Shown here: piece after piece, positions 1 to 64,000 of the stretch
Numbering within the stretch: the stretch's first letter is position 1
How the letters are laid out: the number at the start of each line of letters is the position of its first letter
Assembly: GCA_001643675.2 (NCBI GenBank)
Contig: LSRY02000014.1
Coordinates: 1,302,001-1,366,000 of the forward strand
Length of the DNA stretch: 64,000 nt
Source: Monocercomonoides exilis PA203
Lineage: Eukaryota; Protista; Preaxostyla
Reading direction: 5' to 3'
The notes under the pieces: model-generated
What the model saw: only the letters and a program-made list of their open reading frames with translations
Databases searched by the model: none
What the model was told of the DNA's origin: nothing
Translations under genes and position numbers: made by a program

Positions 1-3000
1 CTTTCTGAAGCTATCCCTCCCAATTGGCATCCTTCGTCCAATATCCAAAGCGATGAGTTATCTTTCAGTCCATCTCCTCCTTTCACGCTCGCGACATTCA
101 GTTCGCTGTTCCCTGTGCAAATCACATTCCTTCGCGCTGATCCGTATCCCTCAATAGAAGGGTTGTTGTTCTCAAATTCACCTTTCTCAATCTTCACATT
201 CCCTCCACCCACCCACAGCCCACCTCTCTTGCTCTTCATAATCGTTGTTTCCCTCATCACCACTTTGCTATCTTCAATATCAACCAATGACCCATTCCAT
301 TCACATAATCCTTCTTTTCCTTCAACCTCTTCATTGATAATCTCCCCTTCTTTTTCTCCATCAAACACACATATCTCAACCTTCACGTCTTTGCACTGAC
401 TCACCCGCATCATGCTTCCCTTCTCCACCGAATTCGCGCTTTTTTCAAACGAGCAGTTCAGCACACTCACCTCTTGCTCGGCATCTTCCATACCAATCGC
501 ACACTCTTCAGACAGTACAGTTACATTCTCTATCGTCATGATCTTCATCACCACTTTCGCTTTTCCTCCAACACTCACAACATCTCCCTCACTTTTGATA
601 TTTGAAATGCTCGTTTCAAGCAGCGTCACATTCGATTCTCTGTTGAATAATAGTATCGATCCTGCTGAATGCAAATCTTTAAATGTTGAATCAAATATCC
701 TCAGCTCTCCGCTTTCCACACCCACAACCGAACTGTTCAGCTTCATATCAACCGTTGTTGCTGATGAGTAGAACTCGCATTTTTGGATCTCCATTGACCC
801 GTTCTTCACTTTCAGGATGTAGCTGTGAGAAGCCTCAAACGTATCTTCAAACTCGAATGAGCACCTCTCCACAGCGCTTTCGTTTATAAACTCCATGATG
901 CAATCCTTTTCTTCCGATTTCTCAATCTTTGATTTCAACCTCACAATCGCCTGAGACTTTTTGAACGATCTGACAACCAGATCTCCAATCACACATTCTC
1001 CCGAAACCACTCCTTCTCCGTCAATCAGAATCGCATTCATCACTCCTTGCTCAATGTGGTCAATGGCACCATTGATGCTGCTGCATGGATTGCCCTGAGC
1101 CCCGCATCGTCTGCTGTCGTTCCCTGACCCATTCAAAAACACTTGAAGACCTTTGAAGTATGTGATCCGAGGAATAACATCCATGTCAGTATTCCCTTTT
1201 AAATCGCTCCCGCAGATGGAGTTGTTTGTGCCCAATGACTCCTGGTTGTAGTTCAGCGAGAACAGCGTTTCGTTGATCTGGTCATAAATTGAATGGCATT
1301 TGATGAATATGTCTTTCCCCACATGTGCCTCGTTCAGCCTGAACAAGATATTCACAATCTTGAAATTCAGAGATGGAATCTGACTTTCATCATCAATGTT
1401 AACATTTGGATCGGCTCCATCGATGAACAGCCCTCCGCCGCGCCCTGACTCCATCGAGCATCTGCATGTCGAAAACGTGCTCCCATTCACCTTCAAAACC
1501 GATTCTTCACTCTTCAGCACCACTTTCATTCCTCCTCCTTCTGTGTTCAAATCGCTCCTGCACGTGGACATTGTGCAGTCCTCGATCGTGCAATCTATCG
1601 CATTCTCAAACGATCCCAATTCAATGACGCTTGCACTGCTTCCTTCGTTCTTGATGGTTTCAAACCAACAGTACACAACTTTCAACACAGGCTTGTTGCC
1701 ATTCAAATGAGTATTTTCATTTCCATTCATCTGGTTTTCCTCTTCTGTCATCGAAATCAGGCTGTTTGCTGTCAAAGTGGCTGATGAAATGTTCACATTC
1801 TGAATCGTCACCTGGCTCGCACTTGGGCTGAAAGCAATGAACCCTTTCAATTCGTTGATCTTATTCAACGTGCTGCTCTGAATTGCAGCGCTCCCTCCGT
1901 TCACTTTTATCACGCAATATGCAAAACTTTCAACCGTCCCACTCGATGACCCAAATGAGCAGTCTGTGACCGACAAGACTGTATTCGTTCCTGACGATTC
2001 AATGAATACTTCATGATTGGTGGTGATGCTTGGCTTGATGAATGATAAATTGAAGAATGACAGACTCACATTCGACGATATCATTGCACCACTGCTGACA
2101 GCATTCCCATCTTCATCAGTAATTGTCACGCTTGTCCCTTTCTTTGTTCCTTTTATCGCAACAGCTGGAGCTTCTGAATCTGGAGAAGTTGGCAACGAAG
2201 ACAAGAATGATATCGGATGGCTCAGCGATCCTGAATCCCCAATGCTGACATGAGATTCGCCTTTTCCAAGTGGCTCATATCTCAGTGATATCAAGTGGTC
2301 AATCGATGAGCATGGTGCTTCAGAAAACCCACACCCGCTGAAGTCTCCTCCTTTCTCTTTCGATACATACCCTTTCTCGCTCCAGTTATCCCACAAATAC
2401 ACAACCAATGGAATCACATATCCATTTTCTCCTGTTGTCTTCCTTTCCCATCCACACAGCTCATCCAATGACTTCTTATCACTTGCACTCAATTCCTCTT
2501 TCAGTTTTTCGTTTGACATAACCTCGTCCAGCTCATTTCCCGATATGAACACTTTCTTCCCTTTCCAGGCATTGCATCCCTCAAATGCCATTCCATCCAA
2601 CACAAATGATTCCATTGTATCTGCCAAGCTCACAAACATCCCTCCTCCCATTCCTCTTCCTTTCTGCAAGCTGTCTTCTGTTGGCACCTGGCATCCTTTG
2701 AATGTTGCGCTTTTGATCTCCAAACTTCCTCCGTTCTCAACTGAAATCATCATCCCTCCTCCTTTCATCCCACTTCCACCTGTGCATGTTGTTGAAATGC
2801 TGCAGTTATCCACAACTGCGCTTCCTCCTTCTTTTATCGCAGCACCAATGCAACCTCTTCCTTCTCCGCTCCCGTCTTCCACCGTCACTCCACTCACTCT
2901 GCTGTTCTTGATGTCCAATTTCTCTCCATTTGTCATCGTTATTGGCGACTTCCCGTTCATCGTCAGTGTCGGTACAATTTCCATCATCAATCCATCCACA

Positions 3001-6000
3001 ATCAGTTCTCCCCCCTCAATGTTCAGGATGTTGTATCCAATCTTTTCATTAGCCAATGCATCGCTTGCAAACGAGACAGAACAGCTTGTTATCGTGATTG
3101 TTGATGACGAAGAATGGACAAATGCAGTCCTCCTTCCATTGATAACTTTATTCATTACAAATGCCAAATTATTCATTTCAAATGATTTTGTGCACTCGAT
3201 AAGGCCAATTTGATTTATGTCCCCTCCATCCTTAACATCAACCTTCATCTTCTTTCCTGCTGTAACTGCTTTTCCTGTCAAGCTCACATCAAATGAAAGC
3301 ACTTTCATTTCACTTTTTATTGATGATTCAGAAGAAACCTCAACTGCCTGCATGTTTTCCTTAACTCGACTGGTCACACAATAATCAATGGATTGGCACC
3401 CAAACTTCTCAAATCCACAAGAGTTGTGATCATATGCCATGCTTCCGCTCCCATCGACAGTCAACTTCGATCCGATTGAGAACAAATACACAAACAGCGG
3501 AATCACTTTCTCATCTTTCCAATCCTCACTCCCGCAAAACTTCAATTCATCCGATGGAATGGCGCTTTTATCAAAAAATTTGAAAGAGTTTGCATTCACT
3601 TTTGTTCCAAGCAATATCGTTGAATCGCAACAAACAAACATATCCTTCCCATATTGTGCATCATTCAGCGATGAAGATGTCGATGAAAACTTAACATTTT
3701 CGGCAATTTCCATCTTGCAGTTCGGACTCGCCATTGTCAGCATCATTCCTCCGCCTCTTCCTTTGGTTCCTCCTCCGTTGTTCTTCGCCTCGCATGAATC
3801 GATTGTGCTCGTCCCATTCACAACAACACTTCCATCTCCATCTAAGCTCACGCATATCCCTCCTCCTTTTCCAATCTCTTGTGATGTCCCTTGGCAGTTG
3901 CAGTTTATTACAGTGCACGTTTCAATCACAGCAATCCCAACCTTTCCCTCTCCTTCCTCATACTGTGTTCCAACTGCTCCTTTTATCAGCCCCCCGTCTC
4001 CATTAATCTTTCTAACGTTTGCTATGTTGCATCCTTTGAAATACACAACACTCACCCCTGCCACAAACTCAACAAACGAATGCCCATCAAATGTCAGACC
4101 TTCTCTGATTTCAAATTGCTCCATTCTCAGTTTTCCTGACAACGCATTTACAAAGCTGTATCCAATCGATTGGCTAACAGCACTGTCTGGCGAACTAGCA
4201 ACCGAGCAGTCTGTGATATTGAACGACGGCGAGTGTGCCGAAATCATCGCCGATGCACTGGACAGAGCAGATGGAATGCTAAATTTGATCTTTTTAATTG
4301 AGCATCTGCTTTGCACATCGATCAAGAATTCTATAGATTCAAAAGTGGCTGGCACCTTCACCTCGATTGCCGTCCCTTTTGTGGCACATGAAATCTCCCA
4401 TTCAAAGGAATCGGCCATGGCAACCTTTTCGACAAGCACGAATTCTGGATCTAACTCTATATTTTTATTTCCCCCTGAAAATCGCGCCTGCGCAGTGTGT
4501 GCGATGGTGGCACACGGATAATAATCGAGCCCGCAAAACCACGAATTGTATCCCCCCAGATTATTCTTTGCCTTCCCAACATGTGCCGCACCGGATATTG
4601 TGTCCAAAAATATATTCAGAGGGAATTGCCCCATTGTTGTGTCACTCCGATCATATCCCACCAACTCGTTGAATTTTGAACTGTCATGCTGGACATTCAG
4701 CGTTGAGGAGTTTCTTTTCCAGCTTGCAGAATTGCTCCCATTTACAAACACATAATTTCCGCCAGAATTTGCTTCGCACCCTGAAAAGTCGACAGAAACA
4801 ATTGAGAAGTCGTGTGAGTTATCATCCAGATACAGCATTATCCCGCCACCATATCCGCTGCACTTGCATCTGTTGAATTTTGTTAATGTTTCAACCTGCA
4901 ACTTGCTTGATGATTCCAACTCGACCTTGATCCCACCACCACTTCCAGCCTTGCACTCGCAATCTTCGATTGTCACATTCTTGACCATAAACGTCTCTCC
5001 AGCCTTCACACTCTTTGCAACAACCACCCCATCTCCTTCAGTCAACTTCACATTCGTCACCTTCACATTCGCCAGCTCGCTATCTCCTGATGCTGTGGCT
5101 GTCAAAAACAATGCAGAAGAAGAAGAAGAAGAAGATATATCCGACTCAGAGAACAAGGATTTTGAGATATTCATATTTATGATCTCCACATCGGTCATCA
5201 ACAGCTGCGACAGCGGCACCACAAACACTGACGAAGACATCACATAGTTTCCTGAAGAAACACTCGTTGTGATCACAACATCCTCCAATGAGAGTGACCC
5301 ACTCCCATCAGACACCACAACCACACTCGGTGAAGAAGGATTTGCATTTGAGTTGCAATCAACCTTCATGTGCAATAAACCAAGATGACCTGTTGACACG
5401 CTGAACAGCGCCCCAGCTGATGAAAGTGCTCCTGTTTCGATCGAGCTCTTATCTTTGTCTTTCCCAATGACTGAAATCTTCTTTGTCCCAGTCTCAACTG
5501 TTGCTGTCTCACTTTGATGATTCCCTTCCATCAGTGTGACTGACAGGCTCACTTGAATCACGCTCTTTTCAACTGCAACTCCAATGGTCCTGCATGCACT
5601 TGACTCATCCAATCCACACAGATCATCTTCACCGCCACCGCTCACAGCCACAAACCGATTGAGAATCCCTCTCTTCAGCCAATCCCACTTTTCCCTGTGC
5701 TGATATGTCCAACTCTCTGAACTCGATGCATCGTATGCATAGCACACTCTCTGATCATCTGCATTCGTTGTGTAACATTCATAGAACGGATTATTCGAGG
5801 ATAAATATAGGTTATATTGATCTTCATAATAAACATCATGACCATGAGGCAGATCTCTTGAACATCTACAGTCGTGAAAGAAAAGGAAATAGCAAAAAAT
5901 AATATCATTTTGTAATCCTTGCCTGTGTGGATACAAATCCAATCCCCCACCATGAGAAGACGCAGAGCACGATATGAATTGAATGTTCCTCATTTTGAAT

Positions 6001-7453
6001 GATGTTGGAACACTATGGCAATACATACCCCCACCCCATGAATTGGTAATTGAGCACGAAGTGAAGCTGCAGTCAAACACACACGCACTCTCCCCTTCTC
6101 CACTTTCTGTTCCGATGCATCCTGTTCCTGAAACCAGAAAATTTTCGAGAAAAAGTCCTCCTCCATCATAAACTGCTTTACAATTCTGGAATTCACATCC
6201 GCTGATTCGAACGCATGTTGAAATCGTATAAACGAACACTCCTCCTCCCAAATAATTTTGTGCAGTACACGAATCGAATGTGTTATTCAAAATTTCAACA
6301 GACTTAATATTATAGCAATGAATACCTCCGCCACACCAATGTGCGACACATTCATTGAATGCACAATGCGAAACTGAAACAGTGGCAGACGATTGACCAT
6401 GCATGAATATCGCACCACCGTTCGAAGTGCCATCGGAATAAGTGTTGCCGTTTCCTGTTGTTTTTGATTCACTCCACTCACACCAAGTGAATGAATTTGC
6501 TCCATTGAATGTTTCGTTTTGTCTGTCAGGCTTCAATGGTACCTCTGCAGTTCCTTCACGTTCAATATTTCTCGTCCGACAACATCCAACAAACGAGGTG
6601 TTCGAGACAGTCAGAGAGGCAAAGGGGTTGTTGATGGAGGGGACAATCCCACCATCATATGCATCGCAGACTGATGAGAACGAGCAGCTATTCATCAGAC
6701 ATGAGGTTTGGATTGACGTAGAGGTTGAAGGCGAACATGCATCACCCGCTGTTGAAATATTGAAAAATGTCAAATGAGAAAGGGATATTAGGGGTATTGA
6801 AGGAGATGAGAGGAATGGGGCTGATGAGACACAAAAAGAAGAGAAGTGTGATTCACTCACTGAAATACTCCCTTCAATGCCTTCTCCATCTCCTTCTCCT
6901 TCTCCTTCTCTTCCTCTATCTCTTTCTCTTCCTCCTTCTTCTTTTTCTTCACCTCCACTCTTCTCCCCTCCATATCCCTTCCCTCCAAACAGCCTGCCTG
7001 AATAGATCTCTCCCCCTCTTCTCCATCCATTCAATGTGATATTCGTTAATATCCCAATGCTCCCACTCAGATCAAATACCCCTGCCTCATTGTCCTTCCC
7101 CATCCCCACAACACACCCTCTCACCACAACCACGCTTCCCCTCCTTCCACGTACCACACTCCCACACTCACTCCCGATCAGCCCAATCTCCTTCAATTCA
7201 ATCGACGAATTAATTAATCTCATATTTCCGCTGATATGGCTTTGTTCGCTTGTCCGTTCATAATAATTGAAAGAAAAAATAGAATTTGTATCTCTGTGTT
7301 TGTTTTGTTTGGTGTGCTTAACTTCATCCAGATTTTCATAATTCTCTCTATTTTTGAGCAATTCTTCATTGCCAAATGAGCATGCACCTGAAAATGTAAT
7401 CACAGATTCACATCATAAAAATATATTAAAGGCAGAAATTGCATACTTTTCAT
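1..7453 (-). CDS. Large Cys/Gly-rich surface protein (right-handed beta-helix / pectin-lyase-like repeats), 3'-truncated by the window edge; paralogue of the gene at 52700-60451
   Basis: The minus frame (codon starts = 2 mod 3) is open from 7387 to the window edge; the ORF track omits it because no stop is reached. It has repeated GGG(I/M/L) motifs and several 'CG....PC..I' modules. Its C-terminal block 'CEWNGSLVDI..NNPSIEGYGSARRNVIC..KGGDGLKDNSSLWILDEGC' matches the paralogue's 'CRWSGSVVDV..NNPSIEGYPSLRRNIIC..KGGDGVLPNTSLWMLNEGC'. The start is inferred: ATG 7453 plus a 59-nt intron 7446-7388 (GTATGC...TTTCAG) gives an in-frame join; the alternative is ATG 7223. Confidence 0.85.
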
Positions 7454-7812
7454 CGATGTATACACATTCATATCGCTGTTTTTATCATTGAAAACAACAT
7501 TCGAGCCAGGTGAATGATCGACTGTTACCAATTGGTATCTATGATGGCAATTAATAATGTATATATATACGCATATCGGAAAAATCAAATATCTCATGCT
7601 AATTGAGAAATGCGCAATCAAAGAAAAGAAGAATAAAATAATGGTAATAATGATTAATTAATTTCTCTTTCACTTTGTTCAGAAGTATTTTATCCTTTCC
7701 AATCATATTGCACATTATAGAGAAAGATTTTTATTTGGAATGATTAATGATCAAAGCTTAGATTTCCATGTTTTTTTCTATTTTCAATTTGTTGTTTCTT
7801 CAATTGTGATGT

Positions 7813-7990
7813 GGGACGTGATTTTTTGCTTTTTGAATTTTGTTCCACATGGAACTTTCAAAGATTTTCCTCAATTTTTGTATATTTCTATATAATATTT
7901 GCATGAGAATGTCAGAAAAATAATTAAATTATTAAAGAAAAATTTTGGAACAAATTATTGATTTTTTCATAAATGGAAGTATTCTGCCCC
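7813..7990. mobile_element. Possible small TIR element (family D), degenerate
   Basis: Ends GGGACGTGATT...TTCTGCCCC. The last ~50 bp resemble 52185-52235. Flanks ATGT/ATAT. Confidence 0.35.
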
Positions 7991-8198
7991 ATATTTCCTT
8001 CTGATAGAAAATTGAAATAAAAGAGGAATTGTGGGCAGATAACGACCGGTGAAAAAATTCGATTTTTATGTATTTATTCATTAATTCGATTGTTCTTTAA
8101 AAAGCAAGTATAATATTTTGAAAGTGATTTTCGAATTACAGTGTGGTAATTTATAACCCGAATATTTTTTTGAAAACCCGAACAAAAAATAAATAAAT

Positions 8199-8466
8199 GG
8201 GACAAAATATTTGACTTCAGGCATTTTCATTGAAAAATTATGTATCAAAGATGATCTTTTTGTGATCAAAAAATTTGAAAAAAATGGGTTTATTTTTTGA
8301 AATACATGTGATGTCACATAACATGATGTTATCATATCAATGATATTTGCTTACAAATATGAAAATCAAATTTATTTTGAAATCTGAGAAAGTTTTGAAA
8401 TGTTATAAGAAAAATAATTTTTTCGTGCTTTGTGCAAAAAAAGCTTGAAAGTCCGTATTTTCCCCC
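8199..8466 (+). mobile_element. MITE family A (~268 bp), copy 1
   Basis: Starts GGGACAAAATAT and ends GCTTGAAAGTCCGTATTTTCCCCC. AAAT on both flanks (4-bp TSD). Homologous to copies at 12866, 48533, 50234 and 51347. Confidence 0.85.
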
Positions 8467-8565
8467 AAATATCTTTTTTTGTGCAGTGTATTGATTTCGT
8501 TTTTAAAATATTATTAATAATTAATACAATCAACAAGCTCTTATTTCACAATTTTTCGAGTATTT

Positions 8566-8821
8566 GGGTGATTATTTTTGAAATCATATATTTTTTCTGT
8601 GTGTTGATTTTTCGAAGTTTGTTTGTCACTGACAAAAGATTTTGAAATCAAATGAGAAAATCATTATTTCAGTTTCAAAAACAAAAATTTTGAGCTGAAA
8701 TATAGAAATATATATCCTGGATAAGCCTGTTCACTTTTCAGCGTTCGTTAACTGTTATTCAATAAAAATTTTTGCACAGAAAATTATAATTTAAAAATTA
8801 TGATTTCAAAAATAATCACCC
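8566..8821. mobile_element. MITE family B (256 bp), copy 1
   Basis: Perfect 23-bp TIR GGGTGATTATTTTTGAAATCATA / TATGATTTCAAAAATAATCACCC, flanked by the direct repeat ATTT. Confidence 0.85.
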
Positions 8822-8880
8822 ATTTCTTTTTTTTTTTCATCATCAGAATAATCATCATTAAAAATTTTCAATGAATTGAA

Positions 8881-10273
8881 TTATCTTTTTTTCGGTTTTT
8901 CATCTTCAAACAAAGTCTTTTTTATTTCTTCATAATCTTTTTCTTCATTTTTTGACTCTTTTCTTTCATCCTTTTCTTTTTTCCATACAATAAAAAATTC
9001 TTCATCAGTAATTAATTTTCCAAAATAATCAAACCTTTTCGTTCTTTTCTTCAGAGTGACGGAAGGTTCTTTTGGAAGCTTGGCTGACACTTCGTGCCAC
9101 TGATGAGACAGAATTCCGCTCTTCGCAAATGTTGATTTGATTGTTGATGACAACAAAGAAGTTTGCAAAACTTGTGGAAGCACATTAGCTAGCGCTTCTC
9201 GTCGCAAAACAACAGAAGAAGAAGAAGGTGCTTCATAATTAGAATTTATGGTCTTTTTTAAAAACAGCTAATACTCCACGATCCAACGGCTGTGCGATGT
9301 GAGTGGTGTGGGGCATGAAGGTGACGAAATCTATTGAAGAATCGGCAAACTACTTCCATAAGTCTGGCTGTGCTCTTGAAGAATGGGAATCAAGAAGGAG
9401 AAGGCAACGATTTTCACTCTTCTTCAAAGTTTCTCTTCTTTGCGTGATCCCTGGAAGCAACGCTTCTTCATTGTGTTTGAGGAATAGAGCTTCTGTCATC
9501 CAGCCTTCATTTTCGCTGCAAACATCCAACTGTGAACTCAGAACAAGGCGCAGTTCATCAGGTTATTTGTGACAAAGCAACAACATGAAGCTTTTTAGGC
9601 AACATCCATCAGCTGCAGCTGCAACGACAAGAGTTGCATTTGGCATGTTCATCGGTATTTTGGAGAAACCAACAGACATGTCGGAAGGATGGAAAACAAG
9701 AGAAGAGAAAGAATCAGAGAGTCGAAGAAAAAATTAATCAATATTGAAGATGAGAGAGTTAGAATAATGATGTTAATCATGAAGGTCTGGTTGAAGGGTG
9801 AAAAATGGATGGAGAGTTTGCTGATAAGATAAAGAGAACCGTTGGATATCGAAGTTTCGAGGATAGAAGCCTTAACCTCGGTGTTCCTGTTGGTGTATTG
9901 ACAGGGATAGGCTTTTAAAATGTTCACTTCTTCATCTTCTTCATCGAAGTTGTCTTTTTTCCTATCATTGATAACAGTGTTCATCTGAATATATAAAAAA
10001 TGAATAAATACAACAAATAATAAATTGTTACAAACTAATTTCCTCATTTGCGCAGAATTGAAACTTGTCCCACTTTCACAGTCAATTTTCAACACTCAAA
10101 ATATCGTTTCCTTTTCTTCTTTCATGAATAATTCTGGTCTTCCATTTTTCCCTGCCTTCCATCCTTTTTCCAAAGCAATAACAGCCCTATCAATTGCCAA
10201 GCAAGTGAATTCCTTCGTATTTGCAGCATCAGCAACCCGAGCTTCTTCATTAGCGATAATTGTTGCAATACAT
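8881..10273 (-). pseudogene. Decayed pogo/Fot1-like (DD35D, DDE_1) transposase
   Basis: Minus-strand translation gives 'LIFNID*', 'ENEGWMT' and 'LLLDSHSSRAQPDLWK*FADSSIDFVTFMPHTTHIAQPLDRGV' (35 residues between D2 and D3), then 'IKSTFAKSGI'. An N-terminal 'GRP' HTH-like region is present. In-frame stops and frameshifts. Confidence 0.85.
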
Positions 10274-10653
10274 TCTTATCCACTTTCAATATGGCGATAT
10301 AAAAAGGATCTCATTAAACTTTTGTTTTTCTTGAGTCTTTGTTGCTTTTTATTTTCCACAACACTTATATAAAAAAAAATATTGTAATGATCATTTTTTA
10401 TTTAAGAAAAATAATATTTTGAAATGTCATTTAAAAAAAACAATTTTTCAATTTTTTCCTGACATAATGAACCAGGTTGCTATTTCCAAATCTTGTCAGG
10501 GGAGGTGCTGATATGAGATGGAGGAGCTAACACCCCCATCTCCCCCCTTCAAAAATGAGGGATAGTAGTTCGATAAAAATTTCTAACTGCATTCTTTTCT
10601 TTATATACAATATACAACAAATATAAATATAAAAAGTGGGTTGATAAAACTTA

Positions 10654-10714
10654 TTATTGGGTGATTTTTTTTTTTTTTTTTTTTTTTGAAGATATCAAAA
10701 AAATCACCCAATAA
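10654..10714. repeat. Short inverted repeat
   Basis: TTATTGGGTGATTTTTTT ... AAAAAAATCACCCAATAA. It shares GGGTGATT with the family B TIR. Confidence 0.6.
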
Positions 10715-10999
10715 AAAAAGTTAGTGTTTAAAAAATTATTTGGGTTAATAAATCACACTCATTCATAAATTAGAAGACCTTTCTTTAAAAATCCAACAGG
10801 AATGAATATTTTGTACACCATCTTCCTTTTTATAAAAAAACCCAAATTAGTTGATAAAATTATCAGCTTGTTGGTTGATAACCCGGGTTATAGAAGATGA
10901 CCAGTGAAATTTTCCTTATGATCACCCCCTTTATAAATTGTTATGAAAAAACAACGAGAGAAATTCAACCTTCGCAGATTTTTATCTTTTCTTTCTTCG

Positions 11000-12300
11000 T
11001 CTTAATATTGAAAGTTTTCAACGATTCAGCTTTGAATCCGAAAAATAATCCTAAAAGATGGTTTCAGAGCATCATATGCATTCAATGCTGGATTGATTTC
11101 AAAGAGTGCATACTACAGAGCTGAAAGGCGAAAACTGAACATAGAGACGTCGGAATAAATGGGAGGCCATGGAAAATCAGAAAAAAGTATCGCAATGGAA
11201 TATCAAAGCAAATAAAAACGATTTACACAGTCTCAAGGGAATAACTGCAAAGCAATGAACAAATGCAGTTTGAATTTAATAATATCAATTATTAAATTAT
11301 TTTTTTTTACGAATAAGCAAGTTTTATTTCTTCTTCAAAAAAGAACGAAAGATTGAATAAAAAGGCTGTGAACAAAAAGTGGGGAAATTCTTTTATTTCC
11401 AAAATGAAAGGACCTTTATCAAAAAAGCCTACAAAACTTCCAATAAATAGAATCGAACACTCAACAAGGCTTATTTTGCTTCCTTTTTTTTTTTGAAGAG
11501 TTGGAAAAATCGCATAAGAAGAAAAAATATTGTTAGAAATTAATATCAAATCTGGATGAAACTTATATCAAAAGAGACATAACTGAATCAACGAAGATTA
11601 TTTCTCTGCCGGATTGTCCCAGCTCAATTTCTCAAGAAGAACCACTTCCTCCATCTATTTCCTTGCTTTTAATGATTTCCGCTGATGGGGAACATTGAAA
11701 AACTTCAATGATCAGTTGTTCATCATTTCTACCCCAGGAATATTAACAGGCTAACTCCGACAACTTTGTTTTTCCTGCCACCACAAAAAAGGGATGGATT
11801 CCACATAATTTTTTGACCTATACAAATATGTTGTTGTTGATTCAAATGATAAAGGAAGAAAACTGATGGGATTATCTTAGTTTTCTGCGTGCCTACATAT
11901 GAATGGTGCCACAACACACTCAAACAAAGATGTTTTTGAATTGGCAAAGGGAAATAAGATCGATATTGTGTTTATTCCTTCGCACACCTCACATATCTTC
12001 CAGCCATAAGATAAATATGTTGATGCAAATATTAAGAAAATAATTTACACATCTGATATAGACTTTGAACGAAGAAATGCAACCTCAAACAGAGCCAATT
12101 TCGTAAAAAAATTAAAAGAAGCATTATCAGAAGCATTAAAGCCTTCGACCATCGTCGTATCTTTCAGGGATTCTGGCATTTGGCCCTTGAATCCAGAAAT
12201 AATATTGAAAAGCCAAAGTGAAACATCTCCAATTAAAGATTGCGAAACTTCCATCAACAAAATCCACTAGGTCGATAACTCTAAGGGTAGAATTTACACT
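11000..12300 (+). pseudogene. Decayed pogo/Fot1-like (DD35D) transposase, second subfamily; boundaries approximate
   Basis: 'NLDETYIKR', 'ISADG', 'KKGW', 'NGATTHSNKDVFELAKGNKIDIVFIPSHTSHIFQP*D' (35-residue spacing, D2 reads N) and 'SFRDSGIWPLNP'. Multiple stops and frameshifts. Confidence 0.85.
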
Positions 12301-12485
12301 CACGATAAAGTTTATTTATTTATTCACACAATACATTTCATTGAGCCTTTTTAATAACTTTTTTCTATGAAAAAAATTTTTCGCGGGTTATCTTCCAACT
12401 TACTTTCGTTTTCCGTAACCCTAATAAACGAATTAGCAAAGAAGAAATCGGCATATAAGTGTGATATCAGACAACGAAAAAAAAA

Positions 12486-12673
12486 ATTTTTTTTTTTCTT
12501 TTCTTTTCTTTTCTTTTCTTTTCTTTTTCTTTTTCTTTTTCTTTTTCTTTTTCTTTTTTTTCTTTTTTTTTCTTTTTTTTTTTTTTTTTTTTTTTCTTTT
12601 TTTCTTTTTTTTCTTTTTTCTTTTCATTTTTCATTTTTTTCTTTTTTTCTTTCTTTCTTTCTTTTTTTTTTTT
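12486..12673 (+). repeat. ~190-bp almost pure polypyrimidine (T-rich, TTTTC/TTTTTC-periodic) tract
   Basis: Seen directly; it produces the spurious poly-F and poly-K ORFs. Confidence 0.9.
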
Positions 12674-12865
12674 GAATCTGACATGCAAAAATATGTATTT
12701 CATTCATTTTAAAAAAGTTCAAATGCTCGGAAAACATTTTCTCAAAGAAAACTTATTTCTAAAATTTGATTTTTTTTGTATCATTCCTTATGTGTGACAT
12801 TAAAAAAACAGATAACTTCCAAAATTGCTTTTTTTAATTCATATGAAATTTTTTTGTTTATAAAT

Positions 12866-13133
12866 GGGGAAAAATATTTTGCTTCATGCGTTTTCATAGA
12901 AAAATTATGAACATTTCATTGATTTTTTTATATCAAAAAACAAAATTATATGTGGTTCATTTTCTGAAATACGTGCGAAAACACTGAACATTATGTTGTG
13001 ATATAATTGATTCCTATTTACGGATATGAAAATCAAATTTGATTTGAAATCTGAGAAAGCTAAATATAGTTATGAGTGAAACAATTTTTCAATGCCTTGT
13101 GCAAAAAAAGCTTGAAAGTCAGTATTTTCCTTT
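12866..13133 (+). mobile_element. MITE family A, copy 2
   Basis: GGGGAAAAATATTTTGCTTCA...GCAAAAAAAGCTTGAAAGTCAGTATTTTCC. The 3' end is decayed and no TSD is intact. Confidence 0.8.
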
Positions 13134-13202
13134 ATCAATTAAAATTCAAACCGAAATATTAAACAAAAAAATATGAATTAAAAAACAATCACATAAGTAT
13201 TT

Positions 13203-13459
13203 AACAAATATGGCTAATTTTTTTTGAAAAGTTCCTTTTGTTTAATTTTCAAATAAGATAAAAATTTCATATTTCGATCAAATTTCTGTTCCCACTCATA
13301 AAATTTCACTGAAATGGAAACAGAACCTAAACAAAGTTATTATTTCCATTTCAGAAAAGTTTCGTGAGTGGGAACAGAAAATTGATAAAAATATGAAATT
13401 TTTATCTTATTTGAAAATTAAACAAAAGGAACTTTTCAAAAAAATTTAGACATATTGTT
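13203..13459. mobile_element. Foldback element family C, copy 1 (~115-bp arms, ~22-nt loop)
   Basis: The left arm TTGAAAAGTTCCTTTTGTTTAATTTTCAAATAAGATAAAAATTTCATATTT...GAAATGGAAA is the near reverse complement of 13343-13459. Confidence 0.85.
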
Positions 13460-13600
13460 CATTTTTAATACTTGAAAAACAAAACAAAGAATGTTGTTCA
13501 TTCAAAACATCAACCTTTTGCTTGAGATTTTTCAAAATTTATCATTCAATGAGTATTTTTTTGTATTGATTAGTTTGAACATTATAAAAATGTTTGTTAT

Positions 13601-13829
13601 CACATGTTCAAAATTTTCTGAAAAGTTCCTTTTGTTAAAATTTCAAATATAATAAATATTACATATTTCGATCAAATTTCTGCTTCCACTCACCAAATTT
13701 CATGAGAATGAATATATTATTCTTATCAAGAATTTGTTTTCATGACAGTGAAGTATTTTTTGTGGGAGCAGAAATTTGATCGAATATGACATTTTTTCTT
13801 TATTTGAAAATAAAACAAAAGGAACTTTT

Positions 13830-13840
<11 letters not shown>
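13601..13840. mobile_element. Foldback element family C, copy 2
   Basis: GAAAAGTTCCTTTTGTT...CATATTTCGATCAAATTTCTGCTTCCAC / GTGGGAGCAGAAATTTGATCGAATATG...AACAAAAGGAACTTTTC, followed by a ~40-nt poly-A. Confidence 0.8.
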
Positions 13841-13874
<34 letters not shown>

Positions 13875-14219
13875 CTTTGTTTCCTTTCTTTTTTCCTTTG
13901 AGATCAAGAAAGGTGAACAAAACACGAGGAAGTGTGATTTTTTAAAAAATCTTCAACATAAATCATTTGGAAAAAAATTAAAAATTAAAAATAACAATGT
14001 AAATTTTTGAATTCACAACAAAATATTACAAAAAATAAATAAGAATATATTTGATGAAATAATGTGATTATCAATTGCAATAAGTTACACATATTTTTTC
14101 TTTTTTGGAATGAAAGTAATATTTTTTTAAAAACAGAATTAGGATCAACTTCAAAAACAATTATTAAATTGATAATTTTTTGATGTGAAAAGCGATGTGA
14201 TCCAAGTATTACTATAAAT

Positions 14220-14743
14220 TCACTTTTCATTTTGTGAATTATCAGGTTTAATGCTCGAATTGAATTTGCTTTCAGCAGATGCACATAATTCTATAACATT
14301 GGCGTAATCTGACTTGTTTGCGGAAAGCAGCTCACGCTTTTGATTCACATTTTGCATTCAAAATATCGCAATATCAAACATAAAAAAAAATAAAAACATA
14401 ATAATTAAATCTTGAATGGCTAAAGAACAAAAAGAAACGAGAAACCTTTTTAGCTGTCTCAGTGAAACGTTTAAGTCCGGATGAATCAAACATCGGGATA
14501 AATGACTTTATTGCACCAAAACACGATTTCTTAAGGAATTGTTTCGAACGAAATTGGTTAAAACGTCAAAAACAGAAAAAAAAAATTATGAAAAAACGAT
14601 ATATTAATGCATCGTCAATGTAACAGATTGTTAAATAAACAAATGAAAATATACAAACCCTCACTTCTGGATTTGTATCATCAAGCAAAATGACAAGAGT
14701 ATCATCAACAGCTAAAGCATTGCTGACATAGTTCCGATCCATC

Positions 14744-14801
<58 letters not shown>

Positions 14802-17800
14802 AAAAAGAAAAAAAAATGCAATTCACAAGAAATCACCATTGATACACATGCATGACAAAACACATTCATTTTCAAAATGTGTATTCAAAAATTTCCATTT
14901 ATGCAACATAATGTAATAAATACCGAATGAAGAGCGATAAAATAAAAAATCACACCATCGGAAGAAGAACAGCAGTTGTGTCAAAAGCCACACATCGAAT
15001 AACATCTTTCTTGTCTTCAAATCTCTTCCAAAGGGATGTTTTCATTTCCTGTAATATTTCATCCTCTAAAAAAAAACAACAAATTGACATAAAATGACAA
15101 TATAGTTAATTAAATCAATAAAACAAATAAATGAATAGAATTACAAATAAACAAATAAAATAGTATTATTATTGTTTCTCTCTCTTTCACTTTTCTTCTT
15201 CTTCTTTCAGTTTTTCTTTCAAAAATCAATTCCTCATATTTTTTTTTTCTTTTTTAAATTCAACACACTAAAATGCACGTTTTTGATGATCTCATTTTGC
15301 GAATACATCAGCACAAGCTCAAGCATTCCCAGTGCCCCAAGGCGAATCCCATCCAAGTCGTCGTCCTCAAGCAGCGACGATATCCTCACCCACCACGACT
15401 CAATCTCAACCTCTGATCGACACAGCTCCACAGACTTCACAGCACCCCTCTCAGAAGCTACAACGGTTTCGCTTTGCTTCACTTCTTTCTCCAAATCCCC
15501 TTCTTTCTTTGCGCTGTCCTCTATCGCTTCTCCTTGCGCCAGTGCAATCGACAGCTTCAGTAGACGGTAGAAGAAAGTCACTACGAAGAACCGTATCTCA
15601 GCCTCGATGATTCCAATGCGCCACTTCGTGTTGTCGACAAACAGCGACGAAAACAGCTGCTGCAGAAACGGCACAAACAGCTTCAGCTGCTGATAGTCGC
15701 AGGAGATGAAGAAGCATGTCTCCCAGAACGACCGCCGCACCGCTGGCGCCGAAGCCTCTCTCCGCAGCACACTCCCCAAAAACGGGAGAAGATGCGGAAG
15801 CAGCGCTGGCAGATACAACACCCCCGCACGTCTGATGATCTGCTGTGTGTGGCGAAGCGCTTGTGTGTTTTCCTTCAAGAGACAGGTGTGCAGTTGCCCA
15901 GACGATAAAGAAGCAGGCAATGCCGAGAAATCCTTCAGTGGGTCAGCAGATGAGGTGATTTCTGCCCACAGCGAAGGCATCGACTCCTTTATGACAGCGT
16001 CCAAGCACCGCAAGAACAGATCGCCGACAAACGACGAGCCGTTTGCCCGGCTGATGGTAGTGACGAACGACTCAAAGACACGACGCTTCACGAATTCCTC
16101 CTCCTTCGGGTGCTGAAGATGCCCCATCTGCCTGCTCCTCTCTTCCAACTCAACAGACAGCACATAATCTTCCCACGCTGTCAAATGCAGAAGGAGATCA
16201 AACAGCTCCAGCGCATCGTTGAACGCCATGCTTCCTTCAGTCTTCTCATTGAGAATGGCCACGGACTCAAATGACTGCTCGAGCATTCTCTCTTCCTCCA
16301 CACTCAGAACAGTAGCATTTCGCAGCTGGCTCAGTCTGGCAGCCGCAGCGCGAGAGAGCGACGAAGTGGATGAGGCGTGTGCCGGATTGGTGAAGAAGGA
16401 AGCGGATGAAGTGAGAGTCATCTGCGGGGCCAGGGCAGTCGTCATCGATGGGCGGGCAGGGGCAGCTGTGCTGGGATCGTCGTTGTCGCTGTTGTGAAGC
16501 TCCCCAACGATATCGATAATGGCCTCTTTCAGTCTGCTCAGCAGGAAGCGGAATGGATTTACTGAGTGTGAAAAGCGCTTAGTGATGACAGAGGAGGAGG
16601 AGGAGGAGGAAGAAGAAGAAGAAGAAGATGATGATGATGATGAAGGTGTGCAAGAACTGGAAGCTGAGGTCTCTTCTGAATCTGCTGAGATTTCAGTCTC
16701 TTCTTTTTCTTTTGCTTTTTCTATTTCTTCATTCTCTCCCGTTTGCTGCACAGAATTCAACCACCTTTCCTTTGGCGAGTGTCTTATGATTGCGATCATC
16801 GTCTCCATCTCCATTTTCTTGCGTGTGTCGTCAATGAGAAGTGGAAGATACGACTCCGGCGCAAAAAACAGGCCGATCAGCGTGCAGCAGTCGCTTCCGC
16901 TGTGGAAGTCCTTCCGTTTTGGTACCTCTTTCATTGCCTCGCAGAGAATGGCCATGATTTCGCCCAGCCGCATCGTGAGGTGCTCGTCTCCGAAGAGAAT
17001 AACATACTTCAGCTGGCTCATAGCGTGTTCGCGCCGCGTCTCGTCAGGCGTCTTCATCTCTTCCTTCACAGCGCTGATGACTTCGTCGGTGAATGCCCGC
17101 ACAGCAAAACGGCTTTCCACAGGCGGGCGAGAGGTGTATGGAGCGATCAAGTTGAGTGGGTGTGGGTTTGAAGCAGATTTTGAATTGAGGTGAGATATCG
17201 AGGAGGAGGAAGAAGAAGAAGAAGAAGATGATGATGATGAAGCGGAGGCTGATGAACGTGTTTGAGAAGGAAACAGTATTTTCTGTGGTTTTGGCTTTGA
17301 TGAGCCAAAGGGAGCTGTCATTGGAGTAACAACAGATTTGGCCTTTTCAGCCTCTTTCACAAGAACAGTCCAGGCTTCTTCAACAAGCGGTGCTGACTCC
17401 AAAAGCGAAGGCGCTCTTTCTAATCTCTTTTCATCTGCAATGTACTGTTCTCCCCAGCGTTTGATTATGTCAACAGCTTTTTCTGTGTATTATGAGAAAT
17501 TGAATCAAATAAAAAAACAAACGATAAAATTAGGAAAACAACACAAATGTACAAAAAGCACTTGTTGATTTAATCAATAATCTCTAAAATGAATAACACA
17601 AAAATAGCACATAAAAATCATTCCCTTTTGAACAAACTTTGAATTTCTGGTATGTTATCCCCAAGCAACGAAAGGAGTGGAGCAGTAAATATCTTTGCAT
17701 ATAAATGCCGATCCATAATTGTACAAAGACAGGTTTCAATAAGTTCTGCAGTTTTCATTCGTGTCATCCAATTCGAATCATATGCCAAAAGAGCAATTTG

Positions 17801-18630
17801 CGACTTCAGCTTCAATCCTATCTCTTCATCATATGCTTGATTATTCTTAACCATCACTCCAATGCTTTCAAGCGCTTCAACTTTGACAGCTGCCTTTGCT
17901 TGACCTGATCTTAAAATTCCGTGCAATTGGTTAAAAATCAAATGAAGTCCGGTTTCTTCAAAAGCCAAGCGAGATAACAAAATGTTTGACATATGGCATG
18001 CAGCCTTTTCCAAAAAGTGTTGATTTTGTTCATAAAAATTTTCATTCACAAAAGCACAACAAACCTTTTTAACTTCAACTTCTTTGTTTATTGCACAAAA
18101 GCCAACAAATTCCATGAGATCTTTCACCATTGACGCAAGCTCATCATCACTACAAAGCTTCGCAACTTCAACCATCATCACTGCTTCATTCTTCTGTTCG
18201 TCTGTAATGTGATAATCGCTATCTTTCATTTTTTCTTTAAAAACAGGCATTAAAATTGTAGCTAATCCATTACAATACAAATGACATTCAACAATTAATA
18301 TGTATAATATATTCCGCACTAAATCGCTCCATATAAATCCATTTTTTGATTGTAACAATAGTGCAGAACAGTTTTTCATAAAAGTTAGAATCAGCACATT
18401 TCCTTCCGTTTCTTCAAAAATAACAAACATATTTCGTTGCTCAGTTGTTAGTTTTATATATTTCTTTAGTTTTATATATTTTTTAAAAATTATACAAAAA
18501 TATAAGCAAAGAAAACGGTTCAAACATTTAATTCAGAAAAAATTGCTTCCAGCTTTTTCTTTAAAACACTCTTATTTGCCGGATCGAAAGAAATATGTTC
18601 ATCGCCTCGTTTTATAATTGGCGTTGCCAT
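14220..18630 (-). CDS. DNAAF5: HEAT-repeat protein, probable dynein axonemal assembly factor 5 (HEATR2); ~1167 aa, 7 predicted exons
   Basis: Phase-consistent exons 18630-18526, 18439-17638, 17482-15279, 15063-14956, 14742-14659, 14529-14446, 14336-14220. Motifs recalling HEATR2 occur in order: 'LLSLLGDNIPEIQ..KRWGEQY', 'CCTLIGLFFAPESYLPLL', 'KWRIG..AEIR', 'LWKRFEDKKDVIR', 'LVILLDDTNPEVR'. Poly-Ser insertions are present. Confidence 0.65.
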
Positions 18631-18736
18631 GTAAGTTATTCGGTTGCTCTTAATAAATAATTATTATATTTCAACCCTTTTATCGGCAATACTAAATTAA
18701 AGGCAGTTTGATCTTATCTTTTTAGAAAGAGATCTC
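18631..18736. promoter_or_regulatory. Probable bidirectional promoter / 5' UTRs
   Basis: Only 106 bp separate the inferred divergent ATGs at 18630 (-) and 18737 (+). Confidence 0.6.
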
Positions 18737-21700
18737 ATGGATATCACATTCCTTGATCTCGATTTTTTCTTTGAAGATGTCAACAAATTAGTCTTACGAT
18801 TATTTAGAAGGCTTCCAACTGATGTTTGCTTTTTTCTCTTCAATTTTTGATTTCATGTCGAAAAACTCGTTTTTCTATGAATGCAGCCTCAAAGACTAGA
18901 CAATCGTTGGCTATTTCCTCTCCGTTCTAGTGAAGAATTTTTGCGCGCTGTTTTGAGTTTATGTCAGCGTGCTGAAGCCAATTATGCATCGGTGATTATC
19001 CACCTTTGTGCACTTTATCCTAAAAACTTCGAGAGTCTTGTAACTATTTTGAAGGATAATGTCATGTTTCTACCTTTATATGCAATTGATTTGAAAGGAG
19101 TTGGAGCTCAAGCAGCTTTGGTATGTTGAATTTCAAATCTTCATTAATATTTTAATTTTTTGTTGCAATAAAACAGTACTACACTTTCTGCCACATCATA
19201 ATTGATACATTAGTTTCAGTTCTTGATTTACCACTTTTCCAATATGCCGATTTAAAGCTGTCGGAATTCGTATCAGATTTTGTTAAATCATTTTTTGAAG
19301 AACCTCCATTTCTATTGTTTGCTTATAAAGATTATATAGCTGGAATCTTTAATTTGTTTATCGTTAATTTATCATTTAGCACTTCCGAACCGGCGTTGCA
19401 GCTATTTAGTGAAAAAGCCAATGAAGAACTTTCACTTCAAATTGGAGGAACAATGAACAATCTTTTAACACGCAAATACTTGTATGCTTTTTAATTCACA
19501 TAGGTTAACTTATGATATGAACATTCATGATTTTCTTTTTATTTTCTTGTTTATAACTTCATTTTCAAATGGAACAGTATCACTGATCTTCTCTTTTTAT
19601 CAGTGAATCATATCGAGCTTGGCTTTCCCGATAGGAGAGCTGCCTTAAAACAAGGAGCAGTTGTTGCTACAGCAAAGCCCGAAAAAGGTAAAGACAAAAA
19701 GAAGAAAGGCCAAGAAAAGGCTGCTGAGTCTGCACCAACACCTGATCTTATGGGGCCAGATGCCGAGAAAGACAAGCCAACACCTCTGTCTATTGTTGCA
19801 GCATCTCCCTTTCCAGTTAGATTTCTTATTGCATCGACAAAGATGCGATGGGAGCTTATTGAAGACACTGATCTATTGAAACCTCTCGTAAGGAAGTTTC
19901 AAGAAAGAGTATGTCATAATAAAACAAACAATAATCTTCAACTCTTTTAATGTTTTGCTCAATTTTTGTTTTCAAATGTATTAAATATTTGTATTTTTAT
20001 CAATCCTTTTTTCAATTTTCCCTAATTATTCAACATTTTTCCTCATGTTATTTATCTTTATTAACTTCAGCTCTCAAAAGATCCATCAGTCTGGATGGCG
20101 TGTCTTCCGCATCATCTCAACTATTTCTTTGTCACAGCTGCCAATTTATTTGCCAGAGTGAATCTCACTCTGCTTTTAGGAGAAGGATACGTGTGCATTC
20201 TTTTTTGTTATTATTATTATTGTTGTTATAATTCTCATTAATAATTTAATCCATTTTTCATTCAAATTTCTTCTTCTTTCACGCAATTATTTCGATTCCA
20301 TCCAAAAAATGAATTTTTTATTAATTTATTTTCAAAATAAAACAAAACAGCCGGAAAAACTATACTCAACCGTCTTCTCCCGCAATATGTCCTTCCAGCA
20401 CCACGAGGCCTACCTGCTTCTGCTGGCCACTCTCTTCACAAAGCAGAAGCTCGATTCACAGCAAAAGGAGATCAACGCCTTCATCGACGTGGTTGAGGCA
20501 GTCGCCACGATGAAAGGCAAGATCCGCTCAAAGAAGGAGTCTGAAGCAGACAAAGATCTGGTGGCGCGGATGAAAGTGAAGATGGACAAGAAATACTCAG
20601 GCCTCTCAAAGGGAAGCGTGGGAGGTGCTGCAGCCGGCGACGCAGCTAATCAGAACGCAAATGCCAATCCAAACCAGAACCAGAATCAGAACCAGAATGC
20701 TAACCCCAATCCAAATGCAGATGCCAATGCGAATGCGAATGCTGCCACAGCAGCTGGAGCCGAAGGAGCAGCACAAACAGGACAAGCAGCTGGTTCTCAG
20801 CCACAGACACAGGCACAGCAACAACAGCAAGCACCACAACCACTTCAACCAGAGAAAGAGAAGGAGAAAGGAAGAGTTGAGAGAGGGAAAGGGCTGATAG
20901 TGATGCGGGGGGTGTGGATCGACGAGGAAGAGCAGAGCGAAGAAGAAGAGGCGATGGTGAATGTGGTTGCATACGAGGCGCTTTCCATTGCTCTTTTGGG
21001 AACAGCTCCGTTTGAGTCATCGCCTTGGGTGGCGTTCCGGCCAACAGGCGCTCAAGCTCCTTCTCCTTCATCATCAACCACGTCTCATTCACCTTTCCCT
21101 GGAATCTACTCCTCTCTCACGTCACTCAACACACACGCACTTACAACCACCCACTCCGCCTCTCGCTCTTCTTTTGCATCGACTGCGATGCCGTTCATCA
21201 ACACGATCACTCCGCCGTCTTTGTTTCAGCGGGGATTTGCAACGTCCTTTGCGTCTTCGTGCATCGGCGTCGGGGGAGGTGTCATGCCGCGTATTTCGCA
21301 CCACACGCTCAACCGCATCTGCGACGAGATGTTCCTGCAGAAGAACTTCGACCACCCGAACATGCACGCCGTCATCGCGCCCATGGCTCGCCTGATGGCT
21401 GTGATTGCTCTTTTGGACTTGTCCATCTTCAGCCGCAGCCTGCTGCTCCCCATCGTCACTGTCATCTCCTCTGGCCATTCCTCTCCCATCAAGTGGCTCA
21501 ACCGCAACGAGTCGAGCCGGAAGAAGAAGCAGTTCTATTTGGGAGTGCACGAGGGGAGGTACAAGCTGATGGGCCATGTGCTGATGAAGTGCATGCGGTA
21601 CATGCTGAACCCGGCGTTTGGATGGTTCGATGCATGGCTGGAGACTTCTCCATTGGTGTCTCCATCGTCTTCGTCCATCCTCCACAAGATGCTGTCTGCC

Positions 21701-24700
21701 TCTTCGTCTTCGTCTGCACAGCAGGTGTATTCTTCTTCAGCTGCCAATGCTGCGCTGATGCAGGCAGTGAATGCAGAGATGCGGAAGACGATGGCTTTGC
21801 TGCCTGGAACAGATGATTTGGAAGGAGACAAGCTGAAACCAAAGGCGAATGAAGGTGAGCAAGGAGAAGAAGGGAGCAGCTCAAGCAGTTCGAGCAATGA
21901 GCATCAGGAAGATGAGCGCAGGATCCATGGATCAGGGAGAGGGAAGAGTGAGAAGCAAAGAGAGAGAGAAGAAAGAGAAGAGAAAAATGCGATGCTGACA
22001 GACAGTGTGTTCAATGTGCTGATGGAGTCAGCCACGCTCACATCTCCTTCCCCATCCGCCACATCAACTGAGACACTGGCGAAGTCAACCGCCGCCTCAT
22101 CCACTGTCTACATGAAGCGGGAGCTGAATGCAGCCAGCGCTGTGCCTGTGATCAACGCAATCGGACACAACTTCCCGCCGTCTCTGTCTTCAGACCCAAG
22201 CGTACTCACTGCCAACTCTTTCCTTCATGCCGACCATGCACACAAGAGAGCAGTGTTTGCTGGTTATGTGGAGTCTGTTCTGATCCCGTCGCTGACACGA
22301 ATTGCTGCTAAATGTGATGATGAAGTTGGGCTGCTGCGGTGTGGCTTTGCGACAACTGAGCCGTCGCCAACAGAGCTGGCTCCGTTCATCATTGCTTCCA
22401 ATTCAGCGCATGCAGCTTATCCGTCGGTAGCTTCATACAACCACCAGCTGTCACACACACAGACAGACACGTCAGCTGTGTGGTATGCTGCTTCATTTGA
22501 GCCAAAGGGTGTCTTTTCGCTCTCATTCACACAGCGTTTCACGTCGTATCAGGGCACCTTCAGATCAACAGACATCACTGGAGTCACAGGTGGGACTGGG
22601 GTTGGAGCGTCAGCATCAGCTGCTCCTGTCCCATTTTCCTTCATTGCATCACTAGCATCAACCAAGTTTCTGTCAAAGGAAACCTCATCTTCTTTGTTTT
22701 CAAAAGGTGACCACGATTTTGGGAGCGAAGTGGAGAATGAGCGGAGGCTGGTGGCTGCTTTATCAACAGTCATGGCTCGTTCTTATCTTTCGTCTGGCTA
22801 TTCAATATATGCATCAGCAGAAGCATCAGCTGCTCGAGACGAGCTGGGTGTGTTTCCCCACACGACGCTGTTTGATCTCCCGCAGCTGGTGAAGTCACGG
22901 ACACGGCAGATGTTCCGCATTGGCGACGGCACAAACACAGCGCTTTCTGCAGCGACTACAAGAGACCTGGAAGAGGAGATGGACGATGATGACTTAACGT
23001 TCGCACAGGCCATCATTGGCTTTGCGCACGGTGACTTGGAAGCCGGAACAGCGAAGAAGCGGGAGGCAGTGGCGAAGGAGGACGAAGTCGATTTGGCGAT
23101 TGAGAAGATGCCGGGCACAGGAGACTTGGGTGAGATGATGGGCACAACACCCAGGGAGCTTGTGACATCCACAGCACTTGCATCACGCAGGTTATCAAAG
23201 GCGATCCGGACAGCAGAAGAAATGATGGTGGAGAAGCTGAAGCTGAGGATCGATAGAGAGGCACGCATCTGGCTGCTGCTGAGGGACACTGAAATCCCAA
23301 CATTTTCGCTCAGTTCGCAGAAGAACAAGATGGAAATGAGAAGACACAAGTCGAGCAACACCTCAGCCAATGCGCAGAACAAAAAGGGAGCACCTACTGC
23401 TTCGTTCAGGTCGACAGACAGAGGAAGATTGCCTGAAGGAGCACTTGAATTGAATGATGAGAGAGAATTGCTGTATGACGCATCAGAAGCACTTCAGGGA
23501 GTGGATGGCCTGTGGGCAGCTGGGTCGCTGGATGAGATGATCGACTCGTCAGATATTGCACAGACGAACAGGATATGGACAGAATCTGGGTTAAGAGAGT
23601 CGAGAATGATGAAGGATGAGCACAAAATGAAGAGAGAAAAGGAGAAAGAGCAGAAAGACGCATCGGCTTCTGCTTCAGCCTCATCATCGAGCTCCTCTTC
23701 ATCATCCAGTTCTGAGTATGGAGGAAACGACAATGCAATAGCTGTTCCTCAGCAGCTTTTGTCGCCTGAAGCTGAAATTGTGCTTATCAGACAGCGTTTG
23801 ACAGGCGGAGAAGATTCACCTGCTGCAGACCTGTTGGCCATTCTGATATACGAAAGGACACAAGAAATCATCGAAATCAGAGAGCTCGAAAAGATGCAGA
23901 ACAAAGTCTCCTTACATACAAGCGCAATGGGATCATCTGCATCTGCTTCTTCTTTCTCTTCTTCCTCTTCCTCTTCCTCATCTTCATCCGCATCATCTGT
24001 GGGCATACTCACCCTCCCTTCAACAGACCGGAAATTCTCTCGTGTTCTTAACTCCAGATTCTTCTCTTCTCCTCTTTTCTCCCACTCGCTCGTCACACTC
24101 TGGTCTGCTATGGCCAAAGAGAGAGGCACACCTTCCGTCGAAGCTGTGCTGATGTCTTCATCGGCCTCTTCCTCCACCACATCCCTCGCCTTCGACGTTG
24201 TTTCCGCTGCTGCTGCTTCGACCTCAAATTCTGGATCTTCTGCCTCTGCCCCACAAGAAGAATACGCCCGCATTGCACTCGAAGGCACAGCAGAGGCCTG
24301 CTCACTGCTTGCCCGTTTAGCCGGCCAGCTCCGCCACAACATCAACGACGTTGCTTCGCAGCAGCTGGCTGTGGTGTCACCCGAAGCTGCGGAGTACTCC
24401 ACTGCTCTGGCTTCTGTTGGAAGCGCCTCCGCCGCCACAGGCACAGTCGCGTCACAGGGAATGGCAAGAGCTTCGTATTTCCCGTCAAACAGACAGACCT
24501 TCCGCTTTGCATCTTCAGCTGCAGCAGGCGCGGCAGGAGGCACAATGACATTGAATGTGGGAACGATGACATCAACAATGGGAGACGACAGCTCAGCCTT
24601 TGTCGATCCAACATTGACGTTTGTACTCGATTTGTTCGATTCGAAGACGCTTTCCTCGCTTCGCCTGGCGCCTTCAACGCTGATGGAGGAATGGGATATG

Positions 24701-27700
24701 CTGGATGCAGCCTTCACCTCGCTTGTCTCTTCCTCTTCATCTCCTTCCTCGTTTCTGTCTCCTTCCTCTTCCTCTTCCTTTGCAGCTCTATCGCCCACAT
24801 CACTGGCGCTCCCTTCACCACCACACCTGTCACCTCAGCCTTGCATCCCCCGCCCTTTCTCTTCTGTCATGTCGCACAGAGTGCCTATTGTCCCTCCTCT
24901 GCCTCTGGCTGTGCACAAGATGCAGTACTACTCCCTCTTTGACTCACTCGCCGGCATCATCCCTTATCTTGCACACTACGCCCCTTCTGCAACTCTCCCA
25001 ATCCTCACATCACCTGGCTTCATCCGTCTTATCCTCCACAAACACGCTCCAATTGCAGTGACAGCCTCACTCGCACTGCAAAGGGCAATGACGCTGCTTC
25101 CGAACTGCCGAGCATCCATCGTGTTTGCGATGATCGACGAAATTCAGCACTTGCCAGACACACTCAGCTATTTATATCAGTCAGATCTTTCAGCCTCGTC
25201 TTCATCTTCTGGAGGCTCCTTCTTCTCCAAAAAGAAAGGCAAATCTGTTGTCAATGAGAGCGAATCACAAGCTTCTAACCAAACCTCCTCTGCAGCCGTC
25301 TCATCCTCACGTGTAGGCCACTACTCACTCTGTTCCTGGAACTACTGGCTCGACCCGTTCAACCAGATGACAATCAAACCAGGCGGGACAGAAGCAGAAC
25401 ACAGAGGGAAAAGCATTCGCGACAAGATGCTGATAAGAGGCAAAGAGACGGACCATCCACTGAACAGCTCAGACAGAGGAAGCTCAGTCATCCAAGCGTC
25501 GATTCAGCCGGGAGCAGCATCAATGCGCTTCCTCCACTCGAACGAGCACGCCGTGCTGGTGATGGTCGCCCAGCTGCTTCTGCTGCTGCAGCAGTGGGAC
25601 CGCTCGCTTATTGCTGAGCTGGCTGCACTGAATGCGAGGCTCTCTGTCACTTTGTCTGTGCCCAATGTATCTCCTCTCTCTCGCACCATCCAAGAGACCA
25701 TGGACAGAGCTAGTCAACAGGGTGATGGAATGTACCAGACTGCTGCTCCCATCACTGTTGATCAGACTGTTTCGACTCTTTCACACTCAGGCTTTGGGTT
25801 TTCGGTTGTCGCATCTGATGCTTCCACTCCGCTGAGCGGGATCAGCATCACGTCGCGTGCACACATTGTGGCTCTGCTGCAGCTGCTGCAGGCGGTTGAT
25901 GGTGTTGCCCTGTTTCTCTTGGGCCATGCTTCTCCATCTGCACGTGCTGTTCTCTTGCGTTTGATCAGACAAACACATCTTCTGCAGGAAAGCGCGATTT
26001 CTCTCTATGCAACAGCCAAACACGCACACATTATCCATCTTCAGAGACGTATTGAACTCTGCCAGAAGGAGCTTACAGCTGTCAGAGGGTTCATGAATGC
26101 AGCAGGCAAGAAGCAGAGCAACGTGCCTGCATATCAGTCGAGCATGCAACGGAAGAACACAGCACTCAACAAGAAACAACTGGCACAGATGCAACAGCAA
26201 CAGCAGGAGCCAGCGAAGAAAGAGCACCGAATGGACAGACCGTTCCGCCTGCTTCTGTCACACTTGAAGCAGATGCTGCTGAAGGAGACGAACCAAAGTC
26301 TGCCAGTTGTTGTGCACCCGACTCTCTATGACGTCATTAGTGGGCAGCGTTCTGAGCCGTTCACTCTGAACAACAACTTCTTCACTGGAGACGAGCGGTG
26401 GGTGCCTGGCTCTTCGTCACGCTTAGCGAATCCAGCATCGCTTGCACAAGTGCCAACAGTTTCGAGTGATGTTGTCATCGGAGACAAGACAGCTCCTTCG
26501 TCAAAGAGCATCACTGCCAGCATTCAGGCATCAAACCCACCACTTGCATCAACTGGATCGTACAAGCGCTATTCGCAGAACACACCAGCTGCATTCCTTT
26601 CTCGCCCTCGTGCGCTTCTTCCTCCATCACTGGGTGATGCCCCACAGTCGCTTTCGCTCTCAGCTGTTTTGTACGGAGGACGACCCGTGACAGAGCAGAC
26701 AATGAACATTGAGCAGTTCTCGGGAACTTACATCCCTCGTCCTCTTTCAATGGGAGGAAATGCAATGAGCTCCATTGGCAGGAGAGGCGCAGGAATGATG
26801 GGATCTGGTGGTGGAGGGCAGTCAATGATATCTCTGTTTGGTGCAGCGACCTCACCACCTGCCATCTGCTTCACACCACAGACAGTCAGATGGCTGTCGT
26901 TGTTAGCAGCTCGCCGTGCAGCTGCAAAGAGCTCATCTCCATCGGCTGGTTCAACATGGGTGCTTCTGCTGCCTTCCTTGCGTGCTCCAAGCAGCCCTGG
27001 GCAGCTTGTACCTGAAGAGCCGCTGGACGATTTTGAGCAGTGGATTGCAATGGCCATCACATCTTCTAGCAAAAAACGCTCACCAGACAAGATCCGCCGT
27101 GATGTTGCACAGATGTTCCATTCATCCGACAGCGCTAATTCTCCGCTCAGCACTTCTCCATTCGCATTGATCAGAGCTCTGAGGGCGGCACAGGAAAAGC
27201 CGCTGAAAGGGCTTGGACGGAAGATTGTGGCAAGCGCATTCCGTTCTCTGAACCAGACAGTGTCTGCCACACCCGATACATCTGGTCTGAACAGCGGGAA
27301 TCCAAACGGAGACGACAAGCCGCTTTCACTGATACCTGCACTGGGATCGTTTATCACCGCAGCAACAGGTGTTGGAGACAAAGGAAAAGACGGAGACAAG
27401 AAAGACGGAGACGAAAACGAAGCATTGGCAGTGAGTGGCTCAATGGGTGGAGTTGGAGATGGAGCAGGAGATGGAGGAGAACAGGAAAAGAAGAAGAAAG
27501 AATCATCACCATTTGAGCCTGTTGTGACAACTCCATCAATCCTTTGGATTGTTGCTGTGCTGGCTGGGATGGATACGTTTATGGGTGAAGCAGATTTCGG
27601 AACAGATTACAATGAAAGCGAAGAAGAAAGAGATTTGCGAGACAAAGAAATGCACAAATACAACAATGTTGCCCTGGTGAATGCTGGTCTGCAAGCTGGA

Positions 27701-30700
27701 AAGACGCTGGAGGAGGCAAAGAGAGCTGTTGTTGTGAGTGATGAAGAACCAGGAGAAGGAGACAAGAAGAAAGGAGGACGCACAAAGGATGATGCTGTTC
27801 GTATTGGTGGTGATTTGGGGAAGAAAGAAAGCGGATGGCGAAGGTTTGTGCGGTGGCTGTTTGGCGAAAAGGGAAACAAGATTCTTCAGCTTGGAAAGAA
27901 AGAAGAGAAGCAGTTCAATCATTTGCTTCCACTGGAGCGTTATTCATCTCTTCATCTATCGTCACTCGCTGACATATTCACCAACAAGCACTCACTGGAG
28001 ACGCTGTGGTCGGCCGTGCTGTCAGAGATTGACCAGCAAGTGAGCGTCTGTGGATCGCGTGCCACGCTGCGTGCATACCACAAGGCAGCTGCTATTTATA
28101 CACGGCACATCACTCGTGTTCCAGAGGACTATTCGGCTGCTGTGAAACTTGACTCTGCATTTGAGGTGGGAATGCGCTCGATGGTTGGAAACACACTGAT
28201 TGGCACGCTCACCCTCGGACCAGTGACGTCTGCAGATATTGTAAAGCTCTCTTGGAACAGAGATGCGAATAAAGCGCTTCTGACACATGCGCCACCTGCT
28301 GTCAGAAGGAAAGAGATGAACAGCTGGCGATCTTCGAGACATGCTGCTTCTTCTCCACAGGAACAACAATCATCGTCTTCTTCTTCATCTGAGCCAACAG
28401 AAGTTGAAGTTCGATCAGATGAAGGAATCGACAACGAAATGCCATTTGGCGAGTTTGAATGGACGAGGCATCCGCGCTATCCATTCACACCTGCTTTTGC
28501 GACAACCTCATTTGCGCAGTCTGCTGTGAGTGTGGATGACAATGGCTATTCTTCAATTGCACTGGAGCGGTTCTCCACAAAGTATTTCAATTCTTATGTA
28601 CCCAATGTGTTCTTTGCACTGTGTTCTCAAATCCTGTCATTCCAATATGCAGCATCGTTGGCACTGTCTCATGCTCATCCGCATCTTCACCTACCCATTT
28701 TGACTCAATTTGAACAGTGGGTGAGCACATACTTCCCACAAACAAAGAAGGACGAATCTCTTCAACAGGCAGATGCAAAGGGAGGAGCAGACATCACAAA
28801 GGATGCTGCATCTAATGCTAAAAGCCACTTGAGATTTGTTCAGTTTGCAATTGTTGAAGATCTCATTCCGCGTGTGTTGCGTCTTGTGGCTATCAACGAC
28901 TCATTCACTCTGTCTCTTTCACTCACACCTGCTCCATTGATGAGGTATTATCTGTCATTGTGTGCAGCTGTGATCAACCACCCACTTCTGCGAGGCTCCG
29001 TTCCTCGTAAGACCGCCTTTGGCAATGTGCTTGTTCCTCAGCGGGTACGTCTGGCATATCGAAGAGAACTGGGGAAACTGCAGAGAATGAAAATCGGAGC
29101 AAATGAAGGAGTGGATGAGGATGATTATGTGGCTGTGGATGCGAAGGATGCTGCGAAATACAGAAGGCAGCAAAGACGAGCGGGTGTTGTTATTCGGAAG
29201 ATGCAGATCTCGAAGAAAGGGAAGATGGATGCAGAGATGATGGATATGTCTGATGCCGAAGAGGACATATACGAGAACGATTCAGAAGACAGCGGAGAAA
29301 ACGACGAGGACGCGAGCGATGAAGAGCTGACTGAAAGTGAATATGGAGCAGATTTGGAAGAAATGGATGCGTACGCCAGAGGAGCAGCAGATCCAGATGG
29401 CATTCTTCTGGCTGAGAAGGACCAAGTCAAGCGAAAGGGCAAAGAGAAAGAAGGAGGAAAAAGCGAGCTTCCAATTGCAGCACTTCTTGACAGTTCAGAA
29501 GATGGGAAGAAGGATACACCTGCGAATTCGCTGCCATTCCTGGGTCCGTTTTCTCAGTCCCTGTTTGCTGGAAAGGGAATGCTTGTGTCGATATTCCCTC
29601 AATATGCTACAACTGACGAAGGAATGGTGGATCTGGCGAATGCCGTTGACTTCTTCCTGAATGCACAATCTGCAGCACCAAGCCAGAAGAAAGCAGGAGC
29701 AGCAGGTGGAAGCCAGTCAGCAATGCTTTTGTCTTCCATTGCGAATCTGTTCGGCCTGATTGGCTATCCAGCAAATCCACTGTGGTTTGTTGTGCGTGCG
29801 TCTGAGTCAATTGCTGCATTGGCTGCACTTGCACGAGCACTCACAACTGCGTTCATTCCGCCAAACAGCCTCAGACTCCACCCGCCTCGCCCAGTTGTTG
29901 CGACAGCAGAGACGTTGAATGAGTACACGGTTGCTTGCGGAATGATCCCATCTTTGTTCATGTTCCAAACAGATGTAGCAGATGCTCTATCGACTCAGCT
30001 CAGTGCATTGTCTGTGTTCCCGTTTGCATCCACAGGCAGCAGCGTTTCATCAGTGTCAGATCCAGAGGAAGATGCTACTGAGTCGAGCACTGCACCTTCA
30101 CTGTATGCGCCAGATGCTTTCCCAAATCCAATCCACATCTCCACTCTCTTCTCTCTTTACTCCTCACTCCTCCAGCGCTGGCTGTGGCGTGTGAACACGG
30201 CTGTTTCAGGCGATCTCTTTGGCCATCCTCTGTCTGCTTTAACACTTTCAGTTGATCCTCAGACACTCCGTGGTGCTTCTGCTGCTTTGGCTGACTATCT
30301 GATCGTTTCAGCCACAGGAGCTGAGCCGCGTGCGCTGCGCAGTGCAACTGTGGAAGGCGTTGCACAGGCCATTGCAGACACTGTTTCCACTGAGCCTTGT
30401 GTGATCAACACGGCAAATGCTTCGTTCAAGGCATATGCACCAAAAGGGTTGCCTGTGCTTCCAGCATCGACTGATGCTCTTTCCTTTGAGAATCCTTATT
30501 CATCGTCGTATTCTGTCTTCTCCACGTCTTCCTCTGCTGCGTCTTCTGTGTATTCCACCACTGAGCAGCTGAGAAGGAAGCTTCCAACAGAAGAGTCACC
30601 AGGGCAAGAACTGTTTGATGACTTAATCCTGATGAGAGATCCACTGGAAGATGCGACGTTGCCTTCATCCACACCACTGACAGTATCAGCTTTATCATCT

Positions 30701-33700
30701 CCTTCTCTTAGAAAAGTATCGTCTTCACCCATTTATCTACTGCCAACTACATCCACATTTGCAGCAAGCGCTCCAGTTCACGCTGACGCTGATGATCTGA
30801 AGCAGAAGAGGCCAATTCCACCACTTCCCGCAATATGCACCATCGACATTCACTCACATCTTGATGCCCTGCCACCAGCTGCCCATTCACGCGGTATGCT
30901 CCATGCTTTACTCCTTTGGCCACCTGCAGCTCGTCTGGAACTTCTGCGGTTAACACTCAACTTCGCAGCACATGGAGACTTTGCAGTGCCAATGCAGATA
31001 CTCACAAGGAGATCTGCCAGACGTCTGCTTTCGCACATTCAGAAGAGATATCCCGACTTTGTGAGGCAGTTCATGCACGAAGAGAAGAAAAAACGAGACA
31101 AAGAGCTCGAGAAGGACAAGATAGGAGGTGATCGCGACAAAGATGACGATGACAAGAAGAAAGGGAAGAAGAAAGACGGAGAGCAGAGCCTGTGGGCTAA
31201 AAGCGGAGGAGCGCGCGGAAGGCCGAGGAAGAACGAGCAGATGACGTGGCTGCGCCGCCCAATCGTGACTGTTGCCACAGTCGTTGACTCCTTCTGGCAT
31301 TGGATGTTTGCACTTTCAGGCAATGCACACTCGGCTGTCTCGTCGCTGCTGCGCTTGTTTGACCCACGCCTGCCTCATATCATTGCAGCGAACCATCTGA
31401 AGCCGTCGACACTGGCAGTGGATGCAAAGAGAGGCGTGCAGAAAAAGAACTTGAAATGGCTGATGGTGAAGGAGAAGAAGAAGATTTCTGTGCCATCATC
31501 GTCATCTTCTTCCTCATCATCATCTTCTTCTTCTTCCTCATCTTCATCATCCAAAGATGCATTGGATCCAAACTTCCCGTCAGGCATCATCCATCCATAC
31601 ACATTCCCTCCTGTCATTGCGGAGCCCATTGGCGATAACGCCTGGCACATTGACCAGCCGATGCTGCTTCGCGAGCTGCGAAAGGAAAGAGTGAAGTACA
31701 AAGTGTTTATCAACAAGCACCCGGAGATTCTGACTGAAATGGTCACTTCTTCTGCTTCTTTGACGACTTCTGCTGGAATGAAGGCAAAAACGAAGACGAC
31801 TGCAGTCACACGCACACAAACTGCACAAGGTGGAGCACGAGGAAGAGCAGGGCAAGTGAAAGATGAGGAGCTGGTGTGCACATTTGAGATCTCTGACATC
31901 CCCACAAAAGAGCTGATTGTGGGTAAAGAGCCATTGCTTCCAGCTATTTATGCAGAAATCGAGAAGGAGATGCTGGTGGAAGGCGCGCAGATGAACAAAA
32001 ACGGAAGATTGAGAAGCAAAATAGCACGAGGAAATCTTTCAAAGGGAGCATCATCTGCAAAGGGAGGCAAAGATGGAGAAGGGAAAAAGGGCAAAGAGAA
32101 AGGCAAAGGCAAAGGAAAAGGCAAAAACAAGGAATCAAAAGCAGACAAGTCATCAGCATCAACAAAAGCGCTGCCGCCGCCACCGCCTCCGCCTGGCTTT
32201 GCTGCAAACAACATGATGGCTGTCGTGGCTGCCTCAAAGAAATCATACAAGACATCACGTTTCGATGCATCACAACCGCCTTTCTTGTCTCTTCTGATTT
32301 CTGATCGCTCTTTGTCGTTCTTTGTATTTGCTGAGGATTCTCAAAGAGCAGTCTCTCGCAATCGTTCTTACTGCGGTGCTGCTCTGCCACCTGCTCCGCG
32401 CTACTCATACACTGCTGTTGATCTCCCATCTCTTGTGGCGCCTTCCCCTGTTGCATCGAGTCTGGCTGTGGCTGCTGATTATGCTGACTCCTCTGCGCCT
32501 CTCTCGCGGCATCGCACTTACGCACCTGCGTTCTTCCACTCCACAAAGCAGAGCTTGGCTGGCTTTTCGTTCTCGTTTGCTGCGTCTTCTTCACTCAAAA
32601 GCGAGCCTTTCTTAGCGCTGTTGCTCAGCTTCTATCCACAAGTGCTGCTGCCAAAGATGCTGAACAAGGCATTTTCTGAAGACTTCCCCATCGGCCCGCT
32701 GTTCCGCATCCACTTGCTGCGTTATCTGTCATCTTCTGACTGGGATCCAGAGTCATTTGTGTCTTCTTCATCTTCCACAACTTCTTCTGGTGCATCATCT
32801 ATTCCACCTCGTGTCTCCTCCACATTCTCAAACGAAGTGCCCACACTCGAATCAATGACTCCTCAGGAAAGAGAGAGAACTCTGCATTTCTCTGCTGTTG
32901 TGTGCTTTGCATTGTCACATCTGATGTCGTCACTTCCAACTGTCCGTGCAGCGTCTGTTGAAATCCTCAGAAAAGTGCTGCGTTTCAAGCTTTCTGAGAT
33001 TGAGCACGAAGAACTGATGATCAGAGAAGGAAAAATGAACATTGCAACAAGCGGATCTGCATCTGATCTGTCTCTTGCACAGGATGCGCAACAGCAATCT
33101 CAAACATCTGCTTCATCATCATCTTCTTCTTCTTCATCCTCATCGTCTGCACAATCAGGAACAACGAAGGATTCGGCACCTGCATACAACGGCCCCAACT
33201 TTGCACAGAAATGCTCATCACTTCTTTTGGCACTTTCATTGCTTCATCACCACACGCCAGGTCTTTTGAATGCATCGTCTGTAGAAGCTCTCTTCCAATC
33301 AGGCGCTGCCATCTCTGACTCTGTCTTCCGCGCACTGCCCACTCTTCTGCTGCCTGTTGTCCAGTGGGCTTACCTGAACTTAGACAAACTGGCATTGTTT
33401 ATTCCAACACCATCACCAACTTCTCTTCATCTGTCAACAGAGCTTGTTCCATACTCAATGACATCACACCAGCTGAACGGCAGAACAATCTCGCTCTCAA
33501 CTTCTGTGCCGTCTGCATTCACTTACTCCACAACAAACGATGCAGTGTGGGCGCTGCGTCCGCTTCTTCTGGGAGAAGCAGAGAGCGAAGAGCTGAGCAA
33601 CCGCATTGCGCTGAGGCTGCTGGAAACAGACACACCGTTTGCAACATCACAATCATTACTCAGGACAATAGCGCCATGGGCAGAGCATGCTGATCTGTTG

Positions 33701-36700
33701 CATGCCAGCCAGTCACAGCGGGAGCAGTTCCTGGGCATTCTGCTGGCGATGGTGCAGATGTGGCTGAAAGGGAAGCATGTTGTGCTGAAGAGGCATATGC
33801 ACAAGGGATCTGGTGTGGCAAGCAGAGTGACGAGTGCTGGTGGGCAGATTGGAGAGAAAGCGACTGCGGCTATTCTTCCGTTTGACAGAGAAGTTGGAGA
33901 CAGAGGAAGGCTGAGACGAAAGGAGAAAGCGAAGACAAGAAAGCAAAGCAGCATGCTCAAGAGGAAAGAAGGAGACGAGTCAGAAACAGACGATGATGAC
34001 ATGTTTGGCCCGGATGCAGAAGACAAACGTATTCAGACAGAAGTACTGCAGCTGTCAGATGCTCTTCAGAACAACATTTCTTCTCTTGTTGCCGGCGGCT
34101 CGTCTGTCGGAGGAGGACAAGGAGGACACATCTCCTCTTCAACTGTGTCGCTTCTTGGAGCACTTGTTGGATTCACCTCGAAGATGGTTGCTCGTCCACT
34201 AACTTCTTTGCCTGCACTGCCTTCGTTGGCTGTGGGTGCAGATGCTGATAGCGATTCATTGCTTTCATCATCTTTGGCACTTTGGGAGCGTCTTGCGCTT
34301 TCTCGTTCTTCTCTTTCGGACGATTCATCGTCTTCTCCACAGCAAGGAGGTGCTCCCGTGAGTGGATCGCAGCTTGTTGGAGGGAAAATCGGAGGAGGAA
34401 ATATTTTGGCTGGATTAACTCCTGCTGCAGCAGCTGCTTCGTCTGCAGCTTCTTCCTCAGCATCATCTTCTTCTTCGATGGGAGGAAATGCACCGGGCAG
34501 CAACACGTCTGCTCTTGTCGCAAAGGCCTCGAATCCATTTGCGGTACCTGCAATGCCTCTTCCTTCGCTCTCACTAACATCAAGCTTACAAGCTGGCTCC
34601 AATAAAGCTACAGCATCATCTCTGCTTCTGAGCAACAATCCACCACCGAACCTCACATTGGTTGTCCGTTTTGTACTGTCATCTGCTTTCCTGCGTCGCG
34701 ATTCAATTGTGTCTGCATTCCTGATCACCCGCGGGCTTATCCGGTCTCATTCAGTGACTGTGCTGAATGATCTGTGCCTTCTTTTGACACCCACAGCATG
34801 GAAAGCACTCCAAGGAGTAAATCGTGCGACTCTTCTGGAGATGAAGAAGAGACACCGCACTGAGCAGCAGTTCAACAACGAGGCACTTGCGATCTCTGCA
34901 GCGACAGGTGGCAAGCAGAGAAGAGGGCTTGGCCACGGCAGAACCAACAGCTTTGCTGGCGGAAGCCCAGGGAAGGGATCAATGCATCAGATATCAGCAA
35001 CACTGGCAAGTGCAGCCACACCAGCACTGGCAGCGCTGTCTGAAAGAGACAGAGCGAACATTGTTGCAGCTGCAAGCTCAGCTGTATCACACACAGCACT
35101 TCTGAAGAGGCAGAAGCAAGAAATGAAACAAGTGCAGTCTCAGCTGATGAGCCAGTCGAGACAAGCTGCTCTGGCAAGAGTTGTGGCTGCGCATATTCTG
35201 GGTGCCCATGCAAGATCGGATCCGTCGAGTGTGGAAGCATATTTGCCAGTTCTCCTTGCATTTGCAGTTGTTCATGCAGCCACACCGCATGCTGTGTTGT
35301 CGTCATCTACATATTCTTCACCAGCAGCTGGTTGCTCTGCCTCAGGAGACAATGGAGAGGACATCTCAATGAGCGTGTTTGCGAATGTTACCGAGCTTCA
35401 GGCACAGGAGAAGATGGAGCGGTGCAGCCAGATGGCATCTGGAGGCTCTTCAAGAAAAGGTCCATTCCAGCCGAAGAACACAACGAATGGAATGACAGCA
35501 AGTGTTGATGTGGCGATGCAGACATTCCTGATGCGTATCTTGGAGACTCTTCTTGTTGTGAGATACCAGCAAACACCGCCTGCAGAGCCTGCAGCTGACG
35601 AAGTAGCTAAACAGGCCGTGGCAGCAAGTGTGACGGCAACGGATCCGCTTTTGATGGAACCACCACCGCCGCCTCCTCCACCAGCACCAGAAGAAGAAAC
35701 AAAGAAGAGTGATTCAGAGAAAGGCGCAGATGATAAGAAGTCTACAGAAGTCACACAACAGGCACAGATTCCGCCAACATCAGAACAGTCTAACGAGCAA
35801 TCATCACACACACCAACACTTCTGCCACCATTCTCACCAATGGTGGATAAGAAGAAAACAGAGCAAGCCAATTCTCCTTCACTTAATGACAAATCTACAG
35901 AATCACGTTCTCGATTCTCTGATTATTACCCGAGCAAGCTTGGAGTGGCAGAGACGATGGCACGGGAGAATCTGTCGCATCTTGTGGAGAAGTATTCGCA
36001 CGCAACAACATTCTCTGGCTCTTCCTATGCATCCACACATTCCGCTGTCCAGGTATCGTCTTCGTTTGACCCTTCAGTGTTTCCAATCAATTGGGACTGG
36101 CAGGATGAGCTGCTGTCAGAGCACTGCCTGAACCCAGACTCTGTCCAGATGATCAAAAACAAGAATCTGAAGATCCGGACAAAGGGTCCTTTCAACCAGA
36201 GCGACGAGCTGGCGCCGGAGAGCCAGGACGGCAACATTGGAGAAGAAGGAGACATTCGTTTCATTGAAGTGAAAGTGGATCCACGTGTGAGCGACGATTC
36301 GTCTCTGTTTGGAGCAACGATGGAGAGCAAGAAAGTGGAGAGTGATTCAGACGATGACTCGGATGATGATTCAGACAGCGATTCTGATGACAGTGCTGAT
36401 GATGAGAAACTCAATGAGGATGAGCTAAAGAAGAAGCGGGCGAAGAGGAAGGAGAAACAGGAGATAAAGAAAAACAAGAAAGAGGAGAAGAAGAAGGAGA
36501 AATTAAGAAGGAAAGAAGAAAAGAAGAGGAAGCGAAGAGGAATGATGATGCAAAAGTTGATCAGCACTCGCAGGTGGAACTTCGAGAACGTAGACGATTT
36601 GGATGTAGACGATGATGACGAGTGGAATGGCATGAACACAACACCATCAGCTGCTTTGTCACTGAAAAAACAGTCACAGAATGTCCAGTCAGCAACAGCA

Positions 36701-39700
36701 ACCAACCAGAACACACCCGAAACATCAGACGGACTTTATTCCTCAGAGTCTGCAATCGGCGCAATGTCTCTTCCGGCATTCATCCATCACATTGTGCACA
36801 TCCTTCTCTTCCTCTCTCCTGTTGCTCTGCACACATTTACTAGACGCATTGCCCAGTGGGCGATGACCGCAGACTCGATAACATCAACCATCGCTGCTGT
36901 GCAGGTGTACCGCGCTCTGATTGTCTCTCTCTCTCGTCTGGCAATGCTGTATCCTTCTCTCCTGTGCTTCAACGACTTCTTGCTGCCTTCATTGCAACAG
37001 CAGGCTGCATCTGCCTCATCTTCGGCTCATCATGCCTCGTCTGTTGCCTCCACACCAGAAGTGATGGAGAACCCTTCACTGATCGACAACAAGCACACAA
37101 ACGTCGATACAGTCGCATTGTGCACTTCGCCAGCCTCACAGACGCTCATCCAGAGAATGCACCAGCCCTCGCGCCCGATCCCGTTGATTCTCAGCTCAAC
37201 TTCAATCGAAGGTGATTATCCAAATGTGACAAACCCGTCATCACATTTACTTGTCAATGCAACTCTTTCACTGAATTCGAAGCAAAATGCGCAGCAAAGT
37301 GGAAGCGGAGCAAAGGCAACAGTATCAGCTGTTCCTTCATCAGCAGTTGCCTCTGCTTCTTCAGCGTCTTCAGCAGCATCTTTGCTATCATCTGCTTCAT
37401 CTGCTGCTGTATTGCCTGCATCAAGCTCTTCAATCTCTGCTCTTCCTGCTCCAATGCTTGCAGCTGCCTTAGCCACTCAAAAGGTCCAAAAGGCACAATT
37501 CATCAAAAGCTGCTCAATTCGTGTGGCGTCTCCTATTTCTGCCATTCGCCTATCTGATCTCTCTGCTTTCTTGTCTTTGCTCTCCTCTTCGGCTGCTCTT
37601 CCTGGTGGTTCCCAGTTCCCTCAGGTGCCTCGCATTAACCAGGACCCAAGAGGATCCCTGCTGTCAAAGGCCATTGCCCATCTGCAGGTTGCTCCACAGC
37701 CAAAGAGCTCAGCCATGCAGAATCCAATGGCGCCTCCTCTATTCCCCAAACTGCCATCACTCAACTCGCCCACAACGCTGATGCCGCTCACTTTATCGCT
37801 TACTGCAGAGACTGATCCATCAGTTGTGGAAGCTGATCTGAATATTCCTCCGTTTGCAACACCACTGCCTGCCTGGGCTTCGCCTCATCTCGCTGCCGCG
37901 CTCTTGAGGCTGTTCTCGACAGTGTCTTCATTGGGCATCTTGTCACCGAAGACTAAGAGAACTGCAGGAATAACTGGAAAATCAGCTGCAATGAAAGAAG
38001 AAAACAGAGAAGGAGAAGAAGAAGAAGAAGACCACGTTTTGAGAGACGAAGATGGAAACGAGATTGAAATGGACCGCTTTGGAAACATCATCTGTTCAGT
38101 GGGTGATCGTCCGACGAGCTTCATTCCTTCGCTGATTGTGGAAGAGATAGCACAGACACCCATGCAATTCAGAGGAACTGCTAATGGCAAGCCGTCGCAT
38201 CCACAGGCTGCTTCATCAACGCTGATTGAAGAAGGAAAAGTGATTCAGTCAGAAAAGGAAAGAGTTGGAACGCTTTTGAGAACAGTTCCGGGTTGGGGCG
38301 ATGATCCAACGAAGGTCAGCAAGCAGCTGTCTGCTTCTGCCTCAGCTTCTGCAGTTTCAACAGCACCTACATTGACTGCTGCTCAGAGAACAACTGCAAA
38401 GCCAGAGAATGCAATGGCTGCATCATCACAGGCAGGTTCCTCATCTTCTGCTTCATCGTCTTCATTTTCCTCCTCTTCAGCCTCAGCAAATGCTTCAAGC
38501 TCTTCTTCATCTTCAGACTCGAAGTCATCTGCTGATGCCAGTTCAACCAATGCTATTTCAACCTCAACATTCGATGTTATGCTGAAGCCACAGCCTCTTT
38601 CTGTCTTAACTGAAGCTCTGGACAAGTCTGCCATGCTTGCCCCGTTCCTTATGCTTCCATTTGGCGGAGTGACAAATTCACAGTCAGTTCCTTCATCCAC
38701 ACAGCCAACATTGTGCTCTCCACTCTTCAAAGAGTCACTCGTGTCTATTCAGGACATCCTCCTCCGCTTTGCTCTTAGCTCAGCCACTCTGCAAGTGACA
38801 CGTCATTTGAAGGCAACAACCAAGCCGAATGCTGCTGTCTTGCGTGCATTCAAGCGGAAGAGGAAGATGTTAGCTCAAAACACCAATGAACAAGAAGATA
38901 TCTCAGACTCGTCAGACGAAGAGGGAGAAACTGAGCCATTGGCTATTGCAAACATTGATGTTTCTACAGTCACTGTTACCATTCCACCTGTTCTTCCTTC
39001 CTTCGGCCCGTCTTATTCTGGAAGGATGCTGTGGAGAGCCAGCGCCGCAGACAACAGAGACCCGCTGTCTGTTGAGAGAAAGAAGATCAGCTCAGTTCTG
39101 TTTGCTCCGTTTGACGTGGCGTATCACATGGCGCCTGTGTTTGCACGTGGGTTCAAACGGAGTGCTGATGAAAGCTTACCAGAAATGCCCGAAGGCGAAG
39201 AGAACATGGAAGCCATGTTGCCTCCGATTGAAGACGAGAAATTCACTCCGTCTTCGGTTCTTGTGGATGAAGAGTCCAATGTTCCCACAGATGCAGAGTG
39301 TGAGTTCTTCAATAATCTGTTCATTCCATCGCCACAGGGACACACTGAAGGCACTGTTGAGTGCATGCAGGACTATTGTGCAGCTGCTTTTGTATCTGGT
39401 TCGTCTCCTGCTCAGCTTATGCTCCCACTCCACACCGCTGGTATCGATGCCCACAGGCTGAGGAAAGTGCTGTTTGACATCCGAAGCTCGATGATTGCGT
39501 CTGCCTCTGGTTCTGGTTCAAGTTCTTCGAATTCGTCGATGTCTGCACAGGTGGCCTCGTTTGCTGCGGGTGGAGGGTCTGCTGGACAGCGGCTGTTTAC
39601 TCCGTCGATGCAGACGCTGTCTTCATCTACTGTCTCGTCTGTTATTGTCAGCTCACTTGTGTCAAAGGCAATGGAGATGGCGGTAGAGGCAAAGAAAGAA

Positions 39701-42700
39701 GCAGAGGAAGAGGTGCAGAGAGAGAAGGAGAAGAAGATGAAGGAAAGAAAGAAGAAGAAGAGCAGCGATGACTCAGATGAAGAGTCGAGTTCGGAGTCGG
39801 AATCTGAATCTGAATCTGACGAAGACAGCGATGAAAAGGGCAAGAAAGGCAAAAAGAAAGACAAAAAGGACAAGAAAGATAAGAAGGAAAAAGCGAAAGG
39901 AAAGAAGAAAGACGCTGAAGAAGCCCCAACTGCACTCGAAGAGAAACCAGATCCCGCAGGAAACAACGCACCAGCAAGTGCCGAATCCTCCATTGTGCTG
40001 CCTCCTATCCCAGGAAACGTCAACGAGTCGTCTGTCGTTCTTTCCTCGCTTTCCTCCAACAAGATGCTCGACCAAGCTCTGTCTGGCACTGTCTTCCACA
40101 CCTTCCAATCGGCACTTGCACCGATCCTCCCACCAAACTTCCCTGGTCTGATTCCATATCTCATGCGCGCACTCAGATTCGGCCCCAGACTTCTCTCTGC
40201 ACGTGGCGGGCCGTCTCTGGCTTCACTCAGCGAGACCTATTCGCCTCTTCTGATCAATGGAGCAGGCGAAAAGGGTGTGTTTGGCTCAAGCGGAGGGGCT
40301 GTGGATGCAGCAGTCTTTGGTTCAACACGCTCACCAGCTACGTCAGTTGACACAGAGAATGTACTGCTGTATCGCAATGGTGTGTGTATTGATGCACGTC
40401 AGCTGGGCGAGAGATATCTTCGCAGCATCTACCAGCCGTTCATCCACATGACCCACTTCGACCGCCGCTGCCGGAACGAGCACATTCGCGTTTCATCATC
40501 TGACTTTGTGGCTTCAGCTTCTTCAACAGCTGTGGTGAGGAATGTGATGAGGGCGTCGCCTGCACAAACTGCTATTCAGACAATTGCGCTGCTGCTTGAT
40601 CCAGAAATACCATCGACATTTGCGTTCCAGTCGAAATCGCTGCTAACAATCATAGAAGAAGATCCAAACATGAAGTTGATTGGAGCACCAGAGAAGGAGA
40701 AAGAGAAGGAAAAAGAGAAAGAGAAAGAAAAGGACAAAAAGAAAAAATCTTCGAAGAAATCTTCGAAGTCCAAGGATGAGGATGACACAGACACAGACAC
40801 TGATACCGACTCCACCAATGACTCAACTGCAGACGAATACGACAAAAACTCTCCATTTGTTGACCCCTCAACGAATGTCTGGACCCACCGCTGTGATGTC
40901 ATCCTGTGCATCATGTTCTCTCTCATCCCTGTCATCCACGCATCTCTCGTTCGCGACTATACAAACGCCATTCACAAGGAGACAGCCAGCAGAGTCGGCA
41001 CATTGCCACACCGCACAGACAGCGTTGCCTCAAGCGGCGATCCGACGACTGCTTCTGCCTCTTCTTCTTTGGCTGCCACAGCCACACACGGAAAGCGGCT
41101 GACGTCTTCTCATGCGCCAACACCTTCAACAGTGACTGCCTCCAGACTGCAAACAGAACACATGGCAGTGGTACATCCTGTGCCGTCTGCGCAACATCCA
41201 CAGGATCGTCTTCTGGCACTGTATGACGCCACTTCCATTCCACCATTCAACTCTGTCGCTTCTGTTCTGTTAGATTCAAATGCTGCATCTTCCATGGCAT
41301 CCTCAGACTCCTCTGCCTCTGCCGCAGCCCTGAGTGGCCTTCAGCTTGATCCAGAGAAGATGCTCCATCCAGGCGCATTCACCATCCCTGAGCCACGCGC
41401 CTCGCTTATCCCTGCGCACAACGCCACTGCTGCATCTATGTCTCTATCTGCATCACCTGTCCTGGCACACTCTGCCTGGGCACCTGTGTTCTCATCTCCG
41501 CTGTTCGGTGCCAGGCTTCTGACGTTTATTTCCTCAGCGTCTGCTCGTGCTGCCTCAGCCCCGTCTTCACCGTGGGCGAGAAAGACGCTGATTGCAGTGG
41601 TGCTGTCGTTCCTGTACAAGACACTTGCGATGGGCGAGAGAAGGGAAACAGCAAATGGCGGAATCGATCCAGCAGACAGAGACAAAGAGAACGAAGAAGA
41701 CTATGAAGACTTAGAAGATACTGACTTGGACATCAACTCAGACAACATGCTCCCAGACTCGATGGTGAAGAGCATCAAATGCCTCATCTCTGCTCTGCTC
41801 CTGGCAATGCACCCACACACACATCCACTGCACTTCTTGGTGTTTGCGGTCGAGGCGCTGTCATATGCAGTGGCTGATGCAGTCTCCCGTTCGAACAAAA
41901 TATCAAAGGAGCAGCTGGCAACCAGTCTGAAGCAGGCAGCGTTGGCACCATTCTCATTTGGTCTGTTTGTTGCCAAAGGAAAAGAAGAGAAAAGCTCATC
42001 AAAAGGCAAAAAGAAGAAGTCGAGTGACGATTCTGGTGACGCAGAGCTTGCTGATCCCGTTTTACAGCGCAAGACATCTGCTGCCAATGCACCGCTTCCA
42101 CCGCTCTTCTTCCTGCTTCCATTGACAATGCTGTTTGACGCCTCTCCTCTTCTCTACGGACCTTCAACTCTACTCACAGCTCGTCTTCTCCTAGCAATGC
42201 TGCCTCCTTCACTTTCAGGTTCATCGCATTTCCTGGCTGAGACACTAGCGCCAATCGCTTGCAGGGCACACATCTTTGCTGCTCCTTCACTTTCTCTCTC
42301 TCCCATTGCTGCTTCCTCGTCTTCCTTGGCCAACACATCCAGAATGTTCCCTACATCAACTCCTCTTCCACTGCCGAAGACTGGCTCTCTTGTGGCTGAT
42401 GTGTCTGTTGCTCCTTCTGTCGGCTTCTACGTGCCTGCCTCCACAAGCATACCTGCACAGAGCTCCCTGTCCTTATCAGTTGCATCACTTCCAGCACAAA
42501 CATTGAGATCTCATCTGAAAAAAGCGAGTGTGGACTTTGTGTACACGTTCTCTGAGCTACCGAATGCCACCGCGTTTACCACACCGCTGATGCAGTGTGT
42601 GGAGCTGATTGCTGACTATCTCACAACAAGCGCGTTGGATGCAGAAGATGCGAAGAAGACGAACATTGCGAAGAAATCAATGCAGACAATGCAGAAGAAA

Positions 42701-45700
42701 TCCAAAAAGGACAAAGACGGAAAGAAGAGGGCAGGAATGGATGACTCGTTCCTGCGAATTATTCTGTCGAAGATCGGCGAGATTATCAACCAGCAGACAA
42801 CAAGAACATCACTCACTGCTTTGTCGCCGTTCTTCTCACCACTGATATTCGTATCGCCATCTTCAATAACTTCTACAAACTCCATTGTATCTGCTGCTGC
42901 CACATCTTCTTCCTCATCATCATCATCATCATCAAGTATGTCTGCAGCTTCACTTGCACAGAGCATTGTTCCGTCTTCATCTGATATTCTTGTCCGTATT
43001 GTTACCCAAATGGAACGTTTATCTCAAGCTGTGTTCCTCCTTCTCAACACCACGTTCTTCACTCCTGTTCCCCTCTTCAAACACACCCCTCTCACAACCA
43101 TCTCCAAAGCACTGCCTCCGCTTTCTCAGCAAACAGTTGCGTTGTATTCAGCTCCCAGCGGAGCATCACAAAGTGCTTCGTCTTCAGCTGCTTCAGCAGC
43201 ACAACCAGTGCCTTCTTCTGCTGCTGTTGGAGCTGGCTCTATTCCTCTGCCTCCTCCTCCTCCATCTTCTTCTCAATCATCTTCATCTGTTTCTGGAAGT
43301 TCTGCAGCTGGAACCTCATCATCGTCATCATCTCAAGCTGCCCAGGCTCAATCACCTGACAGCAGCGCATCATCCACAGTTCTGCCGCTTCCGACCATCC
43401 CGACCTCGTCTTCGATGTACTACCAGCACCCGTCGTATTCCTTGGCGTCGTACCTCTTCTCGTTCCCTCCCTCCGACGGCGAGATTCGATCTGGATCTTC
43501 AGTCCCCCCACCTCTTATCGGGATGATGCCCACTGTGGAGTTCTGTGTCGTCTCCTCCTTCTTGTTCCAGACACATCTGGTGTCTGTCCCAATCTCCATC
43601 CGCATCAAAGATCAGGCAGCAGTGGCACGCGATGCCGCAGAGAAGAAGATGGCTGCCGAAGAGAAGAGAAGGAAAGAAGAAGCTCGCGCCTCAGCCAGCG
43701 GAAAGGACAAGACAGGACACAAAGCACACCATTCATCCAGTGCTACTAGCCAGTCTGCAGCTTCAGCATCGCTCATGGCGCTCTCTGCCACGCATTCATC
43801 TTCCTTCTTTGCGTCGTCTCCGTCATTCCTTCCAGGTGTCTCTGAGGAGGCGCATGCACTTTGCCAGCAGGAAGAGGCAGTGCTGTCGATGATCATGAAG
43901 ACACCACAGATCAACGAGTCAGCAGTCGAGGCTATTATGAAGAGCAGGCCAGCACATATTAGAAAGCAGCAGGCAATTATTGCTTCGCTTCTGAACAGGA
44001 AGTCAGACTTGAAACTGAGTGGAATGGGAATGGGCGCACTGAACAGCAAAACAAAGGTCAAAGAAGCAGAAAACGAAGCAGACAAACCAGAGGTGCTTGT
44101 TGAAGATGATTTGGACTTCGTTCTGGATGTGGATGCAGACGGCGCCGATGCGAAAATCACGAAGAAAGCGAAAAAGGGAAAGGGAAAGAAGAAGGCAGAT
44201 GGAGGACTGCAAGGAGGAGTGAACACGAAGTCATCGCGTGTGTCGTCGAAGAGAGACGAGCTGTTGAGGCTGGGTGTGATTCTGCAGCAGAGAACAGAGC
44301 TGCTTCGAGATGAGGTTGCAGCACAGGCTCGTTTGGCGCGTGTTATTGAAGAAGAGAAGAAGAAAGAGCTGCTGAAGAAGAAAGAGAGAGACCTCATCCT
44401 GAAGAAAGAGATGAGGCAGCTGGAGGAGTCTAAGAGGCAGTCTGTGGGAGATTTGAACAAGCTGACGAAAGAATTGAATGATTTGGTGAAGAAGCGAGAT
44501 GATCTCGAAAGGCAGGCGACGATGCTGGCGAACTTTGTGGATGTGATGATGGAAGAGATTGCACTCACACGAAGAGAAATGAATGCCAAACAGAAGCAGC
44601 TGCAGTTACTTATAGACGGAATAACAGCAGAGGACGAAGAGAGAGCGGGAAGAGCAACAAGGCTGGTTGGCAAGGAAGATAAAGAGAGAGAGAAGGAGAA
44701 GGAAAAGAAGAAGAAGAAGAAGAAAGCAAAGGAAGGAGATAAAGAGCAACTGATGAAAGGATTTGGATTGGGAGGTATTGTTGGTCGTGGCCAGAAGCAG
44801 ATTGAGGTGGAAATCAAACTGATGAAAGGATTCGCTGAAACAGTCAGAAGAACACTCCATTCGAAATACGTGGCATCGCTGGGACAGCTCTGGGAACTGG
44901 TAAGGCCGTACATAACATCCATTCCATTGCCATTTGAGTCGAACGCTGCCTCATCTGCTTCAGCATCTTCCTCCACAACACCATCGACATCTATGGCTCT
45001 GCCTTCCACGCTCCCTCAACCGTTGGCAGAGCTTCTGTCAGTTGGATTTGTCGATATCAGCAAGTTCAGTTATCCAACTCTGATGGCATCGCTTCCACTT
45101 GTCTCGCTGCTTCCTAACAGAGTGAGCGAAACCTGGTCGTTCCGTTCGAAGATCTACGTGCCTCCGCCAGCAGCGATGGCCATCCTCGACAACTTCCTGG
45201 CTGACCCACGAAGAGCGCTACCTGAGTTCACACTGTTTGTCTATCGCTACTTCGACCTTGCGCCGTGGCTGCTGTTTGTGTCGCTGGTCGACTGGATGAA
45301 CGATGAGATGGTGCTGGAGGCGATCCAGGAGGAAGAAAGAGCAAATATGGGAATTGCACCAGAAGCGACAACAAGCACTGCTGCTTTGTCAGCAGCTGCT
45401 GCCAGACTGAAAGCGCGGAAAGTGGAAGATGCGCAGAAGAGAATGAAGCAAGGAGCACAGAGAATAATACGGCAGTTCCTCAATCTATCGCCAACACCAG
45501 CAGGAAGCACGGGAACTGCCCTGTCGCAGCGCAAGTACCTAGTGCCTGGGTCGCTGGCTGCGCTGATCACCGCACTGAACGTTCCACTCCCCGCTCTTTC
45601 GATGCACTTTGCACGCAACGCCCATTTGGACTACACTCTACGTGCAGTGATTGTGCAGACGCTGCGTAGAGCTGCTGAGCTGGGCGTGTTCAACGAGACA

Positions 45701-46222
45701 GAAGCTGAAGAGACATTCACGCTTCCATATTCCACACTGCGCACGAGCAAAGCAGTCGCCGCGGCTGCTGCTGCGTCAAAGTCGCTAACACCATTTACCA
45801 CCATTCTGAGTGATTGGGAAGTACCCAATGTAGAGTACCCTGCCCTGTCTGTTCCATTGAGCCAGCTGGCCACTCTGTTTGATCCGCTGATGTTTGTTCT
45901 GTTTGAGGCGCTGAGAGGGCTTGTGCTTCCTGCGTTCATTGGAACTAAGTCGTTCAGGAAGATCATTAGAGCACGTATGGAAGAAGGCGCCTTTGGAGTG
46001 CCAGTGCATCAGAAGGCAGGGACGATCTGGGTGGAAACGAATGCATCGCTGGCAGAGAGGAAAGAGAGGAAGAAGTGGACGAAGAATGGAAGGATGATGA
46101 CAGAAGAAGAAGCAAGAGAAACAATACAGAAGTCGTCGAAGCAAAGTGCAGATGCAACTGATATTTTGTGGAATGTGGGAAAAGTGTACGATATGGACGA
46201 TATAACATTCAAGACTGATTAA
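18737..46222 (+). CDS. FRY: Giant Furry/Tao3/Mor2 (MOR2-PAG1) family scaffold with C-terminal coiled coil and RGS-like domain; ~8982 aa, 6 predicted exons
   Basis: Phase-consistent exons 18737-18823, 18887-19120, 19177-19481, 19578-19908, 20071-20190, 20351-46222. Furry-like blocks occur in colinear order: 'SLFDSLAGIIPYL', 'LHKHAPIAVTASLALQ..RASIV', 'QLLLLLQQW', 'VDGVALFLLGHASPSARAVLLRLIRQ', 'IAPWAEHADL', 'LWERLA', 'NLTLVVRFVLS', 'YLPVLL', 'FIHHIVHIL..QWA..VQVYRAL', 'FPGLIPYLMRAL'. The CDS itself is near certain; the family call rests on recalled motifs. Confidence 0.75.
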
Positions 46223-46887
46223 ACAGCGATGCATTTATTTAATATTTTTTTTTTCAGTTTATTTTAATAATTTGATAAAATAATAATTATTAACTTTTGT
46301 AATTGTGATTGTTATTGTTATTCAATTATTAAATTTAATATTTGAATTTTTTCGTTGATCCTTTTTTAGTTTATTTGTGTGTTGTTTTACGTTGAAGCTA
46401 TGAAAAAAGATATATTCTTTTGAATGTGACGTTGTTTATAATTGTTATACTTAGATTTATTTACTTGTTCAACTGTTTCATTTTGTTCAATATCTTATTA
46501 TATCATATATTCTAAAGCATTTATTCTTGTTGTGTTTGTATTCCACTTTGTTTTTATTGTTTTTTTGTTGAAATTTTCTGTCTCCCTATAAACCTAGTTC
46601 CACATCATTGTTAAACTATTTTAGTTTGTTGTTAACTTTTATTTGATTTTCTTTGACTTTTTTTTTCAAACTTTGTGTTGCTTTTATTGTCGGTTGTTCA
46701 AAAAATAAAATAAAATAAAAAAGAGAAAATTACTTTTAGGAAAATAATCCAAATATTTTATTTCATATAAACACGCAAGCTGTTTGCAACATCAGATCAA
46801 AACAGGAGAAATTAAATAAAGAGATAAAAAAAGTGTTTCTATTTTTGAAAAAAGGAAGAAGAAGAAGAAGAAATGTTTAATAACTTG

Positions 46888-48237
46888 TTACAATTCTCTG
46901 ACATCATCGTCGTCATCATCATCGTCGTCGTAGTCATCATCATCATCATCATCATCCTCGTCTTTCTTTTGATTCTTGAAGAGATCCTTTCCACTCATTG
47001 AGAAAGTCTCTGGCTTCTCGTATGGATCATACACATCTTCATATCTCTTTGTGGGCTCCCAGTTCTGCTTCACAAACGTGCGATACTCTTTCAAATCGTC
47101 TCCAATGAAGAAGTTGTCGAAAATAGACCCGCTTTTCGGCTGATAGATTTCAATCCCCACATATCTTATCTTCTTGAATGCAGCATTCCTCCTGGCCTTC
47201 TCCCAGTCTGGATTCGGAATGCGTGGAGCCTTCCATTCTCCTTTATATTCTGGGTTCTTTACCAACGGCGGCATCCAGACGCCTCTGTAGCGCGGATTGG
47301 GAATTCGTGGGGCACTCCACTCTCCGTGGAGCTTCTCTTTCCACCAGATAGGCTTCTTCGCCTTGTGGTCGACAATTGTCATCTCCTCCTCCCAGTCATC
47401 TGGCTTCTTTGCTTTCGGATCGGGAATCTCAGGCAGCTCAACCCAATCCTTTGGTTTTTTTGCATCTGGGTCAGGAAGTGTCGGACCATCAAATGCTCCA
47501 GGAAAATCAACATACATTTTCCCACTTCTTTGGACTTTGTTATCGATTCGTATTTCATAGGAAAGATCTGGGAACATGATAATAGTAAACATATGAGTAC
47601 GTGTATCTTTTTCCAAGCGAAGTGGTGTTGTGTGTTGATATTCGTTTCCATGTTTTTTAAGAATTAATTGAACACGATCAGAATGTCCTTTATCCTGATC
47701 TTGGCCAAACATAATGTAATATGGAGTTGTTCCATCAAAATCGGTTTGGTTAATGCCTTCTGGTAGTATTTTCACATAAGAACCACCGACCTGAATATCT
47801 TGCTCGTTTTTAACCATGTACGAAAATATAAATGTTTTGTTATAAGTTGAAATTGTTCTTCCAATATCAGCAGAAATTTGATAATATCCATCATCAGTTA
47901 TTGTTTTCATTCCTTTGGATCTTTCGCGATTTTGGCATTTTTTAGGTGCTTCAATTGCCCATTCTCCTTTATAATGTTTTGTCTTATTAACTGCAAGAAC
48001 CCAACGATCTTTCCATTTATCTTAAAAAACATATTTTCATAGCCAATTAATGATCACAAATTTCACATTTTTAAAGAAAGCATAAAAATACAAATGATCA
48101 ACCAATAAAAAAATAAAGATTAAAAATGATTGGAAAACAAGAAAAAGTAACTCCTTCGAACCTCCGTCAGCAAATTCTTCTTTCCAAATAATCTCAGATG
48201 AAAAAAATGATATCAAAAATAGAGAAAAAACGAGCAT
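46888..48237 (-). CDS. CALR: Calreticulin-family ER protein (divergent), 2 exons
   Basis: Signal peptide MLVFSLFLISFFSS|EIIWKEEFADG. Intron 48161-48021 (GTTCGA...TTAAG) joins in frame to DKWKDRWV. Contains 'GGSYVK', 'YYIMFG', three PDP.AKKP..W and three G.W..P.I.NP P-domain repeats, 'KSGSIFDNF', an acidic tail and C-terminal VREL. Confidence 0.93.
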
Positions 48238-48532
48238 GAGCAAAGTGAAACTTTTCGAAAAGAAACATAAAATGGTATTTTTCGATCAAAATAAAAATTG
48301 GAAGATGGACGAATTGTTCACATATTTATTAATAAAATAATAATAATAATTGAAATTGTAATTTAGCAAAAACAAGAAATCAATCAACATTGCGAATCAA
48401 TAACGTTGAAATTATTCACATCATTTTCATCAGATTAAAAAACTGACAAACAATGTGAAAATAAACCACAATATAACTGGGGAAAATTTTTTTTCGAAAC
48501 AAAGAATATAAAAAAAAGTGAACTTAATATAA

Positions 48533-48790
48533 GGGAAAATACTGACTTTCCAGCTTTTTTGGAAAAAATTTAAAATTTTTGTTTCACTCATAACTCATCA
48601 AAGCTTTCTATGATTTCGAAATAAATTGGATTTTATTATCGGATGACAGTCATCGTTAACATCATAACATAATGTTTTGTGACATCAGTTGTATTTCTGA
48701 AAATGAACTATTTTTGATTTTATTTTTTGAGCATTGAAAAAGCCAATTAAAAGTGCATGATTTTGAAAAGAAAATACCAACAATGTGTGT
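48533..48790 (-). mobile_element. MITE family A, copy 3 (degenerate)
   Basis: GGGAAAATACTGACTTTCCAGCTTTTTT...GTTTCACTCATAACT matches the reverse complement of family A; the far end is decayed. Confidence 0.65.
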
Positions 48791-49033
48791 ATATTATTTA
48801 GAAAAGTTTTTTTTGTAAAATTTTCTGTTAAAAATGAAAATTAAATATTTTTATTAAAATGTGGCCCCAACTCGCCAGATTTCACCAATAGGACATAAGT
48901 GCTTGACAATGTCAAAATTTTTATGCTGGAGAAAGTTGGTAAGTTGGGGTTAAATTTTAAAAAAAAATATTTAATTTTCATTTTCAATTGAAAATTAAAC
49001 AAAAGGAACTTTTCAAAAAAATGTACACATGTG
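48783..49033. mobile_element. Foldback element family C, copy 3 (diverged interior)
   Basis: The right arm GAAAATTAAACAAAAGGAACTTTTCAAAAAA matches copy 1. The left arm GAAAAGTTTTTTTTGTAAAATTTTC..AAATGAAAATTAAATATTTTT..CCCCAACT pairs with AGTTGGGG..AAAAATATTTAATTTTCATTTT. Confidence 0.7.
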
Positions 49034-49099
49034 ATATTTTGCCCTATATAATTAAAAAAAAAATAAATCATTTCAATTTCAAATTTTATTTATTCATAA

Positions 49100-50900
49100 T
49101 TTTTCTTCTTCCATTTTCTGTTGAGCTTTCATCAGATGATTCTTTCTCGATATCGCATTCTTTGAGATATATTTTTGAAACCTTTTCGGCTTTTTTGTGA
49201 AATTCATTGTTTCTTCGTTTTCTTCATCCGAAATGCTTTCTTTCAATTAATTCTTTTCACTATTTCTTTTCAAATAATCATCCCACTCATTCAGCACCTT
49301 TTCTTCTGTTATTTCTTTGCCATAGTTATCAAAACGATTTCGTGAGATGGAAGAGGATAAGTCGATAATTGGCGAAGCTTCATCAGGACTGGACATGATA
49401 AATCGTTCAACATACCGATGCACATGAATGCTCTTCTTATTAAAGAAGGTTATAGCTCTAAATGAATTGATTGTTGAAGAGCTTTGACCAGAATTGATCT
49501 TTTTGCAATTGAAAATGAAGATAAAGTGGATTCATAATGAAAACTCATTTCTGATTGAAGATTGCAAATACACCTCTGTCAAGAAGCTGACTGATGTGTG
49601 TGCTGTGTGGGACGAACGTTACAACATCAACATTTTCTTTTTTGAATTCTTGCCTTTTTGTTGGGTCTGCTCGAGAAATATGGGAGTCAACAAGAGGTTA
49701 TCAATGAAATTCGTCAAGTGGCATGTGTTGCCTTCTTTCTTTGATCGAATTGAGAAGAATTGTTGAAACAAATTTCTTAACTGCAAGGGTTCCACCCATC
49801 CACATCACTTCAGCCATTTCTCAAGATTTGAAGATTGAAGAGGCTTCAAATCATTAGGAAGTTTAAGACTTGCCCATTGAATCACAAAAGGAAGTTATTG
49901 ACCATCAGCTGCAACCGCTTCAATAAGTGTCGAATTCGCCATACACTCTGAAGATTTAGTAAAATCTGGTTTTGCATATGCAAAACCCCCCAACATTCTG
50001 ATTGGAACTGTCTGCAACACTGAGCGATGACTTGCCAATGTTGAAGACGATATCAATTTTGTTGTTTCAGTACTGATAAAATCAATTGAGTATATCAAAC
50101 CAGGGCTTCAGAATATTTTGAATGATACGGCAAGCCTGTTCGCTTTTGCGATTCTTGAGTTTGAAGTCTTCAACTTTGGATATCTTTTGATAAAATCGGA
50201 GCCAACGGATGCTGTAACTTTTATATCTGAAGTGGGGGAAAATACGGACTTTCAAGCTTTTTTTGCACAAGGCATTTAAAAATTGTTTCACTCATAACTT
50301 TATTTCCTTTTCTCAGATTTCAAAAAAAAAATTTGATTTTCATATCCGCAAACAGGCATCGTTGAAATCAAAACATAATGTTTTCCATCATTATTCGAAT
50401 GGAAAAAAATGGACACAATTTTATTGTGTTTTTTGAACTCAAAAAGTGAATGAAATGTTCATAATTTATCAATGAAAATGCCTGAAGTGAAATATTTTGC
50501 CCCAAGTGTTTTCTATTTTTTATCATTTTTAATATTGTTCAATCTTGTTGATATTTATTTTCACACTTATAAGAATTTTCATTCAAACAAGTTCACGAAT
50601 TTTCTTGATGGTCAGGCTGACCCCAGATAGCAATTCAGTTTTTTTATCATCTTTCAATGTTAATTCTTTTTCTCCAATTCACCCAACAGGTCTTTATATT
50701 TTTTTTTTCTCCCTCGAAAAAACAGCCTTCATGATGTATTCAATACGTAAAGTTCTATATTATTACCTGTTGTTCACATCCACCTTTCGCACATCTCCAT
50801 CATTCACAAGATGCTCCATTTGCTCCAGTGAATTTCATTATTCTGACGGATGAACGATAGCATTGCTTCACGAAATTCTTTTAATTTGCAAATGATTTTC
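49100..50900 (-). pseudogene. Decayed pogo/Fot1-like (DD35D) transposase, same subfamily as 8881-10273, interrupted by a family A MITE; boundaries approximate
   Basis: 'LVDSHISRADPTKRQEFKKENVDVVTFVPHSTHISQLLDRGVFAIF' (35-residue spacing). C-terminal 'RFDNYGKEITEE' compares with 'RFDYFGKLITDE', and N-terminal 'SGVSLTIKKIREL' with 'SGTSFNSAQMRKL'. Confidence 0.8.
50234..50503 (-). mobile_element. MITE family A, copy 4, inserted in the transposase remnant
   Basis: AAGT|GGGGGAAAATACGGAC...GAAATATTTTGCCCC|AAGT: intact 4-bp TSD. Confidence 0.9.
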
Positions 50901-51346
50901 AAGAAACTTCCTTTTTCATTGATTAATTTTGTGTTTCGATAACACAGCCAATTCATTTATTTATTATTACACCAAAATTAATAATCATCGAATTTCTTTT
51001 ATTCAACATTGAAAATCTTTAAAACAAAATTGAAAATTCTGTCATCTTTTAATTTTCAAAATATTTTCTTAATTCAGATCTTATTGGTTTATTTTATTCT
51101 CGTGAATAATCATATCAATTTGACAACATCTGTCATTCATATATCTTTTTTGATGTTTTTAATGAGTTTTATTTTGTGTAAAAGCAAGAAATAAGAACTG
51201 CGTGTTTTTTTTAATTCTTTACTTCATCTTTTAAGAAAACAACGATTACTCCCAAATTTTTTTTGAAAATCTTTGAAATTCCCATTACAACAAAAAAGAC
51301 AAAGAACAATTTCATTAATACGAAACAAAATGTTTTCACAACATTT

Positions 51347-51615
51347 GGGGCAATATATTTTGCTTCAGGCATTTTCATGGATAAATTAGACACATTTCAT
51401 TGATTGTTTTATATCAAAAAACACTTAAAAAATGTGTTCATTTTTTGACATTCGCGCAATGTTGGAAAACTTTATGTTTTGATTTCAATGATTCCTGTTA
51501 ACGGGAATGATAATCAATGATATTTTTGAAATTTGATAAAGCTAAATAAATTTATGAGCAAAGCAATTTTTCAATGCCCACTGCAAAAAAAGCTTGAAAG
51601 TCCGTATTTTCCCCC
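51347..51615 (+). mobile_element. MITE family A, copy 5
   Basis: GGGGCAATATATTTTGCTTCAGGC...GCTTGAAAGTCCGTATTTTCCCCC. Flanks ATTT/AAAA do not match. Confidence 0.85.
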
Positions 51616-51694
51616 AAAATTTTATTTATTCTTTTTTAATGAATTTTATATTCTTTATTTTTATTTTTTTTCTTCTATTTTTTATTATATATGT

Positions 51695-51950
51695 GTGTGT
51701 TGATTTTTGAAATCATAATTTTTTATATATAAATTTCGGTAAGAATTTTCACATCTTATGCTTGTTAATGAACACAGAAAAATGAAAACTCCAATTAAAA
51801 ACATTACTGTTATTTTTTCAAATCATGCATTTTCAATTAAGACAATTGAGATGAATAAAACATATCAATGAAAAATTTATTTTCTATTTCTAGAAATATT
51901 AAAAATTATCAACACCCCGAAAAAAGATATGATTTCAAAAATAATCACCC
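51695..51950. mobile_element. MITE family B, copy 2 (256 bp, opposite orientation to copy 1)
   Basis: Right TIR identical to copy 1; left TIR 20/23. Flanks ATGT/ATTT. The interior aligns loosely to the reverse complement of copy 1. Confidence 0.75.
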
Positions 51951-52027
51951 ATTTATATTTTTATTAATAAAAAAATGAACAAATAAAAATTTGATCCCAT
52001 ATAACTGCTCGAAAAAGAAGTTTACAT

Positions 52028-52130
52028 GGGGGGAAGAAATTTTTTAGGTTATATATTTCTTACACTCAATTATTAATAATGTTTTTTTTTCAAAACTTTA
52101 AATATTTTCTTCATTACCACACATAGGAAT

Positions 52131-52166
<36 letters not shown>

Positions 52167-52231
52167 ATAAGAGAGCAGAAAAAGTTTGGAACAAAATACG
52201 GTTTTTTTCATAAAAGAAAAAATTACGCCCC
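52028..52231. mobile_element. Possible small TIR element (family D), degenerate
   Basis: GGGGGGAAGAAATT...AATTACGCCCC. Flanks ACAT/ATAT. The 3' part resembles 7944-7994. Confidence 0.35.
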
Positions 52232-52699
52232 ATATTCTATTAATGATGATCATTTTTTCAAATTTTCTTCTTTCTTCTAAACAAAAGAATTCTCCATTTT
52301 GTTAAAATAATTCATCTTTCCAATCATCACTTCATTTCTGTTCTGAAAAAAACAAAACTAAATAAAATAAAAACGAAAAAATAACAGAAAATAAATCCTC
52401 ACTCATGTTTGAAGTAGAAATACTTCAATTGCAAATCTTTAAATTTTACGCTGAAAAAATGAAGAGAAATAAAAGAAAAAGAAGAAGAAAAATAAGAATA
52501 GATAATGAATGGCTACATAAGGAGGATAAATAAAATGAAGTGATGCTTGTGAATTGAAGTCAAGGAGAAGTATTGAATAAAAATTTGAAAAGTTGTTTGT
52601 TTTGATTCAAAAGATGAATGTCAAATATTATGAATTTGAAGTGATATGTAAACGTGCAATCCAGATTAGAATGTATCGATTTTCCTTTGCTCATTGTGG

Positions 52700-55600
52700 C
52701 TACACATTGTTTTCCATCAATTCTCTCAATGATTCTTTCACCTGTGCCAATGTTAATCTTTCGTTAGGCTCGTCTGCCCACATCTTCTCCATCAGCTCAA
52801 CCAATTCTTCTCCTTCGATTCCTTCTGTCAGCGGTCGCACTCCATTCCTCATCATCTCCTGCGCTTCTTCTGCATCAAATTCACTCAGTGGCTCTTCTCC
52901 TGAGGTCATTTCATGGAGAATCAGTCCAAGTGTGAAAACAACTGCTTTTTCTATTCCATCATCTTCAGCTTCAGGTGCCTTCCATCGCTTCATTTCTTCC
53001 TTCTCCTTTTCATCCTCCAATTCCTCTGTCAAAACATAGATTTCATTTACGTTTCCTTCTTCAACAAAGATTGCATATGGACACAGCTGTTTCCCCATCA
53101 TTTCCATTCTTTCGTATCCAACTGAAATCAAATGCTCAAACAGCGCTGCAACTGCCAAAACCACTTCTTTCCCATCAACAACATCCATCGCTCTTGTTCC
53201 CAGCGTGAAATCACCTTGAACTGAATGAATGACCGAATGCAATGTTTTGATGTTCTTTTTCTCTTTCTCTCGAAATGGCTTCTTTGCTGATATCACATTG
53301 AGTGAATGTGATTGTGAAGCTCCAGAAACAGAAGCATTCTCGGAAAATTGCAATGGAGGTTCCAAATCTGGAAGATCATTTTCATTCAGAATTTCATCAT
53401 TGCTCATTGATGGAGGCTCTGGAAGATCTTCTTCATCGTTGTCAATGAGAAGTGGAATTTGGCTTGTCATCCCTTCCAGCAGTGTGGATGGCATCTCACT
53501 CATCTCAAAGCTCCCTCCATTATTTTCCCTTCTTCTCCTCTCTATCTTCCCCATTATCTCCTCATTTTCCATTCTCTCTTTCTCAACTTTCTTTTCTGAT
53601 TCTTTCAGTTTCTTTTGCAGAAACACAACCACCACAACAAACAAAATGACAAAAATCATAAGAACAACAATGCATCCAACAAAGGCAAATAAACTCCATT
53701 CAATACCGCTCTTTTTTTCGGTGCTGCTCCCTCTGTCACTTTCATTTATTTCTCTTTTTCTTTCATCTTCGTCTTTTATGTTGATATCTTCTTCATCTTT
53801 TGACTGAAACTTGCTTGCATTTTTCAGAATGAATGATTTTGTTGATGAGGGAGATTTTGCATTCCCAAATATAATACAAACGCTCACCTCGATTTCATCT
53901 CCACAACTGCTGATGAGATCTTTTGCCACACTTCCTTCAACTTCTCTTTCCGATAAGAATCTATTTGAATCAAATTCATGTTTTTCAAACTCTTTCTCTT
54001 CTCCTTTCCTCTTCACAACTGAGAATGACAAGTTGCACGGAACAAGAAGCATCCCTTTGAATATCAATTTCATTCTATCTGTCTCTTCTTTTGCTTCCAC
54101 ACTCTCCAACGCAGGAATGAAGAATGATGAATCTCTCTCAGAAACAATCCCTTCAAAACTGCACCCTTCATTCAACATCCAAAGAGATGTGTTCGGCAAA
54201 ACTCCATCTCCTCCTTTCAAACTCATCACATTCAATGTTCCAGAATCTGAACAGATGATATTTCTTCTCAGTGATGGATATCCTTCAATTGATGGATTGT
54301 TGTCAATGAACTCTCCTTTCTCAATTATCACATTTCCACCTCTCATTGTTATTCCACCTTCTGGTGAATTTGTGATTGTTGAAACTTTCATCATCACAGA
54401 ACTCTTCACAACATCCACGACAGATCCAGACCATCTGCACATCTCTTCTTCCTCGTTCAAATATTTCTCATTTCTTTCCTTTGAACTCCCATCGAAAATG
54501 CAACTGTCCATTTTCACATCCAAACAATCCTCCAATTTCATCAATTTCCATTTTGTGGTCTTTGAACTGACTCCACCTAGTGTGCAATTTGCCAATTGAA
54601 TTGTCTTTTTCATTGACAAGCAAGATATCAATGATTTTTCATTTCCTTCAACTGTGATATTTTCTGTATTAATATTGATAAGTTCCAATCGCCCACATTC
54701 ATTTATTTCAACAAGCGAATGAGAAACTGTTGAATTGCTGATCTCAAACAAATAAATCACTGATGGAAGTGATGATGAAAGATATATTGAAGATTTTTGA
54801 AGAATGAGATTTGATATTGTGCATCCATCAAGTTGTAATTCTCCTTTTGTCATTTTTATTGTGTGAAATCGAATATTTGCTAATCTTGTGTTTCCTTCTC
54901 CAGCCGATTGTTTTGAGTCAAATGAGCAATTTATTATCTCAAGAATTCCTCCTTCTGGTGATACAAATGATTCATGTTGAGAAATGAAATTCGAATCAAA
55001 CGCAAAGTTCACTCTCACCAACGAGACTGTTCCTGCTGTTGTTACTAATGCTTCTCTTGTTTTTTCAATCTCTGTTTCCACTTCAACTTCACACAAATCT
55101 CTGCTCTTTGAACTCAAACTCATTTCTTTCAGATCAAATTCTCTTTCAATCACACTCTTTTCAACAACAAATATCAGACTCAGAATATCTGAGGTCAAAT
55201 GTATCAGGCCATGATCAATTGAAGCACATGGAAGAGTTTTGGTTCCACACTGTTTATCATTCAATCCATTCACACTGCTCACAATAATCGTATCGCTCTG
55301 ATGAATAGTTACAAATCCAATCAGATTTATATCTTCTTTGTGTTCACAACTATCAATTCCATATATGGCATTAATTCGTGAATAATGATTCTCTCGAAGA
55401 TCAAATTGAAATTGACTTTCATTAATCTGCGATGATATATTGAAGCATTCAACAAAAATATCATTCCCCACTTTTGCTGTATTTGCGGAGAATATTATCC
55501 CCACAAATGTGAAATCAAGAAACCCTCTTTCCTTTGTTGCCAGATAAACTCCTCCTCCTTTCCCATCAATGCAGCTGCAATGACTGACAGTTGATTCAAT

Positions 55601-58600
55601 AATCTTCATTGATCCAGATGCACCCAATGTAAAGAATGTTGCCCCTCCTTTTTCACTTGATTCTGCTTTATCTTCTGTGATGTTGCTCGAATTCACAATC
55701 AAACAAATCTTTTTGCCACTCTTCAACTCCAAAATGCTTGCTCCATTGTCACTTCTCTTCACTCCTGAAAATGATGAATTATCAATATTGAGATTCATTT
55801 TCTCGTCCACTTCATTTATCTTTGTTGTTGTTGTTGATTCTGGTCCTTTGATCAGAAGAAGACATCCTTCGGTTTCATTCAACGATTCCACTCGAACATT
55901 CATCAAATTGCAAGAAACTCCAGCGTTGTTAATAACAAAAATACTGTTTCCAACATTGCATGATTCCATCGACAAATCATTCACTTCCACATTACCTCCA
56001 ATCACATCTACAAATACACAATCAAATCCATTGTTCACTTCTGCATCTGAATGGAATGAACATTCAGTTATCACCAATTCTCCTCTTTTGTTTGAAATAA
56101 TTGTTTTGGCTGAATTGCCAAATCCAGATGTCAGTTGCAGTTGGATATTTGTCAATTCAAGATGTTCATCATTTTCCATGAAATATTCCAGTAGATTTCC
56201 AATTGCCTTTTCAAAATTCAATATTGCTTTTGTTCCTTCTTCTCCCATTGAAGAAGCCTTTTTGATCTGATAATTGGACATGTCGAATGAATCTTGAACG
56301 ATGGTTGATCCTTCAATCTGAATTGTTTTCTTTCCTTCTCCATCGTTCATGTTTTTTATCCCTTTCCACATCGTGAAGCATGGTTCTTCTTCACTTCCAC
56401 ATCTTGCAACATCAAATCCGCCCAATGAGATAAATATCTCAGTTGAGCTGTATGGAATCAAAAACATGAATAAATCCTTTTCTTGATGATTGTTATCACT
56501 TCCTACAAACAGAGTTTTGTCATTTTTCATTGATGAATAATCGAAGTTGAATGACTCATTTGTGACAGTTGTATTTAAATCATTTGTTGAAATGAATATG
56601 TTCTTCCCATATTCTGCATCATTTCCATCAAATACAAGAGCATCAATAAATTCAAATTTTGCACCTGCTTCAGTCAGAGAAAGAAAAATCCCACCTCCCT
56701 TCCCATTTGATCCATTTGCCGATGGCGCGCAACACTTTTCAAATCTTGTTGATGACACATACAGTTCGGACGGATTCTCCAATGAAACTGACAGTCCTCC
56801 CCCTCCTTTTCCATTCTCACTCACCTCACATTCAAGGAATGTGCAATTCTCAATTCTCATTGTATCTTTGCTTCCATCTTCATTTGAATCAACACAAACA
56901 CATCCACCGTCTCCTGCTCCTCTCGTGATGTTCTCAAATGAGGTGTTCTTCAATGTGATCGATGAGCATTTCTCAACCTGAATTGCTCCACAACTTGAAA
57001 AATCACAATTTGCAATGGAGCAGTTCTGAATCGCAGCTGATCCACTTGTTGCAATCTCAATCAACCCTTTTGCTCCATCTGTGTTTGTTTGATTCATAAT
57101 CACCTCATCTATCAGGCATTCACAACTTCCATTCACAACAATCACACACCCTCCAAATCTCACATTCCCCACATTCCCCCCACAATTCATCCCAACTATC
57201 TCCACTTTCCCTCCACTTGCACTCACAAACGCATAATTCGCAGAATCTACTCTGCCTCCCATCTTTATCCTGCAATCCTCAAATCTCAATGTCCCTCCTG
57301 AAGAATGAACAAATGATGATCGATCCCCAATAGATCCTCCCAATTCAAACAATATCTCGGTGAATGTTGATGAAATACTGTTCATCACCAGTGCTTCTTG
57401 CGTTTTTGTTCCTGTTGTCTCCACTCGCAATCCAATAGCTTTGTCACTCGAATCTATCTCATATGACTGCTCGCTCAAAGTTATTTCCTCCTCAAATCCA
57501 AATATACCCGCAAGCCTCACAATTCGTTTCGAGTTGGGAAACCGATACTCAGCAGCTTTTTCAATTGTATTGCACGGATAATCAGCAAAACCGCACAGCC
57601 TGAAATCATTTCCATTTGCTTTCCCACTCACAAATACAGGTGATTGAAAAGTTCGCAGAAACAAGGCGAGTGGAATGATCATCTCAGGATTATCTCTTTC
57701 AATTCCGCTCAACTCACTGAAATCTGTCGCATTAATCCCAATTTGGGGATGAAATTCAATTGAAGTGCTGTTGATCACAGCTGATAAATCCTGTGCTTCC
57801 ACAAACACATTCTTTCCCTTCCAGGCATCACATCCATCAAAGACACAAAGTTCAATCCTGAAGCTGCATTCGTTGCTCAGGCAAGTCAGATACATTGCCC
57901 CTCCTTTTCCTTTCTTTGATTCATCAGCAGGCGATGAACATGACTCAAACATGACATTTGAATTGTCTCCAATTCGCAATTCGCTTCCTGTTTGCATCGA
58001 AATATGCATCCCTCCACCATCGCCATTTGCACAAGAGCAGCTTTTCAGCGTTGTGTTTGATAAGCTAAAAGAGCACCCAGAATCCAATGAACTGGAGAAA
58101 ATAGACCCACTTCCAGTGGTTCTTGTGATATTCTCAAAGGTCACATTCACTATTCTCTGTGAAATTGTTGAAGATAATTCAACTTCACTGAAGATTGGCA
58201 CTGAAAGAACCATATTCCGAATCTCCACATTTCTCAGTGAAATGCAATTCATATTCAACACAAATGGTGATGAATCTATTTCACTCCCTCTTGATTCAGG
58301 TGCTGGGGATAAAATGAGAACATCAGACAAAGAAAGCACTCCTGCGGAAGAGCTCACCACAAAAAGTCGTGGAGATGGATGTGCTGTTGAATCATGTTGG
58401 ATTTGAATTGCTGTTATCATCAAACTCCCACTCGACACGCTGAATAAAACTGAAGAGGCTTCCAACGATTGTGTTCGAACAATTGAGTTAAAATGGCTTT
58501 CTCCAGAAACTTCAATGTGCTTTTCTCTACACTCAATCGAAGCAAGCGGAACAAACATGGAAGCTAACAGCTTCACTCCTTGAACCGTGGCATATCCTGA

Positions 58601-60451
58601 ATTCCTCACAGCTCTTTCGATAGTTTTGCAGGGTTTGTCTTCCGATTTCCCACAAAGCAACTCAGCATCACTTCCGGTGCTGGAAACATAACGCTTCAGC
58701 AACCCCTTCCCTAACCAGGAATCATAATATGTTTGACTGCTATTGAACCAAACTCTTTGTTTTTTTGTGGTCGAGTACGATAATTCAAATGGACAGTCAA
58801 TCAAATTTGGATAAATAACATAAACATCATGTCCATTTCCATTTCCTGCAGTGTTTCCATCAAAAACGCAATGCTTCATAAAAATAAAATGTTTGCCAAT
58901 TTGCATGTTTATATACTGATGTATTTGAAATGCTCCACCTCCTAATCCGGCTGTATTCCCCTGAAATGCAGATTCTTTCAACAGAAACGAAGTATCAATT
59001 TCGCCATGAACAAATAAGGCTCCTGCGTCAGATCCTGCTTTGTTCTTAAAAAATGTGCATTTATCGACCAAGAATGGATCAACTTTCTTTCCGTCTCTTC
59101 CAAAAATCGTCACCAACCTTATAGCACCTGCATAATGGTCGCTAGAGTTGCAATTATCAAAAAGGCATCCTGTAATCAATATAAAACCCTCTGAAAAATT
59201 ATGACATTGAAGAGCACCAACCCCATCTGACGTTGAATAGCAACAAGAAAAATTAGAATCTTGGACAGTCACTCCACAAGCAGCTTCTGCATATACAGCA
59301 CCAATATGAGGAGCTGTGCAACTTCACGAATACATGTTGATAGTTGTTTATAAACAAATAAAATGAGGAAGAAAAACAGAATGAATATAAAGAAATGGGA
59401 AAAACAATAAAATGAAATTATAAATCTTTATCGTTTGTGGAATTATGTAAAAAGCATACGAAATAAATTCACTCCTTCGAACGGTTAGTGTAATTGGCAA
59501 TTTTGATGCAAGAATTGCTCCTCCAACCTCTGGAGATAAGCAACCATCAAATGTGTCGTCTTCAAATGTTTCTGATTGGGTCAGAACTTGGTGCCCTGAT
59601 TCTCCTGAATAGTATGCATTTGCATTTGCATTTCTGATGCATCGTTGATATGTGTTGTTGGATGAGCATAATGTTGTGCCTTCAGTGTTTATTGATTGAA
59701 TAACACCTCCATAAAACACATCGCAAACTTCACAGAACGAGCATCCTGAAATCGAATTCAAACTCTCTGAAATAGAAGAAGGAATTCTGATTGTTTGTGC
59801 TGAAGCGATCGACATGTTGCAAAATGAAGATCTTGCCAAATTCACATTTTCCTTTCCTGATGAAGAAAGAAACGGAGAAGATAGCAGTTGCACAGACGAA
59901 AAAGCAGAATTCGATATGCTCACTCTGTTTGATGTTTCGTGTGTTAAAAACGCTTCAGTTGGATGGGAAGCTATCAATGAAGGAATTCCATTTTCAGCAG
60001 CAGATGTTGTGAGTGAAATGTTCTCACAACACAAGCAACCACCAGTTTGCGCGAATGGAGGAATGCATCTTTTTGCTGAATATTTCATCGAGCAGCAGCT
60101 CAAAGACACAGAAGATTCGTAGATGAAAAACACTGAACTTTTCTCTCTTGAATAGATCTCAACATTCCACACTGAAAAAGTGGAATTCATAATGTGCATG
60201 CTCACATCAATTCGAGTTGAACTCCCGCAGCGTTGACTCTCTCTCCCATCATTTTTCTCCATATCCCCTGGTGGATTGTCGTTATTGTGCAGCATCTGCA
60301 AAGAATTTGGGGGAATAAAAAGAAGTAATTTTGATGTTTCCCTTGCTTCCTCATTCTCTTTTGGACAGAAATTATCCGTCATACCTCCACATGTTGCCAT
60401 TTTGGTAATAAAAGGCAGAAGCATAGCAAACAGATAATTTGATGCTTTCAT
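52700..60451 (-). CDS. Type I membrane protein: beta-helix-type Cys/Gly-rich ectodomain, single TM helix, cytoplasmic degenerate kinase C-lobe; ~2537 aa, 2 exons
   Basis: Exon 60451-59460 (MKASNYLFAMLLPF... signal-like) and exon 59321-52700 are joined by intron 59459-59322 (GTATGC...GAAG) in phase. GGA(I/L/M/F) repeats, four 'CG....PC..I/M' modules, TM 'WSLFAFVGCIVVLMIFVILFVVVVVFL', and tail 'RWKAPE..VVFTLGLILHEMTSGEEP..GVRP..MWADEPNER'. Confidence 0.9.
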
Positions 60452-63400
60452 GGCTAAGAAAGCGCTCTTCAAAATCTTGAATAATTCTGATCATGCCCAT
60501 AACTGCAATTGAGATGTCTTTTCTCCCTTTCTTGCTTCAACATCAGATTTTGTTGCTTCTCTCTTCAAAAAAGGCAAAAAGGATAAAATGTTATCTTTAT
60601 GAAGAAAAAATATATGAAGAATCCAAAAATAAAAAAGAGTGAATATATGAAAGATAAAAAGAAAAGAAAAGAAAAATATTTCCATTGCATACTCTTTTAA
60701 TCCACATGAAATGTATTTTGAAAGGATGAGAAATGATCCCAAATCGAAATGATATTGAATAGATTTTGCAAACAAATGCTGGAAAAAACATGGAGGAATT
60801 GAATTCCATCATAAGAAGCAAACTCTCCAGCAAAAGGAGAGATAATGAGCGTTGAAACAAATGAACAGGGGAAATGTGAGTTGAAAATGGAGATGCGCTT
60901 CGATTTTGCAAAAGATACCAGAAGCTGTAAAAAGGCATTGTTGATCGTTCGAAGAAGATGATGATTGAGAAAATTGTGCATCTTCCACTCCAATTTGAAA
61001 AAATGATCTTCTGAAATCACTTTCCTTCAAAATTCCTTTCCATTTATTTTTCAACTTTCAAGAGACATTTTCTTGTTTGACTCAGTATTTTTCTTCTTCT
61101 TTTCTTTTTCTGTTTCACTGTTTTCTTTTTCCTTTTTCCTTTCTTCATCAACAATTTGTTCATCTTCTTCACAAGCATTCTCTTCATCATTTGATTGCAA
61201 TTTCTTCATTCTTCAACATTTTTGACTCAATGCCTGCATGTTCTGCTCCTTCCTTCTCTTCCTCTTTCGAAATAAACAGCATCCGCTCATTCCTGCAAAA
61301 ATCATTTTTTTATCTCTTTATCTTGATAAATTGGCGCATTTTCCTTGAATTATTTTGATGGAGGCGTTCAGAGCATTTTTCTTGCTGAATCTTCCACATC
61401 TCAACTGCAGGGAAGCTGCTGAAAATCGATGTTCAAACTGAAGGCTGAAGAAATGAAAATGTGAGAGGAAACTCGCCAAAAGCAGAAAAAGCAGTCCAAG
61501 AAATTGAATCTCTTCAATACATCAGCACGAGCCTGCAAGAATGCACAACGAAAATATCAAATGCTATTGTCATTTATTCTATTTCTTGGGAAGATAAAAT
61601 ATACCATCATGAAAAAGAGAAGGCAATAATGAATTAAATGCGAGGAAACAGAATATTGAATAAATATTTGAATAATTACTCAAAATGAAGTTCAATGCAA
61701 ACCTCACAAGCACTTCAAGCAAACAATTTCTTGCAAATGATATTCTTTGTTCAGTGTTCTAAAAGCTTTCACCAATGTTGCAATTGAACGGAAATTCAAC
61801 TTTGCTGTTGCCTTTTGCTTGGCCAATCCTTTCTTATTTTTCTGATATTCTTTTTTATTGTTTTATTCCTTTTTAAGTCCATTTCTTTCGTTAATTTCTT
61901 TGATCTTCTTGGAGTCCAATCTGCCTTTATGCTTTTTTCCTCATTCGTCAAACAGCTCCCTTTGCCCAAAATTCTTTCAATCAGATCAAAGATTTCTTTG
62001 CTTTGCTTTTCCTTTCGCTTTTCCATTCAAATCATAAACCATTTTCCAATGTCTTCATTTGTCTCGTTTTTTCTCTTTTGCATCATTCACAATTTTTTTT
62101 GGAGGCATTCCATTCAATGCCATTCTTCTGTCCAACTTTGCAGCAAGCCTTCTTAGCGAACGGCTGTGAGGCGAAATTTGACTTTTCTTCTGAAAAAGAA
62201 CTTATCAATGGAAAATGAATTAGAAGAAAGCCATTTGCATTCACCAAAACAGAAAATAAGAAATTGAAAAATTGTAATTAAAAGCAAACTTTGATTTCTC
62301 AGCCACCAAAGGAAAATGGTAATTTGTTTAAAAAAAATGGTTGTTTTCTGATGAAAATGAATAATGTCAGTGATAAATCCAATGAAGATGGCACGAATCA
62401 ATAAAACTGAAAGCCTGTGATAAAATAGAATAAAAAGAATGCTGGCAAAAGGTAATCCCAAGTGTGCATCTGGATGCATAAGCGCAGAAAACGGATGAAA
62501 TTCAAGATTCTGAGTCTTGAAGCTTTGATGGATGAGGCTTTCAGAGGAATTCAAAAGAATAATGAGCATTTCACGAAGTCCACTGCCCTTTTGTTGAAAA
62601 TACAAATAGGCTTTCAAATGGAACGATATGGGTGATTCCGCATCCTTCAATTGAATCACAGACATTTTCCATTTTCCTCATTTAAGTTTGCACTTTTCTT
62701 TCTTTTGAGCGCATAACCCGAAGTAAATGTACTATTTTCCTTTTCCTGAGTGTGAGAGACGTTTGATTTTTTGTGTGTATTATCGCACTGAATGTTCAAA
62801 TTGTTGCTGACACCAAAATCCTTTTCAGCAAAAAAATGCAAATTTTGAGTTTTAAGGCTTTGCTCGATTTGAAAATGTTTTTTCCACGATTTATGGTCAA
62901 TTGCATCCCAGTTTTGAATTTGCCAATAAAGATGATAACGAAGAAAACGAAATAATTTATAAAATTGGTAAAAGATATCTTTCCACTCGATTTGGTTCAT
63001 CGAAACAACGTCCATTTATGCGATTTTTGATGGTAACTCCATTTTCTCGTAAAGCAGCACTCACTTCCGCTTTAATGGCAAAGATTTTGGAAATTAACTC
63101 TGAATGAAAGATTCTATTTTATTATGGGGAAACTGAATTTTTTGGATGAAACAAAAAACATACACAATTTCCATAATTTGGAAAAGTGCAAGCTCGAATA
63201 AAACAAAAAAAAAAAATATTATCCTTTTTTAAATTTGTGGAATAATTGACAAATTTCAAAAAAAAGTTGCTATTGAAAATCCAGAATGCGAAGGGAGAAA
63301 TAAATATTTCTTTAATAATGAAATCTTTTTTTTTTTATTTTTATTTTTTTTTTAATTTTTTTTTTTTTTTTTTTTTTTTTCGAGGAAAATACACCAATAA

Positions 63401-64000
63401 TTATTCAACATCGAAAAAGTTTAATTCAACATCGAAAATTCTTTATCATCAAAAAATTTGAAAAAAATTTAAAAATTCATGCTCATGTCAGTTTCTTTTA
63501 TTTCGAAGTTTTATTTGAGAAATTTGTCAATTTCAATTAGAAAAATATTTTTTGGCGTTTTTTGGTGTTTGAAAGTGTGAAATAGTGGAAATAGGATAAA
63601 ACTGAATTATTGTAAAACTCTTTTCAATTATTCGGGTGATTATAAGGAATTTGAGCAAAAAATAAAAGTGATAGGATAGTTCATGATCTTGTTTTTTGTG
63701 CAAAAAGACAGAAATTTTTTTCATTTTTGAAAACGTAATGTTTGGAATTTCATTTATTGCATTGGAAACTGATAAAATAAAACATTTTCAATCTTCAAAA
63801 TGAGAAAAGAATCGACTGATATCAGTCTTTATCATAGAAAACAGTAGTTAAAAACATAAGAAAATCATTTCCAATAATAAAACATTTGTTATTATCAACA
63901 TTTGTGTTAATGAAAATATTTTGGTTTTGACTTAAATTGAAATTTTGAACAAATAATCTTCTTTTTCGATTTAGAATTTAACATTTTCGATTTCGAATGA

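Follow-up and report, generated by a model that had tools for sequence, protein, structure and literature searches.

The C-terminus of a giant protein encoded in the window, which is the whole 64,000-nucleotide stretch of Monocercomonoides exilis PA203 DNA analyzed here, is most probably a highly divergent RH domain that is split by inserts and serves an oxymonad giant scaffold as a non-catalytic docking or packing module. The giant ORF ran uninterrupted on the forward strand from 20309 to 46222 and encoded 8,637 aa (the open frame in the ORF list was 8,680 aa); it was laid out as conserved helical islands with low-complexity inserts between them. A preliminary description of this DNA had placed RGS-like motifs and scaffold in a single protein, and both were found in this one ORF. 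The homologues of the window protein were limited to a collinear paralogue elsewhere in this genome (C29, 161782-180909, a 6,375-aa open frame) and a Blattamonas nauphoetae orthologue (L034, 11254-29448) that overlapped gene model BLNAU_87. The C29 paralogue and the window protein were joined by 14 collinear blastp matches. The window protein had 19 collinear matches to BLNAU_87 and a further eight tblastn matches in the ORF extension downstream of that model. BLNAU_87, a truncated gene model, is annotated as 'hypothetical'. Scaffold and C-terminal domain lay within one ORF in 3/3 genes. The proteins form an oxymonad family of 6,000-8,600 residues, of which M. exilis has two paralogues and B. 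nauphoetae at least one orthologue.

All four motifs named in the preliminary description were present, in the order given there, in the translation of 44222-46222, and the inserts said to separate them were confirmed as three, of 52, 45 and 61 codons. A highly charged, heptad-like stretch ending in a GA-rich Lys/Glu run was recognized by translation and charge count at 44237-44749 (forward strand, as are all features given below), directly upstream of the RGS-like domain. The C29 paralogue had an equivalent before its own domain; the composition points to a probable coiled coil. The first RGS-like block (ILDNFLADPRRALPEFTLFVYRYFDLAPWLLFVSLVDW, residues 8288-8329, 45170-45295) covered alpha1-alpha3 with the pattern L.DP...F.LF......L..W..F.S..D and was conserved in 3/3 homologues in a three-way alignment (A2); its counterpart in a structure model of the paralogue (model residues 11-60) had a pLDDT of 62-78 and aligned with the start of RGS domains. 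Insert A (52 codons, 45296-45451, GC 0.51) lay between alpha3 and alpha4, at a position that was also long in the C29 paralogue (alignments A1 and A2). The second block (GAQRIIRQFL, 45452-45481) represented alpha4, and both residues of its A..I motif were invariant in A2. It was followed by insert B (45 codons, 45482-45616, GC 0.60), mostly specific to the window copy in A2, and by the third block (NAHLDYTLRAVIVQTL..., containing HLDYTLRAVIVQTL, 45617-45691) in the presumed alpha5/alpha6 region, where conservation among the three homologues was weak (A2) and the pLDDT of the paralogue model was below 50. Insert C (61 codons, 45692-45874, GC 0.53) preceded alpha7; at this site A2 had a shorter insert in Blattamonas and none in the C29 paralogue. 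The fourth block (containing LFDPLMFVLFEALRGLVLPAFIGTKSF, 45875-45979; alpha7-alpha9, F.P.....F...R...LP.F.G...FR) was the most conserved stretch of the C-terminus, with a pLDDT of 70-86 in the paralogue model. The tail that followed, including the stop codon (45980-46222), was non-conserved and gave no alignment with the tails of the paralogue or of Blattamonas. The first and last blocks matched the C29 paralogue in blastp (E 1.5e-4 and 8.6e-8, part of the 14-match collinear chain) and the Blattamonas orthologue in tblastn (E 1.6e-6 and 3.2e-5), showing that the motif pattern was more than chance.

The three inserts had a GC content of 0.51-0.60, compared with 0.22 in the downstream intergenic DNA, and no GTAWGT splice site was found in any of them. 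RNA-library contigs were collinear with the genome from 41500 to 46694 with no joints. Unspliced in-frame introns were ruled out by the GC content, the missing splice motifs and these collinear contigs together. A Logan contig covered 43023-46253, and the sole break in the RNA-library contigs was a GA-rich repeat at 44673-44734, which the tool skips. One RNA-library contig crossed the intergenic spacer into the adjacent gene, indicating that the libraries may hold DNA; transcript continuity over the 3' region was consistent with the contigs and not proven by them.

The RGS identity was recognized through the compact paralogue copy (160-186 aa). Its sole Pfam match was PF00615 RGS, over profile positions 4-116/117, with 14-15 bits (E 0.036-0.061; best 14.9 bits at E 0.036), under the gathering threshold of 23.9 bits; taking all runs with this copy together, the scores were 12.9-14.9 bits (E 0.036-0.14). 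Since RGS had been named in advance, this match can be read as a one-family test at about 1e-6. In an ESM-Atlas feature search with the paralogue copy, the top match was an RGS cluster (score 0.86, 170 shared features, recognition 2553), and the ten best family-bearing matches all belonged to the same family or clan as this cluster. The window copy, whole and in pieces, and the Blattamonas copy had no match to PF00615 at E<=10. No RGS protein was retrieved when PDB sequences were searched with phmmer and profiles (paralogue domain, A1 and A2); a match of A2 to a designed WD40 protein there was spurious and repeat-summed. When the C-terminal 420 aa of the window protein were searched with phmmer against 1.84 billion representatives, only the protein itself was recovered (an 899-aa fragment model, Logan contig). 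Neither the C-terminal region of the window protein nor the paralogue domain retrieved anything in word-seeded searches, and 0 of 430 pattern matches were confirmed among JGI metagenome contigs scanned with A2. The genome contained only two copies of the RGS-like domain, and a six-frame search detected no canonical RGS domain elsewhere in it. The apparent RGS character of the window copy rests on homology to the C29 paralogue, not on direct recognition.

The paralogue copy was modeled with template-free AlphaFold2 from an alignment of the three oxymonad sequences only. The model was of middling quality, with a mean pLDDT of 55.5 and a pTM of 0.47; a pLDDT of 55 was reached by 2/5 models only, residues 11-60 and 151-186 were at 62-86, and the central bundle was below 50. 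When it was searched against the PDB with Foldseek, the best 50 matches were all RGS/RH (Axin, probability 0.99, E 0.04), and the first row of an ESM Atlas shape search was the Axin family. VIA-align was run against 48,161 representative chains without the Foldseek prefilter. Fourteen chains had Z>=5, of which 13 were annotated RGS/RH; the remaining one (9fqr_Ou, an unnamed sperm axoneme chain, Z 7.6) is probably RGS/RH too, and the first unrelated chain was at Z 4.8. The Z scores were 8.5 for SNX13 (134/145 residues aligned), 7.6 for SNX25, 7.4 for RGS3, 7.2 for RGS4 and 6.9 for Axin; even 8.5 can be reached by a common helical-bundle arrangement, and the tool's caution for helical proteins covers Z below about 13. 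After the low-confidence parts were trimmed, 74 residues still aligned with an RGS at 2.6 A (Z 7.5). An earlier AlphaFold2 run on a two-sequence alignment served as negative control: it gave a pLDDT of 38 and meaningless Foldseek matches in which RGS folds were not drawn, showing that the fold matches were not driven by sequence alone. By DSSP the model had only seven helices of at least four residues; within the limits of this pLDDT, its matches to RGS/RH alone support the nine-helix RGS fold with terminal and bundle subdomains. The RGS-type domain proposed earlier for the C-terminus is thus supported through the paralogue copy by Pfam (sub-threshold), language-model features and predicted fold.

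Among known systems, the RGS domains of the sorting nexins SNX13 and SNX25 (PDB 7wf6 and 7sr2) were the best structural matches (Z 8.5 and 7.6-8.2), and they share with the oxymonad proteins the placement of an RGS fold inside a larger multi-domain protein. Sorting nexins differ in having PXA, PX and Nexin_C, none of which was found in the oxymonad proteins; identity was 16-19%, the oxymonad hosts are 6,000-8,600 aa long and the loops of the window copy are enlarged by three long inserts. Some sorting nexins, SNX14 among them, reportedly have no action on G-alpha. The Axin RH domain (PDB 1dk8, 1emu, 7y1p) was the top Foldseek and top ESM-Atlas shape match. Axin uses its RGS fold for non-GAP peptide docking, binding the SAMP repeat of APC. 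It also has a DIX domain and a beta-catenin-binding region, which are absent here, and the Pfam RGS score was far lower in the oxymonad domain; neither APC nor a Wnt pathway would be expected in a metamonad. The R4-type proteins RGS4, RGS8 and RGS16 resembled the domain in helix order and core hydrophobic pattern (Z 7.2-7.6). They differed in that the PF00615 score was sub-threshold here and the contact residues Glu-Asn, Asn and Asp/Arg were replaced (by our own alignment to RGS4).

On this model the C-terminal ~300 residues would fold as a nine-helix RGS-type bundle, whose loops in the window copy are broken three times by coding sequence of 45-61 residues. The conserved parts (alpha1-alpha3, alpha4 and alpha7-alpha9) would belong mainly to the 'terminal' subdomain, with a variable central bundle. 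In canonical RGS proteins it is the central bundle that carries the G-alpha contacts. The domain would sit behind the probable coiled coil, which may be able to pair two chains. By analogy with the RH domains of Axin, SNX13/14/25 and GRKs, it would act at the scaffold end as a docking or packing module and not as a GTPase activator.

The G-alpha-contact and GAP residues of RGS4 (Glu87-Asn88, Asn128, Asp163 and Arg167) were located in A2 by our own alignment to the RGS4 sequence and not by a program. In this alignment the columns of the Glu-Asn pair read TA, AP and TE in the three homologues, the GAP Asn column held T, H or was not alignable, and the Asp and Arg positions were hydrophobic or Gln. 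The replacement of the EN motif and of the GAP Asn noted from the window sequence held in A2, with the same RGS4 placement as reference: the relevant columns differed among the three homologues. As judged from sequence, such variation in the GAP-residue columns makes the suggested non-catalytic nature probable. A six-frame, exon-by-exon search with PF00503, in which no eukaryotic positive control was included, detected no G-alpha in the genome; its matches were partial (profile positions 156-262 or 18-73) and fell in small, Arf-sized ORFs, the best being a 183-aa Arf-like GTPase. Nothing specific was found in the literature on G proteins in Monocercomonoides. A link of the domain to G-alpha signaling, as first proposed, is unlikely, given that neither G-alpha nor a canonical RGS gene was detectable and that the GAP positions were variable.

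The scaffold had been taken for Furry/Tao3, an assignment that was not supported: no MOR2-PAG1 signal was found in the window protein, the paralogue or the orthologue. MOR2-PAG1_N, _mid and _C were absent from the window protein at E<=10, and MOR2-PAG1 domains were absent from the C29 paralogue and the Blattamonas orthologue at E<=1. Across the genome these domains occurred only in two other giant ORFs (C20 and C25). Kinship of the window protein with these Furry-like genes was rejected, as no blastp matches were obtained (E<=1e-2 to 1e-3) and the island HMMs gave only scattered, non-collinear noise. Furry/Tao3/Mor2 proteins are likewise giant and mostly helical with a C-terminal coiled-coil region, and the Furry-like genes of M. 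exilis are also very long, uninterrupted ORFs; they differ in the MOR2-PAG1 domains, undetected in the window protein family. Pfam searches of the window protein in 4,300-aa and 1,000-aa pieces returned low-complexity noise and nothing above threshold, those with the whole Blattamonas ORF and the N-terminus of BLNAU_87 were blank, and profiles of two large conserved scaffold blocks (A3 and A4) found nothing among PDB sequences, HUWE1 structures included. The host protein is probably an unclassified scaffold of helical-repeat type.

One conserved island of the scaffold (residues 1551-1627, 24959-25189) was 42% identical to paralogue residues 1020-1096. Paralogue residues 1022-1137 matched DUF913 (PF06025) at 27-29 bits, above the gathering cut-off of 24.7 and the best DUF913 match of the genome; without the low-complexity tail, 18.3 bits remained (E 0.0012). 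The window island and the Blattamonas copy had no DUF913 match, and no DUF908 match was found at the locus. HECT domains were present in other ORFs of the genome; the two best HECT giants (C22 and C5), the sole ones compared, had no blastp similarity to the window protein or the paralogue, and kinship with them was rejected. The HUWE1/Tom1 combination of DUF908, DUF913 and a C-terminal HECT was not found in the family, DUF913 being above threshold in the paralogue alone.

Three other explanations were weighed. The C-terminus could be an unrelated helical bundle whose RGS likeness arose by chance or convergence, AlphaFold having drifted to a common arrangement. Every sequence-level signal was indeed under its formal threshold, the PDB sequence searches were blank, and a model with an ill-defined center and Z scores in the range covered by the tool's caution could arise from such an arrangement. 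We regard this as quite unlikely, in view of the convergence of three independent methods (Pfam over nearly the full profile, language-model features and fold searches) on RGS alone, of the drop in Z from a set of almost exclusively RGS/RH chains to the first unrelated one, and of the 2.6 A alignment obtained with the confident parts of the model by themselves.

The two remaining explanations concern the role and origin of the protein. In one, a functional G-alpha-binding RGS/RH module would couple heterotrimeric G-protein signaling to a Furry/NDR-kinase morphogenesis scaffold. Points in its favor are the support for an RGS fold and the established binding of G-alpha by RhoGEF and GRK2 RH domains that lack the canonical GAP residues; MOR2-PAG1_mid also ranked fourth in the ESM features of the middle region of the paralogue, amid many HEAT/ARM families. 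Against it stand the missing MOR2-PAG1 Pfam signal in 3/3 proteins, the unrelated Furry-like C20 and C25, the undetected G-alpha and the lack of conservation in the presumed G-alpha-contact columns among the three homologues. This coupling is very improbable, and its Furry part is largely refuted. In the other, the family would be a HECT-less offshoot of HUWE1/Tom1, a substrate-binding or regulatory pseudo-ligase in which coiled coil and RH domain replaced HECT. It has in its favor the resemblance of one paralogue island to the N-terminal ARM-like region of HUWE1/Tom1, with a DUF913 score that topped the gathering cut-off and persisted in part without the low-complexity tail. The island lies at ~16-18% of protein length, and DUF913 of HUWE1 lies at roughly the same relative position. 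However, only 1/3 family members matched DUF913, the DUF908, UBA, WWE and HECT of HUWE1/Tom1 were missing from the oxymonad proteins, the HECT giants showed no BLAST similarity and the conserved-block profiles were blank against HUWE1. We consider such a descent unlikely.

The divergent RH domain is the first recognizable domain in an otherwise unannotated family of enormous oxymonad proteins, and it shows how much divergence and insert splitting of the RGS fold is compatible with detection. The Furry-like genes of M. exilis lie elsewhere, and with the Furry assignment corrected no link between G-alpha and NDR kinase should be inferred from the window locus. We tentatively suggest that the RH domain may have been kept after an apparent loss of heterotrimeric G proteins as the terminal module of oxymonad scaffolds, perhaps derived from a HUWE1-like ancestor minus its HECT domain. 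If true, this would be a natural case of an RGS fold wholly independent of G-alpha and would offer a functional handle on an unannotatable giant family. If the absence of G-alpha holds, an RGS-type domain would have been retained for a G-protein-independent role, and such retention bears on the origin of the non-GAP functions in the RH domains of Axin, sorting nexins and GRKs.

The RGS-like region was the 3' end of one uninterrupted ORF of 8,637 aa on the + strand (window 20309-46222). All four motif strings named in the preliminary description were recovered, in the order stated, when the C-terminus of this ORF was translated; RGS-like blocks 1, 2, 3 and 4 were placed by translation at 45170-45295 (alpha1-alpha3), 45452-45481 (alpha4), 45617-45691 (presumed alpha5/alpha6) and 45875-45979 (alpha7-alpha9), all on the + strand. 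The three inserts between them (52, 45 and 61 codons) had a coding-like GC of 0.51-0.60 versus 0.22 downstream and contained no GTAWGT splice site, and RNA-library contigs (four libraries, one study) were collinear with the genome across 41500-46694 with zero joints, indicating that the inserts belong to the protein. GC was approximately 50% in coding DNA versus 22-35% in the flanking spacers. The genes adjoining the giant ORF were eukaryotic, all on the - strand: a DNAAF5-like HEAT/TPR protein gene split by at least one intron (15234-18523), a calreticulin exon convergent to the giant ORF (46888-47910), and a 2,190-aa ORF in which only half of a protein kinase domain, the C-terminal one, was recognizable (52700-59272). 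Near its N-terminus (20600-20850), the giant protein carried poly-Gln and dipeptide-like runs of Asn/Gln/Ala/Pro (NQNQNQ, NANPNPNADANANA), as is typical of its low-complexity inserts all along.

The RNA evidence agreed with continuity of the giant ORF, but weakly. One Logan contig bridged 43023-46253, and the sole breaks in the RNA-library contigs were at a GA-rich repeat, a stretch skipped by the read-mapping tool. In one RNA-library run, a contig linked the 3' end of the giant ORF, over a 665-bp, 22%-GC spacer, to the calreticulin gene (46223-47400), reflecting either overlapping 3' UTRs or genomic DNA in the libraries; because this contig crosses an intergenic spacer, some DNA carry-over may be present. 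When the C-terminus alone was used as query, no match was found outside the M. exilis genome, which held exactly one paralogue (C29 161782-180909, - strand), whose open frame (6,375 aa) shared 14 collinear blastp blocks with the window protein, the first and last RGS-like blocks among them. A query of conserved middle islands detected BLNAU_87 (E 7e-49) in the oxymonad Blattamonas nauphoetae, whose genome has been described (PMC10703272) and which was the only source of a homologue found outside M. exilis. The BLNAU_87 gene model was collinear with window residues 218-6389. Its annotation (4,943 aa) stops early, while the frame stays open over 11254-29448 (6,064 aa) of contig JARBJD010000001.1; the unannotated 3' part (25281-29448 of that contig) matched residues 6595-8562, both RGS-like blocks included, and the annotated 3' end is probably wrong. 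The RGS-like domain and the giant scaffold thus shared one reading frame in three genes of two species, which speaks against an artefact of assembly or annotation.

No Pfam match was obtained for the window copy at E<=10, whether the whole C-terminus or pieces were searched. The better test object was the paralogue copy, which is nearly insert-free at approximately 160 aa. Its sole Pfam match was RGS (PF00615; E 0.036-0.061, 14-15 bits, profile positions 4-116 of 117), short of the 23.9-bit threshold. The E-values were computed over all 24,736 models and understate the significance for RGS, because this family had been named in advance. In an ESM-Atlas feature search, the ten best named matches were RGS clusters only (score 0.86). 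PDB sequence searches with the paralogue domain and domain alignments were blank. An AlphaFold2 model from a two-sequence alignment reached pLDDT 38, and its Foldseek matches were unrelated. A second model of the paralogue copy was built from three oxymonad sequences (Blattamonas added), with no templates and no RGS sequences in the alignment; its confidence was middling (mean pLDDT 55.5, pTM 0.47; residues 11-60 and 151-186 at 62-86) and the centre of the domain was undefined. The top 50 Foldseek matches of this model in the PDB were all RGS/RH domains, including Axin, RGS8, RGS1, GRK2, SNX25 and SNX13 (best E 0.04, probability 0.99). VIA-align, with 48,161 representative chains as targets and no pre-ranking by Foldseek, returned 14 chains at Z>=5. 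Thirteen were annotated as RGS/RH folds: SNX13 (8.5, not high for a helical protein), SNX25 (7.6), RGS3 (7.4), RGS7 and RGS4 (both 7.2), Axin and Entamoeba RGS-RhoGEF (both 6.9) and p115RhoGEF (6.3), with RGS9, GRK2 and GRK1 also among them. The top unrelated chain had Z 4.8. With low-confidence stretches trimmed, 74 residues superposed on an RGS at 2.6 A, and the Axin family ranked first in an ESM-Atlas shape search. The RGS-like reading was supported in the paralogue copy by the sub-threshold profile, language-model features and fold searches, with RGS matches from both profile and structure. We consider it likely that the paralogue copy has an RGS fold; by homology, the window copy would share it. 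The remaining VIA-align chain at Z>=5, ranked second (Z 7.6), was chain Ou of PDB 9fqr (bovine sperm doublet microtubule, axonemal), probably an RGS-domain axonemal protein.

The scaffold had been described as Furry/Tao3. This identity was not upheld: MOR2-PAG1_N, _mid and _C gave no signal in the window protein, paralogue or Blattamonas orthologue. The MOR2-PAG1 domains of the genome sat elsewhere, in a pair of giant ORFs on C20 (7,135 aa) and C25 (8,152 aa). These two were mutually collinear, and neither blastp nor island profiles related them to the window protein. For a conserved paralogue stretch of 1,200 aa, ESM features gave a mixture of HEAT/ARM families, a lead that points to a probable helical-repeat scaffold. 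The one specific signal was DUF913, the ARM-like region of HUWE1/Tom1, at paralogue residues 1022-1137 (27-29 bits, above threshold; 18.3 bits without the low-complexity tail). The homologous islands of the window (24959-25189) and Blattamonas gave no DUF913 score, DUF908 and HECT were absent from the scaffold in profile searches, and BLAST showed no relation to the top HECT giants of the genome (C22, C5). The scaffold was left as an unclassified oxymonad family, for which a distant HUWE1-like ancestry is possible but unlikely. Many giant uninterrupted ORFs (7,000-11,400 codons), the Furry-like pair and several HECT ligases among them, were observed in the M. exilis genome (C20:925621-947028, C25:638433-662891, C22:400804-431778, C5:1558532-1592749, C8:~388k, C36:~661k), with long low-complexity inserts between conserved islands, a pattern suggesting that large proteins have been inflated across the genome. 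The C22 and C5 ORFs, the top two HECT giants, were collinear paralogues; the C22 frame had approximately 2,600 extra N-terminal codons without counterpart in the C5 copy, and its first Met was codon 434.

In a three-way alignment of the window, paralogue and Blattamonas copies, the hydrophobic core pattern was retained in alpha1-alpha3, alpha4 and alpha7-alpha9, with D, F.LF, S, A..I and F.P.....F...R...LP.F.G...FR invariant. When aligned by eye to RGS4, the three copies presumably have SLTA, DLAP and NSTE at the Ser-Glu-Glu-Asn turn, T or H (or no alignable residue) at the catalytic-site Asn128 column, and hydrophobic residues or Gln at Asp163/Arg167. The presumed contact/GAP columns, so placed, were not shared even by these three homologues; the large inserts sat in bundle-subdomain loops, on the side that would face G-alpha. 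A six-frame genome search for G-alpha (PF00503) gave partial switch-region matches in Arf-sized ORFs only, the best being a 183-aa Arf-like GTPase, and a PF00615 search of the genome detected no further RGS domain. The suggestion that the domain is probably non-catalytic was supported by the replaced GAP columns, placed by eye, and the lack of G-alpha matches; the proposed link from G-alpha to NDR kinases found no such backing, with no partner in the PF00503 search and no Furry signal in the scaffold. Because the contact columns are not conserved, the inserts would lie on the G-alpha side, and neither G-alpha nor another RGS was found, we interpret the domain as an RH-type module that is non-catalytic. 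It would most likely dock a partner peptide or pack against the scaffold, a role likened to that of the RH domains of Axin, SNX14 or GRKs. The domain would represent a very divergent RGS-like form of a known fold, set within a new protein architecture, in an organism that is apparently G-alpha-free.
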